This document shows positions 1 to 64,000 of a stretch of 64,000 nucleotides of DNA, one piece after another (position 1 is the stretch's first letter; each line of letters opens with the position of its first letter). The notes beneath the pieces were generated by a model. The model saw only the letters and a list, made by a program, of their open reading frames with translations, did not search any database and had not been told where the DNA came from. Position numbers and translations under genes: made by a program. The stretch is from an uncultured Acidobacteriota bacterium (GTDB lineage: Bacteria; Acidobacteriota; Vicinamibacteria; Vicinamibacterales; 2-12-FULL-66-21): assembly GCA_963847125.1 (NCBI GenBank), contig CAWJYM010000004.1:3309663-3373662 (forward strand). The letters are read 5' to 3'.

Positions 1-2075
1 GCGGGCCGGAATCGGCGCTCCCCCTCCCTCCTGGCCTGCCACCCCCGCGCCTCACCGAGATCGAGCCCTGGACGTTCGACGTCGAGAACGCGCGGCGGAT
101 GCTGCTCGATCAGACGCGGACTCAGACGCTCGCCGGGTTCGGCCTCGACGGCCACCCTGGAGCCGTCTCCGCCGCGGGGGCGCTCGTGCAGTACCTGAAG
201 GACACGCAGAAGGTGGATCTCGCGCACGTCCGGGCGATTCGATATCGCGCGGGCGGCGACGCGCTCATCGTCGATCCCACGACGCTGAGGCATCTCGAGG
301 TCGTCGAGAGCGCCGGTGGCGGGCGTGCCGGATCCCTCCTCGATGAGATCGACCGCACGGCCACGGCGATGGGTGGACGCCTCCTGCGCGGCTGGCTGCT
401 CGCGCCGCTCGTCTCGCTCGAACGGATTCAGGATCGGCTCGACGCGGTCGAGGAGCTGGCGTTTCGGTCGACGGATCGCGGCAAGCTCCGGGACACCCTG
501 AAAAGCATCCATGACATCGAGCGCCTCGTCGCGCGAGCGGCGCTCGGGACCGCCGGCCCGCGCGACCTGGTGGCGCTGCGGCAGTCGCTGGTCGCCGTCC
601 CACGCCTCCGCATCGCGTTGTCAGAAATGCAGGCGCCGCTCGTCCGGAGCCTCGTCGGCGAGATGGACGACGTGGCCGAGGTCCGCGAGCAAATCGCCGC
701 GACCATCGCGGACGACCCGCCGGCGCTGGCGCGCGATGGCGGCGCAATCCGCGATGGCGTGGATCCGGAACTGGACGACGTGCGCGGTATCAGCCGGGGT
801 GGCCGCCAGCGCATCGCCGAAATGGAGGAGGCCGAGCGCGCGCGAACGGGCATCGCCTCGCTCAAGATCCGCTACAACCGCGTGTTCGGCTACTACATCG
901 AGGTGTCGAGAGCGAACCTCGCCGCGGTCCCGCCCGACTATCACCGCAAACAGACCATCGCCGGAGGCGAGCGGTTCATCACGCCGGCCCTGAAGGAATA
1001 CGAGGACCGCGTGCTCGGCGCAGACGAGCGGATTCTCGAGCGCGAGATCGAGATCTTCGACCGCGTTCGGGCGGCGGTCGCCGCCGAAGCGCCGAGGCTC
1101 CAGGACACGGCGCGGGCGCTCGCGACGCTCGACGTGCTCGCGGCGCTGGCGGAGGCGGCCGCGATCCTCAACTACACGAAGCCCCAGGTGCACGACGGCG
1201 ACGATCTGAGCGTCGTGGACGGCCGTCACCCGGTCGTCGAGCGGCACTCGACCGAGCCGTTCGTACCGAACGACGTCACGCTCGACGCCACGTCGCATCA
1301 ACTCGTGATCCTGACCGGCCCGAACATGGGCGGGAAGTCGACGTACCTCCGGCAGATCGCGCTGACCTGTCTACTGGCGCAGGCCGGCTCGTTCGTCCCG
1401 GCCCGCAGCGCGAAGCTGCCGCTGGTCGATCGGATCTTTGCGCGCGTGGGCGCCTCGGACAACATCGCGCGGGGGCAGTCGACGTTCATGGTCGAGATGC
1501 AGGAAACGGCGAACATCCTGCACGCCGCGACGTCGCGCAGCCTCGTCATCCTCGACGAAATCGGACGCGGCACGGCGACGTTCGACGGCCTGAGCCTCGC
1601 GTGGGCGGTGGCGGAGCACCTGGCCGGCAACCCGCGCGCCCGCCCCAAGACGATCTTTGCCACGCACTACCACGAGCTCACGGACCTGGCGGATGCCCTG
1701 CCGGGAGTCGCCAACTTCCACGTCGTCGTGCGGGAGTGGAAGGACGACATCATCTTTTTGCGGAAGGTCGTGCCGGGCCGCTCCGATCGGAGCTACGGGA
1801 TCCAGGTCGCGCGGCTCGCGGGGCTTCCCGCATCGGTCGTCGCGCGGGCGCGGGAGATTCTCGAGGCCCTCGAGCGCGACGAGCTGTCCCGCGGCGGACG
1901 GCCGTCGCTGACGGCGGGCTCCCCTGCCGCGGCGAGCCGTCAACTCGGGCTGTTTCACGCTCCGTCGGCCGAGGACCACCCGGCGGTCAAACGACTCCGC
2001 CAGATCGACGTCGATCGCCTGACCCCGCTCGAGGCGCTGACGGTTCTGGCCGATCTGAAGAAGGAAACTGAGTGA
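1..2075 (+). CDS. mutS: DNA mismatch repair protein MutS, 3' portion (5' end lies outside the window)
   Basis: The frame is open from nt 3 to TGA 2073-2075. The translation carries MutS ATPase/core motifs (GPNMGGKSTYLRQ Walker A, STFMVEMQE, ILDEIGRGTATFDG, THYHEL). Confidence 0.95.
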   Translation, partial: GPESALPLPPGLPPPRLTEIEPWTFDVENARRMLLDQTRTQTLAGFGLDGHPGAVSAAGALVQYLKDTQKVDLAHVRAIRYRAGGDALIVDPTTLRHLEVVESAGGGRAGSLLDEIDRTATAMGGRLLRGWLLAPLVSLERIQDRLDAVEELAFRSTDRGKLRDTLKSIHDIERLVARAALGTAGPRDLVALRQSLVAVPRLRIALSEMQAPLVRSLVGEMDDVAEVREQIAATIADDPPALARDGGAIRDGVDPELDDVRGISRGGRQRIAEMEEAERARTGIASLKIRYNRVFGYYIEVSRANLAAVPPDYHRKQTIAGGERFITPALKEYEDRVLGADERILEREIEIFDRVRAAVAAEAPRLQDTARALATLDVLAALAEAAAILNYTKPQVHDGDDLSVVDGRHPVVERHSTEPFVPNDVTLDATSHQLVILTGPNMGGKSTYLRQIALTCLLAQAGSFVPARSAKLPLVDRIFARVGASDNIARGQSTFMVEMQETANILHAATSRSLVILDEIGRGTATFDGLSLAWAVAEHLAGNPRARPKTIFATHYHELTDLADALPGVANFHVVVREWKDDIIFLRKVVPGRSDRSYGIQVARLAGLPASVVARAREILEALERDELSRGGRPSLTAGSPAAASRQLGLFHAPSAEDHPAVKRLRQIDVDRLTPLEALTVLADLKKETE

Positions 2076-4949
2076 AGCGCCCGTGGCGCGCGCGACCCTT
2101 CGACTTTGCTCAGGGTCGTCCTGAGCGTGTCGAAGGACGAGGCGCCTGGGTCCTTCTGCTCTGCGGTCTCCTCTGCGCGGCGGGTCCGGGCCCGGACGAG
2201 GCGCACGCCTCGGAGCGGTACGACCCGACGCTGCGTTTCCGCACGATCACGACGGAGCATTTCTCCATCCACTTCCATCAGGGTGAGCAGGATCTTGCCC
2301 GTCGGCTGGCGCGGATCGCGGAAGAGACGCATCAGGCGCTTGTGGCGCGCCTGGGCCGCGCGCGCAGCAGGGCCAGGACACACGTGATCCTCGTCGATCA
2401 AGAGGATTTCGCGAATGGCTGGGCGATGGTCTTCCCGTACAACGTCATCCAGATCAGCGCCGCGGCGCCAGGGGTGGACGACGCGATCGGAAACACGGAC
2501 GACTGGCTGCGGATGGTGTTCACGCACGAGTACACACACGTCCTGCATCTCGATCGAGCGGGCGGCGTGATCGGCGGATTCAGATATGTGTTCGGCCGTG
2601 CGCCGCTGCTCTTCCCCAACCTGTACCTGCCGAAGTGGCAGATTGAAGGGATCGCGACCTGGAGCGAGAGCGCCTTCACGGGACAGGGGCGGGTACGCTC
2701 CGGCGACTTCAAACAGGTCGTGAGCGCGGGTGCGTTCGAACCGGTCGATCGCGTCAACGGCGGCCTGGTGGATTGGCCCGGCGGGAATGCGCAGTACGCC
2801 TACGGCGCGTTTTTCCATGAGCACCTCGCGCGACGATTCGGCGACACGCAGCTCGGCGATCTCGCGGACGCAACGGGCCGCCGGCTGCCGTACCTTCCCC
2901 TCGGGGCGTTCGATCGCGCCTTCGGCGAGGACTTTGGAACGCTGTGGCGCGACTTTCGGAAAGAGACCGAGTCCGCAAGCGGCGCCGCTCAGTCGGGGGC
3001 ACGTCGTCTGACCTCGCACGAGTACCAGGTCGGCGCGCCACGTTGGAGCACGGATGGCGCGCGCGTCTTCTATTCCCTCTCGACGCCGCACGACTTTCCG
3101 GCGCTCATGAGCGTCGTGCCGGGCCAGGCGCCCGAGCGAATCGCCAACCGTGCCGGGGGGACGCGGACGGCGGTCACCCGCGACGCGGTCATCTTCGATC
3201 AGGTCCAGTACGGTACGAAGCGTCGGCCTGCAGAACGACCTCTACCGGCTCGACCTGGCGACCCGCCGCATCGGTCGCCTGACCGCCGGCGCGCGCGTGT
3301 CTGATCCGGATGTGTCACGCGACGGCAAGAAAGTGGCCTGCGTGGTCGAGGAGCGCGGCGCGGCGGCGCTTGCGGTACTGGATCTCGAGGATCCTTCCGG
3401 TCAGCTGCGGATCGTCGCGCGCGGGCCAGAGACGCAGTTCGGCGTGCCCCGCTGGTCTCCCGATGGCCATGCGATCGCAGCCGAACGGCGGCCCCTTGGC
3501 GGGCCGTTCGAGATCGTCATCGTCGATCCGGAGACAGGCGCCACCGAAGTCGTCGTGAGCGGACCCGGACGCAACGCCGACCCTGAGTGGACCGGCGATG
3601 GACACTGGATTCTGTTCGCATCAGACAGGCACGGCGGTCCCCTCGACCTGTACGCCGTCCAGCGCTCGTCCCGTCGCGTCGTTCGCGTGACAACGATCGA
3701 TCTTGGGGCTCACGCCCCTTCGATCTCCCCAGATGGTCGTACGGTGGCGTTCATCGGCTACACGCCGACCGGGTATGAGATATTTTCGGCCGAGCTCCCG
3801 GCCCTGGACGAGTTGCCTGAGGCTCGAGATGTTCCACCCGCTCCGCCGCCCAGGACGGTCACACCGTCCCAGGAGCCCGCGCCCGAGACGCCGTACAGCC
3901 CATGGTCCAGCATGTATCCACGCTATTGGACCCCTGTCATCGAAGAGGACAGCGGGCAGATCGAAGCGGGCGCGGCGACGACGGGGGCCGACCCGCTCGG
4001 TCGACATAGTTACGCTGCTGCGGTCACCTGGGGATCGGCGGCGGCGCACCCCGACTGGCAAGTCGCCTACGCGTACGATCGCTGGCGCCCGACCTTCGTG
4101 GCCGCAGCCTCTGACGATCGATCGACGTTTCAGGAGGCGGACTTCCGGGACCGGACATTCGACGTCGGCGCATTCGTGCGGTTCCGGCGGGTGCTCCGGC
4201 TCCAGACGTTGACGACGTCGCTGCACCTCTCGGACGAAATTCGCGATTGCGCCGTGGGAGCCGGGTGCCCGCAACCCGGGCGCACCGGCATCGATCGGCG
4301 CGCCGTACGCGGCGGCTGGTTCATCACGACCGCGCGGAGCTACGGCTACTCCATCAGTCCTGAAGACGGGTTCACCGCCGGGGGCGCGGTCGAGGCCACC
4401 CGCGCTGCGCTCGGTTCGAGCGGCGACGCCACGACGGTCACCGCTCAGGCGCGCGGCTACCCTTCCTTCGGACTGCGACATGCCGTGCTGGCCACGCGCG
4501 CGGCGGTCGGCGCGTCGTGGGGCGAATCTCTGGTCGTTCGCCGCTTCGGCGTGGGCGGCGCCGCCGCGGAAACGCCGGGCGGCTTCGGGCGCGACGCGAT
4601 CGGGTTGCTGCGCGGCTACGACGAGGACGCCGCGGTCGGCTCCCACGCCGCCGTCATCAACGTGGACTTCCGGTTGCCGCTTGCGTACATCGAGCGAGGC
4701 GCCGGCCGCTGGCCGTTTTTTCTCAAGGCGCTGCACGCGGCGGCATTCGTCGACGCCGGTCACGCATGGGACCGCGACTTTGATCCCGATGACCTGAAGG
4801 TCACCTTCGGCGCGGAGCTGTCGATGGATACGACGCTGGGCTTCAACCTGCCGCTGACCTTCACCGCCGGCGTGGCATGGCGCCATGACGGCAGCGGACG
4901 TCTACCCGAAGGCGCAGCGGCGTTCGGTCGAATCGGGCGAGCCTTCTAG
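2072..4949 (+). pseudogene. Outer-membrane protein (MA-clan metallopeptidase-like domain + TolB/PD40-like beta-propeller + C-terminal Omp85-like barrel), interrupted by one apparent +1 frameshift near 3200-3225
   Basis: ORF 2072..3304 (frame 2) has the signal-like AWVLLLCGLLCAAG and HEYTHVLH. ORF 3150..4949 (frame 3) has repeated PD40-like strands (SRDGKKVA, SPDGHAIA, TGDGHWILF, SPDGRTVAF) and a barrel-like tail ending GRIGRAF with a terminal Phe. The two ORFs overlap and read as one protein if one nt is skipped. It could be a sequencing error rather than a true pseudogene. Confidence 0.7.
2097..2136. repeat. REP-like nested hairpin, family A copy 1 (CCTTCGAC..GCTCAGG-gtcgt-CCTGAGC..GTCGAAGG)
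   Basis: The outer 8-bp arms (2097-2104 / 2129-2136) and inner 7-bp arms (2108-2114 / 2120-2126) are perfect inverted repeats. It lies 22 nt after the mutS stop. A related copy is at 4967-5015. Confidence 0.65.
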
Positions 4950-4966
4950 ATCCGTTGGCAGCCCTG

Positions 4967-5015
4967 CCCTTCGACTGCGCTCAGGGCACCCCGAGCAGGA
5001 TCGAGGGGTGAAGGG
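4967..5015. repeat. REP-like hairpin, family A copy 2 (degenerate)
   Basis: cccttcgactgcgctcagggcaccccgagcaggatcgaggggtgaaggg shares the CCCTTCGACT..GCTCAGGG..GAGC..TCGA..GAAGG skeleton with copy 1. It is intergenic, between stop 4949 and the likely start at 5041. Confidence 0.55.
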
Positions 5016-5040
5016 CTGCGCTACGAATACAATACCGAGC

Positions 5041-6117
5041 GTGTCGACGAAGAAATCCCGCTTCCTCACGACGCCGATCGAGCCGTTCCGCGTAGAGGCC
5101 GGGCTGACGGTGGACGAAGTCCTCCGGCGCATGGAGCGCATCTCGTTCCAGGGTCGCAATCTGGCGACGGCGCTCCGCATCTGGCAGAAGATGCTCGACG
5201 GGGACACGTTCATTTTTCTCGGCATGGCGGGTGCGCTGAGCGCGGGCGGCCTGCGGATGATCGTCGCGCACCTGATCGCGCGCCGGTACATCGACTGCCT
5301 GGTGTCAACGGGCGCGAACCTGTACCACGACCTGCACGAGACCCGCGGCCGACGGCACTTCGTCGGCTCGCCGCGGGAAGACGATGAGGCGCTCGCCGAA
5401 GCGCGGATCGATCGCGTGTACGACACCTACGCGGACGAAGAGGAGTTCATCGACAACGACGAGTGGATCGCGGCTTTCGCGCAGACGATCGAGCCGCGCG
5501 CCTACACATCGCGCGAATTCCTGAACCGGCTGGGCGGGCATCTCTGGCGCGAAACCGGGGGTGAAGGAATCCTGACCGCTGCGCACAGGGCGAACGTGCC
5601 CATCTTCTGTCCCGCGCTCGCGGACTCCTCGATCGGGATGGGCCTGTCGCAGGCTCGTCACCGGAATCAGCGCGCCGGGCAGATTGACATCATCGGGGAC
5701 ATCATCGAATCGGCCAACATCGTCATCCGGCGGCCGCATACGGCGTCGATCGTCCTCGGCGGCGGCACGCCGAAGAACTTCATCAATCAGGCGAGCGTTC
5801 AGGCCGAGTTCTACGACGATCGCATCACCGGCCATCGCTTCGCGCTGCAGATCGTGACCGACGTGCCGCATTTCGGGGGCGCGTCCGGATCCAGTCTGGA
5901 CGAAGCCAAGAGCTGGGGGAAGCTCGCCGAGAACGCCGAGCAGGTGACGGTGCACGCCGATGCCACCGTGGCGCTGCCGCTGCTGGTCAGCGCGCTCGAG
6001 ACGACCGCCGCCGCGAGGCTCGAAACGCGCCGGCCGCCCGCGTTCGACGTCAGCGGCGCCGTCATCTCCGTCGATGGTCGGCCGTTGCCCGCCGGCCGGT
6101 ACGAGGAAAAGACGTGA
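5041..6117 (+). CDS. Deoxyhypusine synthase-like (homospermidine synthase-like) protein
   Basis: DHS-family motifs are present (FLGMAGALSAGGLR, CLVSTGANLYHDLHE, VLGGGTPKNFINQ, DEAKSWGK). I prefer the GTG start at 5041 because the longer ORF start (4885) overlaps the upstream gene and the REP element. Confidence 0.85.
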   Translation: MSTKKSRFLTTPIEPFRVEAGLTVDEVLRRMERISFQGRNLATALRIWQKMLDGDTFIFLGMAGALSAGGLRMIVAHLIARRYIDCLVSTGANLYHDLHETRGRRHFVGSPREDDEALAEARIDRVYDTYADEEEFIDNDEWIAAFAQTIEPRAYTSREFLNRLGGHLWRETGGEGILTAAHRANVPIFCPALADSSIGMGLSQARHRNQRAGQIDIIGDIIESANIVIRRPHTASIVLGGGTPKNFINQASVQAEFYDDRITGHRFALQIVTDVPHFGGASGSSLDEAKSWGKLAENAEQVTVHADATVALPLLVSALETTAAARLETRRPPAFDVSGAVISVDGRPLPAGRYEEKT

Positions 6118-6998
6118 GCGTAAAGTACGACGCCACCGACCCGATCATGTTCGGCGGGCCCCCATCGAAGGCCCCGGCGTTCGCTACCGCAAAGGCTGTC
6201 GTGCTGCCCGTTCCGTTCGATCGGACGACGTCCTACGTCCCCGGCACGCGGAACGGCCCCCGCGAGATCATCCAGGCTTCGACCCACATGGAAGTCTGGG
6301 ACGAGGAAGCCCGCGCGGACGTCCACTCCCCGGGCGTCATCTTCACGCTTCCCGAAATGGAGCTGCCCTTCGGCGAGATGGCGCCCGTGATGGACGAGCT
6401 CAAGCGCGTGGCCGGCGAGATCCTCGACGCTGGCAAGTTTCTCGTGACGCTTGGGGGCGAGCATTCGATCACGCCGCCGATAGTCGCCGCCGCCGCGGCG
6501 CGCCATGCGGGGCTTTCAGTGCTCCAGATCGACGCACACGCAGACCTCCGAGACGAGTACATGGGAACCCCGTTCAACCACGCCTGCGCGATGCGTCGGA
6601 CGCTCGAGCATGCGCCCGTCACGCAGGTCGGCATCCGCAGCTTGTCGTCCGAGGAAGCCCGTGCGGTCGGAAACCTGAAAACCCGGATCTTCTATGACCA
6701 CGACATGCGGCGCGATCCATCGTGGGTCGATCGGGTCATCGACAGCCTGAGCGACCGCGTCTACGTCACCATCGATGCGGACGGCCTCGACCCGGCGATC
6801 ATGCCGGCTGTTGGAACGCCGGAACCGGGGGGTCTGTCCTGGTATGAAACGACGAACCTCCTGAAGGCGGTGTTCACGCGGCGCCAGGTCGTCGCCTGTG
6901 ACCTCGTCGAGCTGTGCCCCATCCCGGGCCTGACCTCCCCGAATTTCATTTGCGCGAAGCTTGTCTACAAGATGCTCACGTATCAGCTCACCAGGTAG
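6114..6998 (+). CDS. speB: Agmatinase (ureohydrolase/arginase family)
   Basis: Mn-binding ureohydrolase motifs are present (GGEHSITPP, QIDAHADLRDEY, VTIDADGLDPAIMPAVGTPEPGGLSW). The start forms a GTGA overlap with the upstream stop. Confidence 0.9.
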   Translation: MSVKYDATDPIMFGGPPSKAPAFATAKAVVLPVPFDRTTSYVPGTRNGPREIIQASTHMEVWDEEARADVHSPGVIFTLPEMELPFGEMAPVMDELKRVAGEILDAGKFLVTLGGEHSITPPIVAAAAARHAGLSVLQIDAHADLRDEYMGTPFNHACAMRRTLEHAPVTQVGIRSLSSEEARAVGNLKTRIFYDHDMRRDPSWVDRVIDSLSDRVYVTIDADGLDPAIMPAVGTPEPGGLSWYETTNLLKAVFTRRQVVACDLVELCPIPGLTSPNFICAKLVYKMLTYQLTR

Positions 6999-7085
6999 AG
7001 CGCGCAAGCGCGCATTCCCGAGAACCCTGGGACCGGCAGACGGTATCCACCCGTGCCTGTATACACGGTATACTAGTCACCTTTC

Positions 7086-10046
7086 ATGGCAGTCGTTCTC
7101 GGAGCGACACCGGATCAGCGGCCGGCTCTCGCGCAGGCCCGCGCGGCCCTCGAGCGAGGAGAGGGGGCCCAGGCGGTCCAAATCCTCAATCGGGCGCTTC
7201 GCGAGCCGGGACTGCCGCGCGCCGAGTCGCTGCTGCTCCGCTGTGCGCTGGCGGAAGGCTGGCTGCTCCAGGACGAGCTGAAACATGCGGCCGATGCTCT
7301 CGGCCGACCGCCCAACGAACTACGAGAGCGGATCGAGCCTGCCGGCGTATCCGCCCTCTGGCGCCTCCACGGTCGGATTACCGCCGCGCGCGGTGAGCCG
7401 TCACGCGCGATCGCTCAGCTCGGCAAGGCGCTCAAGGCGGCGGAGCGTGCGCACGACTCGCTGGCGATCGGTCTCACCCACTACGAGCTGGGCCTCTGCT
7501 ATCGCCGGGTAGGCGACACAGCGATCGTCCGGGAACATCTGAACAAGGCGGCCTCCGCGCTCCATGCCGCCGGCGATCGCCGGCACCTGGCGCTCGTCCA
7601 CTCGCTGTCGGGGGTCACCCTCGCCACTCAGGACGGCCGCATCGACGAGGCCATGACGGCGCTCAGGCAGGCGGAGCGGCTCGCCCTGCTCGCGCATGCC
7701 GACGATGTCGTGGCGATTGTCTGCAACAACCAGGCGAACGTGGCGCTGCTGCAGAACCGTCATGAGCAGGCGTTGGCGCTGGCCGAGCGCAGTGTGTCTC
7801 TGCAGACCGAGACCGGGTCGCCTCACGGGCTCGGCGTTTCGCTGGCGTCGCTTGGGCAGATTTGCGTCCGGGCGGGCAAGCTGGAACGCGCCGAGCAGGT
7901 GCTGCGCCGGGCGCTCGAAGTGCGCAGCGCGGTGCAGTTCCTTCGAGAGACGCGCGGCGCGGTTTACGACACGTTGACCCAGATCCACCTGATCCGGGGC
8001 GAATACGATCGCGCGAGCACGTGCCTGACCCAGGCTCGCGATGCCTACGGGGAGTACGGTACGCAGACGAGCAAGTGGTACGAGTGGTCGATTCGTGTGC
8101 TCGAGGCGCGCCTCGCGCTCCGTCGCGGGCAGCTCGACGAAGCGCTGGGCCTGGCGAGCGAGACGGCTCAGTCCCCCGCCGCGCCGCCCGCCGACGGGCT
8201 GCAGGCCGGTCTCATCGCGTGCGAGGCCATGCTGCTTGCGGGCCGGATGGCCGAGGCATCGGAGCGGATTTCAGCCCTCGGTCATCGGCTCCAGCCAGCG
8301 GGGATGCCCAGCCTCTGGGGCGAATACCTCCGCCTGCGCGGGCAGCTCCACGCGCGCGAGGGCCGCGTCACCGAGGCCTATCACGACCTCGGGCAGAGCG
8401 TCAGCGTCTTCGAGCTGTTCGGCGAGCAGTACGAGGCAGGCCTGAGTTATCTCGCGATTGGCAAGCTGGCCGCGGAGGCGGGCGCGCGGTCGCGCGCGAC
8501 GCGCTATCTCGCGGACGCCGCCGCTTCGTTCGAGGCGCTCGGCGCGGGGCCGGATCTGGCGGACGCGCGCGCGGCAGCTACGCGCGTCCCGGTCGCCGGC
8601 ACGGGCGACTACATCGGCCCACAGGTCGACGGCGACGACGTGATCGTCCGAAGGCTGGTGGACGCCGCCGCAGTGCCGGATCTGCTGGGCCGCGAAGCGG
8701 CATCTGCGATGGTGGAGTCCTGCGACGCCGACGCCGCCGTGATTTTCGTGCACCCGCCCGGGGCGGACATCCGCGTCGTCGCGAGCGCCGGCGGGGATCC
8801 CCACGCCGCGCGGGCCCTCGCCGGCGCCGCGGCGCGCGGCGCCTCGCGCGCCGGTGACGGCGGGTTCCTCGTCGAGTCGATCGGGCTGGCAGCGGACGGC
8901 CCGCGCCTGGCCGCGATCACCGCCTCCCGATTGTTCAGTCCCGCGATCAGCGCGCGGTTTCGTACCGTGTGCGCGGTAACGCGGCAAGGCTTCGACCTCT
9001 GTCGCGCGCGTGAGCGGCCCGTGGAGGCGGCGTCGGCGCCCTTCGATCGGCAGCTCGAGCCGTTGCTGCCGGGCTTCGTCTGCGTCAGCCCCGTCATGAC
9101 CCGCGTCGTCGAGCAGATCCAGCGCCTGCAGGGCAACGACCTGACCGTCCTGATCACCGGCGAGAGCGGCACCGGCAAGGACCTCGTCGCCCGGGCGATC
9201 CATGCAGGCTCACCGCGCAGTTCGGCGATGTTCCTGCCCTACAACTGCACGACCACGACGCGCGAGCTCGCCGACAGCCAGCTGTTCGGCCATCGGCGCG
9301 GGAGTTTCACGGGCGCCATCGCGGACCAGCCGGGCGTCCTGCGGTCGGCGGTCGGCGGCACGCTGTTTCTCGATGAGATCGGCGACCTTCCGCTCGACGT
9401 GCAGCCCAAACTGCTTCGGTTCCTGGAGCAGGGCGAGGTGCTGCCGGTCGGCGAGACCCGGCCGACCCGCGTGGATGTCCGCGTCGTCGCCGCAACCAAC
9501 GCCGATCTCGAGCAGCGCGTCGCCGAGGGCAAGTTCCGCGAGGACCTGTTCTATCGGCTGAGCGTCATCCGGATCCACGTCCCACCGCTCCGCGAGCGAC
9601 GCGAAGAGATTCCGCACCTGTCGACGTTGTTCCTCCGCGAGGTCTCCGAGCGTCTCGGCAAACCGGACGTTCGGCTGAGCGCGGAAACCCTGGACCTGTT
9701 CGACTCCTACGACTGGCCCGGAAACGTCCGACAACTGCGGAACGAAGTGCAGCGCGCGGTGGCGCTGGCGCCGGCGGGCGGTCTGGTCACCCCCGACCAC
9801 CTCTCACCGCAGCTCTCCGGCATGGTTGCCGACGTCGACGCGAAGGCGACAGGATCGCGCCGCCGGCAGAACCTCACGACCGCGGTGGAAAAGCTGGAAC
9901 GGGAGATGATCCAAGGCGCACTCGAGCGAAGCGCCGGGAATATTTCGGAAACGGCGCGCGTTCTTGGGTTGACGCGGCGAGGGCTCTACCTGAAGCTTCG
10001 CCGGCTCGGGATCGACACGCGCCTCGACGCATCCGCCCCGCATTAG
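7086..10046 (+). CDS. Sigma-54-dependent transcriptional activator with a long N-terminal TPR-like sensor region
   Basis: The AAA+ sigma54-interaction domain (GESGTGKDLVARAIH, GSFTGA loop, FLDEIGDLP, RVVAATN, FREDLFYRL) and a C-terminal Fis-type HTH (ISETARVLGLTRRGLYLKLRRLGI) are present. The first ~480 aa are repeated TPR-like helices. Confidence 0.9.
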   Translation: MAVVLGATPDQRPALAQARAALERGEGAQAVQILNRALREPGLPRAESLLLRCALAEGWLLQDELKHAADALGRPPNELRERIEPAGVSALWRLHGRITAARGEPSRAIAQLGKALKAAERAHDSLAIGLTHYELGLCYRRVGDTAIVREHLNKAASALHAAGDRRHLALVHSLSGVTLATQDGRIDEAMTALRQAERLALLAHADDVVAIVCNNQANVALLQNRHEQALALAERSVSLQTETGSPHGLGVSLASLGQICVRAGKLERAEQVLRRALEVRSAVQFLRETRGAVYDTLTQIHLIRGEYDRASTCLTQARDAYGEYGTQTSKWYEWSIRVLEARLALRRGQLDEALGLASETAQSPAAPPADGLQAGLIACEAMLLAGRMAEASERISALGHRLQPAGMPSLWGEYLRLRGQLHAREGRVTEAYHDLGQSVSVFELFGEQYEAGLSYLAIGKLAAEAGARSRATRYLADAAASFEALGAGPDLADARAAATRVPVAGTGDYIGPQVDGDDVIVRRLVDAAAVPDLLGREAASAMVESCDADAAVIFVHPPGADIRVVASAGGDPHAARALAGAAARGASRAGDGGFLVESIGLAADGPRLAAITASRLFSPAISARFRTVCAVTRQGFDLCRARERPVEAASAPFDRQLEPLLPGFVCVSPVMTRVVEQIQRLQGNDLTVLITGESGTGKDLVARAIHAGSPRSSAMFLPYNCTTTTRELADSQLFGHRRGSFTGAIADQPGVLRSAVGGTLFLDEIGDLPLDVQPKLLRFLEQGEVLPVGETRPTRVDVRVVAATNADLEQRVAEGKFREDLFYRLSVIRIHVPPLRERREEIPHLSTLFLREVSERLGKPDVRLSAETLDLFDSYDWPGNVRQLRNEVQRAVALAPAGGLVTPDHLSPQLSGMVADVDAKATGSRRRQNLTTAVEKLEREMIQGALERSAGNISETARVLGLTRRGLYLKLRRLGIDTRLDASAPH

Positions 10047-10053
10047 ATAGCAA

Positions 10054-10081
10054 GTATCCAGTATCCAGGCCATCTGGATAC
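10054..10081. repeat. Direct plus inverted repeat GTATCCA-GTATCCAG-gccat-CTGGATAC just after the activator stop (terminator hairpin or operator)
   Basis: There is a perfect 8-bp inverted repeat (10061-10068 / 10074-10081) with a 5-nt spacer, preceded by a direct copy of GTATCCA. It sits at the start of an A/T-rich ~150-bp spacer. Confidence 0.5.
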
Positions 10082-10202
10082 CTTGTAGTCAAAACTCCTT
10101 CAGGAATCTAGCGCGGCTGTCTCGGCTCAACATACTGATATCAAATGCATTAGGGCATCATGGCTGACATGGCATGGCCCGCGGCTCGACCGGGCCTGAT
10201 CC

Positions 10203-10673
10203 TTGATAAGTCACAGGCCAAATCCAAGCCTGGGGGCCTCAATGGATCAGCGATTCCGGTTAGTGATGGGTGGCCAGTCGCGGACGGAGAAACGAATCTC
10301 CGACCGTCAACGCGTGCGTATTCCGGGGCAGATCGTGTGGAAGGACGCCCGGGGAGCGACCCGGATGGCGTCGGTCATCACGCGAGACATCAGCGAACAC
10401 GGTGTCGCCGTGGACTGCCTCGGTGGAACGCCAATCCCCCAATACCGCCTCGTGTATTTCCAGGTCGATCGAAGCGAACGTCAGCGCGTCGACCTGCCTC
10501 AGGCCCTGCGTGGCAGCCATGTGCTGTCGGCGGTGTATCGGGTCGAGCCGTGCAGCGCCGAGACCGGGCTGCCGGCGGGATACGCGCTGCGTCTGCTCGT
10601 CGAACCGGAACGCGCGGCTGTCGTGACCTCCATCCCGGCGCGGCAGCAGCACGCGCAGAACAAAACCGCCTGA
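10203..10673 (+). CDS. PilZ domain protein (putative c-di-GMP binding)
   Basis: PilZ-like motif pair: RISDRQRVR (RxxxR) and TRDISEHGVAV (DxSxxG). The real start may be ATG 10242 (MDQRFRL...). Confidence 0.65.
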   Translation: MISHRPNPSLGASMDQRFRLVMGGQSRTEKRISDRQRVRIPGQIVWKDARGATRMASVITRDISEHGVAVDCLGGTPIPQYRLVYFQVDRSERQRVDLPQALRGSHVLSAVYRVEPCSAETGLPAGYALRLLVEPERAAVVTSIPARQQHAQNKTA

Positions 10674-10688
10674 CGCTGGGACCAGCCC

Positions 10689-11123
10689 ATGGACCCACAG
10701 CCCGGCGGGCGCGCGATGCATGCGTCCTCGTCCCCCTCGTCCTCGTCGGGCGGCTGGTCGCGCTTTCGCGGCCGCGCCCCATCCTCGGGCGCCTTGCTGA
10801 GGATTGAACGCTGGAATCCCGCCGAGGATGGTCCTCTCACCGAAGCGGCGCTCCAGCGCAAGTGCGAGTTCGAAGAATGCTCCGTCATCCGCCGCACGTA
10901 TCAGCCGGGAACCGTGTTGCCGGCTGAGACTGTGAGCGTTGATCACGTCGAGGCCATCGTCTCCGGACTGCTCAGGATCACAATCGACGGCATCTCGGCC
11001 ATTCTGGCGGCCGGCGACGCGGTCTTCGTGCCTCGTGGCTCGATGCGCCGCGGCGAGGTCGTTGGAGCGATGCCTGTCGTGAGCCTGGAAGCGCACCGCC
11101 ACGGCGAGCCCTCGCGGTCGTAG
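10689..11123 (+). CDS. Cupin-fold protein (start uncertain)
   Basis: The C-terminal half resembles a cupin barrel (VDHVEAIVSGLLRITIDG...LAAGDAVFVPRGSMRRGEV). The Ser-rich N-terminus suggests the true start is downstream (ATG ~10716, or TTG ~10794). Confidence 0.45.
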   Translation: MDPQPGGRAMHASSSPSSSSGGWSRFRGRAPSSGALLRIERWNPAEDGPLTEAALQRKCEFEECSVIRRTYQPGTVLPAETVSVDHVEAIVSGLLRITIDGISAILAAGDAVFVPRGSMRRGEVVGAMPVVSLEAHRHGEPSRS

Positions 11124-11242
11124 GATCTTTCAGAGGACCTCACCCTCCCCCTCGGCACGGCCCCGACTGCTCATCACGCAGTTCGTCCCGTCGGGGTAAA
11201 CTTTCCCGCGCCGGCCATCGTCTAGGCCTCACTGAGGACACC

Positions 11243-12793
11243 ATGATTCACCGCCGCCGTTTCGTGCAGTCGATGCTCGCGCTCGGCGCCACCGCCGGGC
11301 TCCGGCCGGGTACGCTGGTGTTCGGCGCGCCGCCCGACGGCGCGCTGAAGGACCTCGCGGATGCCGCGCTCGGCGCCGCCAAGGCTGGCGGCGCGACGTA
11401 CGCCGACATCCGCATCAACCGCTACCGGAACCAGTTCATTTTCACCCGCGACCGGCGGGTCCAGAACATCGTCAACACCGAGGACTACGGCTTCGGCGTG
11501 CGCGTCGTCGTGGACGGCACCTGGGGATTCGCGAGCAGCGCCGACGTCAAGAAGGACGAAGTGGCGCGCGTCGCGCGTCAGGCGATCGCGATCGCGCGGG
11601 CAAACCGGAAGGTCAACGCAGAGCCGGTGCGGCTTGCGCCGGTTCAGGCCTATCAGGACGAATGGAATACTCCGGTCAAGAAAAACCCGTTCGACATGCC
11701 GATCCAGCCGAAGCTCGATCTGCTACTCCAGATCCACGAAGCCGTCCTCAAAGTTCCGGGCGCGACCTTCGTGACCGCGTTCATGCAGTTCGTCAACGAA
11801 CAGAAGTTCTTTGCCTCCTCGGAAGGCTCCGTCATTCAGCAGTCGTTGATCCGCTCGTATCCCTTCTTCAACGTGACAGCGGTCGATCGCGCGGCCGGAA
11901 AGTTCTACAGCCGCGCGTCGCTCACGGCGCCGATGGGCACGGGCTACGAGTACGTCGAAAGCTATCCCCTTCTCGAGGAGGCGCGCATCGCGGCCGAAGA
12001 AGCGGTGGCGATGCACAAGGCGAAACCGGCGCCGGCCGGACAGAAAACGCTCATCCTGCATCCGACCAACCTCTGGCTGACGATTCACGAGTCGGTGGGA
12101 CACTCGACCGAGCTGGATCGCGCGCTCGGGTATGAAGCGAACTACGCGGGCACGAGCTTCCTCACGACCGACAAGCTCGGGAAGTTCAAGTTTGGCGCGC
12201 CGCACGTCAACTTCGTGGCCGACAAGACCCAGGCGCAGGCAATGGCGACCTGCGGCTACGACGATGACGGAGTGAGGACGACGAAGTGGCACCTGGTGAA
12301 GGGCGGGATGTTCGTCGACTATCAGACGACCCGCGATCAGGCTCACCTCATCGGACAGGCGGCGTCGCACGGCTGCAGCTACGCGGACAACTGGTCGTCG
12401 GTCCCGTTCCAGCGGATGCCGAACGTTTCGCTCGAGCCGGGCACGAAGCCCCTCACCGAGCAGGACATCATCGGCGCCACCGACGACGGGGTGTACGTGA
12501 AGGGGGACGCGAGCTTCAGCATCGACCACCAGCGCTACAACTTCCAGTTCAGCGGCCAGACGTTCTGGGAGGTGAAGGGCGGCAAGATCACGTCGCAGCT
12601 GCGCGATCTGGCGTATCAATCGAACACGCCGGAGTTCTGGAACGCCTGTGACATGCTCGGCGGGCAGTCCACGTACCTGCTCGGCGGCGCATTCGGTGAC
12701 GGCAAAGGCCAGCCGCCGCAGAGCAACTCGGTCAGCCACGGCTGCCCTATCGCGCGGTTCCAGAAGGTCAACATCCTTTTCACCGGAAAGTAA
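11243..12793 (+). CDS. tldD: TldD-family metallopeptidase with twin-arginine signal
   Basis: The Tat-like N-terminus (MIHRRRFVQSMLALGATAGL) and the TldD zinc motif IHESVGHSTELDRA are present, along with family-typical GxC/DDG blocks. Confidence 0.88.
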   Translation: MIHRRRFVQSMLALGATAGLRPGTLVFGAPPDGALKDLADAALGAAKAGGATYADIRINRYRNQFIFTRDRRVQNIVNTEDYGFGVRVVVDGTWGFASSADVKKDEVARVARQAIAIARANRKVNAEPVRLAPVQAYQDEWNTPVKKNPFDMPIQPKLDLLLQIHEAVLKVPGATFVTAFMQFVNEQKFFASSEGSVIQQSLIRSYPFFNVTAVDRAAGKFYSRASLTAPMGTGYEYVESYPLLEEARIAAEEAVAMHKAKPAPAGQKTLILHPTNLWLTIHESVGHSTELDRALGYEANYAGTSFLTTDKLGKFKFGAPHVNFVADKTQAQAMATCGYDDDGVRTTKWHLVKGGMFVDYQTTRDQAHLIGQAASHGCSYADNWSSVPFQRMPNVSLEPGTKPLTEQDIIGATDDGVYVKGDASFSIDHQRYNFQFSGQTFWEVKGGKITSQLRDLAYQSNTPEFWNACDMLGGQSTYLLGGAFGDGKGQPPQSNSVSHGCPIARFQKVNILFTGK

Positions 12794-12803
12794 CGGGGTC
12801 AGC

Positions 12804-14147
12804 ATGATTTGGTCACGCGAACAGGCGAAGGCCCTTATCGATCGCGCGCTCGCCCTGCGGAAGGCCGACGAGCTCGTCGTCGGCCTGAACGGCGGCGAGC
12901 GAGGCAACGTTCGCTTCGCGCGGAACACCGCGACCACCGCCGGCGCCTCAGCCGGCTACACGCTCGCGGTCACCGCGAACATCGGCAAGCGCGCCGGCAC
13001 GACGACGACCAGCTCGTTCGACGACGCCGCGCTCGAGCGTACGGTTCGGGCTGCAGAAGAGATCGCGCGGCTGAGCCCCGAGAATCCCGAGGCGATGCCT
13101 GCGCTCGAGGCGCAGCAGTACGGTGAAGCGCGTGCGTTTTTCGACGACGTTGCCGCGGCCAGTCCCGACTGGCGCGCGGGAACGGTCGGCGCGGCGCTCG
13201 AGCTCAGCCGAGCCCGGGATGTCGTTTCGGCGGGATTCGTTGAGACCTCCGCGAGCATCCGTGCGGTCGGGACGTCGAAAGGGCTCTTCGCCTACGGTGC
13301 GTTCACGAACGCGGATTACAACCTGACGGCGCGTACGCCGGACGCCACCGGATCGGGTTGGGCGTCGAAGTCGTTCAACGAGCTGTCGAAGATCGACGCG
13401 AAGAGCATCGCCCAGGCCGCGATCGACAAGGCGGTGCGCTCAAAGAACCCGTCGGCGATCGAGCCGGGGAAGTACACCGTCGTCCTCGAGCCGGCGGCGA
13501 TGGCCGACCTCCTGGCGTTCATGATGTTCTCTGGAGACGCGCGACAGGCGGACGAGGGGCGCAGCTTCTTCTCGAAGAAAGGCGGCGGCAACCGGATCGG
13601 CGAGACGATCCTCGGTGAGCGAGTCCGGATCTTCTCAGACCCCGCCTCCAACGTCGCGCCCGGCCTGCCGTTCGACAACCAGGGGCTGCCGATCACCCGC
13701 ACGATGTGGGTCGAAGCGGGGGTCCTCAAGAACCTGTTCTACTCGCGGTTCTGGGCGCAGAAACAGCAGAAGGCTCCCACTCCCCAACCGGCCAACATCG
13801 TCCTCGAGGGCGGAACGTCCACGCTCGATGAGCTGATAAAGGAGACCGAGCGCGGAGTGCTGGTCACGCGGTTCTGGTACATCCGGCCGCTCGATCCGCA
13901 GACGATCCTGTTGACCGGGCTGACGCGCGACGGGCTCTTCCTGATTGAGAAAGGGCAAGTGACGCGCCCGATCAAGAACATGCGCTGGAACGAGAGCCCG
14001 ATCGTTGCCTTCAACAACATCGAGGCGATGACGCCGTCCGATCGGGTCGTGAGCGGAGAAGGGATCGGCAGCGACGGACTGTCGGTCGTCTGTCCGGCGG
14101 CGCGCGTTCGGGAGTTTACGTTTACGTCGGCGTCGGATGCGGTGTAG
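12804..14147 (+). CDS. TldD/PmbA-family protein (partner subunit)
   Basis: It begins at ATG 12804 (MIWSREQAKALIDRAL...), 8 nt after the tldD stop. TldE/PmbA-like blocks are present (RFARNTATT, LLTGLTRDGLFLIEKGQV). The longer ORF start at 12648 overlaps tldD. Confidence 0.85.
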   Translation: MIWSREQAKALIDRALALRKADELVVGLNGGERGNVRFARNTATTAGASAGYTLAVTANIGKRAGTTTTSSFDDAALERTVRAAEEIARLSPENPEAMPALEAQQYGEARAFFDDVAAASPDWRAGTVGAALELSRARDVVSAGFVETSASIRAVGTSKGLFAYGAFTNADYNLTARTPDATGSGWASKSFNELSKIDAKSIAQAAIDKAVRSKNPSAIEPGKYTVVLEPAAMADLLAFMMFSGDARQADEGRSFFSKKGGGNRIGETILGERVRIFSDPASNVAPGLPFDNQGLPITRTMWVEAGVLKNLFYSRFWAQKQQKAPTPQPANIVLEGGTSTLDELIKETERGVLVTRFWYIRPLDPQTILLTGLTRDGLFLIEKGQVTRPIKNMRWNESPIVAFNNIEAMTPSDRVVSGEGIGSDGLSVVCPAARVREFTFTSASDAV

Positions 14148-14149
14148 AT

Positions 14150-14296
14150 CAGAATTCAGAATTCAGAATATAGAATTCAGAATCTAGAAGAGATCGGCAT
14201 CCGGCTGATCCCCGCTGTCCGGATGACCCGAGACATTCTAGATTCTAGATTCTGAATTCTGGATTCTGAATTCTGGATTCTGAATTCTGGATTCTA
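14150..14296. repeat. A/T-rich palindrome built from tandem 7-nt repeats; three perfect 14-mers on the right arm
   Basis: The left arm (14150-14190) is CAGAATT x2, CAGAATA, TAGAATT, CAGAATC, TAGAAG. The spacer is about 44 nt and G+C-rich. The right arm (14235-14296) is ATTCTAG x2, then ATTCTGAATTCTGG x3 (14249-14290), then ATTCTA. The arms are reverse complements of each other. It contains six GAATTC sites. Confidence 0.9.
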
Positions 14297-15028
14297 CAGT
14301 TTAGAGAGCTCCTGCTTCGCCTGCGGCGCGTAGAGCGACTGCGGGAACTCGTCGATGACACGCGTGAAGGTCTGCTTGGCGTCGGAGGTCTTGCCGGCGC
14401 GCGCATACGCGTGGCCAAGCTCCATGAGAATCCCATCCATTGGCAGACGGGTCTCGCGGTCGGCCGTGAGCTCCTTGTAGATGGTGATCGCACGGTCGAA
14501 CTGTCCGCCCGCGACCTCCAGATTCGCGAGTCCCAGCCGGGCCATCTGACCGTAGATGCCCCTGCTGTCCCGATCGATCACTTCCTGATACTTCCCCTGC
14601 GCTTCTGCGGCCCGGCCGAGCTCGGCGAGTATGCAGGCCGCCTGATATCGGGCGGCCAGGCCCGCGTCGGTGGACGGGTAACGTCCGACGACGTCCAGGA
14701 ACTTCGGCAGCGCCGCTTCGAGCTTGGCCTGCTCCGTCGGATAGCTGTTGGGGGGCGGTGCCGGAGGCGTCGCGCCCGGTTGCGGCGGCGGCGCGGGCGG
14801 AGCAACCGGAGCCTCGGCGATCGTGAGCGCCTGGGCGAGCAACGCTCCCGCGGCCGCCTCGGTCCGGCCGCGCCAGATGAAGTAGCCGCCGATGACGGCG
14901 GCGACGACCAGGAGGCCGACGATCGCAAAGCCGATCTTGCGGCCGCTCGTCGTCAGCGCGTCGTTCACGCGCCCCAGCGTGTGGGCCAGCTCGTTCTCTT
15001 TCAGGTGATGGCGTTCAGTTCGTTTCAT
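14294..15028 (-). CDS. Membrane-anchored TPR protein (YfgM/YbgF-like)
   Basis: The N-terminal HHLKENELA segment is followed by one TM helix (IGFAIVGLLVVAAVIGGYFIW), a Pro/Ala linker and TPR-like repeats. Confidence 0.75.
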   Translation of the reverse strand: MKRTERHHLKENELAHTLGRVNDALTTSGRKIGFAIVGLLVVAAVIGGYFIWRGRTEAAAGALLAQALTIAEAPVAPPAPPPQPGATPPAPPPNSYPTEQAKLEAALPKFLDVVGRYPSTDAGLAARYQAACILAELGRAAEAQGKYQEVIDRDSRGIYGQMARLGLANLEVAGGQFDRAITIYKELTADRETRLPMDGILMELGHAYARAGKTSDAKQTFTRVIDEFPQSLYAPQAKQELSKL

Positions 15029-15053
15029 GGCAGCTATCAGCGTTCTGTGGTTT

Positions 15054-15085
15054 CATCCGCGTTGATCTGCGTTCATCTGCGGCTT
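15054..15085. repeat. Triple tandem decamer, family B copy 1 (CATCCGCGTT GATCTGCGTT CATCTGCGGC tt)
   Basis: Three consecutive 10-mers lie immediately 3' of tRNA-Arg and 26 nt upstream of the TPR gene start on the minus strand. A related copy is at 31021-31052. Confidence 0.6.
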
Positions 15086-15089
15086 GGAT

Positions 15090-15166
15090 TGGTGCGCCCG
15101 GCGCGAGTCGAACGCGCGGCCCCCGCCTTAGGAGGGCGGTGCTCTATCCACCTGAGCTACGGGCGC
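15090..15166 (-). tRNA. tRNA-Arg (anticodon CCT)
   Basis: The reverse complement folds as a cloverleaf: GCGCCCG-TA-GCTC-AGGTGGATA-GAGC-A-CCGCC-CTCCTAA-GGCGG-GGGCC-GCGCG-TTCGACT-CGCGC-CGGGCGC-A-CCA. It is 77 nt with an encoded CCA. Confidence 0.95.
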
Positions 15167-15210
15167 GTAAACACGTATTTTAGCCGAGACGTACGGCCGG
15201 TGCGACCCGT

Positions 15211-15720
15211 TCACGCGTCCGGTTCAAACAGCGCCTTGAGCGCCTTCCCCACCCGCACGTACTCTTCGTAGCGCTGCTGATAGCGTTCGAGCTTCTCTCG
15301 CTCGATTGAGGCAAGGGCCGCGCGTCCCTCGGGGCCGCCGCGCGCTTCTGCCGCTGCCGCCTTCAGCTTGCACTCTTCGTCGTGGGCGCGTTCCCAGGTG
15401 AGCCAGGCCGTGGTCCAGCGGGCGTGGGCGTCCCGCGCGTCCGCCTCGGTGAACGGATAACGGCCGCGTCCGGCCTCGGCTTCGTCCAGGCCTGCCATCG
15501 CCGGCCCGAACAGCTTTCGGGCGACGCTGACGGCCGGCTGCCAGGCGAGCAGCTTCTTCGGATCCTCCCGCGCTTCCCCCACCGCTGGCGCGAAGAGCGT
15601 CAGGAGCGCGACCGTCGTCGCATCGTCCCGGCTGCGGCGCACCTCCTGCACGATCACCAGCGCGACCCAGACGATCGCGACGCCGATGATCAAGAGGAAG
15701 AGAACGAGGAAAAGGAACAC
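15211..15720 (-). CDS. Hypothetical membrane-anchored protein
   Basis: It has an N-terminal TM helix (MFLFLVLFLLIIGVAIVWVALVIV) and high third-position G+C. It is spaced 2 nt from the apt stop. Confidence 0.6.
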   Translation of the reverse strand: MFLFLVLFLLIIGVAIVWVALVIVQEVRRSRDDATTVALLTLFAPAVGEAREDPKKLLAWQPAVSVARKLFGPAMAGLDEAEAGRGRYPFTEADARDAHARWTTAWLTWERAHDEECKLKAAAAEARGGPEGRAALASIEREKLERYQQRYEEYVRVGKALKALFEPDA

Positions 15721-15722
15721 GG

Positions 15723-16238
15723 TCAGTAGCGCAGGAGAGCGAACACGTTCTCGCCGTCCAGGCGCGCCCGCCCCTTCAGCTCCGCGAGCTCGATCAGGAA
15801 GGCGACGGCGTGAACCGTCCCGCCGAGCTGTTTGACCAGATCGACGGTCGCACGCGCGGTGCCGCCAGTGGCGAGGAGATCGTCGACGATGAGGACGCGC
15901 TGCCCGCGGCTCACCGCATCCGCATGTACTTCGAGGCTGTCGCTTCCGTACTCGAGGTCATAGGTGACCCGGATGGACTTCGACGGCAGCTTGCCGAGCT
16001 TGCGCACCGGCACGAACCCCGCCCCGATCCGGTGCGCGATCGCCCCGCCCAGAATGAATCCCCGGCTCTCGATGCCGACGACGAGATCGATCCGGGCGTC
16101 GCGGTACGGCGCCGCGAGCGCCTCGATTACCTGATGGAACCCGTCACGATCGCCCAGCAGCGTGGTGATGTCGTAGAAGAGAATGCCCGCCTTCGGGAAG
16201 TCCGGCACATGGCGGATTCGTTCTTTGAGTGCATCCAA
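15723..16238 (-). CDS. apt: Adenine phosphoribosyltransferase
   Basis: DFPKAGILFYDITTLL and the PRPP-binding loop VLIVDDLLATGGTA are present. It has a TTG start. Confidence 0.9.
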   Translation of the reverse strand: MDALKERIRHVPDFPKAGILFYDITTLLGDRDGFHQVIEALAAPYRDARIDLVVGIESRGFILGGAIAHRIGAGFVPVRKLGKLPSKSIRVTYDLEYGSDSLEVHADAVSRGQRVLIVDDLLATGGTARATVDLVKQLGGTVHAVAFLIELAELKGRARLDGENVFALLRY

Positions 16239-16258
16239 GCGCTGTCTCCACTCTCGCG

Positions 16259-16528
16259 TTACCGAATCGTGAACCCTTTGAACCCCTCAGGAGTCGCAGC
16301 CTCGACCTCGACAGCGTCGACGCGGGCGCCGCGCGGTCCGCGACGGAGCGCGCGTTCGATCCGATCGACGCTCTCCGCGTCGCCTTCGACCATCGCTTCC
16401 ACGCGCCCGTCGGGCAGGTTGCGGACGAATCCGCTGACGCCTTCGGCGCGGGCCTGTTCGACCGTAAACCAGCGGAAGCCGACGCCTTGCACGCGTCCGC
16501 CGACTACCAATCGCCGCGCCACGATCAT
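16259..16528 (-). CDS. acyP: Acylphosphatase
   Basis: It is 89 aa with the family motifs VGGRVQGVGFRWF and GFVRNLPDGRVE. Confidence 0.9.
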   Translation of the reverse strand: MIVARRLVVGGRVQGVGFRWFTVEQARAEGVSGFVRNLPDGRVEAMVEGDAESVDRIERALRRGPRGARVDAVEVEAATPEGFKGFTIR

Positions 16529-16559
16529 CGCAAGCTGCGGATGATAGCATGGCGCGCGA

Positions 16560-17894
16560 ATGCGCGCGCTGAAGAGCCGACGCGTCGTGACCTCCGACGG
16601 CGTCCGGCCCGCGACGATCGTTGTCGAAGGGGAACGGATCGATCGCGTCGCCTCCTACGACGATGTACCTGGCGACGTGTACGACGCGGGGGATGCCGTC
16701 GTGATGCCCGGGCTCGTCGACGCGCACGTCCACATCAACGATCCGGGACGCGAGGCCTGGGAGGGATTCGAGCACGCGACGCGCGCGGCTGCAGCCGGCG
16801 GCGTGACGACCGTGATCGACATGCCGCTGAATGCCATCCCGGCGACGACGACCAACGCCGGCCTGGCGCGCAAGCACGATGCGGCGCGCGGACGGCTCGC
16901 CATCGATGTCGGGTTCTGGGGCGGTGTCGTGCCGGGCAACGAGGCCGATCTCGAGTGGCTCTGGTCGAGCGGCGTCCTCGGGTTCAAGTGCTTTCTGGTC
17001 CCCTCCGGCGTGCCTGAGTTTCCGCACGTGCTCGAATCGGATCTCGACCGAGCGCTGCCCGTGATTGCCAGGCTCGGCGCGCCGCTCCTCGTGCACGCCG
17101 AGCTGCCTGCGGTGATCGATGCGGCCGCGCCCGGGCGTACCGCCGACCGGCGATCGTATCCGGCCTACCTGGCATCACGGCCGGTGGAGGCGGAGGTCGA
17201 GGCAATCGATCTCGTCGTGCGTCTGGCGATGCGTCACAATCCACGCGTGCACATCGTCCACGTGTCGTCGCGCGAAGGCGCGGACCGGATCCGCGACGCT
17301 CAGGCGCGGGGCGTGCGCATCACCGCCGAGACCTGCCCGCACTATCTGACGTTCTCGTCCGAGGAGATTCGCGACGGCGCGACGGCGTACAAGTGCGCTC
17401 CGCCGATCCGGGACGCGGGAACGCGGTCCTCGCTCTGGGACAGTCTCGGCTCGGGTTCGCTCGACTTCGTCGCGTCGGATCACTCCCCGGCTCCTCCCGC
17501 GATGAAGGCGCTCGATAGCGGCGACTTTTTCGCGGCATGGGGCGGGATTTCGTCGCTGCAGCTTCTCCTGCCGGCGGTGTGGACGGGCGCGTGCGCGCAC
17601 GGTTTTCCAATTGACGTGATGGCCGAGTGGCTCACGGCCGCGCCCGCGCGGCTGGCGGGTCTCGCGGGCCGAAAGGGCACGCTCGAACAAGGGGCGGACG
17701 CGGACTTCGTCGTCTGGGATCCGGACGCGTCATTCGTGGTCGATCCCACGGCGCTGTACCACCGTCACCCGATTACGCCCTATGCCGGGCGCCGCCTGTT
17801 CGGCGTCGTCCGTCAGACCTGGCTCCGGGGCGATCTCGTATACGATGGCAGCCATCATCTCCAGACCGATCGTGGACGTGTCCTCACTCGTTGA
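16560..17894 (+). CDS. allB: Allantoinase (cyclic amidohydrolase)
   Basis: The amidohydrolase metal site PGLVDAHVHINDPGR is present, along with GVTTVIDMPLN, GFKCFL and ASDHSP. Confidence 0.9.
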   Translation: MRALKSRRVVTSDGVRPATIVVEGERIDRVASYDDVPGDVYDAGDAVVMPGLVDAHVHINDPGREAWEGFEHATRAAAAGGVTTVIDMPLNAIPATTTNAGLARKHDAARGRLAIDVGFWGGVVPGNEADLEWLWSSGVLGFKCFLVPSGVPEFPHVLESDLDRALPVIARLGAPLLVHAELPAVIDAAAPGRTADRRSYPAYLASRPVEAEVEAIDLVVRLAMRHNPRVHIVHVSSREGADRIRDAQARGVRITAETCPHYLTFSSEEIRDGATAYKCAPPIRDAGTRSSLWDSLGSGSLDFVASDHSPAPPAMKALDSGDFFAAWGGISSLQLLLPAVWTGACAHGFPIDVMAEWLTAAPARLAGLAGRKGTLEQGADADFVVWDPDASFVVDPTALYHRHPITPYAGRRLFGVVRQTWLRGDLVYDGSHHLQTDRGRVLTR

Positions 17895-18867
17895 TCTCGC
17901 CTCGGAACGCCTCGGCGGCGCGGTCATCGCCGCGAACGACGAGTTCTTTGCCCCGAAGGAACGGCTGATCCTCTCCGGCCCTGCGGTCTTTCTCCCCGAC
18001 GAGTACACGGACCGCGGCAAGTGGATGGATGGGTGGGAAACGCGGCGCCGGCGCGAGCCGGGGTACGACTGGTGCGTACTGCGCCTCGGGCTGCCCGGGG
18101 TCGTGCGCGCGGTGGTCGTCGACACCGCGCATTTCAAGGGGAACTATCCGGAGTCCTGCTCCGTTGATGTGGCCGTCGTCGAGGGACACGCGGCGCCCGC
18201 CGAAGTCGTGGCGAATGCGGCGTGGACGCCGGTGCTCGATCGGTCGCCGCTCGGTGGAGACCGCGAGAATCCGTTCGACGTTCGCGAGATGCGGGCGACG
18301 CACGTGCGGCTGAATATCTTTCCCGACGGCGGCGTCGCACGGCTGCGCGTGCTCGGCGACGTTTCGCCAGATTGGGAAGCCCTCAGACGTGCGGGCGGTG
18401 ACGTGGACCTCGCCGCGCTCGAGCACGGAGGCCTCGTGGTGGCCTGCAGCGACATGTTCTTCGGGAGGATGCAGAACCTCATCCTTCCCGGACCCTCGCG
18501 CGGCATGCACGACGGCTGGGAAACACGGCGACGGCGCGGTGCGGGCCACGACTGGGCCGTCGTCCGGCTCGGCCTTCCGGGATCGATCCGCCGCATCGAA
18601 GTCGATACGTCGCATTACAAGGGAAACGCGCCTGGACGCTGCTCGCTCGACTGGTGCAGCCGCCCGCGAGATGAGGCCTGGCCTCACGCCGAGGCATCGA
18701 CGGCCTGGCCCTGGCGGCCGCTGCTCGCCGAGACGCCGCTGCAGCCGCATACGCGTCACACGTTCGAAGAGGGCGTGCATCGAGACCTCGCGACGCACGT
18801 GCGGCTGAACATCTTCCCCGACGGCGGCGTCGCCCGCCTGCGGTTGTTCGGGCGGATTCTCGATTGA
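17845..18867 (+). CDS. alc: Allantoicase
   Basis: Two tandem allantoicase repeats each carry DGWETRRRR and VDTAHFKGNYP / VDTSHYKGNAP. ATG 17845 is chosen as start; the longer ORF start (17782) lies deeper inside allB. Confidence 0.88.
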   Translation: MAAIISRPIVDVSSLVDLASERLGGAVIAANDEFFAPKERLILSGPAVFLPDEYTDRGKWMDGWETRRRREPGYDWCVLRLGLPGVVRAVVVDTAHFKGNYPESCSVDVAVVEGHAAPAEVVANAAWTPVLDRSPLGGDRENPFDVREMRATHVRLNIFPDGGVARLRVLGDVSPDWEALRRAGGDVDLAALEHGGLVVACSDMFFGRMQNLILPGPSRGMHDGWETRRRRGAGHDWAVVRLGLPGSIRRIEVDTSHYKGNAPGRCSLDWCSRPRDEAWPHAEASTAWPWRPLLAETPLQPHTRHTFEEGVHRDLATHVRLNIFPDGGVARLRLFGRILD

Positions 18868-19397
18868 GCCGTGCAGGTGACGTCGGATGGTTGAACGAAT
18901 TGGATGCTGGCGTGTGCGCCGATGCCCTTCGACGGTGCTGCGGCAGCGACGCCTGGGTCCGGTCGATGCTGGCCGCGCGGCCGTTCGTGAGCCGCGATGA
19001 CCTGATGGACCAAAGCGTCCGCATCTGGCGATCGCTTCAGCCGACGGACTGGCTCGAGGCGTTTGCCGCCCATCCGCGAATCGGCAGCCGCGCGGCGAGC
19101 GGCTGGGCCGCCGGCGAACAGGCTGGCGCTCGCGGTGCGGACGAGTCGGTGTTGACGCGCCTCGCGGCTCGGAACCGCGAGTACGAAGCGCGGTTCGGGC
19201 ACATCTTCATCGTCTGCGCCAGCGGCAAGAGCGCCGACGAAATGCTCGCCCTCCTGGAAGCGCGTCTCGACAACGAGCCGGACGCCGAGCTGCGCATCGC
19301 GGCGGAGGAACAGCAGAAGATCACACGGCTGCGGCTCGACAAGCTGCTGACCGAATCTGCCGGGAGCGGCGTCGGACATCAAAGGCCGGGAGCATGA
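18864..19397 (+). CDS. uraD: OHCU decarboxylase (2-oxo-4-hydroxy-4-carboxy-5-ureidoimidazoline decarboxylase)
   Basis: Family blocks are present: CCGSDAWV, AHPRIG, FGHIFIVCASGKSADEML, EEQQKITRLRL. The TTG start overlaps the alc stop. Confidence 0.85.
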   Translation: MSRAGDVGWLNELDAGVCADALRRCCGSDAWVRSMLAARPFVSRDDLMDQSVRIWRSLQPTDWLEAFAAHPRIGSRAASGWAAGEQAGARGADESVLTRLAARNREYEARFGHIFIVCASGKSADEMLALLEARLDNEPDAELRIAAEEQQKITRLRLDKLLTESAGSGVGHQRPGA

Positions 19398-19720
19398 TCA
19401 GTACGCATGTGCTCGACACGTCTCGCGGGCGACCGGCGGCCAATGTCGCGATCAAGCTCGACCGACGGGAATCGGGCGGCTGGCAGGAGGTCGCGAGGGC
19501 GACGACCGACGCGGACGGCCGCGCCCGCGAGTTGGCGCACGGAGCGGGGCCAGGGATGTATCGGCTCACGTTCGAAATGGCCGCCTATTTCTCCGCGCTG
19601 GGCCAGGAACATTTTTTTCCGTTCGTCTCCGTGGTCTTCGACATCCGAAACCCGAGCGAGCGGCATCACATTCCGCTGCTGATCAGTCCGTTCGGGTACT
19701 CGACCTACCGGGGAAGCTGA
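19394..19720 (+). CDS. uraH: 5-hydroxyisourate hydrolase (transthyretin-like)
   Basis: STHVLDTSRGRPA is present, and the C-terminus is HIPLLISPFGYSTYRGS. The start forms an ATGA overlap with uraD. Confidence 0.92.
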   Translation: MISTHVLDTSRGRPAANVAIKLDRRESGGWQEVARATTDADGRARELAHGAGPGMYRLTFEMAAYFSALGQEHFFPFVSVVFDIRNPSERHHIPLLISPFGYSTYRGS

Positions 19721-19725
19721 CGCTG

Positions 19726-20565
19726 ATGACGCGATTAGGGATCAACAGTTACGGCAAGGCGCGAATCCGGCTCGTCAAGGTCGTGCGGCACGGCGACCGC
19801 CACGACATCAAGGACCTCACGGTTGCGGTCCGCCTCGAAGGGGACTTCGAAGAAGCGCACATCGCGGGCGACAACCGCAAGGTGCTTCCAACCGACACGA
19901 TGAAGAACACCGTGTACGCGCTGGCCGCGGGCGTCCGCATCGATCAAATCGAGCAGTTCGGCATCGCGCTCGCCGCGCACTTCCTGCGCCAGAACGCTCA
20001 GGTCTCGCGGGCGAGGATCGAGATCGCCGAACGGATCTGGGCCCGGCTGCCCGTCGCCGGGAGGCCGCACAACCATGCGTTCATGGACGCCGGAGGCGAG
20101 CGCCGCACGGCGTCGGTGACGAGTAACGGGGAACGTGTGTCGGTCGTGGCAGGGATCGACGGCCTGCAGATTCTGAAGACAACGGGATCGGCGTTTGCCG
20201 GTTTCCTGAAGGATCCCTTCACGACGCTGCGGGAGACGAGAGATCGGATCTTCGCGACGACCATGACCGCGAAGTGGACCTACATCAAGCCGGACGTGAC
20301 GTTCGGGCCCTACTGGCTCGGTGTCCGACAGGCGCTCCTCGACACGTTCTCCGCCCACGACAGCCAGTCGGTGCAGCACACCCTCTACGCCATGGCGGAC
20401 GCGGTGCTCAGCGCATACGAAGAGATTGCCGAGATCACGCTGACGCTGCCGAACCGGCACCATCTTCCCGTGGACCTGTCACCGTTCGGCCTGGAGGACA
20501 AGAACGAGATCTTCGTGGCGACCGAGGAGCCGCACGGCGTGATCGAGGCGACGGTCAGCAGATAA
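19726..20565 (+). CDS. uox: Urate oxidase (factor-independent uricase)
   Basis: The N-terminal YGKARIRLVKV is present, and the two-tunnelling-fold pattern has VLPTDTMKNTVY and SVQHTLY. Confidence 0.9.
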   Translation: MTRLGINSYGKARIRLVKVVRHGDRHDIKDLTVAVRLEGDFEEAHIAGDNRKVLPTDTMKNTVYALAAGVRIDQIEQFGIALAAHFLRQNAQVSRARIEIAERIWARLPVAGRPHNHAFMDAGGERRTASVTSNGERVSVVAGIDGLQILKTTGSAFAGFLKDPFTTLRETRDRIFATTMTAKWTYIKPDVTFGPYWLGVRQALLDTFSAHDSQSVQHTLYAMADAVLSAYEEIAEITLTLPNRHHLPVDLSPFGLEDKNEIFVATEEPHGVIEATVSR

Positions 20566-20578
20566 CCCCACTATCCCG

Positions 20579-21796
20579 TCAGCTCCGTTTCCTCCCGCGG
20601 AGGATCGCCGCGAACGACCGTGACCTCAGCTCCTCGAGCGTCAGCCCGCTGCGATCGACGGCTTCCTTTTCGGTAATCGCCCCCGAGTTCATCGCACGCA
20701 GGAAGTAGTTCAACAGCCCTTGTCCGGTCGCGGCGTCGTCGAACACCTCGCCGACGAGCGTCGCCTGCGCCGCTTTCTCGACGAAATTCCGGAGACGGGT
20801 GGAAGCCGCGTCGAGCCCCTCGAGGAAGAACGCGTAGACGGCCGCGTAACGGCTCGGAAGCTGCGCGGGGTGCAGATCCCAGCCCTGGTAGAAGCCGCCC
20901 ACGAGCGAGTGCCGGACGTGCGAGGCATGAAGCCGCCACGCGGCGTGCACCGTCGCCCGATCGCCGATCGGCAGGACGTTGGTCGCACCGTCCGACATCC
21001 AGACGCTCGTGGACGCGAGCGCGACCTGCATCATCAGCTTTGCGAAATCGCAGGACGGATGCGTCATGTGCTGGTGCGCCGCCGTGATCTGACACGACGC
21101 GGTGTAGTCGTAGGTGCCGAAATGGGCGCCGCGGCAGCGTCCCCGCGAGGCCTCGACGAGCGCGGGGATCGCGCACCCGCCACCCGAGTCGAGAACGCTT
21201 TCGGTGGTTTCAATCATCAGCTCGAGTCGAAGGCTTCCCGTGGGTAGCTTCAGGTCCCGTTCGAGATTCTCGAGCCGATCGACGAGCATCGATACCTGTC
21301 CCACGGCCGTGATCTTCGGCAACGTGACGACGAAACCGGCGGGTACTTCTCCGGCATCTTCGACGAGCGTCGAGACGAAACGATCCAGCGTGCGGACGGC
21401 GCGCTCCCGGAGCTCGCCGCCGAGCGGTTTGATGCGAATGCCGATGTAGGGCGGAAGCGAGCGCTCGCGATGCCCGCGCGCGACTTCGCGCGCGGCCGCG
21501 AGGGCGTGACCGTCTTCTTCGGCGTCCGGCCGGTTGCCGTACCCGTCCTCGAAGTCGATCCGGAAATCTTCGACCGGCTCCCGGAGAAGCTTCGAGCCGA
21601 CGCGCTCGCGGATGCGCCGGGCGAGCGCCGCATCGACGTCCAGGCCGAACGCCGCCGTGAACTCCGCCGGGCCGCCGTGCTCGTCCAGCGCGGCGAGCCC
21701 GCGCTCGCCGAGGCGCCGCGCCGTATCCGCTTTGAACAGATGGGCGCCGCCGTACACCGTATGAACCGGCTGGCGTGCAATCATTATTGGAGCCAC
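20579..21796 (-). CDS. HpcH/citrate-lyase/malate-synthase-like TIM-barrel protein of unknown specificity
   Basis: It is 405 aa, with IGIRIKPL and LRLELMIETTESV blocks reminiscent of aldolase/citrate-lyase beta / malate synthase folds. It is embedded between uox and the xanthine dehydrogenase genes. The exact family was not verifiable by eye. Confidence 0.6.
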   Translation of the reverse strand: MAPIMIARQPVHTVYGGAHLFKADTARRLGERGLAALDEHGGPAEFTAAFGLDVDAALARRIRERVGSKLLREPVEDFRIDFEDGYGNRPDAEEDGHALAAAREVARGHRERSLPPYIGIRIKPLGGELRERAVRTLDRFVSTLVEDAGEVPAGFVVTLPKITAVGQVSMLVDRLENLERDLKLPTGSLRLELMIETTESVLDSGGGCAIPALVEASRGRCRGAHFGTYDYTASCQITAAHQHMTHPSCDFAKLMMQVALASTSVWMSDGATNVLPIGDRATVHAAWRLHASHVRHSLVGGFYQGWDLHPAQLPSRYAAVYAFFLEGLDAASTRLRNFVEKAAQATLVGEVFDDAATGQGLLNYFLRAMNSGAITEKEAVDRSGLTLEELRSRSFAAILRGRKRS

Positions 21797-21815
21797 TCGC
21801 GCGGGCCGCAGGCGC

Positions 21816-22664
21816 TCATTCGAACGTGACCATTCGGCGCACGACTCGCTCGAGCGCGAAGGCGCGATACGCAGCCGTCGAGCGGACGTCGTCTATCGGC
21901 TGCACTTCGGCGGCGGCAGCCCTCGCGACGCGCGCGGCGGTGGCGCCGCCGGCAGGCGCGCCGGCGGCGGCCCGCTCGGCGGCGCGGAGACGGATCGGCG
22001 TGGGAGCCACGCTGCCTGCCGCAAGGCGTAACTCCGCGATCGTGCCCGCCTCGAGCCGCGCCGACAACGCGACGACGACCTTGCTGATGGCCTGCGCCTC
22101 ACGCGTGCCGACCTTGCGGAAGCGCTGAACCGTTCCCGAGGGTTGCGCGGGAACCAGGATCCGGACGATCAGTTCGCCGGGCAGCAGCGCCGTCCTGCGG
22201 TAGGCGACGTGGAACTGATCGTAGGGCACTTCACGCGATCCCCCCGGACCCGTCACGACGACCCGGGCGTCGAGCGCGAGGAGCGCCGGCAGCGAGTCCC
22301 CCGCCGGGCTGGCGTTCGCGACGTTCCCTCCGATCGTCGCCCGGTTCTGAATCTGCCAGCCGCCAACGACCGCCGCGGCCTGCGCGAGAATCGGGCAGAC
22401 GCGAGCGACCTCCGATGATGCTCGTAATTCCGAGAACGTCACCGCCGCTCCGATGTCGAGCCCCCTCGCGTCGGATCTGATCCCGGACAACTCGGGAATC
22501 CGATGGACGTCCAGCACGCCACTGGCACGACCCTTCAGCGTCGTTTCACCTCCCGCGGCCGTCCCCACCATCAGATCCGTGCACCCGGCCATCGGCACGA
22601 GACCGGGATCGGCGGCGAGCGCGGCGACCGCCGCGTCCAGCGAGCGAGGGCTGGCGGCCTTCAT
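21816..22664 (-). CDS. Xanthine dehydrogenase family, FAD-binding (CoxM-like) subunit
   Basis: It starts at MKAASPRSLDAAV. FAD-binding blocks are present (PMAGCTDLMV, ATIGGNVANASPAGDS, DVRSTAAYR). The start forms an ATGA overlap with the 2Fe-2S subunit stop. The 389-aa ORF in the track is an upstream extension. Confidence 0.85.
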   Translation of the reverse strand: MKAASPRSLDAAVAALAADPGLVPMAGCTDLMVGTAAGGETTLKGRASGVLDVHRIPELSGIRSDARGLDIGAAVTFSELRASSEVARVCPILAQAAAVVGGWQIQNRATIGGNVANASPAGDSLPALLALDARVVVTGPGGSREVPYDQFHVAYRRTALLPGELIVRILVPAQPSGTVQRFRKVGTREAQAISKVVVALSARLEAGTIAELRLAAGSVAPTPIRLRAAERAAAGAPAGGATAARVARAAAAEVQPIDDVRSTAAYRAFALERVVRRMVTFE

Positions 22665-23116
22665 CGTCGGTCTTCTCCGCCGCAGATGGCGCGCAGGATC
22701 CCCTCGTAGCCCGTGCACCGGCACAGGTTGCCGGCGAGCGCCTCCTGCGCTTCGGCTCGTGACGGCTTTTCGGTCCGGTTGAGCAACGCCCAGGCGGTGA
22801 CGATGATTCCTGGCGTGCAGGCGCCGCACTGAACGCCGCCGCTTTCGACGAATCGATCCAGGAACCCACGCGCGTCGCCGGCGATCCCTTCGACCGTCAG
22901 CACGCGCCGGCCGTCGCACTGACAGAGCGGCACCAGACACGAGAGAACCGGCACGTCGTCCATCAGGACCGTGCAGGCGCCGCACTCCCCTTCTCCACAG
23001 CCTTCCTTCGTGCCAATCAGGTGGAGCCGATCGCGCAGAACGTCGAGCAGACGCTCCATCGGTGCGCCGTCAACCGTGCGCTCAATCCCGTTGACGATGA
23101 ACGTATAGGACGTCAC
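22661..23116 (-). CDS. Xanthine dehydrogenase family, [2Fe-2S] (CoxS-like) subunit
   Basis: It has a GTG start (VTSYTFIVNG...). Both cluster motifs are present: GCGEGECGACTV and CGACTPGII...CRCTGY. Confidence 0.9.
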   Translation of the reverse strand: MTSYTFIVNGIERTVDGAPMERLLDVLRDRLHLIGTKEGCGEGECGACTVLMDDVPVLSCLVPLCQCDGRRVLTVEGIAGDARGFLDRFVESGGVQCGACTPGIIVTAWALLNRTEKPSRAEAQEALAGNLCRCTGYEGILRAICGGEDRR

Positions 23117-25298
23117 CCGCCGCTGTTCCTCTCCGAGGCCGCGAGAATCCGCTCGGGCGTGGCCGGAATCTCGTCGACGACGATGCCGGTGGCGTTCTCG
23201 ATGGCTCCCACGACAGCCGGCGCCGCTCCATCCATCGGCAATTCGCCGATGCCTTTCGCGCCGAAGGGCCCGCCAGCGAATGCCCGCTCGACGAGCTCGA
23301 CCTCGATGAGCGGACTGTCTTTGATCGTCGGAATGATGTACGTCGCGAGGCGATCGTTCATGTAGCGGCCGTCCGAGACCTTGATTTCCTCGATCGTCGC
23401 GTAGCCGATCGCCTGCAGCGTGCCCCCTTCGATCTGACCCTTGCACAGCGTGGGATGGATGGCCTTTCCCACGTCGCAGACGGCGACCGCATGCCGCGGC
23501 CGGACTTCGTACGTATCGGGATCGACGTCGACTTCCACGACGTCGCAGCCCCACGCGTAGGTCGGATACGGGGACCCCGTGTACGTCGCCTCGTCGAAGG
23601 TCTGCCACGCGGGAGGACTGTGGTAGACGGTGACTTCGAGCGGACCATGGCGCTCGAGGTGCGCGCGGGCGAGATCGCGAAAACGAGCGCTTCGTTTCGC
23701 CTGACGACGTGGTTGTCCCCTTTGTCGACGGTCTCTCGCACCTGGCGCACGGCCCGTTCGATCAAGCCGCCGACGATCATCGTCGTCCGCGACGCGACCG
23801 TCGGCCCCGAGTTCGGCACGAGCCCCGTGTCGGGCGGGGCGAACACGAGGTCGTCGAAGTCGACCCCGGCAGCCGCGGCGGCGATCTGCGGGAACACGAT
23901 GGCGCACCCTTGTCCCATGTCGGTCATCGCCGTCAGGATCTCGATGCGTCCGTCAGGAAGAAGGCGGGCGGTCACCGGCGACTTCATCTTCAACTCACCC
24001 GATCCCGTAAAACCACAGCCGTGAAAGTACAGGCTGATGCCGATTCCGCGCCGCTCGCGCCAGCGATCCTGGAAGCGTGTCCGCGCCGCGGCGCGCTCGA
24101 GGCATTCGCGGGCGCACGTCGTCTCGTCGAGGACCTGGCCCGTCGGCAGCCGATCGCCGGGGCCGACGACGTTCAGCGCGCGGATTTCGTACGGGTCGAG
24201 CCCGACCCGGCGCGCAATCGCATCCATGTGACGCTCGACCGCGAACGCCGCCTGCGGCACGCCGAAGCCCCGGAACGCGCCGTTCGCGGGCGTGTTCGTC
24301 CGAAGCACGCGCCCGCGCACGCGGACGTGCGGCACGCGATACGGACCGGCCGCATGCAGGATGGCTCGTGAGAGCACCACGGGCGAGAGCGTCGTATAGG
24401 CGCCGCCGTCCAGGACCACGTCGACGTCCATCGCGATCAGTCGTCCCTGCGGATCCACAGCCGTGCGGTGCCTGATGACCGATGGATGCCGCTTCGTCGT
24501 GCCGATGATGTCTTCGTGGCGGTCATAGGCGAGCCGCACAGGGTGTCCGCTCGCTCGCGCGAGGAGCGCCGCGTGCAGGCCGATCATGCTCGGGTAGTCT
24601 TCTTTGCCTCCGAATCCGCCGCCCACGGCGCTCGCCGCGATGCGGACCTTCTCGTCCGGCAGACCCAGCGCGTGGACGAACGCCTTGTGGACGTAGTACG
24701 GGCACTGCATCGAGCCGACGGCGTGCACGGTGCCGTGCTCGTCGAACCAGGCGGTCATCGCCTGACACTCGATGTAGATATGTTCCTGCAGTCCCGTCCG
24801 GTACTCGCCGCTGACGATGAGGTCGGCTTCGGCGAGCGCCCGCTCGACGTCGCCGGACGCGACGTTCAGCGCGTAGAGGGGCGGATGCCGATCCGCATCA
24901 TCGACCGAGAGAACCGGATCGAGGACTGTGAAGGTGGCATCGACCTCGGCGAGCGCCGCGCGCGCGGCGCGACGACTGGGAGCGGCCACGAGGGCGACCG
25001 CTTCCCCGACGTGACGCACGATTCCCTCGGCGAGGATCGGCCAGCTGTCGTCCAGGAGCTGCACACCGTTCACGACCCCGGCCGTTCGGAGGTCGGCCGC
25101 CGTCAGGAGGACGGCGTCGTCCGGTGCGCGGCCGCCGCGCCAACCCACGCTCGTGATGCCTGCGTGCGGGTGAGGGCTGCGGAGCGTCGCGCCGAACCAG
25201 AGGCCGGGGATTTCGAGGTCGTCGCCGTACCGCGCCTGTCCCGCGACTTTTGCGATCCCGTCGGGCCGTGGAGGGGACGCGCCGATGATGGGAACCAC
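23113..25298 (-). pseudogene. Xanthine dehydrogenase family, molybdopterin-binding (CoxL-like) subunit with one apparent -1 frameshift near 23700-23712
   Basis: ORF 23358..25298 reads as a Mo-subunit up to ...VDKGDNHVV. ORF 23113..23907 continues ...QAKRSARFRDLA...GAKGIGELP. The join needs one missing nt in GTCGTCAGGCG. It could be a sequencing error. Confidence 0.8.
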
Positions 25299-25509
25299 GC
25301 GAAGAGAGACTATAAACCACGCGAAACGACAGCATGAATTTCGGCCAATTTCTTAGCCACTGGTTAACGCGTTAGCCGTCCGCAGGCCCTGTCCGACGGC
25401 GGGTTTCGCTGTAGGTTTAAGGCCCTAAGAACTTAACTGATATACACTTGCTCGCTTTTTCACGCCCCTGATGAGGCCCGGCACGGGCATTGCTCAAGTT
25501 GGGGTGACC

Positions 25510-25746
25510 ATGTCGCGGCCTCAATCGCTCTCGATGCCGGCGGCAGCTTCCGCCCGCGCCGGGCTGGCGCACTTTCAGCTCGGCGGCAGGGACCTGAGTT
25601 GCGCGCACTGCGGGCATCAGCTCGAATGCACTGATCACCAAGAGCGATCGGGAGCGTGGTTGGGGTCCTTCATGTGTCCGCGCTGCCGGAGCGAGTATTT
25701 CTATTCATATCGCTGGCGGCAGCTGATTCGTCGTTTCGATCTTTGA
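25510..25746 (+). CDS. Small zinc-ribbon-like hypothetical protein
   Basis: Two CxxC pairs are present (CAHCGH ... CPRCRS). The start is uncertain (25471 or ATG 25510). Codon bias is only moderate. Confidence 0.45.
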   Translation: MSRPQSLSMPAAASARAGLAHFQLGGRDLSCAHCGHQLECTDHQERSGAWLGSFMCPRCRSEYFYSYRWRQLIRRFDL

Positions 25747-25922
25747 CACACACGAGCGGTCGGAAGGCAGCAGGTGGCGAGGAGTGACGTCGGTCACCTC
25801 CGGGCCGCGCCTTCACTCACACCCACTCGCGCGCGCGGCGTTTTGAGAGCGGCGCCGCGCAAGCCTGCTGTCTTCCGGCCGCTCGTCGTGTGTACAATCG
25901 TCCACGTCCGTCGATATCAACG

Positions 25923-26249
25923 ATGTCCGGGACGAAACAGCCCATCGCATGCCGCCTCGACGCGCTCTCGCCCGACGAGCGCCGGCGCCAGCAGACGCTC
26001 CGTCAGAACCTCGAAGCGGCACTTGAAAGCGTCCGTGAAGCGCCCGACGGCTACGTGTTCACGTACCGCGAAGGCGCCGACGTCTTCCGCCAGGCGGCGG
26101 AGTGGCTGACGCTCGAGCGGCGGTGCTGCCCGTTCCTCGACTTCGAGCTGGCGTGGCGGGCGGACTCTCCCTCACCCACCCTCCGTCTGAGAAGCGACGA
26201 GCCGGCGGCCAAAGCCTTCATCGCTGAAACATTCCTGCCCGCATCGTGA
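25923..26249 (+). CDS. Small Cys-containing hypothetical protein (ACRL ... ERRCCPFLDF)
   Basis: Third-position G+C is strong from ATG 25923. It has three cysteines, including a vicinal CC pair, and lies upstream of the MarR/arsM/arsC block. Confidence 0.55.
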   Translation: MSGTKQPIACRLDALSPDERRRQQTLRQNLEAALESVREAPDGYVFTYREGADVFRQAAEWLTLERRCCPFLDFELAWRADSPSPTLRLRSDEPAAKAFIAETFLPAS

Positions 26250-26307
26250 ACACCGGATCCGCCGCCTTGACACAGGCGTCCCATCCGGCAGATAGTTGCT
26301 ACTGACA

Positions 26308-26862
26308 ATGAAATCAGACCTGACGCGGGATGCCGTCGCGCTGACCGAAGCCGTCGCCGAGCTGGTGCGTGTCTACCAGTTCCGCGATCGGGACCAGATC
26401 TGCTGCCACGACATCTCGGTGACGCAGTGCTACGCCCTCGAAGCGCTCGCTCAGAACGGACCGATGCGCTCCACCGCGCTGGCCGCGCGCCTGTACCTCG
26501 ACAAGAGCACCACGAGCCGCGTCGTCACGGCGCTCGTCCGGAAGCGCTACGTGGAGCAACGGCGCGATCCGGCGGACGGCCGCGCCGTCACGCTTCGGGT
26601 CACCGGCGCGGGGCGCGCGCTCTATCGCCGGATCAACGACGACCTCGTGGCCCAGCAGAAGGCGCTGCTGGCCGATCTGGACCCGGACCTCAGAGCGGGC
26701 GTCACCCTGGTGATCAGCCGGCTTGCGCGCGCCGCCGACGCGCGCTTCAGAAGCGGATTCAGCGTGGGCGCCTGCGCCTGCGCTCCGCAGGCGGACGACG
26801 TGCCGGCGCTTTCGACTCAGGGCAGAACGACGAAAGGAATGAGAAGTGGAGAACATCACTGA
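26308..26862 (+). CDS. MarR-family transcriptional regulator, Cys-rich
   Basis: The winged-helix MarR core is present (ISVTQCYALEALAQNGPMRSTALAARLYLDKSTTSRVVTALVRKRYVEQRRDPADGRAVTLRVT). Additional cysteines are at QICCHD and the C-terminal GACACAP. The gene overlaps the arsM start by 17 nt. Confidence 0.8.
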   Translation: MKSDLTRDAVALTEAVAELVRVYQFRDRDQICCHDISVTQCYALEALAQNGPMRSTALAARLYLDKSTTSRVVTALVRKRYVEQRRDPADGRAVTLRVTGAGRALYRRINDDLVAQQKALLADLDPDLRAGVTLVISRLARAADARFRSGFSVGACACAPQADDVPALSTQGRTTKGMRSGEHH

Positions 26863-27688
26863 TGCGGTTCGTCGGAAATACGGACACGCCGCGCGGCGTG
26901 TGACCTCTGGCGAGAGTGCCGCCTGCTGCGGGACCTCCCCTTCCGCCGCGTGCGGCTGCGATCCGGTGACCGCCAACCTCTACGATGCGGCTGACGCGGG
27001 CGCGGTTCCGGACACGGCGCTCCAGGCGTCGCTGGGCTGCGGAAACCCGACGGCTTTGGCTCAGCTCCAACCGGGTGAAGTGGTTCTCGACCTCGGAAGC
27101 GGCGGCGGAATTGACGTTCTTCTCTCGGCGCGGCGCGTCGGGCCAACCGGAAAGGCATACGGTCTCGATACGACCGACGAGATGCTTGCCCTCGCCGAAG
27201 AAAACAAACGCAAGAGCGGGCTCACGAACGTCGAGTTCCTCAAGGGCACCATCGAAGACATCCCGCTGCCGGAGGCCACGATCGACGTCATCATCTCGAA
27301 CTGCGTCATCAACCTGTCCGGGGACAAGGATCGCGTGCTCACCGAGGCGTTCCGCGTGCTCAGGCCGGGCGGCCGCTTCGCCGTCAGCGACGTCGTCGTC
27401 CGCGGCGATCTGCCCCCGGCGGTCAAGCGCTCGATGGAGCTCTGGGTCGGATGCATCTCGGGGGCGCTCACGGAATCCGAGTACCGGCAGAAGCTCGCCG
27501 CGGCCGGCTTCACCGACATCGACGTCGAAGTCACACGTGTCTACGACATCGAGGATGCACGCTCGTTCCTGAGCGCCGACGGCATCGACGTCGAGGCCGT
27601 GGCACCGGAGGTCGAGAACAAGGTCGTGAGCGCATTCATCCGGGCCAGGAAGCCAGCTTCCTGCTGCGGGCCGACCTGCTGTCATTGA
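26846..27688 (+). CDS. arsM: Arsenite S-adenosylmethionine methyltransferase
   Basis: N-terminal Cys clusters ([15 protein letters not shown]) and the SAM motif [12 protein letters not shown] are present, with ISNCVINL and [12 protein letters not shown] Cys-rich tail is also present. Confidence 0.9.
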
Positions 27689-27697
27689 TCGAAGTTC

Positions 27698-28114
27698 GTG
27701 AAGCCGCGCGTCCTGTTTCTCTGCACGGGGAACTCCTGCCGGAGCCAGATGGCGGAGGGCTTCCTCCGTACGTTCGCCGGGGGCCGGTTCGAGGTGGTCA
27801 GCGCGGGAACCGAGCCGGTCCCACTTAACCCTGGCGCGGTCGAAGCGATGGCGGAGATCGGCATCGACATCTCGGCGCAGCGCTCCAAGGATGTCGCGCC
27901 GTTCCTCGGTCAGAAATTCTCGTACGTGATCACCGTCTGCGATCGCGCCGCGGAACGCTGTCCGTTTTTTCCGGGCGCGACGCAACGAGCCGAATGGAGC
28001 TTTCCTGATCCGGCCGCCGTCCGCGGATCCGAGGCCGAGCGACAGAGCGCCTTCCGCGCGGTCCGTGATCAGATCGGCGGAAAGGTCCGCGAGTTCATCG
28101 AGACGGCGACGTGA
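27698..28114 (+). CDS. arsC: Arsenate reductase, LMW-PTPase (thioredoxin-coupled) type
   Basis: The P-loop VLFLCTGNSCRSQMAEG and downstream Cys residues (VITVCDRAAERCPFFPG) are present. Confidence 0.9.
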   Translation: MKPRVLFLCTGNSCRSQMAEGFLRTFAGGRFEVVSAGTEPVPLNPGAVEAMAEIGIDISAQRSKDVAPFLGQKFSYVITVCDRAAERCPFFPGATQRAEWSFPDPAAVRGSEAERQSAFRAVRDQIGGKVREFIETAT

Positions 28115-28934
28115 CGCGGCTCCGGAGGCGCGCTTCCGATTCCTCGTCGGCGGGAAAGAACGTTTCGATCCTGAGCTCCTGGAGCGTCACGTCTTGCGGG
28201 GTCCCGAGGGTCATGATCGCGCTGAAGAGCCGAATCTCCAGATCCGGGGCCTTGAGGTGCACCGGCAACAACAGCTCCGTCGTGCCAGGCGCGTTGGCCC
28301 GCGCGGAAGGGCCGGCGAGCTGCCTGACCTCGGCCAGCAGCGCGGCCGCGGTCTCGTCGTCCTTGGATTCGGTCAGCTCGTGCTCCGCCCGGCTCCACAG
28401 GTACCGTGCGACCTGATCCCAGTTCACGATGAAACGGCGCAGACCCTGCGGGTGGAACACCATGCGCAGCAGATTCGGCGTGCCCGTCGACAATGCCGGG
28501 TCGACGAGCGCCCCGAGCAGCGCCCGTGATGCCTCGTTTGCCATCAACAAATTGGAATAGCGATCGAGCACGACCGCGCCGTACGGCTCGTGGCGGTCGA
28601 GGATGAACTGCAGCACGCCCCGGATATGCCGCATCTCCTCGGCGGCGAGCGGCGTCTGGCGATAGACGTGCGCGTACCCGCCTGCCTCGAGCAGCCGGTT
28701 GCGCTCACGAAGCGGGACGTCGAGCGTTTCAGCCAGCGCGATGAGCGCTTGCCGGCTCGGTTGCGTCCGGCCGGTTTCGATGAAGCTGACGTGGCGGGAG
28801 GAGAATCCGGCGCGCATCGCGAGGTCGAGCTGGCTCAGGCCGCGGCTGGCCCGCCACTCGCGCAGCAGACGGCCGACCGGACTCGCCTGCCGCGTCGCAT
28901 CGGACTCCGCCGAGGTCAATGACTCTGGGGTCAT
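28095..28934 (-). CDS. XRE-family HTH regulator with MmyB-like ligand-binding domain
   Basis: The HTH is LLREWRASRGLSQLDLAMRAGFSSRHVSFIETGRTQPS, followed by an MmyB-like C-terminal region. The 3' end overlaps arsC by 20 nt (convergent). Confidence 0.8.
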   Translation of the reverse strand: MTPESLTSAESDATRQASPVGRLLREWRASRGLSQLDLAMRAGFSSRHVSFIETGRTQPSRQALIALAETLDVPLRERNRLLEAGGYAHVYRQTPLAAEEMRHIRGVLQFILDRHEPYGAVVLDRYSNLLMANEASRALLGALVDPALSTGTPNLLRMVFHPQGLRRFIVNWDQVARYLWSRAEHELTESKDDETAAALLAEVRQLAGPSARANAPGTTELLLPVHLKAPDLEIRLFSAIMTLGTPQDVTLQELRIETFFPADEESEARLRSRVTSPSR

Positions 28935-29033
28935 GACGACATGCTACCCGCACGCCCTGCAACCGCACCATTACCTCTGAGGTAATTGCCGGCGATCGCG
29001 GCGTCAGCGATCCTCCTCGTCAAGGAGACACAT

Positions 29034-29426
29034 ATGACGCCCCATCGCATTCTCCAGGTCAACGCGTTGTCGACGGCAGTGTCCGCGGTCGCCTTGCTCG
29101 CGGGACGCGGGATCCTCCCTCGCTTTTTCGGTTTGGCCAGTCCGCTTCTCCTCGACGTTGTGGCGGTGGGATTTCTGGCCTATGCAGGCGCGCTCGCGCT
29201 GACGGCGAGACGCCGGCCGGTGAACCGACAGGCGCTCATGGCATTCGCCGTCGCCGATGCCGTGTGGGTCGTCGGCAGCGCGGCCGCACTCTTGATGTTC
29301 TGGCAGCACATGGAGCCGCTCGGACGGATCCTGATCGTTGCCGTGGCGCTTGTGGTCGAGGTGTTTGCCACGCTGCAGTTCCGCGCGGCGGGTGCCATCA
29401 AGCGCGAATACCCTCAGCCGGCTTGA
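29034..29426 (+). CDS. Hypothetical integral membrane protein
   Basis: ATG 29034 is preceded by AAGGAGA. The protein has about four hydrophobic segments and is divergent from the MmyB-like regulator. Confidence 0.6.
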   Translation: MTPHRILQVNALSTAVSAVALLAGRGILPRFFGLASPLLLDVVAVGFLAYAGALALTARRRPVNRQALMAFAVADAVWVVGSAAALLMFWQHMEPLGRILIVAVALVVEVFATLQFRAAGAIKREYPQPA

Positions 29427-30045
29427 GCGACGCGAGCCAGAGGCGCGCCTGGGTCACGTCACGCTGCGTCAGGTGGTGGCCGGCCGGCTGCACCTCGACC
29501 GTCACGTCGGCCCCTGCCGCGCGAAGGAGGCCGGCGAGCCGTTCGGTTTCCGCGGCGGAAATGAGGGGATCGGAGGCGCCGTTCGACAGCAGCACGGAGA
29601 CGCCGCCTGCCGCCGGCGGCGCCTCGGGAACGAAGGGCACCATCGCGCGGAAGAGGACGGCGGCCGCGAGGACGCTCGGTCGTGACAACAGCAGGCTGGC
29701 CGCGATGTTCGCGCCATTCGAAAAGCCGACGGCGATGACGCGCCGCGCATCGAACGTGTAGTGCTCCGCCGCCTCGGCGACGAAGTCGGCGAGCTCACTC
29801 GTCCGTCGCTTGAGATCCTCCTCGTCGAAGACACCCTCCGCCAGCCGGCGGAAGAACCGCGGCATGCCCTGCTCGAGGACCTTGCCCCGAGGGCTGAGCA
29901 TGCCGGCGTCGGGCATCAGATTCTTCCCGAGCGGCAGGAGATCGTTCTCGTCGCCGCCGGTGCCGTGCAGCAGGAGCAACGTCGGCGCATCGGCGCGGGC
30001 CGGCGTCTCGTAGCGATGGATGAACGAGAGCGACACGTCGCTCAT
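29398..30045 (-). CDS. Phospholipase/carboxylesterase-family alpha/beta hydrolase (MhqD-like)
   Basis: It starts at MSDVSLSFIH. LLLLHGTGGDENDL and the nucleophile elbow VGFSNGA are present. The start forms an ATGA overlap with the upstream dioxygenase stop. The longer ORF in the track is an extension. Confidence 0.8.
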   Translation of the reverse strand: MSDVSLSFIHRYETPARADAPTLLLLHGTGGDENDLLPLGKNLMPDAGMLSPRGKVLEQGMPRFFRRLAEGVFDEEDLKRRTSELADFVAEAAEHYTFDARRVIAVGFSNGANIAASLLLSRPSVLAAAVLFRAMVPFVPEAPPAAGGVSVLLSNGASDPLISAAETERLAGLLRAAGADVTVEVQPAGHHLTQRDVTQARLWLASLKPAEGIRA

Positions 30046-30992
30046 CGCGCGTGCGCCGCCGTGTCCAGCCGGAGCGGCGGCAGCGCCCGCTGAATGGAGG
30101 CGCGGTGCGTCTCGAGCCACGGCGGCAGCACGAGGGACTCTCCGAGGTGCGCCGGATCTTCGTCGACGGCGAAGCCCGGCCCGTCGGTCGCCAGCTCGAA
30201 GAGGACGCCACCCGGCTCCTTGAAGTACACCGATTTGAACCAGAAGCGATCGATGACGGGCGTCGCGCGCGCGCCGCCCGACTCTACACGCGCGCGCATT
30301 CTGGCCTGGTGCTCGTCGTCGGCGACCCGCCACGCCAGATGGTGCACGCTGCCGATGCCCCACATCCCGCGCTGCGCTTCGGGCGTGTCACGCAGATCGA
30401 CGACGCCTGCGGCGTCGGGAAACCCGTAGCGCGTCCAGCCGTTCTCGCGCGCCAGTTCCTGGAAGCCGAGCACGTCGGTCAGGAACCCGGCGGTGACGCC
30501 CGCCTCGCGCTCCCACACCTGGGCGCCGAAGAGCCCGCGGATTTGCCGCTCGGGCGGGACCGCGCTCCCCTCCCACGGCGTGAACGGTCGCTTCGAGTCG
30601 CCTTCGACCAGCGCGACGTGAAGCCCGTGCGGGTCGTCGAAGGCGAGCACGTTCTGACCGAACCGCGTTTCCGATCGGATGCTGCCGACCCCGTATCCCT
30701 CGAGGCGGGCGCCCCAGAACGCGACCGAGTCGTGAGGCACCTCGAGGCCGACCTCCATGGCGAGTCCGTGTCCGGCACGCGACGGCGCGAGCTGGGCCCA
30801 CGGAAAGAACGTCAGATCGGTCCCGGGGTTTCCCTCCCCGTCCGCATAGAAGAGGTGGTATGTGCCGGGGTCATCCTGATTGACGCTTCGCTTCACGAGG
30901 CGCATCCCGAGCACGCCGGCGTAGAAGTCGAGATTCTCCTGCGCCGGGCCGGCGATCGCCGTGATGTGATGGAGGCCATTGACGCGATCCAT
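30042..30992 (-). CDS. Ring-cleaving dioxygenase, glyoxalase/VOC superfamily (MhqO-like)
   Basis: It starts at MDRVNGLHHITAIAG and has duplicated VOC modules (HHITAIAG..., VHHLAWRV...). FYAGVLGMRLVKRSVNQDDPGTYHLFY is present. Confidence 0.85.
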   Translation of the reverse strand: MDRVNGLHHITAIAGPAQENLDFYAGVLGMRLVKRSVNQDDPGTYHLFYADGEGNPGTDLTFFPWAQLAPSRAGHGLAMEVGLEVPHDSVAFWGARLEGYGVGSIRSETRFGQNVLAFDDPHGLHVALVEGDSKRPFTPWEGSAVPPERQIRGLFGAQVWEREAGVTAGFLTDVLGFQELARENGWTRYGFPDAAGVVDLRDTPEAQRGMWGIGSVHHLAWRVADDEHQARMRARVESGGARATPVIDRFWFKSVYFKEPGGVLFELATDGPGFAVDEDPAHLGESLVLPPWLETHRASIQRALPPLRLDTAAHAR

Positions 30993-31020
30993 GGGTCCCG
31001 TCCCTTGTTGTTGTGCTGAT

Positions 31021-31052
31021 GATCTGCGTTCATGTGCGTGAATCTGCGGCTT
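31021..31052. repeat. Triple tandem decamer, family B copy 2 (GATCTGCGTT CATGTGCGTG AATCTGCGGC tt)
   Basis: It has the same organisation and orientation as 15054-15085. It abuts the glpQ stop codon and lies 29 nt upstream of the dioxygenase start on the minus strand. Confidence 0.6.
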
Positions 31053-31983
31053 ACCTGCGAGGGAATTGATCCGGATTGTCGGTAAAGACCGCGTCCACAC
31101 CGTAGTCGTACAGGAACTTTGCCATCTCGTCCTTTACGGACGGGTAGGTGCCCGTGTTGGAAGACCGGAACGTCCACGGGGTGACCGTGAGGCCCGCCGC
31201 GTGCGCCCACTTTACCAGCTCGGGCCGCATCTCCACGATCGCCTTGTTCGGTCCAAGCCCGGTGGCCCACGTCGCGATCTCCCGGAGCTTTTCGGCCGAA
31301 TCGACGCGATCGATCGCACGCGCTTCCACGAGGAACACGCGCGGCACGCCGGTCAGATCCCTCGCCAGGTGCTTGAGCGTCGTGTCGTCGAACGACTGGA
31401 CGATCACCGGCGTCGCGGAATTCCTGACGAGCGAGTTGCTCGTCAGCGCGGCCGCGAGCAGCTTTTCGGGACTGACGCCGCGCGTGCGGTAGAACTCGGG
31501 GTCCTTCAGCTCCGGATACAACCCCGCCTTGCCGCGGACCAGATCGACGGCCTCCTGGAAGGTGGGCACCCGCGCGCCGGCGAACTTCTGGTCGAACCAC
31601 GCGCCGGCGTCGAGGCGCTTGATCTCGGCGACCGTGAAGTCGTGGACCGGCCAGCGACGTGCCGTCGCGCCGCCGCTCGTGTCCTGGACGAACCGATCCG
31701 GAAAGACCTCCTCGACGTTCGTGGTGCGTTCGAGCGTGAGGTCATGAATGCACACGAGCACGCCGTCCTTGGAGACCGCCAGGTCCTGTTCGACGAAATC
31801 GGCCCCCTGCGCCAGCGCCAGCCGATACGCATCGAGCGTGTGCTCGGGCGCGTACGATGACGCGCCCCGGTGCGCGATGAGCTGCTTCTTCTCCGGCGGC
31901 GCTGTCAATGCAACACAGGCAATCAGGCCTAGCGTGATAGTGCGCACGGTTTCGAGCCCCAGTCCCCAAGCCCCATGCCCCAA
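31051..31983 (-). CDS. glpQ: Glycerophosphodiester phosphodiesterase (probable lipoprotein)
   Basis: [18 protein letters not shown] and [17 protein letters not shown] are present. A possible lipobox GLIAC is seen. An alternative GTG start lies at 31947. Confidence 0.88.
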
Positions 31984-31986
31984 GCT

Positions 31987-34900
31987 CTAGAAACTCAGCT
32001 TCACGCCGAGCTGGAGCTGACGGGCGTCGTAGGTCGACGTGATCGTGCCGAACGCACCCTGGCTGCGGTTGCCGTTGGGGCCTCGGAAGTTGGATCGATT
32101 CAGGAGATTGAACGTCTCGAACCGAATCTGCAGCCTGGTGTCGTGGCCGACCGGGAGTGTGAAGTCCTTGGACGCCACGAAATCCAGCTGCCAGAACCAC
32201 GGCCCGCGCACGCTGTTGCGTTCGGCGTTGCCGAAGGGCTGGCTGGGATCGGTCGGCAGCACCACGTTGGCTGGATTCAGGTAGCTCGTCACCGAGCTCG
32301 TGTCGCCATAGGGATCGCCGACGACGTTCGGACGGTAGTTGTTCGCGCCGCGGAAGTCCTGCTGAATGCCGGAGACCTGGAAGGCTGCGGCCGGCGTGTA
32401 GACCAGGTTGACCGGTTCGCCCGATGTCATCGTGTTGATGCCGCCGATCGTCCATCCGCCGAGGAGCGCGTCCGTGAGAGCGCCCGCGTCTGACAGCCAC
32501 CGCTGGCCGCGGCCGACGGGCACTTCCCAGACGAAGCTCGTCGTGTTGTTGATCGGCTGATCGTACGGGGAGGTCCCGTAGTCGGCGTCGAGATTGTAAA
32601 AGTCCTGCGGCGCCGGGAAGTTGCCGTTCGGCCCCTCGAGCGATCCGGCCCCGTTGTCCCTGGCCTTCGACCAGGTCAGCGCGTTCAGGAACATCAGGCC
32701 CTGCCGCATCCGGTACTCGTACTTCACCTGCAGGCTGTTGTACCTGGACTTGCCGCCGTTGAAGGAGTACGTGATGTCGGCGAACTCGGGAATCGGGCGG
32801 CGTGCCTGGAGCGGGATGGTTCCCTGCGGATTGTTCGGGCTCGCCTGGTTGAAGTTCGCGAACAGCAACAAGCCGTCTGCACGATTGCCGACGTAGGCGA
32901 CGTCGACGACCATGTTGCGCGCGATCTCGCGCTGGACCGAGATGTAGTAGCTCTGCACCCGGCTCGACCGGTAGTCCTCGGGCATGTAGGTGATATTGGC
33001 CGCCAGCGGGTTGAACCGCGACGGATCCGCGAAGCGATCGGGATATCCCGCCTGCGTGGTCCGGAACGCCGCGTCCAACGGGTTGGTCTGGGTGGCGACG
33101 GCGTTGACGACCTGCGGGCCGTTGATCGACAGGATGTTCGCGGCGCCAGCGCGATGGAAGTGCACGTAGCTCACGCCGTACCCGCCGCGGACCACCGTCA
33201 GCTCGAGCGGCGACCAGGCGAAGCCGAGCCTCGGGCCGAAGTTGTTGCGATCCGGCTGGATGAGCGCCCGATCTTCCAGCGAGCCGTCGCGCGCGAACAG
33301 CATGGCGCGCGCGTCAGGGTCGAAGTTCGAGAGGAGATTGTCCGTCTCCCAGTGCGGCGTCGCGTACTCGTAACGCAACCCGAGGTTCAGCGTCAGGCTG
33401 TCGTTCAGGCGGAAATCATCCTGGACGTAGGTGAAGTGCATCTGCTGGCGAAGGTTGGCTATCAGGATGTTGCTGAGCGCGTACTGATTCCGCAGCCCGA
33501 ACATGAAGTCCGCGAGGTTGTACAGGTTGTTCGCCGCCGCTCCGGCGGGCCGGGTGAACTGTCCGGTGTAGGCGTCCCGTCCGTAGAGCGGGTTGACGTC
33601 CTGCACTTCCGTGCCGATGTGCTGGAATTCGTACCCGGTCTTGAGCGAGTGCCGGCCCGCCACCCATGTGTAGTTGATCTTCGGATTCCACAACTCGGGA
33701 TACTGCCACTGGGGGTTCGTGGCCTGACGCCCCAGATCCGAGAAGCCGGTGATGAGCTGCGTCGGCAGCCCGCCGGCGATTCGCGGGTCGGTGGGAAGAC
33801 CGGCGATCCCGTACGCGTCGAGCGCCCCCTGTGAGCCCAGCGCCAGCGGGTCCTTGCCGGCTCGGGTGCGAGACCAGCCGAACCGCCCTTCGAGCAGGGA
33901 CGTCGCCGAGCGCGCCCACGTGAACCCGGCGGCGAACTGTTTGTTCGCGACGTAGGTCAGCCCGTTCCCGCTCCCGCCCGAGGGCAGCGGCAGCGGCGGA
34001 TTGTCCACGAGCTCCGCGTCGCGATAGCCGAAACGCCCGAACGTCGTCAGGGCCGCATTGATCTGGAAATCGGCCTTCGCGCTGAACTTGTCGGTCGTGT
34101 TGCTGAACTCCTGGAGAATCGAGTAGTTGTTCGACGCGGCGCTCGAGGTCGGGTCCGGCAGCTCCGACAAGACCTTGCGCGCGAAGGAGGTCATCGGAAT
34201 CGGCGCGCCGGCCGGGTACGTGATGCCGGTCTGCGGATTGCGCACCGCCACGGACAGGATGCCCTGGCGCTGCACCGGGTTCGGGATGGTCTGGAACGCC
34301 ACGTTCTTCCGCGTCTGACGGAACCCCTCGTAGTCGGTGAAGAAGAACGCCCGGTTCCTCCGGAACGGCCCGCCGAACGTGAGGCCGAACTGGTCGCGGC
34401 TGAGCGGCGGTTTCTCGCCGTTTGCCGGGAGGAAGAACCCGGTCGCGTTCAGGCTCGTGTCACGGAAGAACTCCCACGCCGCGCCGCGAAAGCTGTTCGT
34501 GCCGCTGCGCGACGCCACGTTGATGACTCCCCCCGCGCTCCGGCCGTACTCGGCGCTCATGTTGTTCGTCACGACTTTGAATTCGGCCACGGCGTCGGGC
34601 GACGGCTGCATCACCTGGTTCGAGAAGCCCTGATTGCTCGTGCCGTAGGCGTTGTTGTCGATGCCGTCGAGCAGGAAGTTGTTCACCGTGCTGCGGAGCC
34701 CGTTGATGTTGAACGAGCCTTCCCGCACCGTCGACGCCGAGCCGGTGTTGAGCGCCGAGAGCCGGACGCCGGGGCTGAGCAGCGCGAGCGAGGAGTACTC
34801 CCGGCCGTTCAACGGCAGCTCGACCGCCTGCTCGCCGGTGATCAGCTGCCCGCGCTGGCTCGAGTCGGTCTCGAGCAAGGGGGACGCGCCGATGACCTCG

Positions 34901-35265
34901 ACCGTCTCGGTGAGCGCGCCGGGCGTGAGCCGCAGATCGACCCGCTGGCGCGCGCCGACCGTGACCTGCACGTCATCCGCGACCGCGACGGAGAAACCCT
35001 GCAGCTCGGCCGACACTTTGTAGCGGCCCACACGGACCGTCATGAACTCGTAGTTTCCATGGTCGTCCGTGACCCGGCTGAGGACGATATTCGTCTCGAG
35101 GTTGGTCAGCGTGACCGTGGCGCCGGGGACGACCGCGCCCGCGCTGTCCTTGATCGTACCGACCACGGAGGCCGTATCGAACTGGGCGTAGGCCTCCGGC
35201 GCGGCGAGCAGCGCGAGGGCGAACGTCAACGTGGCGATTGTGGAGCGTGTCATGCGCGGCACCAT
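31987..35265 (-). CDS. TonB-dependent receptor with N-terminal carboxypeptidase-regulatory-like domain
   Basis: It has a signal peptide (...LLAAPEAYAQ) and a CarboxypepD_reg-like strand pattern (GTIKDSAGAVVPGATVTLTN...TDDHGNYEF). A plug and a long beta-barrel end in LGVKLSF. The start is 35265, 35253 or TTG 35280. Confidence 0.9.
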   Translation of the reverse strand: MVPRMTRSTIATLTFALALLAAPEAYAQFDTASVVGTIKDSAGAVVPGATVTLTNLETNIVLSRVTDDHGNYEFMTVRVGRYKVSAELQGFSVAVADDVQVTVGARQRVDLRLTPGALTETVEVIGASPLLETDSSQRGQLITGEQAVELPLNGREYSSLALLSPGVRLSALNTGSASTVREGSFNINGLRSTVNNFLLDGIDNNAYGTSNQGFSNQVMQPSPDAVAEFKVVTNNMSAEYGRSAGGVINVASRSGTNSFRGAAWEFFRDTSLNATGFFLPANGEKPPLSRDQFGLTFGGPFRRNRAFFFTDYEGFRQTRKNVAFQTIPNPVQRQGILSVAVRNPQTGITYPAGAPIPMTSFARKVLSELPDPTSSAASNNYSILQEFSNTTDKFSAKADFQINAALTTFGRFGYRDAELVDNPPLPLPSGGSGNGLTYVANKQFAAGFTWARSATSLLEGRFGWSRTRAGKDPLALGSQGALDAYGIAGLPTDPRIAGGLPTQLITGFSDLGRQATNPQWQYPELWNPKINYTWVAGRHSLKTGYEFQHIGTEVQDVNPLYGRDAYTGQFTRPAGAAANNLYNLADFMFGLRNQYALSNILIANLRQQMHFTYVQDDFRLNDSLTLNLGLRYEYATPHWETDNLLSNFDPDARAMLFARDGSLEDRALIQPDRNNFGPRLGFAWSPLELTVVRGGYGVSYVHFHRAGAANILSINGPQVVNAVATQTNPLDAAFRTTQAGYPDRFADPSRFNPLAANITYMPEDYRSSRVQSYYISVQREIARNMVVDVAYVGNRADGLLLFANFNQASPNNPQGTIPLQARRPIPEFADITYSFNGGKSRYNSLQVKYEYRMRQGLMFLNALTWSKARDNGAGSLEGPNGNFPAPQDFYNLDADYGTSPYDQPINNTTSFVWEVPVGRGQRWLSDAGALTDALLGGWTIGGINTMTSGEPVNLVYTPAAAFQVSGIQQDFRGANNYRPNVVGDPYGDTSSVTSYLNPANVVLPTDPSQPFGNAERNSVRGPWFWQLDFVASKDFTLPVGHDTRLQIRFETFNLLNRSNFRGPNGNRSQGAFGTITSTYDARQLQLGVKLSF

Positions 35266-35349
35266 AGCAGCCCCCCGCAAAGAGCGTGTAAACGGACACG
35301 ATCCTGTCCCCGTGGGGGCGCGGCGTCAAGGCGAGAGCGAAGGGCCGTG

Positions 35350-36762
35350 TTACCGTGAGGCCGTCGGGACCGACGGCGCCGCCGGCATGCGCAGCGAGAA
35401 GAAGTCCACGAGGCGCGAGGCCGCCGGCGGATCGAGATTGGCGAGGCCCACGAGAATGTACCCGAGCTCCGGATACACGCGGAGATCGCCGTTCATCCCG
35501 GGCGCGCCGCCGCCATGGCCGTAGCGGCGCAGAGCACCTTCCCCCGACGTCCCGAACCCATAGCCGTACTGTTGCGCCTGGGGCTTCGTCGCTTCAGCCA
35601 GCATCTTTTTGGAGATCAGCTTGCCTGATTCCAGCGCCTGTGCGAACCGGAACAGGTCGCCAACCGTCGAGTACCCGCCGCCCGCGGCGGTCCCGCGCCA
35701 TGGCAGCGTGTCCGTGTTCGCGATCCACGCGCCGTCCCTTCTCATGTACCCCGTCGAACGATTGGCGAGTACCTCGGTTTCGGGAAGCGAGTCGGTGGAC
35801 GCCATGCCGGCCGGCTGAAAGACCTTGGTCCGCACGTAGTCGTAGTACGAGACACCGCTGACTTTCTCGACGAGCGCGCCGAGCAGGACGAAGCCGTAGT
35901 TCGAGTACCGATGCTCCGCTCCGGGCTGGTGGACGAGAGCGCGAGAACCGTACAGCGCCAGGTAGTCGCGATGCTCGCGAAGCGTGAGCCGGTTCTTCGT
36001 AAAGTCGGGGCCGAAGATGTCGCCGGTCCCGCCCGTGTGCGTGAGCAGGTGACGCACCGTCACCTTTGACGCCACGTCGACGTTGGGATAGTCCGTCAGA
36101 TGCTTCCCGATCGGATCCTCCAACGCGATCCTGCCCGCTTCGACCAACTGCAGCGTCGCGACCGCCGTGAACATCTTGTTCATCGATCCGATGCGGAACT
36201 GCGTGTCGACCGTGACGGGCGTCTTCGATTCGCGGTTCGCCAGACCGTACGCCCGCTGGAAAAGAACCTTCCCGTTGCGCGCCACGAGGAGAGCACCGGA
36301 GAACCGATCGTTTGTAACCGTTTCCTCGGCGCGCGATGCCAGAGCGTCCAGCGCTTCCCCTTCTGTCAGCCGGGGAAGCGCCAGGTCGGCCGGCCGCGGG
36401 ACGATACGCAGACCGAGATTCGCGATCTTGGGCGGCGTCGCCGAATCGAGCGAGAGCTCGAGCCGCGCCACGTTGTCCCCTGCCCGTTCTTTGACGAGCG
36501 CGACGAGCGTCGTCTCGTCGCTCTTCTCGACGCGTATGAGCTCGAAGCCCCCCGTGTTCTCCCGGAAATTGAGCGTCTGCTCGACCGGCGGCGGCTCGCG
36601 ACGATACGTTTCGTCGAACGACCGAATGCGCTCCCGGTCCCCTGAATTGAAGGCGTTCAACCATGCGGTGAAGACCTTGCCGGGCAGCGTGTCTGGCGCC
36701 GATGGCTGAGCTGGGACAGACGTCGCCAGCAGCAGCGCGAGGATCGTGCAACGTGCGGTCAT
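35350..36762 (-). CDS. Serine hydrolase, beta-lactamase/transpeptidase-like
   Basis: It has a signal peptide and the SxxK motif in IGSMNKMFTAV, with YSNYGF further downstream. Confidence 0.85.
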   Translation of the reverse strand: MTARCTILALLLATSVPAQPSAPDTLPGKVFTAWLNAFNSGDRERIRSFDETYRREPPPVEQTLNFRENTGGFELIRVEKSDETTLVALVKERAGDNVARLELSLDSATPPKIANLGLRIVPRPADLALPRLTEGEALDALASRAEETVTNDRFSGALLVARNGKVLFQRAYGLANRESKTPVTVDTQFRIGSMNKMFTAVATLQLVEAGRIALEDPIGKHLTDYPNVDVASKVTVRHLLTHTGGTGDIFGPDFTKNRLTLREHRDYLALYGSRALVHQPGAEHRYSNYGFVLLGALVEKVSGVSYYDYVRTKVFQPAGMASTDSLPETEVLANRSTGYMRRDGAWIANTDTLPWRGTAAGGGYSTVGDLFRFAQALESGKLISKKMLAEATKPQAQQYGYGFGTSGEGALRRYGHGGGAPGMNGDLRVYPELGYILVGLANLDPPAASRLVDFFSLRMPAAPSVPTASR

Positions 36763-36840
36763 GGGTTGAAGTCCTTCCCTGTCAGGCCAGCAGCAATCCT
36801 AGCCCATCTTCTCTTGCCGATCCTCGACCTCATCGTTAGC

Positions 36841-38127
36841 ATGGGCCGGATGGACCACCAGGGTCCGGCGCGGCCGCGCCTCTCGCGCGAGACGCGGCTG
36901 CTGCTGGTCACGATTCTGGTCGCCATGTCCGCGCTCTGGGCTCTCGCGAGGCTTCGCTTTCCAGAGCGTCAGGCAACGCCGAATCCCGTGGCGCCGCTGC
37001 TGACGCAGCTCGCCGTCTCCCCCGGGTTCGACGATCTTGCGACCCAGGTATCGGCGCTCGAATCGCGTCTGCTGCCGTCGCTCGTGCCGGTCGAGCTTGG
37101 CGGCACGTCCGCGGCGACGGCCCTGCGCGTGCGCGACGACATCGGCGCGACGCTGTTGCCCGGGTCGAATGGCGAGCCCGGCGACGCGCGGCCGGACGAT
37201 TCGAGGATCCTCGCGTATGACACAGTTACCGGACTCGCGCTCGTGCGAATTCCCGGAGCTCCCGCGCCAGAGCTCACTATCTGGTCGCCGCAGCGTCTCG
37301 ACAGGCCGCGCTACCTGTTCGCGGCCGATTTCTCGAACCGCGCGGCTTCCCTGCGGCCGGTGTTCATCGGCCGTCTGCATCCCGCGACGAACCCGGCGTG
37401 GCCGGGTGAGGTCTGGGCGCTCCCCGTTCGGACCGCGGTCGCTCCCGGCGATCTGCTGTTTACGACGGAGGGCGCCCTGGCGGGGTTGATCGTTTCCCAC
37501 GCCGGAACCTTCGCGCTGGTGCCTGGCGAAACCGTGTTGAGCGCCGCGGAACTCTTGCGCGGGCAGGGAGCTGCCCCCGCGGGCTGGCTCGGCATCGAAC
37601 TGCAGGCGCTCACGCCGCCGCTTGCGTCCGCAACGGGCGCGCGCGCCGGCGTCATCGTTTCGCGCGTGCTTCCCGACGGACCCGCGGCTGCGACACTCGG
37701 GGTGACCGACGTGATCGAGAGCGTCAACGGCGAGCCGATCGCATCGCTGGACGACTGGCGGGCCCATGCGGCCCGGATGAGGCCCGGCGGTTCCGTGACG
37801 TTGGGTGTCAGGCGAGGCGCGGAAGTCGTCACGATGACGGTCAAGGCGGCGCCGCCTCCGGGTACGACTCCCCTGCCGCTCGGACTGACGCTGCGGACGC
37901 TTCCACAGGTCGGCGCCGAAGTCCTGCAGGTTGCTGCCCGGTCCGCTGGAGCACATGCAGGCATCCTCGCCGGAGACGTGATCGTTGCGATCGGCGGGAT
38001 CCAGAAGCCGACCAGCGCCCAGGTCGCTCGTGCGTTTGCGGCCTCCCGCGACAATCGTCCCGTGATCGCGGCGATCACGCGGGGGGATCTCCACCGGGTC
38101 GTGGCCCTGGAAAAAGACACGCGATGA
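36841..38127 (+). CDS. Membrane-anchored HtrA-like protein with two PDZ domains; catalytic residues not recognisable
   Basis: It has a TM helix (LLLVTILVAMSALWALA) and a trypsin-fold-like layout (ILAYDTVTGLALVRIP...), but APGDLLFTTEGALAGLI sits where GNSGG is expected. Two PDZ-like segments follow (GWLGIELQ..., GLTLRTLP...GDVIVAIGG). Confidence 0.72.
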   Translation: MGRMDHQGPARPRLSRETRLLLVTILVAMSALWALARLRFPERQATPNPVAPLLTQLAVSPGFDDLATQVSALESRLLPSLVPVELGGTSAATALRVRDDIGATLLPGSNGEPGDARPDDSRILAYDTVTGLALVRIPGAPAPELTIWSPQRLDRPRYLFAADFSNRAASLRPVFIGRLHPATNPAWPGEVWALPVRTAVAPGDLLFTTEGALAGLIVSHAGTFALVPGETVLSAAELLRGQGAAPAGWLGIELQALTPPLASATGARAGVIVSRVLPDGPAAATLGVTDVIESVNGEPIASLDDWRAHAARMRPGGSVTLGVRRGAEVVTMTVKAAPPPGTTPLPLGLTLRTLPQVGAEVLQVAARSAGAHAGILAGDVIVAIGGIQKPTSAQVARAFAASRDNRPVIAAITRGDLHRVVALEKDTR

Positions 38128-39269
38128 TTCCCGATCCGCTCGATGCCAGGCTCGGCCACGTCGCGGAGGCCAGGCGCGGCGGCCCGCGCCGGTGGACGAG
38201 GATCCGGCTGGCGCTGGGGTTGTCCCCGACGCCGGCCCCGGGGCTCGTGCTCCTGCCATTGGGAGTGGCGCTGGGACCATACGGTCTGGGACTCCTCTCG
38301 CCCGGCGTCCTGTCGTACCTGGATCCCGCCGTCTCGGTGGCGATCGCGACGCTGGGCGTCTTCGTCGGGCTTGGTCTGGATGCGAGGCGACCGTATGAAG
38401 GTCGCCTGCTGGCGGCCGCCAGCGTCGAGGGTGCGTTCACGATTACCCTCGTGGGCGCCGGCGTGCTCCTGGCGCTCCGCCTGGCACACGTCGAGGTCGG
38501 TCTCCCGCAGTGGCTCGCCGCGCTCCTCATCGGCATCTGCGCCGCTTCGTCATCGACGGCGGCGATTGAGGGTCCGGATCGTCCCGGCGTGCAGGTCGCG
38601 CGCATCGGCGATCTCGATGACGTATTGCCGATCGTCCTCGGCGCCGTGGCGCTCGCGTCGCTGCGCGAGCTCGAGCAGGGGGCGCTCGCGCTGCTCGCCG
38701 TGCAGTCTGCCGTCATCGCGCTCGCCATCGCGTTCGCCGGGTGGCTGCTCGTGTCCCAGGCCACGTCAGAAAGCGAGCAGCGCGTATTTGCGGTTGGCAC
38801 GCTGCTGCTTCTGGGCGGCACCGTGGAGTATCTGTCTTTGTCGGGGTTGCTGGCCGGCCTCGTCGCCGGTGCTCTGTGGAACGCGGCCGGCGGTCCCGGG
38901 CGGGACCGGCTCGAGCGCGACGTGCGTCACGTGCAGCACCCGCTCGTCGTCCTGCTCGTCCTCGTTGCCGGCGCCCGCGTCGGCGTCTGGCCCGGTCTCG
39001 CGCTGCTCGTGTCGGTCTACCTGCTCTTCCGGATCGCGGGCAAGATGGCCGGCGGCTGGATCGCCAGGCGCATCGCGGGGAGCGACGTACCGCCTGGTCT
39101 GGGGCTCTACCTCGTGTCGCCCGGCGTGCTCGCGATCGCGTTCGGTCTCAACGCGATCCAGGCCGCCGGGCCGGATCGCGCCGGGATCGTCCTCGCGGTC
39201 GCGGTCGCCGGGTCGCTCGGCTCGGCGGTGATCTCGCACTTCGTCCATCCGCGGGAGGCGCGGCTGTGA
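38124..39269 (+). CDS. Cation/proton-antiporter-like (Na+/H+ exchanger family) membrane protein
   Basis: It is polytopic and hydrophobic, with a CPA-like N-terminus (LLPLGVALGPYGLGLLSP...DPAVSVAIATLGVFVGLGLD). The start forms an ATGA overlap with the upstream gene. Confidence 0.72.
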   Translation: MIPDPLDARLGHVAEARRGGPRRWTRIRLALGLSPTPAPGLVLLPLGVALGPYGLGLLSPGVLSYLDPAVSVAIATLGVFVGLGLDARRPYEGRLLAAASVEGAFTITLVGAGVLLALRLAHVEVGLPQWLAALLIGICAASSSTAAIEGPDRPGVQVARIGDLDDVLPIVLGAVALASLRELEQGALALLAVQSAVIALAIAFAGWLLVSQATSESEQRVFAVGTLLLLGGTVEYLSLSGLLAGLVAGALWNAAGGPGRDRLERDVRHVQHPLVVLLVLVAGARVGVWPGLALLVSVYLLFRIAGKMAGGWIARRIAGSDVPPGLGLYLVSPGVLAIAFGLNAIQAAGPDRAGIVLAVAVAGSLGSAVISHFVHPREARL

Positions 39270-42019
39270 GGCGCGCGCTCGCCGTCGCACTCGTCATCGC
39301 CGCGATTGTGTGGGTCCGGCAGATCGGCTCGATGGAACCGGATCCGCGGAGCACCGCCCTCGCGATCGGGCTCACGCTCGTTCTGGCGTCGGTGGCCGGC
39401 GACCTGCTGCGCCGCTTCCGCCTGCCGCGCCTGACGGGCTACCTGCTGTTCGGCCTCGTGGTCGGCCCCTATCTCGCGAACCTGATCACCGAGCCGATGG
39501 TGCGCCAGCTTCAAGCGATCAACGGCATCGCGACGACGCTGATTGCGTTCATTGCGGGGCTCACGCTGAACCTGGAGCGTCTCGGCCGCCGCCTGGCGGG
39601 GATCGCGAAGCTGACGCTGACGATCATCGCGATTGCCATGAGCGGGCTGTTCGCGCTTGCCTGGCTCGCCTGGCCGTGGCTGCCGGTCGCCCCGGACGCC
39701 GCGGGACTGCCAAAGCTCGCGATGACCGTCCTTCTCGTGATTATCGTCGTCAGTTTCTCCCCGACGATGACCGCGGCGGTCATCTCCGAAACGGGAGCGC
39801 GCGGCCGGTTGAGCGATCTCGTCCTTGCGATCGTCGTGTTCGCGGATCTCGTCCTCCTCGTCCTGTTCTCGCTGTCGATGCAGCTTGCGCGGACCGCGTT
39901 CGGGGCGCCGGGCGAAGACGTCAACGTCCTGATGCGGCTGGCGTGGGAAATCGGCGGCGCCGCGGCGTTCGGCAGCCTCGTCGGGGCGCTCTTCGCCCTT
40001 TACCTGAAGTACATCGGGCGCGAGATTACGCTCGTGCTCATAGCGGTCTGCGCGCTGCTCAGCCAGGTCGGCTTCACCCAGGGTCTCGAGCCCCTGCTCG
40101 CGGCGATGGCGGCCGGCATCGTGATCGAGAACCTTGCGGTCGCGCAGGGGGACGCGCTCAAGGCTGCGGTTCAGCGCGGCGCGCTTCCGGTGCTCGTGGT
40201 GTTTTTCGTCGCGGTCGGCTCATCGCTGCAGCTCGAGGTGCTCGCCGCGCTCGGCTTCGTCGCCGTCGGCCTGGCGTCCGCGCGGCTCTTGTTGATTTAT
40301 CTCGGCGTGCGCGTCGGAATTCGATTCGCCGACGTCGAGCGCTCCTCGGCGAAGTATGCCTGGACGGGTCTCCTCTCGCAGGCGGGTGTCACGCTTGGGT
40401 TGGCCTCGGTCGTCGCCGCGGACTTTCCCGGCTGGGGCCTCCAGATTCAGATGCTGCTGGTCGCGCTGATCGTCATCCACGAGCTGATCGGCCCCGTCCT
40501 CTTCAGGCTCGGGCTGGCGCAGGCCGGCGAGATCGACGCGAGCGCGCCGCGGCCCCTGATCGTGGTCTCGAACCGGGAGCCCTATCTGCACAACTACGAT
40601 CAGACAGGTCGCGTCACGCACACGGCCGCAACGGGGGGCGTTGCCGTGGCGCTCGACGCGCTCATGCGCGAGCGCGGCGGCGTCTGGATCGCGCACGGCG
40701 CCGGCCGCGCCGATCGGGATGTCGTCGACGCCTCCGACAAGGTGCGCGTGCCTCCGGACAGCGCCTCGTACGATCTGCGTCGTCTGTGGCTGGAGGACCG
40801 TGAGTTCTCGGCGTATTACGCAGGATTCGCCAACGAGGGCCTCTGGCCGCTCTGTCACCTCGTCGACGTGCGTCCGGTGTTTCGCCCCGAGGACTGGTCG
40901 GCATACCAGTCGGTGAACGCGCGCTTCGCCGCGGCGATCGACGAGGAACTGGCGTCGTTCGAGACGCCGGTGTTCATCCAGGACTATCACCTCGCGCTCG
41001 TCGCGCCGCGCCTCCGCGAGCGCCGGCCGGCCGTTCGCACGGCGCTCTTCTGGCACATCCCGTGGCCCTACCCGGATCGCCTGCGCATCTGTCCGTGGCG
41101 GCGCGAGCTTCTCACCGGCCTTCTCGCGAACGACCTCCTCGCGTTCCAGCTCGAGCGGGATCGCCGGAACTTCGTCGCGGCGGCCGAGGAGGAGCTCGAC
41201 GCCGAGATCGAAGCGAACGGCGCGATCGTGCGCTTCGAGGGCCGGCCCACCACGGCCGTGTCGGTGCCGATCGGGGTCGACTACGATCGTATCCAGTCGG
41301 CGGCCGCCGATCCCGCGCTCGCAGACGAACAGCGGAGGCTCGCGCAGGCATTCGGGCTGGGCGCGCCGATTCTTGGCCTCGGCGTCGACCGGCTCGACTA
41401 CACGAAGGGCATCCCCGAGCGCCTCGCCGCGCTGGACCTCCTGCTGACCATGCGGCCGGAGCTGAGCGGCCGGTTGACCTTCGTGCAGATTGCCGTCCCC
41501 TCGCGGTCGGAGCTCGAGAGCTACAGCGCGATCGCCTCGGAGATCGCCAGGCGTGTCGCGGACATCAACGCCCGCCACGCCAAGCCCGGCCTGCCGCCGC
41601 CCGTCTACTACCACAAGGGCGCGCTCACCATGCCGAGCCTGGTGGCGCTCTACCGGCTGGCGCAGTTCTGCGTCGTCAGCTCGCTGCACGACGGGATGAA
41701 TCTGGTCGCGAAGGAGTTCGTGGCGGCGCGGGACGACGAGGATGGCGTCCTGGTCCTGAGCGGCCTGGCGGGCGCAGCGCACGAGCTGCGGGATGCGCTG
41801 ATCATCAACCCGTACGACATCGAGGACTTCGCCAACGCGCTGACCCGCGCCCTGGACATGCAACCCGACGAGCGGCGTGCCCGGATGCGCGCGATGCGGC
41901 GCGTCGTCGCCGGCCGCAACGTGTTCGGCTGGGCGTCGGAGATCCTGGAAGGATTGGAGAGCATCTGGACCAAGCCGCTGCAGTACGCGGCGCGGGCGCC
42001 GGAGGACGCGCCGGTCTAA
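39266..42019 (+). CDS. otsA: Fusion protein: cation/proton-antiporter-like membrane domain + trehalose-6-phosphate synthase (GT20)
   Basis: The GTG start 39266 (GTGA overlap) gives 917 aa. The first ~430 aa are CPA-like (LTGYLLFGLVVGPYLANL...AFIAGLTLNLERL). From ~40553 there is a full OtsA domain (LIVVSNREPY, GLWPLCH, IQDYHL, VDRLDYTKGIPERL, SLHDGMNLVAKEF, LIINPYD). The 1092-aa ORF in the track is an upstream extension. Confidence 0.85.
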   Translation: MRRALAVALVIAAIVWVRQIGSMEPDPRSTALAIGLTLVLASVAGDLLRRFRLPRLTGYLLFGLVVGPYLANLITEPMVRQLQAINGIATTLIAFIAGLTLNLERLGRRLAGIAKLTLTIIAIAMSGLFALAWLAWPWLPVAPDAAGLPKLAMTVLLVIIVVSFSPTMTAAVISETGARGRLSDLVLAIVVFADLVLLVLFSLSMQLARTAFGAPGEDVNVLMRLAWEIGGAAAFGSLVGALFALYLKYIGREITLVLIAVCALLSQVGFTQGLEPLLAAMAAGIVIENLAVAQGDALKAAVQRGALPVLVVFFVAVGSSLQLEVLAALGFVAVGLASARLLLIYLGVRVGIRFADVERSSAKYAWTGLLSQAGVTLGLASVVAADFPGWGLQIQMLLVALIVIHELIGPVLFRLGLAQAGEIDASAPRPLIVVSNREPYLHNYDQTGRVTHTAATGGVAVALDALMRERGGVWIAHGAGRADRDVVDASDKVRVPPDSASYDLRRLWLEDREFSAYYAGFANEGLWPLCHLVDVRPVFRPEDWSAYQSVNARFAAAIDEELASFETPVFIQDYHLALVAPRLRERRPAVRTALFWHIPWPYPDRLRICPWRRELLTGLLANDLLAFQLERDRRNFVAAAEEELDAEIEANGAIVRFEGRPTTAVSVPIGVDYDRIQSAAADPALADEQRRLAQAFGLGAPILGLGVDRLDYTKGIPERLAALDLLLTMRPELSGRLTFVQIAVPSRSELESYSAIASEIARRVADINARHAKPGLPPPVYYHKGALTMPSLVALYRLAQFCVVSSLHDGMNLVAKEFVAARDDEDGVLVLSGLAGAAHELRDALIINPYDIEDFANALTRALDMQPDERRARMRAMRRVVAGRNVFGWASEILEGLESIWTKPLQYAARAPEDAPV

Positions 42020-42109
42020 CTCCCTAACAGCCCGTGGCTAAAGTCCTCGATAGGGACCCAACACGGGTCTCTTTCGCCCGTTCGGTCCATCAGCGCATGC
42101 GCGCCGGAT

Positions 42110-43036
42110 TCACTGCTGTAATGTGGCCGCGAACGCGCGCACTTCACGAAGAACGTCGGCTTCGTTCGACAAGAACATAAACAGATTGGCGTCGGGGAGC
42201 TCGACAATCCGCGCGGTGGGAACGCCGGCGAGCAAGTCGCGCTGCCATTTCGAGAGCCGCGCCCGTTTGCCCGCATAGGCCTGGTTCAATGCCGCACGCT
42301 GTTCCTCATGTATCGGCGGATAATCTTTGAGGGTCTGTTCCATCGTTTCGGTTCGATAGATCGCGAGAACGGGGACGCGGATTCGCGCGTAGTCAGGCCG
42401 GACCTTGTTGTCGTCGACGATTGCCTTTCGAATTGCGGGGTCGAGCGGCCACTCGGCCATCTGACGTCGTTCGCCCTCCGGAAACGTGACCGGTACTGAC
42501 TTGCCCACCTTGGCAGGCATGTGCGCTAGGACCTGCGCCACATCGACTGAAGCGAGGCCGTAATCCGCCATGGAGAGCGTCGGGTCCTCGGCGGCATCAA
42601 GGTAGACGAGGCCGCCCAAGCGATCAGGATGTTGGGCGCCGAGGGTGTGCAAAATATCGCCGCCACACGAGTTCCCGATGAGAATTGGCTTCTGCATGCC
42701 GACCGCGCCGATCACCTCGAGGATGTCGTCGGCCCTGCGCTGCGGATCGTATCCCGTCGCAGGGTGATCCGAGGCGCCGACGCCGCGCCGGGTGACGGCG
42801 TACACGCGAAACCGATCGGTCAGCTTCGGCGCGATGTTGTCGTAGACATGTCCAGTGACGTAGCAACCCACAAACAGAATCGGTCGTCCGGTTCCGCCCC
42901 AATCCAGCACTTCCAATCGAACGGACGACTCGACCGTGACGAACCGCACTTGGTGAAGCGACGGATCACGCCAGGTCGTGCCCGACTGCGCAGCGAGCAA
43001 ATAGAGTCCCACGATCAGCGATGTCGCAGAATCCAT
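42110..43036 (-). CDS. Alpha/beta hydrolase
   Basis: VLDWGGTGRPILFV and the nucleophile elbow GNSCGG are present. The length is typical, with a signal-like N-terminus. Confidence 0.8.
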   Translation of the reverse strand: MDSATSLIVGLYLLAAQSGTTWRDPSLHQVRFVTVESSVRLEVLDWGGTGRPILFVGCYVTGHVYDNIAPKLTDRFRVYAVTRRGVGASDHPATGYDPQRRADDILEVIGAVGMQKPILIGNSCGGDILHTLGAQHPDRLGGLVYLDAAEDPTLSMADYGLASVDVAQVLAHMPAKVGKSVPVTFPEGERRQMAEWPLDPAIRKAIVDDNKVRPDYARIRVPVLAIYRTETMEQTLKDYPPIHEEQRAALNQAYAGKRARLSKWQRDLLAGVPTARIVELPDANLFMFLSNEADVLREVRAFAATLQQ

Positions 43037-43071
43037 GCGGCGGATTATAGCGGCGCCTTAGAAGGAGCCCT

Positions 43072-43767
43072 TTAGCTACGGGTTGCTAGGCCATCCGAGA
43101 GCAGCCGTTCGACCACTTCGATCACGCCTGCGCCGGCGGAACCGCCGGTCACGAGGCGCGCGCGACTCTTGAGGGCCGGGATCGCGTTGGCGACCGCAAC
43201 GCCGTAGCCGCACGCCTCCAGAAATGCGTGATCGTTCTCGGCGTCTCCCATGCCGACCACGCTGGCCGCCGGCAACTTCAGGGCGGAGAGCGCGTGACGA
43301 AGCCCGGTGGCCTTGTTGACGCCCGACGGCAGGATCATCACGGCGCCCTTGTTGAAAATGATCTCGAGCTCGAGCCCGAGCTCGCGAATGGCTTCCAGCA
43401 CGCGCGCCTCCTGAGGCTCTCTGGTCGCGACGATCACGCGACCGACGGAGAGCGGGACGACGTTCTTCTGCCGGAGGAGGTCGAGGAATGGCCCGCTCGG
43501 CGCCTCGCCGAGCGTTCGCTCGTCGCCGGTGTCGGGTCGATGCAGCAGTCCGCCGTTCTCCGCGACAACGCGATCGAAGATCGCGAGCGCCGGGCAGACC
43601 CGCTTCAGATCGTCGAGCTCGCGGCCGGTCACGAGGAGAAGCCGGAAGCCGGAGTCCTTCAACCGGTTCAGCGCGTCGAGGACGGCGGGGTCTACGCTGC
43701 CTCCGGTGGCCAGCGTGTCGTCGTAGTCGACGGCGAGCGCGCGAAACCGATTCGAGTTGAGTGTCAT
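43072..43767 (-). CDS. HAD-IIB family phosphatase (candidate sugar-phosphate phosphatase)
   Basis: HAD motif I (AVDYDDTL), VTGR, and motif IV (GMGDAENDHAFL) are present. Confidence 0.8.
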   Translation of the reverse strand: MTLNSNRFRALAVDYDDTLATGGSVDPAVLDALNRLKDSGFRLLLVTGRELDDLKRVCPALAIFDRVVAENGGLLHRPDTGDERTLGEAPSGPFLDLLRQKNVVPLSVGRVIVATREPQEARVLEAIRELGLELEIIFNKGAVMILPSGVNKATGLRHALSALKLPAASVVGMGDAENDHAFLEACGYGVAVANAIPALKSRARLVTGGSAGAGVIEVVERLLSDGLATRS

Positions 43768-43838
43768 GGAATGTCCGGCGAGTGCGGCCTGAGGCCATCA
43801 CTCATGGCATGATTGCAACTACTCCAAGGATATACCGC

Positions 43839-45284
43839 ATGAAGAAAGCGCTCGTCCTGTCCACCGCGGCTGTCGCCCTGTTCGCCGGCCTGCTCGAAGC
43901 TCAGCCAGGTCGGTTCGACCTGGTGCTGCGCGGCGGGCGGGTCATCGATCCCGCATCGGGCCTCGACGACGTGCGCAACGTCGCGATCCGGGACGGGCGG
44001 ATCGCCGCGATCTCGAGACGGCCGCTCGACGCCCGCGAGGTCGTGGATGTCAGCGGCCTGGTTGTCGCGCCGGGGTTCATCGACCTTCACGCACACGGCC
44101 AGGACCCCGAGAGCAGCAAGTGGCAGGCGCACGATGGCGTCACGACCGCACTCGAGCTCGAGGGCGGGACGCTGCAGGTGGCCGACTGGTATGCGGCGCG
44201 TGCCGGAAAGGCCCGTCTCAACTTCGGAGCGACCGCCTCGCACGTGCAGGCGCGCGGCGCGCGGCTGCTCGAATCGAGCGCACCCCAGGGGCCGGGCGTC
44301 TACCAGGGCGCGACGCCTGAGCAGCTGGCCGAGATCGAGAAGCGACTCCGCCAGGGCCTTGCGGAGGGCGCGCTCGGGATCGGGATGGGCCTCGCGTACA
44401 CGCCGGGCGCCACGCGCGAGGAGTCCTGGCGCGTGTTCAAGGTCGCAGCCGAGAAGGACGTTTCGATCTTCGTGCACGTGCGGTACGCGGGGATGGTCGA
44501 GCCGGGCAGCAGCATCGAGGCCATCCATGAAGTGATCGGCAACGCGGCCGGCAGCGGCGCGAACGTCCATATCGTGCACATCGGAAGCAGCGGCCTTCGG
44601 CAGACGGCGATCCTGCTCGACATGATCGACGGCGCGCGGCGCACGGGCGTGAAGGTGACGACCGAGGTCTATCCGTACACGGCGGCCTCGACGAACATCA
44701 AAGCCGCGATATTCGATCCCGGTTGGCGCGAGCGGCTCGGCGCCGACTACGGGGATATCGAGTGGGTCGCGACGGGGCAGCGCCTCAGTGAGCAGAGCTG
44801 GGAGGAGCACCGCGCGAAGGGCGGCATGATCATCGCGCACATCATCCCGGAGGAAGCGGTCGACCTCGCCGTCGCGCGGCCGGGCGTGATCATCGCGAGC
44901 GACGGCGTGCCGTTCACCGACGGCCGCGCGCACCCGAGGGGCGCAGGGACGTTCGCGCGCGTGCTGGGCCGCTACGTGCGCGACAAGCAGGCGCTGACCC
45001 TGATCGAGGCGCTGCGCAAGATGACGGTCCTGCCGGCGCAGCGCCTCGAGCGTGTGGCTCCGCAGATGTTGAAAAAGGGACGTCTCGCCGAGGGAATGGA
45101 CGCGGACATCACCGTCTTCGACGCCGCCACGGTCGTCGATCGGGCCACGTTCGCCGAGCCGGCGCAGGCGTCGGCCGGGATCCCGCACGTCATCGTCAAC
45201 GGGACGTTTGTCGTGCGGGACGGCAAGTTGATCGACGACGCGCGCCCGGGGCGCGCGATCCGGCGGCCCGTCGCCGGGTCGTGA
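43839..45284 (+). CDS. D-aminoacylase-like amidohydrolase (secreted)
   Basis: ATG 43839 gives the signal peptide MKKALVLSTAAVALFAGLLEA. Amidohydrolase blocks are present (GGRVIDPASG, APGFIDLHAHG, HIVHIGS). Confidence 0.8.
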   Translation: MKKALVLSTAAVALFAGLLEAQPGRFDLVLRGGRVIDPASGLDDVRNVAIRDGRIAAISRRPLDAREVVDVSGLVVAPGFIDLHAHGQDPESSKWQAHDGVTTALELEGGTLQVADWYAARAGKARLNFGATASHVQARGARLLESSAPQGPGVYQGATPEQLAEIEKRLRQGLAEGALGIGMGLAYTPGATREESWRVFKVAAEKDVSIFVHVRYAGMVEPGSSIEAIHEVIGNAAGSGANVHIVHIGSSGLRQTAILLDMIDGARRTGVKVTTEVYPYTAASTNIKAAIFDPGWRERLGADYGDIEWVATGQRLSEQSWEEHRAKGGMIIAHIIPEEAVDLAVARPGVIIASDGVPFTDGRAHPRGAGTFARVLGRYVRDKQALTLIEALRKMTVLPAQRLERVAPQMLKKGRLAEGMDADITVFDAATVVDRATFAEPAQASAGIPHVIVNGTFVVRDGKLIDDARPGRAIRRPVAGS

Positions 45285-45288
45285 GCCG

Positions 45289-45307
45289 ACGACGAACCGC
45301 TTTCGTC
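45289..45307 (+). terminator. Possible stem-loop terminator after the amidohydrolase gene
   Basis: CGACGAA-ccgct-TTCGTCG (7-bp stem) begins 5 nt after the stop. There is no clear U-tract. Confidence 0.35.
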
Positions 45308-45452
45308 GAGCTGGTCGGTACACGCCTCTACGAATTAATCGGAGCGTGGCGAGAAACCTGCAATGTTGCGAGATTGAATGGCCGTGCTGCTCCAGCTAGT
45401 AGCCCGACAGCTGGAGTTAATCCACAGCCGCAGACAGCAGGTGACGTGAAGA

Positions 45453-46775
45453 ATGACTGCCTCAAAGTTTCAGTCGTTTGTGATGCTCATCGCCACGGCC
45501 AGCGCTGTCGCCGCATGCGGTGCGACGGCGCAGCTCCCCGTCAACGACGGCACGGGCCCCAACCCGACGCTGCCGAAGCCGAACCGCTCGCTCATCCCGA
45601 CCGTGCACGTGGTAACGGCGAAAGGCTGGTCCGATGGCGAACGGCCGGTCGCGGCTGAGGGAACGACGGTCGCCGCGTTCGCGCGCGGACTCGACCATCC
45701 GCGCTGGTTGCATGTCCTTCCGAACGGCGATGTCCTCGTCGCCGAGACGAATGCTCCACCGCGCCCGGAGGACGCCAAAGGGATCAAGGGCTGGTTCTTC
45801 AAGCGCTACCAGAAGAAGGCAGGCGGCGCGGTGCCGAGCGCGAACCGCATCACGCTGCTTCGCGACGCGGACGGCGACGGCGTCGCGGAAACCCGCACGG
45901 CGTTTCTGACCGGCCTCAACTCCCCCTTCGGCATGGCCCTCGTGGGAAACGTCCTCTACGTGGCGAATTCCGACGCCGTGGTCAAGGTCCCCTATGAGGA
46001 AGGCCAGACGCAGATCACTGCCACGCCGGCCAAGGTGGTGGACCTTCCAGGCGGCCCGCTCAATCACCACTGGACGAAGAGCCTCATCGCCTCTCCGGAT
46101 GGATCCAAGCTGTACGTCGGCGTTGGATCGAACAGCAACGTGGCGGAGCACGGCATGGACAAAGAGGAGGGACGCGCGGCGATCTGGGAGATCGATGCCC
46201 GAACCGGGACGCATCGCATTTTCGCTTCGGGCCTGCGGAACCCCGTCGGGATGGCGTGGGAACCGGAGAGCGGCGCGCTGTGGGTCGCCGTCAACGAGCG
46301 GGACGAGCTCGGCAGCGATCTGGTGCCCGACTACATGACCTCGGTTCAGGATGGCGGATTCTACGGCTGGCCGTACAGCTACTTCGGGTCTCACGTGGAC
46401 ACCCGGGTGGAGCCGCCGAGGCCAGACCTGGTCGCGAAGGCGATCGTGCCGGACTATGCGTTGGGTCCGCATACGGCGTCGCTCGGGCTGGCCTCCTCGC
46501 GCTCGGCGCGCCTGCCGGCGCGATTCAACCAGGGAATGTTCGTCGGTCAGCACGGCTCCTGGAACCGGAAACCGCGCAGCGGCTACAAGGTCGTGTTCGT
46601 TCCCTTCACGAACGGTCGCCCGTCCGGCGCGCTCGTCGACGTGGTGACCGGGTTCGTCAAGGAGAACGGCGACGCGATGGGCCGGCCGGTCGGCGTGGCG
46701 ATCGACACGCGCGGCGCCCTGCTCGTCGCCGACGATGTCGGCAACGCGGTGTGGCGCGTGAAGAGTGCACCTTGA
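45453..46775 (+). CDS. PQQ-dependent sugar (glucose/sorbosone) dehydrogenase, lipoprotein
   Basis: The lipobox is AVAACG. A beta-propeller SDH pattern is present (LPNGDVLVAE, GLRNPVGMAWEP, LWVAVNERDELG, GFYGWPY). Confidence 0.85.
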   Translation: MTASKFQSFVMLIATASAVAACGATAQLPVNDGTGPNPTLPKPNRSLIPTVHVVTAKGWSDGERPVAAEGTTVAAFARGLDHPRWLHVLPNGDVLVAETNAPPRPEDAKGIKGWFFKRYQKKAGGAVPSANRITLLRDADGDGVAETRTAFLTGLNSPFGMALVGNVLYVANSDAVVKVPYEEGQTQITATPAKVVDLPGGPLNHHWTKSLIASPDGSKLYVGVGSNSNVAEHGMDKEEGRAAIWEIDARTGTHRIFASGLRNPVGMAWEPESGALWVAVNERDELGSDLVPDYMTSVQDGGFYGWPYSYFGSHVDTRVEPPRPDLVAKAIVPDYALGPHTASLGLASSRSARLPARFNQGMFVGQHGSWNRKPRSGYKVVFVPFTNGRPSGALVDVVTGFVKENGDAMGRPVGVAIDTRGALLVADDVGNAVWRVKSAP

Positions 46776-46826
46776 CCCGTCACTGGCGTCCGAGTACAAG
46801 TTGTCCTCCAATCTGGAGGTGCGCTG

Positions 46827-48140
46827 GTGCCCGAACAGGCGCGCTCGGACGCGGCTCGAGTCGTGAATCGATGGCTGCAACTCACGGCCTGCGTGATCGC
46901 CATGGCCGCGATCGCGAACCTGCAGTACGCCTGGACGCTGTTCACGATCCCGTTGACGGAGAGCCTCAAGGCCACCCTGTCGGCGGTCCAGCTTACGTTT
47001 ACGATTTTCATCCTCGCGGAGACCTGGCTCGTGCCGGTCGAGGGCTATCTCATCGACAAGCTGGGCCCGCGAAGCGTCGTGACCGTCGGTGGCGTGCTCG
47101 TCGGCCTCGGCTGGATCGGATCGGGCTTCGCGCAGACGCTCGGCGGACTCTACTTCTGGTACGTCCTCGGAGGAATCGGCGCGGGCGCGGTCTACGGCGC
47201 CTCGATCGGCACCGCCTTGAAGTGGTTTCCCGACCGTCGGGGCCTCGCGGCCGGTCTGGCCGCGGGCGCCTATGGGTTCGGCACGGCCCTCACGATCCTG
47301 CCCATCCAGCGGATGATCGAGACGAGCGGCTACCGCTCTGCGTTCATCGTCTGGGGTGTCATCCAGGGCGTCATCGTCATCGTGATGGCGCAGTTCATGA
47401 GAAAGCCTCGACCTGATTGGAAGCCGTCGGGATGGGTACCGGCGGCGACGGCGGCTGTCGTGCAGTCGCGCGTGAGCAAGACGCCGCTTCAGATGATCAG
47501 TACGCCCACCTTCTGGCTGATGTACCTCATGATGACGCTGGTGGCCTTCGGCGGGCTGATGGTGACGGCGCAGCTCAGGCCGATTGCCCGGGACTACGGG
47601 ATGGACAAGACCATCGTCATGTGGGGTGTCAGTGCGCTCGGCCTGGCGCTCATCCTTGACCGCATCCTGAACGGGATTACCCGACCCTTCTGGGGGTGGG
47701 TCTCGGATCACATCGGGCGGTACACCACGATGGGTATCGCGTTCACCCTCGAGGCGATTGCGATCCTGACGCTCATCCAGTTCATCGATCGCCCATTGCT
47801 GTTCGTGGTCCTTTCGGGGTTCGTGTTCTTTGCGTGGGGCGAGATCTACTCGCTCTTCCCGGCGGCCATCGGCGATGTGTTCGGACCGAACTACGCCACG
47901 ACGAACTACGGAATCCAGTACACCGCGAAGGGCACGGCGTCGATCTTCGCCGGATGGGGAGCGGCGTGGCTGGTGGAGACCTACGGGTCCTGGCCTCCCG
48001 TCTTCTGGGTCGCGGTGGCGTGCGACCTGCTCGCCGCGGCGCTGGCGTTCTTCTGGCTTCGCCCTCTCGCGGCGCGTCTCACACAGGCATCAGTCGGCGT
48101 CGCCGACCGGCCACTACGAGCGCCTGCCGCCGCTTCGTAG
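46827..48140 (+). CDS. MFS transporter, oxalate/formate antiporter (OFA)-like
   Basis: GTG 46827 is preceded by GGAGG. It has 12 TM-like segments and OFA-like N-terminal blocks (NLQYAWTLF, LAETWLVPVEGYLIDKLGPR). Confidence 0.85.
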   Translation: MPEQARSDAARVVNRWLQLTACVIAMAAIANLQYAWTLFTIPLTESLKATLSAVQLTFTIFILAETWLVPVEGYLIDKLGPRSVVTVGGVLVGLGWIGSGFAQTLGGLYFWYVLGGIGAGAVYGASIGTALKWFPDRRGLAAGLAAGAYGFGTALTILPIQRMIETSGYRSAFIVWGVIQGVIVIVMAQFMRKPRPDWKPSGWVPAATAAVVQSRVSKTPLQMISTPTFWLMYLMMTLVAFGGLMVTAQLRPIARDYGMDKTIVMWGVSALGLALILDRILNGITRPFWGWVSDHIGRYTTMGIAFTLEAIAILTLIQFIDRPLLFVVLSGFVFFAWGEIYSLFPAAIGDVFGPNYATTNYGIQYTAKGTASIFAGWGAAWLVETYGSWPPVFWVAVACDLLAAALAFFWLRPLAARLTQASVGVADRPLRAPAAAS

Positions 48141-48151
48141 CCGCCTCGACG

Positions 48152-48469
48152 TCAATCGTCGAGGTTCTCGCGAAACACCGGCTGAGCGGGGTCGAGCTGG
48201 CCGGCTGCCACGTCGGCCAGGAGGCATCCGTATTCCGCGGAGGCATCGTCGAGCGATCGATGCCCGCGCTCCCATTGGATGGCGCCGCTCGACGCGTAGA
48301 TCAGCGTGAAGTAGCGGCCGGACGCGTGCTGCATTTCGAGGACCCGGCTGGGGACCTCCGGATCGCCCTCCTGTCCGAACATGTCCATCAGCGCCACGGT
48401 CCATTCGCGGCCCTTTGGATCTCGAACCACCTGACGCTTCAGGTAGTCCCAGTTGTCCATATTCCACAT
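48152..48469 (-). CDS. Hypothetical protein (105 aa), last gene of the Cdc48/OFOR operon
   Basis: The ORF has good third-position G+C and starts 11 nt after the receiver gene stop. I recognise no motif. Confidence 0.5.
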   Translation of the reverse strand: MWNMDNWDYLKRQVVRDPKGREWTVALMDMFGQEGDPEVPSRVLEMQHASGRYFTLIYASSGAIQWERGHRSLDDASAEYGCLLADVAAGQLDPAQPVFRENLDD

Positions 48470-48480
48470 TGCGTAACGGC

Positions 48481-48861
48481 CTAAGGCCCCGTTTCGGGCT
48501 CGAACAGCTGCTCGAGCGCAGCCGCGACTTGAGATCCGGTGAATGGCTTCGGAACGAGGCGCACGTGGCGCGCCTGTCGGGCACGCAGACTCTTTACCGC
48601 TTCATCCGGCGTGTCGCTGATGATGACGACGGGCAGCGTCGAGTGTTCTTCCGCGTCGCGCACCATGTCGAACAGCGACTCGCTCATGTCGAAGATCGAG
48701 CAGTCGATGACGACGGCCGCGGCCTGATCCTGCGCGATGAGCTCGTTGATGGAGGAGGTGTACCCGGAAACGGAGACCTCGTACCCATGATCCCGCAGCG
48801 AGAAGCTCAGGAGCTCGGCGATCTCCGGCGTGTCGTCGACGAGAAGCACCTTTCGAGGCAT
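48481..48861 (-). CDS. Stand-alone CheY-like response-regulator receiver
   Basis: It starts at MPRKVLLVDD, with the acceptor region AAVVIDCSI and the conserved VPKPF. It is 126 aa. Confidence 0.85.
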   Translation of the reverse strand: MPRKVLLVDDTPEIAELLSFSLRDHGYEVSVSGYTSSINELIAQDQAAAVVIDCSIFDMSESLFDMVRDAEEHSTLPVVIISDTPDEAVKSLRARQARHVRLVPKPFTGSQVAAALEQLFEPETGP

Positions 48862-49244
48862 GTGTGGCACGCGGCAGCCTCGTTGCAGCTGCCGGGAAGC
48901 CGCTTCTTCTTGCCTTCGGCAGGCTGCAGGTCGAGCACCCACACGCGGCCGCCGGCGGTGTAGGAGGCGCGGTCGTCGCTTTCGATGACGGCGCCCCAGG
49001 CTTCCAGCGTGCGCATCACGAACGTATAACCCTCGAAGTTGTCCTTGACGTGCTGGAACACCTCGTTGGTGTGCCAGTTGCTTGTGAGCAGCCCGTCGCC
49101 GGCGTGCACGCGGACGACGGTGTAGTACTTGTCATGGCGCGCATCGGCCCGCACGTCGCGTGTCGATCCGCGCTTCTTCCCTTCGCTGACGATGTAGCTT
49201 TCCTCCGGCGGAGGAGGAGCGGCGTCGTGTGCGCCCTCTGCCAT
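48807..49244 (-). CDS. Hypothetical protein (about 145 aa); 3' end uncertain
   Basis: ATG 49244 lies 2 nt after the porB stop (TAAccATG). The ORF runs 55 nt into the receiver gene, so the true stop may be masked by a further indel. Confidence 0.45.
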   Translation of the reverse strand: MAEGAHDAAPPPPEESYIVSEGKKRGSTRDVRADARHDKYYTVVRVHAGDGLLTSNWHTNEVFQHVKDNFEGYTFVMRTLEAWGAVIESDDRASYTAGGRVWVLDLQPAEGKKKRLPGSCNEAAACHTCLERCFSSTTRRRSPSS

Positions 49245-49246
49245 GG

Positions 49247-51561
<2,315 letters not shown>

Positions 51562-51562
<1 letters not shown>

Positions 51563-53398
51563 CACTCGATGTCCTTCGCCGGGCGCTGAGGCAGCGCCTT
51601 CAGCTCGTCTGCCTGCCGGCCGTGCAGCCCCGGGGTAATCGCGAATGCGGTGTCCATGCGAACGACGCCGGTATCGAAGTCGAGCTCGGGCACGCCCTCC
51701 AGGCAGCCGGTCGGACATTCCTCGATGCAGACCCGGCACCCTTTGCAGTAGTCGACCAGAATCTTGTAGAGGCCGTTCGAGCGATCCAATCGGACGATGC
51801 ACGGCTCGGGACAGACGAGATAGCAGTTGTCGCAGGCGTTGCAGGTGCCGCAACTGAAGCACCGGTTCGCCTCTTCGACCGCCTGCTCTTCGGTGAACGC
51901 CAGGATGACCTCGTCCTGCGTGCGGCGTCTCGAGGCGGGCGCGAGCATGTCCTGCTTCACACGCGGGAACTGCGGGAAGTAGGTCATGTTCATGCGATTC
52001 AGATCGACGATCACGTCCACCGCTTTGGGCTGATGCCGCAGCGGAAGGCCGCGAAGAACCTTGTCGACGTTGAAGGCCACGCGCTTGCCGTCACCGACGG
52101 CGTTGACGACCATCAGCGGCTGTCCCGTCCCGAGCTGGACGACGTCGCCGGCGGCGAAGAAGGTCGTGTCGCCGAGACGCCCGAACTCGTCGATCCTGAT
52201 CGTGTTGCGATCGGTCTTGAACTCGGCCGGCAGCCAGCCGAGCGCCGCGTGCTGGCCGACGGCGATGATGACGGTGTCGGCGGCGAACCGTTCCGGCGGC
52301 GCCTGACGGTCGATCGTGATGGCTGACGCGTTGATCGCGCCTGAGAAGCGGGCGGGCCGCAGCTCCAGCGACTCGAGGCGGCCGTTTCCGGCGACCGCCG
52401 TCATCGCCCGACCGTGCAGCAGCTCGACGCCTTCCTCGAGCATGTCGTGCAGGTCCTCGGGCACGCAGGGCATGTCCTTCGTGTTCGCCTCGACGGTGAT
52501 CATCGTCACCTCGAGCGCGCCCTGACGCAGCGCCTCGCGCGCGCAGTCGATGGCGGTGTTGCCGCCGCCGATGACCGCCACGCGCGCGCCGAGCTTCGAC
52601 CTGCGACGTCCCCATGCCGATGTCGCGGAGGAACGGCAGGCCGTAGAGCACGCCCGGCTTGTCTTCGCCCTCGGCGCGCACGCGGTTCGGCTCGGTGAGC
52701 CCGACGGCGAGGACGCACGCGTCGTAGTCGCGCTTCAAGTCGTCCCACGCGACGTCCTTGCCGACCTCGGTGTTCGTCTTGATCGTGATCCCCAGCTCGC
52801 GCAGGCGGTCGATCTCGCGGTCGAGCACGTCCTGCGGCAGGACCCAGTCGGGAATGCCGCCGCGGTTCAGACCGCCTGGCTTCGGCGACTTCTCCAGAAT
52901 CGTCACCGCGTAGCCCAGGCGCGCGAGCTGATAGGCGGCGCTGTGCCCGGCGGGACCCGAGCCGACCACGGCGACTTTCTTGCCGTTCGGCGGCCCGGCC
53001 CGGACGACGTCGCGCGGCAAGGCCAGACCGAGATCGCCGAGGAACCGCTCGACGGCGCGAATCGAGATCGCCTCGTCGTACTGCCCGCGGTTGCAGGCCT
53101 GCTCGCACGGGTGGTAGCAGACACGGCCGGTGACCGACGGAAACGGCATGTCTTCCTTGATCAGCGCGTAGGCGTCGAGGTACTTGCCGCGCTTGACCAG
53201 GTCGAGATACCCCTGGATCTTCTCGTTGGTTCCGCAGGCGTTGTTGCAGGGCGGCATCTTGTCGCGATACACGGGCCGGATCGCGCGCCAGTTGCCGGTC
53301 GGAAACAGATCCTGGCCCTTCTCCTGCGTCGGCGCCGGCGTGATGCCGGCAAACGGAACCTTCAGCCAGTCTGGAATGTGGGTGCCCTTGGTCGACAT
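51562..53398 (-). pseudogene. GltD-like NAD(P)H flavoprotein fused to a 2x[4Fe-4S] ferredoxin (OFOR delta-like) domain, with one apparent +1 frameshift (~52594-52606)
   Basis: The upstream piece reads MSTKGTH...CNNACGTNEKIQGY...VAVVGSGPAGHSAAYQLARLG...LRDIGMGTSQ. The downstream piece reads SKLGARVAVIGGGNTAIDCAR...CFSCGTCNACDNCYLVCP...YCKGCRVCIEECP. Confidence 0.8.
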
Positions 53399-54060
53399 CA
53401 GTTCCCCGCGCTCGTGACGGCCGACGCGTTCAGCGTCAGCACCTGCAACGCGTCCCAGCCCGCCCGGAACGCCGCCTGGTTCGAAATCATCGGTTCGATG
53501 TTGTCGCGGTTGACGATGCCTGTCGTCTTGACCACCGCGGCGATGAGCGGCGCCGCGATGTCTGGCGCGATCGCCTTGCTCCGCTCGGCCGCGCCTTCGG
53601 TCGAGAGGCGATCGAGGCCCAGCTCGCCGAGCCGATAGTACAGCCATTTGTGATCGGCCAGCTTCGCCGCATCCACGCAGACGAGCTGCGCCAGCCGCTC
53701 GGGGCCCGGCACGAAGCGCAACATGTAGTCGGGCGCGTAGTGCGTGTTGATCACGAGCGTCCCGCCCGGCGGCATGCCGCGCATGTAGTCCCATCCCTTC
53801 ACCATCGTCCCCTCGACGAGGACCACGACGTTGGGATGCTCGTTCTCGTAGGTCAGCGCGTGCTCGATCTCCGAGTCGCTGAGCCGGCAGTACTTCCGCG
53901 TCGGCGCATTGGTCCGATCGGGGTTGTCGACGTAGTTCTCCATCGCCTGCGTGAACTTGCCCTCCTTGCGGCCCGCCATCGCGACGGAGTTCACGATGTC
54001 GCGTCCTTCCTTGTCCATGATGATGCCGCGGGTCCAGACGGTCAGCTCGACATAACTCAT
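53398..54060 (-). CDS. 2-oxoacid:ferredoxin oxidoreductase gamma-like subunit (divergent)
   Basis: The 220-aa layout resembles POR gamma (N-terminal nucleotide-like loop region, VVVLVEGTM...GGTLVINT). It lacks a canonical GRGGQG. It is tightly coupled: ATGA with the upstream stop and TGATG with the next start. Confidence 0.6.
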   Translation of the reverse strand: MSYVELTVWTRGIIMDKEGRDIVNSVAMAGRKEGKFTQAMENYVDNPDRTNAPTRKYCRLSDSEIEHALTYENEHPNVVVLVEGTMVKGWDYMRGMPPGGTLVINTHYAPDYMLRFVPGPERLAQLVCVDAAKLADHKWLYYRLGELGLDRLSTEGAAERSKAIAPDIAAPLIAAVVKTTGIVNRDNIEPMISNQAAFRAGWDALQVLTLNASAVTSAGN

Positions 54061-56235
54061 GACGGATCCTTCGCCTCTTCGTTCGGGGCGATGAAATCGC
54101 TCCAGCGGACCTCGAGACGCTTGTCGCTTCCCTGCCCGTGACAGCGATCGATCGCGACGAGCATCGCCTTCTTGCACAGGCTCTCGATATCGGCGCCCGT
54201 CCGCCCCTCGGTGCGGCGGGCCAGCTCCGCGAGATCGACGTCCGCCGCCAGCGGCGCCCGGCGACAGTAGAACCGGGCGATGGCTTCGCGCGCCGCGGCA
54301 TCGGGTTCCGGGAAGTTCACCACGTAGTCGAAGCGCCCGCTGCGCATGAGCACCGGATCGACGCGCTCGAGCCGGTTCGTCGCGGCGAGCAATATAACGC
54401 CTTTGACGTCGCCCAAACCGTCGATCTCGCGCACGAGCTGGCTCAGGATTCGCGGGTAGATTCCCGCCGAGGCCTGGTGCTCCGCGGCCGACATCGGTCA
54501 GCCGCGGCGCGAGGGCGTCGATGGTGTCGAAGAACAGGAGGCAGGGCGCCGCCCGGCGCGCCTTCTTGAAGACGCTGCGGAGCGCCTTCTCCGATTCGCC
54601 CAGCCATTTCGAGAAGAGCTGCGGGCCGTCGACGGCAATGAGCGGCAGACCCGTCTCGCCCGACAGCGCCCGCGCCATCGTCGTCTTTCCGGTTCCGGAG
54701 CGTCCCGTGAAGAGGATGCCGCGCGGCGTCGTCAAACCAACCTGCTCGTACACGTCGTCATGCACGTGGCCGTGCTCGACGATGGCGCGCAAGAGCCGCT
54801 TGATCTCGTCGAGTCCGCCCACGGCGTCGAAGCGGATGGCGCTTTTCTCGAGCAGGAATTCGCGCGTGGCGCTGGGCTCCACTTCCTTCAGCCCCTGAAG
54901 GAAGTCCTCCGCCGTCACGACCAGGGCGCCGAGCTCCGCGCGGTCGGCATCGCCGGCGCGGCTCGAGCTGGTCGACAGAAAGCGCCGGAGCGCGATGATG
55001 CCGACTTCCTGGCAGAGCGCCTCCAGGTCGGCGCCGACGAAGCCGTGCGTGTGCTCCGCGATCTCCTCGAGCCTGACGTCCGGGGCCAGCGGCATGGCGC
55101 GCGTGTGGATCCGGAGGATCTGGAGCCGGCCGGCCGCGTTCGGCACGCCGATCTCGATCTCGCGATCGAAGCGGCCCGGTCGCCGCAGCGCGGGATCGAG
55201 CACTTCGGGGATGTTCGTGGCCCCGATGACGATCACCTGGCCGCGGGCGACGAACCCGTCCATCAGGCCCAGCAGCTGCGCGACGACGCGCTTTTCGACT
55301 TCGCCGACGACCTCGGCGCGCTTCGGCGCGACGGCGTCGATTTCGTCGATGAAGATGATCGCGGGCGCGGAGCGCGCGGCCTCCTCGAAGACTTCGCGGA
55401 GCCGCGCTTCGCTCTCGCCGTAGAACTTGCGCATGATCTCCGGTCCGTTCAAATGGATGAAGTGGACGCGGCTTTCGGCCGCCACCGCGCGAGCCAGGAG
55501 CGTCTTGCCCGTCCCCGGAGGCCCGTGCAGCAACACGCCCTTGGGCGGCAGGATGCCGAGCCGCTCGAAGATGCGGACGTTTTTGAGGGGCAGCTCGATG
55601 ATCTCGCGCACGCGCGCGAGCTCCCGCTCGAGGCCGCCGACGTCTTCGTACGAGATGCCCGGCGCCTGCGCCGTGGATTGATCGCCTTCGACGACGCGCA
55701 GATCGGTGCGCCGATCGATGAGGACCGGACCGGACGGAATCGTGCGCTTCACCTGGAAGTTCACGGCCTTGGCGAACGTCGGCACGCGGACGATCGCGCC
55801 GGTGATGACGGGGACGCCGCGCAGATCCTCGAGGATCCGCTCCGGGCTGATCGCCGTCGGCGTCGATCCGCCGACGCTCGCGAGCCGGACCGAGACCGCG
55901 GCGCCGTGCTCGACGCGGGTGACCGACACGAGCTCCTGGAGGCCGGCGCCGCCGTTGCCGCGCACGGTGCCGTCAATCTGGATCGTCCCCGGTTCCGCGG
56001 GCGCCTGGAGCTCCGCGCGCGCGACCGCGACCAGCCGCCCCGTGATCTGGAGCACGTCGCCCGGCCGCGCGCCTATCCGGACGAGATCCGGCGCGGCGAG
56101 ACGGGCCACGGCCCGGCCGACGTCGTCGACGTGGGCTTCGGTCACGCGCAGCGTGACATTCGCCCCGAACAGCGTGGCGCCTTCGTTCTTCGGAAGCTCA
56201 GGGATGAGCCCGTCGGGAGGGGGGAACGCGGTCAT
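54057..56235 (-). pseudogene. Cdc48/VAT-type double-ring AAA+ ATPase with one apparent +1 frameshift in D2 (~54489-54503)
   Basis: An N-domain is followed by D1 ([55 protein letters not shown]). D2 reads FTGRSGTGKTTMARAL, LLFFDTIDALAPR, and then, after the frame break, SAAEHQASAGIYPRILSQLVREIDGL...LAATNRLERVDPVLMRSGRFDY. Confidence 0.85.
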
Positions 56236-56633
56236 GCCTGTGAATCGACCGATTTCGAGGAGGGCGCGCCGAACGTTCTCTCGAGCTGTTGCGCGAACGC
56301 GGTCAGCGTCGCGGTCTGCTTCCGCCGAATCTCGGCGCGCTCCGGCGTCTCTCCGGCGGTCGCGTCGGCCGGTACCACGGTGATGCGCACGAGGCCGTCG
56401 CCACCGTCGGCGAGCGAGACCGTCCCGAGGTTGGTGTGCTCGATGGCCCAGCCGTCGCTCTTCATCGAGGTCACGGCCATGCGCAACGTCCCTGCCTCGC
56501 TTTCCCAGGGCACTACGAGCGCGCTGACGACGCGGCGCTCGGAGGCATAGGCCTCGATGGCGGCCGCCACGGCGCGGGCGGGGCCGGCTGCCGTGAACTC
56601 GACGATCGCCGAGGGCGTGTCCGGGCTGGGCAT
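56232..56633 (-). CDS. Hypothetical protein (133 aa), first gene of the Cdc48/OFOR operon
   Basis: It starts at ATG 56633 (MPSPDTPSAIVEF...). Its stop forms an ATGA overlap with the Cdc48-like start. I recognise no motif. Confidence 0.5.
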   Translation of the reverse strand: MPSPDTPSAIVEFTAAGPARAVAAAIEAYASERRVVSALVVPWESEAGTLRMAVTSMKSDGWAIEHTNLGTVSLADGGDGLVRITVVPADATAGETPERAEIRRKQTATLTAFAQQLERTFGAPSSKSVDSQA

Positions 56634-56680
56634 GACGTCAGCGTCTGAGCCGCGGGGGCCTGAAGTGGTACACTGACTCG

Positions 56681-57487
56681 GTGGTCCGACCAGTGAGGCC
56701 CAGTCTGGCATCGTTGAAACGACCCGTCAAGAACGCGGGCCACGCCGTCGACACCGCCGAGGATCTGCAGGGTCTCACGCCGATCCCGCGCACGCGGGTT
56801 CCGGACGAGATCGCGAACCGGATTCGGACGCTCATCGTCGACGGCACGTTCACACCGGATCACCCCCTGCCCTCCGAGCGCGCGCTCGCCCAACGGATGC
56901 GCGTCAGCCGCGGCTCGGTCCGCGACGCCATCCGGCGGCTCGAGGTCGTGGGCCTGCTCGAAGCGCGGCACGGCCAGGGCACCTTCCTGCGCGAGCTCTC
57001 CGTCGACAATCTCGTGACGCCGATGGCGTCCGTGATGACCTTCAACCGGACGCGGCAGGCGGACTTGATGGACGTGCGCCGGATGTTCGAACCGGCGGTG
57101 GCTGGCATGGCGGCCACCCGCGCGACGGCCTCCGACCTCCAGGAGATCGAGCGGATCCTCGAGGCGCAGCGCCGCAAGGTACAATCGGGCAGGCCGACCA
57201 TCGACGAGGACACGGCCTTTCATACCGCGGTGGCCCGGGCGACGCACAACCCGGTGATCGTCGGAATCATGGAAACGCTCAACGATCTCCTGGTCGAGTC
57301 TCGCGCGCGGACGTTGCAGCGGCGCGGGCGTCCCCTGCGCTCCTTGCGCGGACATGCCGCGGTCGTCCAGGCCCTCCGCCGTCAGGACGCGAGCCGGGCG
57401 GCGGCCGCGATGCGCACCCACATCGATCAGATCGCCGCGCTGCTCGACGAGCTGCCTGACCGCACCGTGCCACGTGGCCGACGATGA
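56681..57487 (+). CDS. GntR-family transcriptional regulator, FadR/FCD subfamily
   Basis: The wHTH is LPSERALAQRMRVSRGSVRDAIRRLEVVGLLEARHGQGTF, followed by an all-helical FCD-like C-terminal domain. It is divergent from the Cdc48/OFOR operon. Confidence 0.85.
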   Translation: MVRPVRPSLASLKRPVKNAGHAVDTAEDLQGLTPIPRTRVPDEIANRIRTLIVDGTFTPDHPLPSERALAQRMRVSRGSVRDAIRRLEVVGLLEARHGQGTFLRELSVDNLVTPMASVMTFNRTRQADLMDVRRMFEPAVAGMAATRATASDLQEIERILEAQRRKVQSGRPTIDEDTAFHTAVARATHNPVIVGIMETLNDLLVESRARTLQRRGRPLRSLRGHAAVVQALRRQDASRAAAAMRTHIDQIAALLDELPDRTVPRGRR

Positions 57488-58265
57488 TGTGATCGCCCGC
57501 ACGGCGGCCATCGACGCGTACCGCCACCGACTCGATCACCTTCAGGCCTGGGGTCGGCATCTTCGCGAGACGCTGGCGAACGCTCCGCAGAGCGCCTCCG
57601 ACTTGCCATCGCTCGACGTCTGGCAGCGTGAGTGCGCCACGACGGTGAGCCAGCTGTCCGGAGGCAGCAAGGCGCACTGGCTCTCACAGGCGTTCAGCAA
57701 CGCACTCCTCGTGCCGGCCGCCGGCGCCGAGTCGGCCAGTGTCGTCGTCATCATCGACCGTCTGCTCGAGGTGCTCGATTCGGCTGGCCGCTCGCTGTCC
57801 GATGCCGAGCTCACCTCCGTCGACGCCCCCTCCCAACCGCCGCCCTCACGCTTCGCGACCATCGAGAACGCCGCGCTTCGCGCCAGCCTCGAACGCGCCT
57901 ATCAGGATGGCGTGGAGGCCTTCGAGCGTGGAGAGTCGGCGCTCGCGCTGACGACCTTCTGCAGCATCCTCGAGACGGTCATTACGTACGCGCTCGAAGC
58001 GCATGGACCCGACCGACTCGCGGCGCTCGAGCCGCCGGAGGGGCCCATCGCCACGTGGTCGTTCGCGACGCGGATCGCGACGGCGGAGCGGGCGGGCCTC
58101 ATCTCGCGCGGGTGCGCCCGCCTCCCCGTCGTTGCCCGCGAGTACCGTGATCGTCTTGACGCGAGCGGCGGATTGATCCCCGGCGACGTCATCTCGTTGC
58201 GCGATGCCCGGCTGGCGAGCGACGTCCTGCACGTCATCCTTCACGATCTTTCACCGGGACGTTGA
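57474..58265 (+). CDS. Hypothetical protein (about 263 aa)
   Basis: The GTG 57474 (or 57489) start overlaps the GntR stop. The protein looks helical and has no recognised family. The longer ORF start (57354) lies inside the GntR gene. Confidence 0.5.
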   Translation: MADDDVIARTAAIDAYRHRLDHLQAWGRHLRETLANAPQSASDLPSLDVWQRECATTVSQLSGGSKAHWLSQAFSNALLVPAAGAESASVVVIIDRLLEVLDSAGRSLSDAELTSVDAPSQPPPSRFATIENAALRASLERAYQDGVEAFERGESALALTTFCSILETVITYALEAHGPDRLAALEPPEGPIATWSFATRIATAERAGLISRGCARLPVVAREYRDRLDASGGLIPGDVISLRDARLASDVLHVILHDLSPGR

Positions 58266-58282
58266 GCGCCCCTTGACCGAAT

Positions 58283-59296
58283 CTAGTCCCTGACGATTCT
58301 TAACCCGGTAGGTGCTGACGGAGCGCCTGACGCCAGGCAGCCGATGTAACTCTTAGCGGCAACCATGTGGTCGAACTTCATGCTGCTCGTGAATCCTGGG
58401 GGATCGTCAGGCGAGTAGTTCTGCAGCCAGATGTAATTGAGCTTGAGATTGACGTTGCTCCGCCAGCGAAGTCCCTCGAACGGAGCACCGTTCGGATTCT
58501 GTGTGAAGTTGCCCCAGGTCCATGAACCGTTCGGAAATCCCTGGCCGACATGACTCACCTTGACACCGTCAATCCAGATCGCGTGCTCGCCATTCGAAGC
58601 GGCGACCGGGTTATTCAGCTTCACCATGTGCTCCACGCACATCCACTGTCCCCTTTTTCCGACCACGTTCGGATTGTTCAATAACGTGTTGCCCCAATAG
58701 TTCCCGTCGGGCGCCGCGCGCATGTTCATCCAATAGTTGTAATGGTCGAACCGTGACGTGGCGTACGATTGCTCCGCGGCCGCCGAGAAGCGATCGTCGC
58801 CGAGCGGCCGGATTCCTGCCTGTGGGTTCGGCCACGGGAGCGGTGGATTGTATCCGCCGATCCAGATGCCCTCGTGATGGTGGTGTCCATCTGTCGGGTA
58901 CTTGATGTAGTAGCGGACATAGATCACGTCGTCGATACCAGGGTTGAGTTGTTTATAAAGATGTCCGCCGTTATTGACGCCGCCGCCGACCCACGGAATG
59001 TTGAGCGAGCGCGCCCCCGGACTTCCCGGCGGCACGTCAGCGTTGAAGGTCATCTTCGAGCCGTTCAGAACGTCGGTCCACCGGCTGAAGAGATCGGTGA
59101 GTGTGTTCTGTTCGAACTTCTCGACGAAGACCACATCAGGGTCGGTCTCGATGCCTGCGTCCCCGGGATAGCGAGCCGCGAGGCCAATTGATCCGGGCTG
59201 TGCTGAGGGCACGCTGACGATTGCAACCGCCGCGATCGTCAGGCCGATCGTGGTGCACGCTCTGCGCAGGCGCGCCGCGGAAAATGTTCGTGTCAC
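58283..59296 (-). CDS. Secreted jelly-roll (concanavalin/LamG-like) protein, possible polysaccharide lyase/glycan-binding protein
   Basis: It has a signal peptide (TTIGLTIAAVAIVSVPSAQP) and an Asn/Gly/Trp-rich beta-type composition. It is visibly more A/T-rich than its neighbours. The function is a guess. Confidence 0.55.
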   Translation of the reverse strand: MTRTFSAARLRRACTTIGLTIAAVAIVSVPSAQPGSIGLAARYPGDAGIETDPDVVFVEKFEQNTLTDLFSRWTDVLNGSKMTFNADVPPGSPGARSLNIPWVGGGVNNGGHLYKQLNPGIDDVIYVRYYIKYPTDGHHHHEGIWIGGYNPPLPWPNPQAGIRPLGDDRFSAAAEQSYATSRFDHYNYWMNMRAAPDGNYWGNTLLNNPNVVGKRGQWMCVEHMVKLNNPVAASNGEHAIWIDGVKVSHVGQGFPNGSWTWGNFTQNPNGAPFEGLRWRSNVNLKLNYIWLQNYSPDDPPGFTSSMKFDHMVAAKSYIGCLASGAPSAPTGLRIVRD

Positions 59297-59639
59297 TCCT
59301 GGTGACGGGGCAAACTCGGTGCCACGGGACGACAGGGAGACTGCGCCAAACTGCCGGAGGCCAACCCTGAGTCGGGGGATCCTATCGACGGAATAGTCGG
59401 CGAACCGGCAGAATCGTCACGCGTGCGCCGGCAGGAAGGCCCCGGTTGACGGATGACCGACGCCGGGCGCATGCTGAGGGACGGCGTCGATCCACGCCGA
59501 ACCTCTTCAGGTCCCGCCCCGGCCGGGACCCGCTGTGAGGCAAAGGGGGGCAGACTCCCGGATCGCACGTTCACAACCTTTGCGTCGCCGCGTGCGCTGC
59601 CGGGGAGTCAGCCCGTGGCGCGTGCAAAGGAGACGTAAC

Positions 59640-60326
59640 GTGCCTCGCGATAAAGACCGCAAGCGCATCATCCGCAGCCGGATGAAAAAAACGGGCGAAT
59701 CGTACACCGCCGCCCGCGCACACATCCTCTCGAAACCCAAGGGTAAGCAACCGCCGCCACGCGCGATGGATCACGCCGCTCTGGCGGGCATGAGCGACGA
59801 GAAGGTCGCCGCGAAAACAGGCCGCACCTGGCCTGAGTGGGTGCGCGTACTCGACGCCGATCAGGCCGCGGCCATGCGTCACCGCGACGTCGCCGCGCTC
59901 GTGCACGAGAAGTACCACGTCGGCGACTGGTGGTCGCAGATGGTCACCGTCGGGTACGAGCGCATCAAGGGCGTACGCGAACGCGGCCAGCGCCTCGATG
60001 GAGCCTACGAGGCGAGCAAGAGCCGCACGTTCAATGTTCCGGTGAAAGCGCTGTTCGACGCCTGGGCGGATGCCGCGACCAGACGCCGCTGGCTCGACGG
60101 CGTCGAACCGGTCGTGCGCACGGCGACGGCGCCGAAATCGATACGGCTCCAGTGGCCCGACGGAACGGTCGTCGCCGGCTGGTTCCTGGCGAAGGGCCGG
60201 GCGAAGAGCACGGTGTCTCTCGCGCACACGAAGCTGCGCGACCGGGCCGCGCTGGACAAGGCGAAGAAGTACTGGAGAGAAAGGCTCGACGCGCTCGGGA
60301 CGCTGTTCGTCACCGCTAGTCGTTGA
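59640..60326 (+). CDS. SRPBCC/AHSA1-like protein with an N-terminal DUF4287-like segment
   Basis: GTG 59640 is preceded by AAAGGAGA. The blocks GRTWPEWVRVLD...GDWWSQMVTVGYERIKG are followed by an AHSA1-like C-terminal half (SRTFNVPVKALFDAW...). The family names come from memory. Confidence 0.55.
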   Translation: MPRDKDRKRIIRSRMKKTGESYTAARAHILSKPKGKQPPPRAMDHAALAGMSDEKVAAKTGRTWPEWVRVLDADQAAAMRHRDVAALVHEKYHVGDWWSQMVTVGYERIKGVRERGQRLDGAYEASKSRTFNVPVKALFDAWADAATRRRWLDGVEPVVRTATAPKSIRLQWPDGTVVAGWFLAKGRAKSTVSLAHTKLRDRAALDKAKKYWRERLDALGTLFVTASR

Positions 60327-60372
60327 ACATGAGGACCCACGGGGCGGCGGCCCTCGCCGCCCCGCCTGCGGC

Positions 60373-61599
60373 TTAGCCCCAGCGCGGCGTCTCGTCCGGG
60401 CTGATGCCGAGCGCCGTCTTCGCGACGATCTCATGGGTCAGCATCGAGTTTGCCGGGTGGATCCGTCCGAGGCGCGCGTCGCGGAAGATCTGTTCGAGGC
60501 CGCTCCGCCGGAAGATGCCGAATCCCCCGGCCGCATCGAGCGCCAGATCGACGACTTTCCACGAGCTTTCGACGGCGTGGTACTTGGCGCTGAAGATCTC
60601 CTTCGGCCAGGCTGCGCCATGGTCGACTCCTGACGACCAGTCAGTCGCCACGCGCTCCAGATGCGGCTCGATCGTGTCCAGCGCGAGCGTCATCTCGGCC
60701 ACCGTGTGCTGAACCTCGGCGTGATATGCCATCGATCGGGACAGGCCAAGCGAGCGCTTGGACTTCACCGACTGCAGCGTCATTTCGTACGCCCGGCGCG
60801 CAAGGCCGTAGTAAATGTTTCCAAACCCCAGCAACGCCCACGCGAACAGCGCCAGAACGAACCGATCGATGCCCGCGGCGCCTGCCGGCACGATCCGACC
60901 GATGTACCGGTCGGGCACGAAAACGCCGTCCAGGACGGTGTCTTCGCTGCGCGTCGCGCGCATGCCGAGGACGTCCCATGTGTCCTCGATGCGGTACCCT
61001 TCGGTGTCCCGCGGCATGAACGCGTGCACGATGTGCGGCCGGGATGGATCGGCCGTGTCCATGCCGTGAATGCCCAGGTAGGTCCAGACGGGCGCCAGGC
61101 TTCCAAACGATTTGCGCCCCGTGAACCGGTAGCCTCCTTCGACGCGCTCCGCCTTCGTTGTGGAGAGCAGGATGGGGATGTCGTTGCCGCTCTCGGCGTG
61201 ACCCGCGGCGAAGATCGCACCGCGCGCGGTCTCCTCCAGGATCCAGTGCAGCGATCTGTCGCCGGCGCGCAGCAAGTCAGCCGCAACACCGATCCAATAC
61301 AGGTGCATGTTGATCGCCAGCGCGGTGGCAGGCGCGTGATAGCCGAGCCGGCGCTGCTCGCGGACGGCATCCGCGAGCGAAAGGCCTCGGCCTCCCAACT
61401 CGATCGGGACGGCGAGGTTCAGGTAACCGGCCGCGCGTAGTTCCTCGAAATCTTCGGCGAAGAATGCGTTGTCGCGATCGTACTGGGGCGCCCGAGTCGC
61501 GAAGCGCGTGAGCATCTCATCGGTCAAGACGCTGCCCGCACGTGAATCGCGTCGAGCCGCCGCGGGCGCCGCGCCCGTCACTGCGCTGGTTGATGTCAT
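60373..61599 (-). CDS. Acyl-CoA dehydrogenase-family flavoprotein
   Basis: ATG 61599 is preceded by GAGGAG. ACAD-like blocks are present throughout (FFAEDFEELRAAGYLNLAVPIELGG, ESGND, GGFGIFRRSGLEQIFRD). Confidence 0.85.
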   Translation of the reverse strand: MTSTSAVTGAAPAAARRDSRAGSVLTDEMLTRFATRAPQYDRDNAFFAEDFEELRAAGYLNLAVPIELGGRGLSLADAVREQRRLGYHAPATALAINMHLYWIGVAADLLRAGDRSLHWILEETARGAIFAAGHAESGNDIPILLSTTKAERVEGGYRFTGRKSFGSLAPVWTYLGIHGMDTADPSRPHIVHAFMPRDTEGYRIEDTWDVLGMRATRSEDTVLDGVFVPDRYIGRIVPAGAAGIDRFVLALFAWALLGFGNIYYGLARRAYEMTLQSVKSKRSLGLSRSMAYHAEVQHTVAEMTLALDTIEPHLERVATDWSSGVDHGAAWPKEIFSAKYHAVESSWKVVDLALDAAGGFGIFRRSGLEQIFRDARLGRIHPANSMLTHEIVAKTALGISPDETPRWG

Positions 61600-61839
61600 T
61601 GCCGTCTCCTCAGTTCTGACCGCTGAAACGGATTCCCGCCCCCGTGATGTCCGGTGTGTGTGCGCCGATAAGCGTACACGCAACTTGCGTCGCCAGTCGT
61701 CCGACCTTTATACAGCCTCCTGACGCGAGACGGACGGGTACTCAGCACCTGCGGGTGGCGGACCGCCGGCCGCCCGCTATGATCAGAAGCGGCAAACATC
61801 GGCAAAACGGCTCACGAGGCGGAAGACCGGGCTAACTGC

Positions 61840-62091
61840 ATGACGCTCCTCAGGATCGGCGTCGAGTGCTACGCAGGCCATCGGGGCGAGCAAACGCCGC
61901 GAATCCTGATTCTTGGAGACCGCCGCCTTGAGGTCGAAGTTCTCGATGCGTGGCTCGCTCCCGACCATCGTTATTTCAAGCTGAAGGGGGAGGACGGAGA
62001 CACGTATCTCGTTCGTCACGACCAGTTACGAGGCACCTGGGAGCTGACGATGTTCCGCAGCGCGCGGACCATGAAACGCGGAGGGGGCTGA
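61840..62091 (+). CDS. Small conserved-looking hypothetical protein (83 aa)
   Basis: The ORF reads ...LEVEVLDAWLAPDHRYFKLKGEDGDTYLVRHDQLRGTWELTMF. The function is unknown. Confidence 0.5.
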   Translation: MTLLRIGVECYAGHRGEQTPRILILGDRRLEVEVLDAWLAPDHRYFKLKGEDGDTYLVRHDQLRGTWELTMFRSARTMKRGGG

Positions 62092-62109
62092 CCTCCGCGG
62101 CGTCTGCAG

Positions 62110-62904
62110 TTACTCGGCGCGTAGGGCGTCAGCCAGCTCGAGCGAGATCTGCCTCGGCGTCAGAGCACACAGCCGTTTGGCGACACGTTCGAGGTGAAAC
62201 CCGACGCGGGTGCGTTCTTCATACTCCTGCTGCTCTACCGATCCGGGCTTCTCGGGGAGAAGCTCGCCAAACGTCAGATCCTCCGGACCAAGCCGGTATG
62301 TCTGGTGCGACTCGATGTAACTGCGAATGAAGTCGAGCACGGCCGCGCGCCAATCGTGCCGCTCGGCTTCGTGCTCGCACATATGCTCCGGCAGGAGCGG
62401 CTCGTCTTCGGTTTGTTGTTCAGGCGTACGTGTCCGTTCGTTTCTCCACCATTCGGCGTGCTCCCGGTGATCTTTCGCGCGTTGTCCCAGCAGCTTGCGT
62501 AGTTCCAGACCCGGAATCGTCACCTTCAATCCATCAATTGCCTTTTCATCCGCGTTATCGAGCCACACGCTGGGTTCAGAGTCTGAGACTTCCTTGAAGT
62601 CTGGAGAAATCAGCTCCGCCATTCGGAGGTCAGACTTGCTGAGCGTGTAGAGTTCATCGGGCACGAGATGGTCGCGCAGCAGCATCAGGTGCGTGACACG
62701 GTCCCGGTACTGCTGGTATTCGGTCTCCAGCTCGCCGAGGCTCTTGAAGCGGTCCTCGGCTCTCACGTCGAACGGCTGATCGCCTGCTCGCTCCTTGATT
62801 CTCGCGCCCAGCGCGTCAATGGCGGCCTCGTGCTTCCGGATGCGCTCGGCCATTCTGAGACTCAACTCCTCCCCCCGGATCGTGATCTGCAGACCTCTGA
62901 TCAT
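62110..62904 (-). CDS. Hypothetical charged protein (264 aa) with an apparent internal duplication
   Basis: It starts at ATG 62904 (MIRGLQITIRGEELS...). The second half restarts with IDGLKVTIPGLELRK.... The gene is A/T-richer than its surroundings. The 421-aa ORF in the track is an upstream extension. Confidence 0.55.
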   Translation of the reverse strand: MIRGLQITIRGEELSLRMAERIRKHEAAIDALGARIKERAGDQPFDVRAEDRFKSLGELETEYQQYRDRVTHLMLLRDHLVPDELYTLSKSDLRMAELISPDFKEVSDSEPSVWLDNADEKAIDGLKVTIPGLELRKLLGQRAKDHREHAEWWRNERTRTPEQQTEDEPLLPEHMCEHEAERHDWRAAVLDFIRSYIESHQTYRLGPEDLTFGELLPEKPGSVEQQEYEERTRVGFHLERVAKRLCALTPRQISLELADALRAE

Positions 62905-63156
62905 GTCATCGCTCGCTTTCCTCCCCCCGCGACGACGATGCCATCGTCCCCGAACAAGCGTCAAGCACGTACGGACGGCGGCCATGCGCCGCCACAATCC
63001 CGGAGAAATCCCGGTCCAGTCCCGGGACTTCCGACCGACGCGACCCCTACTCTTGGGGCACGACGATCGACGAGGCCGCGCAGAATTGCTTGTCTCGCCA
63101 TAGCGCCAAGCGCGAAGGCGGACGGCCCGCCGTTCACGTCGCTTCAGGAGGTTGTT

Positions 63157-63756
63157 ATGAACGTCGGACGAAAGGCTACCCAAGTCGTGTGTTCTCTCGG
63201 TGTCGTCGTTCTCGCCGGCTTCGGGCCCAGCGCACAGGCTCGCCAGACCAGCCTGCACAGTGAGCATCACGGCCCGTCCTCCGGCCGCGATCAGGCGGCC
63301 GGCCTGGTCAAGGTCGTCCGCGATGCGACCGAGCGCTTCAAGGACGTCCGGGTGGCTGAACAGGAGAACTACCATCTGCTGTTCGGCTGCGTCAGCGGCC
63401 CCGACTCAGGTGCGATGGGGCTGCACTACGTGAATACCGACCTGGCGTTCGACGGCGTGCTGGACCCGGCGCGGCCAGAGATCGTGATCTACGAGCCGCT
63501 GCCGAACGGCCGGCTGCGTCTCATCGGCGCCGACTATCTGATTGTCGCGGAGGCCTGGCATACGAACAACCCGACCGCGCTGGGCGCGCCGGAGCTCATG
63601 GGGCAGATCATGCACCTCTTCGAGGCGCCCAATCGCTTTGGATTGCCCTCCTTCTACACGCTGCACGTCTGGGCGTGGAAGGACAACCCGACCGGCATGT
63701 TCGTGAATTGGCACTCCAAGGTGTCGTGCGAGAATTTCGCCGCGCAGAATCAGTGA
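63157..63756 (+). CDS. Secreted hypothetical protein (199 aa)
   Basis: ATG 63157 is preceded by CAGGAGG. It has a signal peptide (VVCSLGVVVLAGFGPSAQA) and conserved-looking blocks (GAMGLHYVN, FYTLHVWAWKDNP). Confidence 0.6.
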   Translation: MNVGRKATQVVCSLGVVVLAGFGPSAQARQTSLHSEHHGPSSGRDQAAGLVKVVRDATERFKDVRVAEQENYHLLFGCVSGPDSGAMGLHYVNTDLAFDGVLDPARPEIVIYEPLPNGRLRLIGADYLIVAEAWHTNNPTALGAPELMGQIMHLFEAPNRFGLPSFYTLHVWAWKDNPTGMFVNWHSKVSCENFAAQNQ

Positions 63757-63804
63757 CTCGACGTTCGCGATCTGAAGTAGTCCGGCTGGTTCGGGATCTG
63801 TTCG

Positions 63805-63825
63805 GAGTCGGCCCTGAGCCGACTC
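63805..63825. terminator. Stem-loop between convergent genes (GAGTCGGC-cctga-GCCGACTC)
   Basis: It is a perfect 8-bp stem with a 5-nt loop. It overlaps the stop codon of the minus-strand partial gene. Confidence 0.5.
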
Positions 63826-64000
63826 AGGGCGCACCCGGCGCCAGCCGGCCGCGGTCGACGAGTGACGCCCCCCCAGCGATCACCGTCGCGTCCGGGAAGA
63901 AGAGCCACCGGATGCCGCCGCCGCGGACGGCGCCCCCCAGCTCGTTGTTGTCGCCGAGGCTCATGCGCACGACGCCGGCGCCGTAGCCGTAGTACGGGAG
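63824..64000 (-). CDS. 3' end of an unidentified gene (58 codons; the rest is outside the window)
   Basis: The minus-strand frame is open from the window edge to TGA at 63824-63826 (...GIRWLFFPDATVIAGGASLVDRGRLAPGAP*), with high third-position G+C. It is too short to identify. Confidence 0.35.
   Translation of the reverse strand, partial: LPYYGYGAGVVRMSLGDNNELGGAVRGGGIRWLFFPDATVIAGGASLVDRGRLAPGAP

Follow-up and report, generated by a model that had tools for sequence, protein, structure and literature searches.

In a window of 64,000 nucleotides of DNA from an uncultured acidobacterium of the order Vicinamibacterales, positions 36850..42019 are a conserved, translationally coupled three-gene operon, the last gene of which joins a cation/proton antiporter (CPA) membrane domain to trehalose-6-phosphate synthase (OtsA). 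The interpretation favoured here, with a probability of roughly 0.55, is that the operon encodes a membrane synthase module, in which a heteromeric CPA core would carry an OtsA domain making trehalose-6-phosphate in coordination with the state of the exchanger, and a neighbouring HAD-IIB phosphatase would dephosphorylate the product. This points to a putative physical coupling of membrane or ion status to the synthesis of a stress-protectant sugar. A literature search brought up no description of a CPA-OtsA fusion, in keeping with an earlier sequence-only reading of this DNA that was aware of no characterised example; the automatic annotation of JGI names both halves ('trehalose-6-phosphate synthase/Kef-type K+ transport system membrane component KefB').

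The fusion protein and its distribution

Translation of 39266..42019 (+ strand) gives one stop-free frame of 917 aa, as the sequence-only reading had claimed. The CPA (Na_H_Exchanger) membrane domain takes up aa 1-425 (39266..40540), and is followed by the linker and GT20/OtsA domain (40541..42019, with the stop codon at 42017-42019). In Pfam, Na_H_Exchanger (PF00999) matches aa 39-406 (39380-40483; E 5.5e-23, 81.9 bits against a cut-off of 26.2) and Glyco_transf_20 (PF00982) matches aa 431-898 (40556-41959; E 8.9e-110). The motifs LIVVSNREPY, IQDYHL, VDRLDYTKGIPERL and SLHDGMNLVAKEF are all present, so the proposal of a CPA domain running into a complete GT20 domain stands for both halves. 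The interdomain linker is ~24 residues long and the junction is short and conserved among the 36 orthologues compared; the OtsA domain sits on the cytoplasmic side, ~15 residues past the final membrane helix of the CPA-fold domain. Beyond GT20 there is a conserved C-terminal tail (aa 899-917, 41960-42016).

An indel in a long-read metagenome assembly could in principle join two separate genes, and a sequencing error of this kind had been feared near 40500-40560. Searches for the same fusion elsewhere refute this, and its probability is now negligible: an uninterrupted frame of ~918 aa with both Pfam domains recurs in more than 120 protein clusters (72-96% identity) and at least 114 species genomes, from hundreds of independent assemblies of different projects and platforms, with a conserved junction that has neither a stop codon nor a start-site signal. 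Since the same single frame is conserved in other genomes, the fusion is real. Among 121 Vicinamibacterales genomes that are at least 90% complete, 24 encode the fusion, spanning query residues 1 to ~900+ in one frame, and it is present in 7 of the 17 sampled families of the order. The fusion is a trait of a group of soil Acidobacteria.

The ion site of the CPA domain was mapped on E. coli KefC by way of 86 stand-alone relatives. Asp194 (39845-39847) and Arg340 (40283-40285) of the fusion take the positions of KefC Asp156 and Lys307, the essential aspartate and the basic residue of TM11, respectively (PMC11150392). Both are invariant, and Ala193 replaces KefC Gln155. The resulting 'AD' motif has Ala where functional exchangers carry Asp, Asn or Gln, and the sequence match to solved CPA structures is weak (E 0.075), so, judged from its sequence, the CPA domain may not transport ions. 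Mean column identity across the membrane domain is 73%.

The upstream genes and the cassette

The first gene (36850..38127, + strand) encodes a membrane-anchored HtrA/DegQ-like protein with two PDZ domains. Its open frame begins at TTG 36766, from which residues are numbered here; alignment of 66 orthologues places the likely start at ATG 36850, rather than at 36841 or 36766. A transmembrane helix (aa 41-64, 36886-36957) is followed by protease-like beta-barrels (~aa 106-265, 37081-37560), PDZ1 (aa 274-360, 37585-37845) and PDZ2 (~aa 372-448, 37879-38109). Pfam returned PDZ_2, PDZ and PDZ_6, with a Trypsin_2 match that was not significant (E 0.055). The AF2 model (pLDDT 88.2) matches DegQ/DegP/HtrA in Foldseek over ~400 columns (E 2.5e-20). 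The motif APGDLLF, which had been picked out in place of the GNSGG serine box, lies at aa 226-232, where E. coli DegQ has that box, and Pro227 aligns with Ser214, the nucleophile of DegQ. Across 67 orthologues neither a His nor a Ser is conserved, and in the protease-like region no column has His in more than 21 of the 67 sequences, which agrees with the earlier failure to see a His box. Having the DegQ/DegP fold without a conserved His or Ser, the protein is predicted to be a catalytically dead pseudoprotease. Lys and Arg residues flanking the helix number 4.2 on its N side versus 2.6 on its C side, which suggests an N-in anchor with a periplasmic body, so that the protein most likely resides in the periplasm.

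The second gene (38124..39269, + strand) encodes MID, a 381-aa polytopic membrane protein, for which Pfam and NCBIfam searches gave no match. Its AF2 model (pLDDT 86.8) gave 63 Foldseek matches at E<=0.001, the best 50 of which are all CPA antiporters, including SOS1, SLC9C1, NapA, KefC, NHA2 and NhaP (TMq up to 0.66). Profile comparison with the CPA domain of the fusion gives a weak colinear match (E 0.0023), as does comparison with KefC. At the site of MID equivalent to that of the acidic residue in the CPA domain, an acidic residue is only partly conserved, position 165 being D40/G22/E5, and position 163 being D/E in 65 of 70 sequences. On the strength of its model, MID is a highly divergent CPA-fold membrane protein; the earlier view of it as CPA-like thus holds at the level of fold only.

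The ATG of MID overlaps the stop of the PDZ gene (ATGA, 38124-38127), and the GTG start of the fusion overlaps the stop of MID (GTGA, 39266-39269), both as previously read. In a set of 80 loci, the PDZ gene lies upstream of the fusion in 77 and MID in 78; most PDZ/MID junctions have a 4-bp overlap, and in most loci the MID frame ends 4 bases inside the fusion start.

New here are a PDZ/CPA-like/CPA cassette that is free of OtsA, and a polypeptide that contains both CPA-fold parts. The OtsA-less PDZ-MID-CPA cassettes retain the gene order. The single polypeptide (P0151, 835 aa) has a MID-like N-terminal half (hhalign probability 98.5%, E 1.4e-15) and a C-terminal half of the same CPA subfamily as the fusion. 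Together these suggest a heteromeric exchanger core built from the two CPA-fold parts. A stand-alone relative (P0140) follows, with a 4-bp overlap, a 417-aa gene that has no Pfam hit. Relatives also encode unfused OtsA orthologues (61-67% identity); with OtsA and the cassette each occurring freely, the coupling is an add-on, not a necessity. The CPA subfamily of the fusion is joined to other, unrelated C-terminal regions as well, in proteins of 876, 923 and 763 aa, and to AAA_16 in proteins of 1,400-1,530 aa.

The OtsA domain and a candidate phosphatase

The best solved relative of the OtsA domain is M. thermoresistibile OtsA (5jij, E 1e-77), and identity to E. coli OtsA is 34%. Of the 11 E. 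coli substrate-binding residues listed (PMC1769515), 10 are kept in the fusion and Trp40 is ambiguous. The E. coli OtsA residues R9, G22, Y76, W85, D130, H154, R262, K267, R300, D361 and E369 are all conserved. From these residues the domain looks active, and it is the only GT20 in a genome that is 100% complete. The NCBIfam OtsA models score below their equivalog cut-offs (TIGR02400: 420 against 564.85), and a match to a GgpS model, at 279 bits, lies far below that to the OtsA model. TreS and TreY routes to trehalose are encoded in the genome too.

Two models (PF02358 and TIGR00685) found no canonical OtsB in this genome, yet 36 of the 80 relatives carry OtsB (PF02358) beside the cassette, often as a same-strand fourth gene. 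It is therefore plausible that the HAD-IIB (Cof/SPP-like) phosphatase encoded at 43072..43767, on the strand opposite to the cassette (- strand), is a candidate trehalose-6-phosphate phosphatase replacing the missing OtsB. Its identity, put forward in the sequence-only reading, is confirmed by TIGR01484 (HAD-SF-IIB, 79.8 bits, cut-off 41.8) together with Pfam Hydrolase_3 and S6PP. The role proposed for it gains from the missing OtsB and loses from its opposite strand and from its linkage to the cassette, found only in the three closest loci (L001, L002 and L075); in L001, a 96%-identical relative, the gene abuts the fusion stop codon.

Proposed mechanism and alternatives

In the proposed synthase module, the two CPA-fold parts would assemble into a heteromeric exchanger-like core, with the OtsA domain hanging from its last helix, where KefC has a regulatory RCK domain, so that UDP-glucose and glucose-6-phosphate would be converted to trehalose-6-phosphate at the membrane. 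The ion/proton state of the core, or its conformation, would govern synthase activity or act in concert with it, and the periplasmic PDZ protein may contribute a signal; the phosphate would be removed by the adjacent OtsB in many relatives and probably by the neighbouring HAD-IIB in this genome. Ion or osmotic status may plausibly be wired to compatible-solute synthesis, as the sequence-only reading proposed.

Coupling could also run in reverse, with the exchanger as effector and the OtsA domain as its cytoplasmic regulator, like RCK/KTN in KefC. K+/H+ or Na+/H+ exchange would then be gated as the domain binds or turns over UDP-glucose, glucose-6-phosphate or trehalose-6-phosphate, and ion efflux would follow once sugars take the place of ions as osmolytes. 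The Rossmann-like halves of which GT-B enzymes consist close upon ligand binding, a property that favours such a role. So do the position of OtsA, C-terminal after the last core helix as is RCK in KefC, where that domain touches the core domain as well as the dimer domain (PMC11150392), the retention of D194 and R340 in the CPA domain, and the autonomy of PDZ-MID-CPA without OtsA, presumably a sign that the membrane part does something in its own right. This arrangement is nevertheless somewhat unlikely, as the catalytic residues are all kept in a sole GT20, so that the domain must be an enzyme whatever else it does, KefC has a much longer linker, and the 'AD' motif makes transport competence doubtful; it is, moreover, compatible with the synthase module rather than exclusive of it.

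That same degenerate motif (Ala193), the strong divergence of MID, and the fusion of this CPA subfamily to several unrelated C-terminal regions, as if it were a general membrane-docking module, would fit a CPA-fold domain that serves only as anchor or scaffold, without ion sensing or transport. Trehalose-6-phosphate would then be made at the inner membrane face, where it could, for instance, help to shield a drying membrane or supply a membrane-associated pathway that consumes trehalose. A simple anchor, however, needs neither ~13 helices nor an invariant buried Asp and Arg, and the high conservation of the membrane domain and the retention across families of two partners, a PDZ protein and a further CPA-fold subunit that is co-translated, also render passive tethering improbable. 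It is very unlikely that the GT20 makes another sugar-phosphate, such as glucosylglycerol-phosphate, on which HAD-IIB would act: the sub-cut-off TIGR02400 score, the GgpS match and the lack of OtsB in the genome would allow it, but the OtsA model scores far above GgpS, the glucose-6-phosphate-binding residues R9, Y76, W85 and R300 are conserved, and canonical OtsB flanks so many of the related cassettes.

Comparison with known systems

The PDZ protein resembles DegS/DegQ/DegP in its predicted fold of two beta-barrels and two PDZ domains, and DegS in its N-terminal membrane anchor; it differs in lacking the catalytic His and Ser, with Pro at the nucleophile position, and in being encoded in an operon with transporter-like genes. 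As in soluble GT20 enzymes (OtsA/TPS; E. coli 1GZ5/1UQT, Mycolicibacterium thermoresistibile 5JIJ), the fusion has a full-length GT20 with conserved UDP-glucose- and glucose-6-phosphate-binding residues, and OtsB is a neighbour in many relatives. Unlike them, it is covalently joined to a ~425-aa membrane domain, has an extra conserved C-terminal tail, scores under the NCBIfam equivalog cut-offs, and belongs to a genome that lacks OtsB.

KefC/KefB (CPA2 K+/H+ exchangers, PDB 8BXG) likewise have a CPA domain and then a cytoplasmic Rossmann-type domain after the last core helix, and KefC shares the essential Asp (D156, here D194) and the TM11 basic residue (K307, here R340). The gene for the accessory subunit of KefC, kefF, overlaps kefC, comparable to the overlapping genes of the cassette. 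Sequence similarity to KefC is marginal, however, the motif being 'AD' rather than 'QD' and the basic residue Arg instead of Lys, and the fusion has no RCK/TrkA_N domain and an enzyme in its place. KefC is a homodimer, whereas the cassette co-translates a second, divergent CPA-fold gene. SOS1 (plant) and SLC9C1 (sperm), also homodimers, are what the MID model most resembles in structure (TMq 0.63-0.66, at only 14-18% identity), and illustrate how commonly a CPA core comes under the control of cytoplasmic domains attached to it; those domains are regulatory (cyclic-nucleotide-binding or voltage-sensing), whereas the domain appended in the fusion is a metabolic enzyme.

Fusion of an exchanger domain to trehalose-6-phosphate synthase

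The 917-aa protein encoded at 39266..42019 on the forward strand, where the G+C content of the window is 65–72%, translates without an internal stop and comprises two domains recognised by Pfam: Na_H_Exchanger (PF00999) at residues 39–406 (E 5.5e-23; 81.9 bits against a cut-off of 26.2; profile positions 2–363 of 375 covered), and Glyco_transf_20 at residues 431–898 (E 8.9e-110; 368 bits against a cut-off of 32.5; profile positions 3–472 of 473 covered). A sequence-only reading had described an exchanger-type domain joined in this frame to a complete trehalose-6-phosphate synthase (OtsA), and the frame, the four OtsA motifs that it quoted, and both domain assignments are borne out. The junction between the cation/proton antiporter (CPA) domain and OtsA is short and conserved, reading ‘...LFRxGLARAGELDAxxxRPLxVVSNREPY’.

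Proteins of the same length (~918 aa) with both Pfam domains make up more than 120 protein clusters at 72–96% identity, and a relative of the fusion is encoded in at least 114 species genomes, nearly all of them, by record title, Vicinamibacterales or Acidobacteriota metagenome-assembled genomes (MAGs). In a survey of the order comprising 121 genomes, each at least 90% complete and drawn from 17 families, the whole fusion was present in a single frame in 24 genomes (49–100% identity) and seven families. The conservation of one frame across these clusters and species genomes excludes an assembly artefact as the origin of the fusion, and, together with the conserved junction, rules out the sequencing error between two genes that had been raised as a possibility at the outset. 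The MAGs from which three homologous loci of ~69–71% identity derive (L019, L029 and L048) bear the labels Bifidobacterium, Gemmatimonadaceae and Acidimicrobiia; the identity and synteny of these loci make mis-binning or mislabelling of Vicinamibacterales contigs the probable explanation.

Both halves of the fusion have already been annotated automatically in databases, and relatives carry the JGI label ‘trehalose-6-phosphate synthase/Kef-type K+ transport system membrane component KefB’. Our literature search found no paper on a CPA-OtsA fusion, and the pairing of OtsA with a CPA core is an undescribed covalent and operonic combination of known kinds.

The CPA membrane half

Sequence comparison of the CPA domain with solved structures gave little direct purchase. 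A phmmer search of the PDB with the domain alone returned nothing but spurious designed armadillo repeats, a profile search against solved structures gave a marginal match to MjNhaP1 (E 0.075), and hhalign against KefC alone was weak; for residue mapping onto KefC we therefore used a MAFFT alignment in which 86 stand-alone relatives served as the bridge. These belong to the large subfamily in which the domain falls; it numbers 5,232 representatives at E≤1e-3, for the most part stand-alone proteins 420–470 aa long.

In CPA exchangers the essential ion-binding aspartate is D157 of NapA and D156 of KefC, and a basic residue lies on TM11, K307 in KefC (PMC11150392). Their equivalents in the fusion, D194 and R340, do not vary among 26 fusion proteins, Asp is kept in 78 and Arg in 85 of the 86 stand-alone relatives, and the unwound ‘SST’ segment of KefC corresponds to S165-P166-T167. 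The position of KefC Q155 is Ala193, invariant in the fusion family and Lys, Ala or Met in the stand-alone relatives, so that the fusion CPA domain lacks the two-residue DD/ND/QD motif, in which a polar or acidic residue precedes the aspartate. With D194 and R340 kept and Q155 replaced by Ala, the ion-site core is therefore read as present but atypical. From comparison with CPA proteins of 13 helices, the fusion is predicted to have its C-terminus in the cytoplasm, a location that the substrates of OtsA also require.

The same subfamily is also found fused to other C-terminal regions without a family match, in six proteins of the representative library (P0192, P0211, P0216, P0128, P0203 and P0193) of 763–923 aa and 1,400–1,530 aa, one of which has an AAA_16 segment. 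This CPA membrane module thus appears to serve more than one kind of cytoplasmic partner.

The synthase half and its product

The best solved relative of the OtsA domain is Mycolicibacterium thermoresistibile OtsA (5jij, E 1e-77). In E. coli OtsA, glucose-6-phosphate is bound by R9, W40, Y76, W85 and R300, and UDP-glucose by G22, D130, H154, R262, D361 and E369 (PMC1769515). Alignment with the E. coli K-12 protein (NC_000913) and three other fusions showed 10 of these 11 residues to be identical (R9, Y76, W85, R300, G22, D130, H154, R262, D361 and E369), plus K267; W40 maps ambiguously, as of two nearby tryptophans one is conserved and the other is His. The domain scores below the NCBIfam equivalog cut-off of TIGR02400 (420.3 against 564.85 bits) and below that of PRK14501 (456 against 634), which marks it as a divergent OtsA, and the name therefore rests on these residues and on gene context. 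Canonical OtsB genes (PF02358) flank the cassette in 36 of 80 related loci, whether downstream on the same strand, upstream or divergent, which supports trehalose-6-phosphate as the product.

The fusion ends in a conserved tail, ‘WTKPLxYxxRxxEDxPV’ (residues 899–917; 41960–42016), whose last Val is invariant within the main fused clade, while free OtsA orthologues and the fusions of one family (f6) stop near residues 898–908. The tail resembles a PDZ ligand. The idea that its terminal Val binds the PDZ domains encoded in the same operon was nevertheless set aside as less likely, because the charge distribution predicts that the two lie on opposite sides of the membrane, the PDZ body periplasmic and the OtsA tail cytoplasmic.

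The fusion is the sole GT20 protein of its genome (6.47 Mb, 100% complete), in which neither PF02358 (Pfam) nor TIGR00685 (TIGRFAM) detected an OtsB. The HAD-IIB phosphatase gene that had been noted on the opposite strand (43072..43767) matches TIGR01484 (HAD-SF-IIB; 79.8 bits against a cut-off of 41.8), with no match of its product to PF02358 or TIGR00685. Since it belongs to the same HAD subclass as OtsB and abuts the fusion stop codon in the 96%-identical relative L001, it is a reasonable candidate for a non-orthologous replacement of OtsB; its linkage to the cassette is confined to the three closest loci. A 1,063-bp segment (42025–43087) with an alpha/beta hydrolase gene (42110..43036, reverse strand) is missing from L001, and because the HAD-IIB gene there directly abuts the fusion stop, the segment is read as a recent insertion or deletion between close relatives. 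The genome also encodes TreS and TreY (G000:C4:1731047-1732651 and G000:C4:1315474-1318437; 918 bits each, both above cut-offs), and therefore holds three trehalose routes side by side without OtsB. The fusion would thus provide the sole de novo route, though the genome has other routes to trehalose.

A conserved three-gene cassette

The fusion is preceded by two genes on the same strand. Its GTG start overlaps the stop of a 381-aa open reading frame (38124..39269), here called MID, as GTGA, and the ATG of MID overlaps the stop of a PDZ-protein gene (36850..38127; residues counted from a TTG at 36766) as ATGA, both overlaps being as first described. Among 80 related loci, the PDZ gene lies upstream of the fusion in 77 and MID in 78, mostly with 4-bp overlaps at the junctions. 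Stand-alone CPA homologues from the same order (48–53% identity; L090–L093) likewise have MID and PDZ genes in front of them, again overlapping at the junctions, and for this reason PDZ-MID-CPA is regarded as an autonomous unit, to which OtsA was apparently appended in some families. Promoter, terminator and Rfam scans over the operon gave nothing above chance and no regulatory RNA.

Free OtsA orthologues (61–67% identity), found in ~19 genomes, start exactly at the fusion junction. In a tree of OtsA domains, read without the mistranslated rows L101, L102 and L113, the backbone is unresolved and the fused sequences are not monophyletic with respect to the free orthologues; this points to at least one extra fusion or fission of OtsA, and nothing further is concluded from the tree. 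One genome, G009, holds both a fused and an unfused cassette (G009:C96:35521-38250 and, as locus L093, G009:C100:90000-99000). A divergent OtsB (PF02358, E 5.7e-34) sits directly upstream of the unfused cassette in L093, an arrangement that may point to a link between the cassette and trehalose metabolism also where OtsA is not fused to it. Other neighbours of unfused cassettes, namely IscR/IscS, cytochrome c and FecCD genes, give no functional hint.

Upstream of the cassette lie a TonB-dependent receptor-like ORF (31987..35280, -), with a carboxypeptidase-regulatory-like N-terminus judged by eye, and a 470-aa ORF (35350..36762, -). The latter recurs at this position beside the cassette in just two loci, L001 and L002; L073 has a weak match (30%) at another site, and in L082 the corresponding position is taken by a Pfam Beta-lactamase gene, which is unrelated.

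The middle protein

MID has no match in Pfam, even at E up to 10, or in NCBIfam, and BLASTP detected no similarity between it and the fusion CPA domain. An AF2 model built from 70 orthologues (pLDDT 86.8) was compared with the PDB using Foldseek, and all 50 matches listed were CPA antiporters, including SOS1, SLC9C1, NapA, KefC, NHA2 and NhaP (best E 1.6e-7, TMq up to 0.66). When MID was aligned profile to profile against the fusion CPA domain and against KefC, the matches were weak but colinear; its candidate ion-site acid is only partly conserved. The model thus assigns MID a CPA fold, and the sequence-only reading of this protein as ‘CPA-like’ was right at the level of fold. A search of 201 genomes of the phylum for relatives of MID at E≤1e-8 located them in 12: its own, seven others of the order, and four in two other families.

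Outside the lineage, the 835-aa library protein P0151 combines a MID-like half (hhalign probability 98.5%) and a CPA-subfamily half in one chain, and another, P0140, follows a 417-aa gene without a Pfam match, with a 4-bp overlap. These provide Rosetta-stone evidence that MID and the CPA domain may work as a pair. Independently of OtsA, heteromeric CPA exchangers are suggested by the paired CPA-fold genes and by their tandem forms in a single chain. The CPA exchangers described to date are homodimers (PMC11150392, PMC12072577).

In L063 and L066, what looked like ‘triple fusions’ joining MID to the fusion were rejected, their extension being out-of-frame and Arg-rich. A clean in-frame join was seen only in L016 (L016:4825-8748), where MID runs into the fusion (‘...VLCASPERGRVRQLLALALAV...’) as a 1,308-aa ORF. 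This could be a genuine triple fusion, or else reflect a long-read indel where the GTGA overlap lies.

A PDZ pseudoprotease

The product of the first gene has two PDZ domains by Pfam, and its AF2 model from 67 orthologues (pLDDT 88.2) matches DegQ/DegP/HtrA over ~400 columns (Foldseek, E 2.5e-20). It shares with the HtrA family the order of a trypsin-like fold followed by PDZ, but lacks the catalytic triad. The nucleophile of E. coli DegQ, Ser214, aligns with Pro227 (Pro in 46 and Ala in 10 of 67 sequences), there is no conserved His at residues 95–265 (at most 21 of 67 in any column) and no conserved Ser in the protease-like region of the 67 orthologues, and of the His-Asp-Ser triad Asp152 alone is kept (63 of 67). 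Because it has no conserved catalytic His or Ser, the protein is not classed as a protease, and the model and alignment together identify it as a pseudoprotease with two PDZ domains, in agreement with the original impression of a catalytically dead HtrA-like protein. The charge bias around its N-terminal helix (K+R 4.2 before, 2.6 after) suggests an N-in orientation with the body in the periplasm, the same placement as that of DegS.

Proposed mechanism and comparison with known systems

Trehalose is among the chief compounds that protect soil bacteria from drying and salt, but little is understood of how its synthesis is turned on at the level of protein. K+ salts stimulate E. coli OtsA, and no sensor is known. 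A synthase hard-wired to an ion-exchanger fold, in an abundant and mostly uncultured soil lineage, is of interest in this setting, particularly as several families have kept the arrangement along with both the second exchanger-like subunit and the PDZ pseudoprotease.

We propose that the two CPA-fold parts, MID and the fusion domain, form a heteromeric core, with OtsA carried on the last helix of its mobile portion, where KefC has its RCK domain. Such a module would make trehalose-6-phosphate at the membrane, controlled by, or in step with, the ion/proton state of the core, and a further input may come from the PDZ protein in the periplasm. The direction of coupling could also be the reverse, with OtsA serving as the ligand-sensing gate of an exchanger; bearing on this are the retained aspartate and TM11 arginine on one side, and the alanine at the KefC Q155 position on the other. 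Another account is that the fusion does no more than tether OtsA to the membrane. A different sugar-phosphate product of the GT20 domain would be consistent with the equivalog scores, and is to be set against the shared substrate-binding residues and the flanking OtsB genes.

Beyond control of synthesis by the core, the three proteins may constitute one transmembrane stress-to-metabolism transducer, built of a CPA heterodimer, a pseudo-HtrA and a synthase, a reading to which we assign a probability of only about one in five. The two CPA-fold subunits, one of them degenerate, would form an obligate heterodimer that has largely given up bulk ion exchange and acts as a sensor of ion, pH or membrane state; the PDZ domains of the periplasmic pseudo-HtrA would read envelope stress and feed this sensor; and the synthase would be switched via the short linker on the mobile core helix. 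Such an arrangement, if real, would represent the first CPA assembly of heteromeric type, and the first known case of a metabolic enzyme under direct control of an elevator-type transporter fold.

Should the coupling prove regulatory, the fusion would offer a testable model for the coordination of ionic and sugar osmolytes. Cytoplasmic domains that talk to CPA cores include the RCK domain of KefC, and the cyclic-nucleotide and voltage domains of SLC9C1, and regulatory coupling would add a metabolic enzyme to their number. Whereas KefB and KefC carry a C-terminal RCK/KTN (TrkA_N) domain, the fusion, in which Pfam found no TrkA_N or RCK match, has GT20 as its C-terminal domain in that place.

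Follow-up and report, generated by a model that had tools for sequence, protein, structure and literature searches.

What reaction is catalysed by an operon in which a Cdc48-type unfoldase is packed together with subunits of a 2-oxoacid:ferredoxin oxidoreductase (OFOR), and does the operon as assembled encode a working enzyme? The locus lies in a 64-kb window, the whole stretch of DNA analysed, and contains nine genes that are all transcribed in one direction at 48152..56711, with a regulatory gene pointing away from them.

56681..57487, plus strand: GntR/FCD transcription regulator, divergent from the operon (Pfam GntR 2.3e-19, FCD 1.1e-29)
56232..56633, minus strand: 133-aa protein of no known family; the start is possibly at 56711 and the stop overlaps the Cdc48 start (ATGA)
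54057..56235, minus strand: Cdc48/VAT-type double-ring AAA+ ATPase, 725 aa once one inserted base is removed
53398..54060, minus strand: oxalate oxidoreductase (OOR) domain-III subunit ('gamma'), 220 aa, intact (Pfam POR)
51562..53398, minus strand: OOR domain V (2x[4Fe-4S]) with an inserted GltD/NfnB-type flavoprotein, 611 aa once one base is removed
50373..51562, minus strand: OOR alpha subunit, 395 aa once two bases are removed
49248..50313, minus strand: OOR beta subunit (TPP, [4Fe-4S]), 354 aa once two bases are removed (Pfam TPP_enzyme_C)
48807..49244, minus strand: orphan protein hyp118, 145 aa in the window and 118-124 aa in relatives; no Pfam or NCBIfam match
48481..48861, minus strand: stand-alone CheY-type receiver, 126 aa (Pfam Response_reg)
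48152..48469, minus strand: orphan 105-aa protein (hyp105), no family match

The gene order, domain content, tight junctions and divergent regulator described in an earlier sequence-only reading are all real. Pfam matches are CDC48_N, CDC48_2, two AAA and two AAA_lid_3 domains in the ATPase, POR in gamma, Fer4_20, Pyr_redox_2 and Fer4 (the 2x[4Fe-4S] domain) in the GltD-like protein, POR_N and PFOR_II in alpha, TPP_enzyme_C in beta and Response_reg in the receiver; Pfam and NCBIfam searches gave no match for three of the nine products. ATGA junctions are present at 56232-56235 and 54057-54060 and 1-nt overlaps of the TGATG type at 53398 and 51562, while the remaining intergenic gaps, nearer the operon's end, measure 59, 3 and 11 nt. 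Chance is far from sufficient to explain the arrangement: all of the approximately 70 acidobacterial genomes at species level that have sufficient sequence show the identical gene order, and the series gamma, GltD-ferredoxin, alpha, beta, hyp118, CheY and hyp105 is found in this order in all acidobacterial loci.

Four of the nine packed genes are nonetheless frameshifted, which the earlier reading overlooked. Six single-base insertions, each +1, interrupt the Cdc48, GltD-like, alpha and beta genes relative to contig L001, which is 96% identical and has all nine genes intact.

~54492, minus strand: 1-nt insertion in Cdc48 D2; AAA profile positions 1-77 and 78-130 are in different frames
~52596, minus strand: 1-nt insertion in the GltD-like gene; Pyr_redox_2 positions 1-123 and 146-291 are in different frames
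~50873 and ~50831, minus strand: two 1-nt insertions in alpha, which needs three frames to be read
~49752 and ~49461, minus strand: two 1-nt insertions in beta

As written, the longest open reading frame is a 945-aa chimera composed of Cdc48 N-D1, out-of-frame sequence and gamma. Removal of one base per site gives Cdc48, GltD-like, alpha and beta proteins (725, 611, 395 and 354 aa) that differ from those of L001 at just 7, 13, 1 and 2 residues respectively. If the operon were truly decaying, the six frameshifts would be real mutations and no working enzyme would be made from the locus. The insertions are indeed clustered within ~5 kb, the rest of the 64-kb window having yielded a single further frameshift, a distribution that a uniform error model does not explain, and the stop of the hyp118 homologue is lost too. 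This loss occurs within an indel block at 48879-48894, and the frame has a 55-nt overlap with cheY; the ~145-aa hypothetical reported earlier exists as a reading frame in the window but exceeds its relatives in length. Decay is nevertheless unlikely. The dN/dS values of the four affected genes are 0.06-0.11, the window's lineage has no surplus of replacements (9, against 10 on the sister side), neither in-frame stops nor deletions are present, and six changes that are all +1 insertions would be unusual for natural decay. Short-read contigs ~99% identical to the window (L091-L093) lack both beta insertions, the two that they cover, although these closest contigs come from other samples and do not prove the state of the window's genome. 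Frame breaks number 13 in 47 long-read loci versus 3 in 35 short-read loci, and breaks of the same kind at other positions affect 9 of the 47 long-read MAG loci and only one of the 35 short-read loci. Given the intact L001 genes, the low dN/dS and the short-read contigs, the insertions are most likely long-read assembly errors, and the operon is thus presumably functional in the organism.

The sequence-only reading placed the enzyme in the OFOR family with a GltD-like link to NAD(P), and both parts are supported, the flavoprotein being of the NAD(P)-binding GltD/NfnB type. It described a generic 2-oxoacid oxidoreductase, however, and the comparisons instead indicate an OOR orthologue beside a transporter gene.

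46827..48140, plus strand: OxlT-type oxalate/formate antiporter (MFS), convergent with the operon and 11 nt from its end

Alpha matches NF045791 (oxalate oxidoreductase alpha) over its full length with 588 bits, above the cut-off of 500, and the second-best NCBIfam model, PorA, scores 339 bits. It aligns without gaps to residues 3-394 of 5C4I_A (E 2.9e-154) and is 57% identical to the crystallised Moorella enzyme type; the OOR active-site residues Arg31, Arg109, Asp116 and Phe117 are invariant in the alpha alignment and the entire loop 106-124 is conserved. The best NCBIfam match of beta is NF045792 (436 bits, under the cut-off of 590), and beta is 55% identical to Moorella beta (E 2.7e-113 against 5C4I_C). 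Gamma positions 13-211 match NF045790 (OOR delta) with E 1e-53, below the curated cut-off (183 versus 230), and gamma is 43% identical to residues 14-213 of Moorella delta. By these alignments the three-subunit Moorella OOR has its orthologues in alpha, beta and the 'gamma-like' product, an assignment made because alpha passes the OOR equivalog cut-off, the active-site residues are kept and an OxlT-type antiporter is adjacent. The antiporter scores 484 bits on the equivalog model TIGR04259 (cut-off 335), and most related loci likewise carry an OxlT-like gene, 1-3 kb downstream. On balance, the locus is probably an oxalate-catabolic unit of a Vicinamibacterales-like acidobacterium.

The substrate could be another 2-oxoacid (pyruvate, glyoxylate or an aromatic one) used with CoA, the OOR-like scores reflecting ancestry. 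The model would be phenylglyoxylate:NAD+ oxidoreductase PadEFGHI, a known NAD-linked OFOR with an extra flavoprotein subunit, which the acidobacterial operon resembles in its combination of an OFOR with a flavoprotein. Beta and gamma both fall under the OOR equivalog cut-offs, and alpha and beta also match PorA/PorB and PadG/PadI models. We regard this as improbable, and to much the same degree as decay, since alpha clears the OOR cut-off well ahead of its PorA score, the OOR-specific residues and loop are conserved, and the neighbouring transporter is an OxlT equivalog both in the window and in most related loci. Oxalate as substrate and NAD+ as acceptor are predictions for the acidobacterial enzyme.

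The GltD-like protein scores 507 bits on NF009410, below the cut-off of 516. Its residues 13-43 align to residues 227-255 of Moorella delta and residues 519-574 to residues 261-313, and the closest solved structures of the intervening segment are NfnB/GltD-type modules, including Nfn-like fusion proteins. From this alignment pattern, a GltD/NfnB-type module interrupts the ferredoxin domain V of OOR, with predicted sites for two [4Fe-4S] clusters and FAD and a nicotinamide-binding Rossmann fold. The position of the flavoprotein inside domain V leads us to predict an oxalate:NAD+ oxidoreductase; NAD, not NADP, is the expected acceptor, since an invariant Glu closes the second beta-strand of the Rossmann fold and no Arg pair is present. 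The motif VTMITVE of the chimera is unchanged across all loci. Electron bifurcation is possible with NfnB-type flavins, and with its closest solved relatives among NfnB-type bifurcating modules and Nfn-like fusions, the insert might form a bifurcating or confurcating complex that couples oxalate oxidation to both NAD(P)+ and ferredoxin. This is very unlikely: the operon encodes no NfnA-like partner and no second flavin or [2Fe-2S] subunit and, from general redox chemistry, oxalate electrons would already be of low potential, with an uncoupled downhill path to NAD+.

In the simpler NAD-linked mechanism, oxalate would be imported by OxlT and decarboxylated twice to CO2 by the TPP in alpha/beta, without CoA; the two electrons would travel from the beta cluster over the domain-V pair of clusters and then the GltD pair before reaching FAD, which would reduce NAD+. 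Relative to Moorella OOR, the soil-Acidobacteriota version thus appears rewired to deliver electrons to NAD(H). If true, the enzyme would make NADH directly and not reduced ferredoxin, which would suit largely aerobic soil bacteria.

As first read, the ATPase truly belongs to the Cdc48/VAT type of double-ring AAA+ proteins, with Walker A motifs GPPGTGKT (D1) and GRSGTGKT (D2) and 749 bits on TIGR01243 (cut-off 803). Its closest solved structure is Thermoplasma VAT (5G4F, E 1.4e-185); it is not an FtsH/ClpX-type paralogue. Both rings have aromatic pore loops (KFYG and KWLG), and the D2 Walker B is D-T instead of D-E (D-T in 58 of 59 sequences, D-N in one); the D2 ring of the Acidobacteriota ATPase would be expected to bind ATP without hydrolysing it. 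The earlier reading would have failed had Cdc48 orthologues never stood beside OFOR/GltD genes, and it survived this check: a Cdc48-like gene immediately precedes the OOR genes in 58 of 70 acidobacterial species genomes and in five of six loci from other phyla (Moorella, Caldinitratiruptor, Syntrophomonas, Ignavibacteriales and an Actinomycetota MAG). The pairing is thus old, cross-phylum and not unique to this locus, and the earlier statement that no such system had been described was too strong. In one Moorella genome, with an alpha subunit sharing 97% identity with that of the crystallised M. thermoacetica enzyme, a GntR/FCD gene, a Cdc48-like ATPase gene and the OOR genes already stand side by side, and PadEFGHI is a precedent for NAD-linkage through an additional flavoprotein subunit. 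The ATPase of the window is 49% identical to the Cdc48-like protein encoded upstream of Moorella OOR. The GltD insertion, the CheY receiver and the two orphan proteins are acidobacterial additions among the loci sampled.

Our best guess is that the hexamer is a dedicated OOR remodeller that helps the enzyme mature, exchange cofactors or regain activity, as CbbX-type activases do for Rubisco; this is the least secure step of the proposal. No Cdc48 gene is nearby in 11 of the 70 acidobacterial loci or at the Clostridium OOR locus, so the ATPase either is not indispensable or acts from elsewhere in the genome. The same loci would fit an ATPase that does not act on OOR and serves either a regulatory role with GntR/FCD (such as removal or unfolding of a repressor) or proteostasis under acid or oxalate stress. 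In favour of this, GntR followed by Cdc48 is a conserved order in its own right, and a second GntR-Cdc48 pair occurs in Caldinitratiruptor, 8 kb from the OOR genes. We consider such a role unlikely, as in Vicinamibacterales-type loci GntR is divergent (and missing in L001) and it is Cdc48 and OOR that stay translationally coupled by ATGA overlaps; we also know of no precedent for a Cdc48-like ATPase in a regulatory layer with GntR/FCD, which counts against that alternative.

Nearly all related loci have a GntR/FCD gene beside the operon, as do the OOR loci of Moorella, Syntrophomonas, Ignavibacteriales and Clostridium; L001 has none at the corresponding position. The regulator's probable role is to induce the operon when oxalate or a related acid is present. 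The receiver and the two orphan proteins, seen only in the acidobacterial loci, are probably regulatory. The receiver keeps D9, D10, D53, S/T82 and K105 in 71-73 of 73 homologues. Its presence was the sole basis for the phospho-relay proposed earlier, and no kinase was found in the 64-kb window.

Among the orphans, hyp118 comes after beta at every acidobacterial locus (62-83% identity) and has only 68 representatives among 1.84 billion proteins; hyp105 shows 54-68% identity among the acidobacterial loci, and 19 of its alignment columns are invariant. Their AlphaFold models are poor (pLDDT 47 and 55). The 133-aa protein is 90% identical to the 133-aa L001 product and occurs in only 13 related loci, the Vicinamibacterales-like subset; L042 and L068 carry it but lack Cdc48. 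We also note a conserved gene beyond the regulator.

57474..58265, plus strand: conserved ~263-aa neighbour of no known family, no Pfam match

Its homologues adjoin GntR in L001 and in a JGI contig; those of Terriglobales loci are placed between the 105-aa gene and OxlT.

At a G+C content of about 67% the window abounds, for that reason, in long spurious ORFs, and genes were called by combining a GC3 frame plot with Pfam scans. Together these support nine genes on the minus strand, running from 56711 to 48152 in the order given by the sequence-only reading and joined at the ATGA and TGATG junctions that it described. The observations of that reading hold in part, since it overlooked six frameshifts within these genes, and its interpretation is likewise upheld only in part.

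Genes of the operon, in order, and the divergent regulator
Gene 1, minus strand: 133-aa protein (hyp133), no family
Gene 2, minus strand: Cdc48-type ATPase (CDC48_N, CDC48_2, two AAA, two AAA_lid_3)
Gene 3, minus strand: POR/gamma-type protein
Gene 4, minus strand: flavoprotein (Fer4_20, Pyr_redox_2 and 2x[4Fe-4S])
Gene 5, minus strand: alpha (POR_N and PFOR_II)
Gene 6, minus strand: beta (TPP_enzyme_C)
Gene 7, minus strand: orphan protein, homologue of hyp118
Gene 8, minus strand: receiver (Response_reg)
Gene 9, minus strand: orphan 105-aa protein (hyp105)
56681..57487, divergent from the operon: GntR+FCD regulator

A scan for promoters and terminators gave no signal over background. The spacer between alpha and beta (window 50325..50352) carries a 27-nt insertion (TCGCAGCGCAGCCCTTCAGGGCTGCCT) relative to L001, a related contig, and could form a GC-rich hairpin.

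The enzyme encoded here is an orthologue of oxalate oxidoreductase (OOR), and genes for an oxalate antiporter and a GntR/FCD regulator lie on either side of it.

Matches of the operon's products to NCBIfam models of OOR
alpha: NF045791 (oxalate oxidoreductase alpha), 588.2 bits against a cut-off of 500, aligned over 1-394 of 395; above cut-off
beta: NF045792 (OOR beta), 435.6 bits against a cut-off of 590; below cut-off, still the best model, by 167 bits
gamma-like: NF045790 (OOR delta), positions 13-211, 183 bits against a cut-off of 230; below cut-off

The C-terminal ferredoxin part of the flavoprotein matches NF045790 as well, at positions 258-315. The alpha product aligns without gaps to residues 3-394 of 5C4I_A (E 2.9e-154), beta matches 5C4I_C (E 2.7e-113), and identities to Moorella-type subunits are 57% for alpha, 55% for beta and 43% for gamma. 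The alpha, beta and domain-III subunits are orthologous to those of the Moorella thermoacetica OOR (PDB 5C4I, 5EXD, 5EXE) and the active-site residues are kept: alpha Arg31, Arg109, Asp116 and Phe117, which we take to be the OOR-specific active site and switch loop, are all four invariant in the alignment with 5C4I_A, and the alpha stretch IADRTLDPPGDFG.EHTDA is conserved throughout. The roles of the OOR alpha active-site residues were reportedly described by Gibson et al. in 2015/2016. A convergent gene at 46827..48140 encodes an OxlT-type MFS transporter that matches TIGR04259 (oxalate/formate antiporter) at 484 bits against a cut-off of 335; this link to oxalate uptake is kept in most related loci, and in most acidobacterial ones an OxlT-like gene lies 1-3 kb downstream of the operon. 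Genes for formate dehydrogenase, frc/oxc and histidine kinases are absent from the 64-kb window. The enzyme is predicted from its sequence to oxidise oxalate to two CO2 independently of CoA, and the operon may be induced by oxalate. A literature search returned no paper on an acidobacterial OOR.

The Moorella OOR reduces ferredoxin. Its composition is (abc)2, the subunits containing domains I-II, VI and III-V (PMC5020499), with domains III and V in one 315-aa subunit, whereas in the window no single chain of about 315 aa carries both: domain III is a separate 220-aa protein and domain V, in the gene after gamma, is interrupted by a GltD-like insert. When the flavoprotein is compared with the 315-aa subunit by BLASTP, residues 13-43 (KVPFAGITPAPTQEKGQDLFPTGNWRAIRPV) match Moorella delta 227-255 and residues 519-574 match delta 261-313, which places a GltD/NfnB-type module inside domain V, just before the first cluster motif. 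Judged from these two matches, the flavoprotein is an insertion into OOR domain V and not an end-to-end fusion. The inserted module spans about 470 residues and consists of Fer4_20 and two Rossmann folds, one for FAD and one for the nicotinamide. Pfam matches in the protein are Fer4_20, Pyr_redox_2 (1-291) and Fer4; the Fer4_20 two-cluster domain, the FAD GxGxxG, the nicotinamide GxGxxA and the C-terminal 2x[4Fe-4S] are all present, and NF009410 (PRK12771) aligns over positions 28-561 of 566 at 507 bits, the cut-off being 516.

The closest solved relatives of the module are Nfn-type and GltD proteins, and like the NfnB/GltD small subunits (PDB 4YLF, 5JCA, 2VDC) it combines a Fer4_20 two-cluster domain with FAD and nicotinamide Rossmann folds. 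It differs from them in being spliced into an OFOR delta domain and in that, by general Rossmann rules, an invariant Glu replaces the NADPH-type Arg pair: in all loci the second strand of the nicotinamide fold has VTMITVE at its end. An acidic residue at the end of this strand, with no Arg pair, goes with NAD over NADP in Rossmann folds, and the invariant Glu thus suggests that NAD is favoured. Electrons would pass from TPP to the beta cluster, the two domain-V clusters, the two Fer4_20 clusters, FAD and finally the nicotinamide, and the complex may act as an oxalate:NAD+ oxidoreductase. If so, this would be the first pyridine-nucleotide-coupled OOR and an example of a redox module inserted within an OFOR ferredoxin domain.

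An NAD-linked OFOR with an added flavoprotein is described, as summarised in a later article, in the phenylglyoxylate:NAD+ oxidoreductase PadEFGHI of Azoarcus evansii (Hirsch et al. 1998, cited in PMC5109826). It resembles the window enzyme in being of the OFOR family, in its extra flavoprotein and in direct reduction of NAD+, which for the window enzyme is predicted, but its substrates are CoA and an aromatic 2-oxoacid, and the flavoprotein forms a subunit of its own where the window has an insert in a delta domain. The NCBIfam Pad models match the window subunits weakly, at 246 against 700 bits for PadG (alpha), 169 against 700 for PadI (beta) and 41 against 300 for PadE (gamma). Membership in PadEFGHI is ruled out by these scores, which fall far under the cut-offs, although the design is similar. 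We know of no Cdc48-like partner of PadEFGHI.

The ATPase consists of CDC48_N and CDC48_2 followed by two AAA modules, as identified by Pfam, and its closest solved structure is Thermoplasma VAT (PDB 5G4F); TIGR01243 matches at 748.8 bits, below its cut-off of 802.65. With VAT, Cdc48 and p97 it shares the N domain (double-psi barrel and beta-clam), the two AAA rings and aromatic pore loops as in VAT, with the motifs KFYG and KWLG in the two rings, which favours substrate threading. In D1 both Walker A and Walker B (IIFIDEID) are canonical. In D2 the Walker B sequence is LLFFDTID (window 54520..54545), in which the catalytic Glu is replaced; acidobacterial homologues in the related loci L005-L083 have D-T in 58 of 59 cases and D-N in the other, whereas D-E is found in the four non-acidobacterial partners that match the search motif (Moorella, Caldinitratiruptor, Actinomycetota and Ignavibacteriales). 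With the Glu lost, the acidobacterial D2 ring probably binds nucleotide without hydrolysing it. Acidobacterial ATPases are 45-51% identical to their partners in other phyla. The HbYX motif by which archaeal Cdc48/VAT and PAN dock to the 20S proteasome is absent from the C-terminus, which reads ...FIAPNEEAKDPS, and C-termini are not conserved across homologues; proteasome genes were seen neither in the window nor in related loci. Unlike VAT, Cdc48, p97 and the actinobacterial Cpa (compared by description only), the window ATPase thus has no HbYX-type tail (it ends ...EEAKDPS), has its D2 Walker B Glu replaced, and is encoded within a metabolic operon instead of being tied to a proteasome.

Conservation of this arrangement was followed by an alignment scan with alpha, taking one genome per species, which found at least 431 relatives. 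Among the best 80 of these, alpha is 87-99% identical across several orders, and all but one are titled as Acidobacteriota lineages, including Terriglobales, Vicinamibacterales, Acidiferrales, Bryobacteraceae and Thermoanaerobaculia; the exception is titled Deferrimicrobiaceae. In a tblastn survey of the nine products against these 80 loci, the order gamma, flavoprotein, alpha, beta, hyp118, CheY, hyp105 is kept wherever the contig is long enough. The neighbourhood proposed by the sequence-only reading recurs as well, in that in 58 of 70 acidobacterial loci the end of a Cdc48-like gene immediately precedes gamma, and such a gene adjoins OOR genes in other phyla; it is 4.7 kb distant in one of the 70, and none lies within 10 kb in 11. 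The hyp133 gene is restricted to 13 Vicinamibacterales-like loci with a divergent GntR, and in Terriglobales loci GntR is co-directional and directly upstream of Cdc48.

Another conserved neighbour of the OOR operon is a protein of about 263 aa with the motif ...QLSGGSKAHWL... and no Pfam match (window 57474..58265, plus strand; 13464..14276, minus strand, in the related locus L007), which adjoins GntR in Vicinamibacterales-type loci and in Terriglobales-type loci is found on the opposite strand between the 105-aa gene and OxlT. L001, which is 96% identical to the window, lacks the GntR gene at the position matching window 56730..57438 and, at that matching 58268..59439, a gene for a 337-aa secreted-looking protein (window 58283..59296, minus strand).

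Searching with the Moorella alpha sequence and inspecting the encoding contigs gave six loci in other phyla.

Gene content of OOR loci outside Acidobacteriota
Moorella sp. CP136420 (its alpha shares 97% identity with the crystallised protein): GntR/FCD, 733-aa Cdc48-like, OOR delta, alpha, beta, lactate-permease-type transporter
Caldinitratiruptor: OOR genes preceded by a Cdc48-like gene
Actinomycetota MAG: likewise, OOR genes preceded by a Cdc48-like gene
Ignavibacteriales: GntR, Cdc48-like gene, OOR genes, lactate permease
Syntrophomonas: GntR, Cdc48-like gene, OOR genes, lactate permease
Clostridium: GntR, OOR genes, MFS; Cdc48 absent

The pairing of a VAT-like ATPase with OOR spans at least four phyla and is not special to Acidobacteriota. 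The claim that the composition of the operon lacks precedent must accordingly be given up: the Moorella genome has GntR/FCD, the Cdc48-like ATPase, OOR genes and a carboxylate permease in the window's core layout, and the locus is a variant of the known OOR system. The acidobacterial version is distinguished by the GltD insert, CheY and the orphan genes, all absent from the six non-acidobacterial OOR loci, where no homologue of any of the three orphan proteins turned up in a search; the Moorella locus, unlike the window, is without CheY and the 118-aa and 105-aa orphan genes, and its ATPase has D-E in the D2 Walker B where acidobacterial ones have D-T. In the Caldinitratiruptor locus (L085) a second GntR/FCD and Cdc48-like pair is present at 19554..21203, 8 kb downstream of the OOR genes and near the locus end. 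The Actinomycetota and Clostridium OOR loci encode, after the MFS transporter, a 109-aa protein ending ...PGKNITLQ (L086 13838..14167 and L087 10826..11155), which has no Pfam match and is unrelated to the acidobacterial orphan proteins.

A tentative and rather doubtful scenario is that from Moorella to Acidobacteriota the Cdc48/VAT unfoldase serves as a dedicated OOR partner (activase, maturase or repair factor), that the NfnB-like splice in soil Acidobacteriota lets the enzyme convert oxalate directly to two CO2 and NADH in an unrecognised, widespread soil route, and that CheY and two orphan proteins add further control. Its weakest step is the role of the ATPase as a dedicated OOR remodeller, which would follow by analogy. 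CbbX-type Rubisco activase is a classical-clade AAA+ protein encoded beside the metabolic enzyme that it remodels; its likeness to the window ATPase is one of functional analogy only, as it is a single ring without a Cdc48 N domain, and a need of OOR for reactivation is hypothetical. About 16% of acidobacterial loci and Clostridium have OOR without an adjacent ATPase, which suggests that the ATPase is accessory rather than obligatory, or is encoded elsewhere. A literature search returned no paper on the ATPase adjoining the Moorella OOR.

The interest of the locus lies in the predicted pyridine-nucleotide coupling of OOR, its wide spread in soil Acidobacteriota and the conserved unfoldase that accompanies a well-studied enzyme. 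Among the low-molecular-weight acids of soils oxalate is a major one, derived from fungi, roots and the oxalate-carbonate pathway, and oxalotrophy is usually tracked through the genes for formyl-CoA transferase and oxalyl-CoA decarboxylase; if an OOR-type enzyme does convert oxalate to NADH here, the consumers of oxalate would include a large guild that has so far gone uncounted. The pairing with an unfoldase also raises the question of whether the crystallised, well-characterised OOR needs an ATP-driven remodeller, and if it does, the concept of an enzyme activase would extend to bacterial Cdc48-type machines.

Within the operon, Pfam matches are split across frames in the D2 AAA domain (profile positions 1-77 and 78-130), Pyr_redox_2 (1-123 and 146-291), POR_N with PFOR_II, and TPP_enzyme_C, and three-frame views locate six +1 shifts. 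We used as reference L001/L004 (CAVRXL010000012.1, isolate MFD06229.bin.1.246), a 1.9-Mb contig of a related MAG with 96% DNA identity, in which the nine genes are unbroken and encode products of 133, 725, 220, 611, 395, 354, 118, 126 and 105 aa. Against this reference, exactly six single bases are inserted in coding sequence of the window, at 54492, 52596, 50873, 50831, 49752 and 49461; the remaining indels are intergenic, at gene ends or compensated. Removal of the six bases yields four repaired proteins that differ from those of L001 by 7, 13, 1 and 2 residues.

The insertions are very probably artefacts. The four affected genes have dN/dS values of 0.06-0.11 against L001, and replacements polarised with four outgroups number 9 in the window lineage and 10 in the intact sister lineage, which indicates no relaxed selection. 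Window 47.4-49.8 kb is matched at about 99% identity, one indel block excepted, by short-read contigs of four independent samples (L090-L093), and the three of these that reach beta (L091-L093) are without any beta insertion in their span. Frame breaks in the five large genes number 13 among 47 long-read 'contig_N' MAG loci (9 loci affected) and 3 among 35 short-read loci, all within one locus. Real decay of the operon, to which the low dN/dS, the balanced replacements and the insertion-free short-read contigs are opposed, is improbable; the point that counts against an artefact is that the six insertions cluster within about 5 kb, as uniform error would not predict. Given an artefact, mis-polishing by cross-mapped reads of co-occurring Acidobacteriota is a plausible cause, because the operon is unusually conserved (alpha 87-93% identity across orders). 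Programmed frameshifting was rejected, as no slippery motif is common to the six sites and the genes are unbroken in relatives. An exact-pattern scan of JGI metagenomes over one frameshift site gave no match. The window gamma product has no called-gene record, probably through a frameshift that fuses gamma into a 945-aa ORF, and frameshift-ridden long-read MAG sequence may, as a caution, pass for intact genes by eye. The only frameshift found in the window outside the OOR operon is a -1 near 23690 that splits a xanthine-dehydrogenase-like molybdopterin subunit on the minus strand (ORFs 23113..23952 and 23358..25352), with MoCoBD_2 profile positions 10-144 and 155-283 in different frames.

The CheY-type receiver has D9, D10, D53, S82 (S/T) and K105 conserved in 71-73 of 73 homologues, and the window holds no kinase near its gene. 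The hyp118, hyp105 and hyp133 proteins have no Pfam or NCBIfam match. The hyp118 family is tiny, with 68 representatives among 1.84 billion proteins, and a protein search in which the three orphan sequences were joined into one query found nothing but 16 mis-called fusion ORFs. Structure models of hyp118 (9-row alignment, pLDDT 47) and hyp105 (single sequence, pLDDT 55) are unreliable. We note that the hyp118 stop codon used in relatives (118-120 aa) is lost in the window within the indel block 48879..48894, so that the window copy is 145 aa long and overlaps cheY by 55 nt (48807..48861); in the near-identical short-read contigs the gene encodes 120 aa and is separated from cheY by 43 nt.

Among other observations, a JGI contig (3300043331), a relative at 74% identity, carries at locus coordinates 3380..6845, upstream of the GntR gene of its OOR operon, a second OFOR set with a 388-aa Fer4 protein, POR_N/PFOR_II and TPP_enzyme_C. 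In the window a 917-aa ORF (39266..42016, plus strand) joins a Na+/H+ exchanger membrane domain to a family-20 glycosyltransferase of the trehalose-6-phosphate-synthase type, with a HAD phosphatase gene nearby at 43072..43797, and is either a real fusion or the product of a stop lost through an assembly indel. The window also contains a purine/urate catabolism cluster (16548..25352) of amidohydrolase, allantoicase, OHCU decarboxylase, HIU hydrolase, uricase, DUF6986 and the [2Fe-2S] and molybdopterin subunits of xanthine dehydrogenase; some routes of ureide breakdown give oxalate via oxamate.
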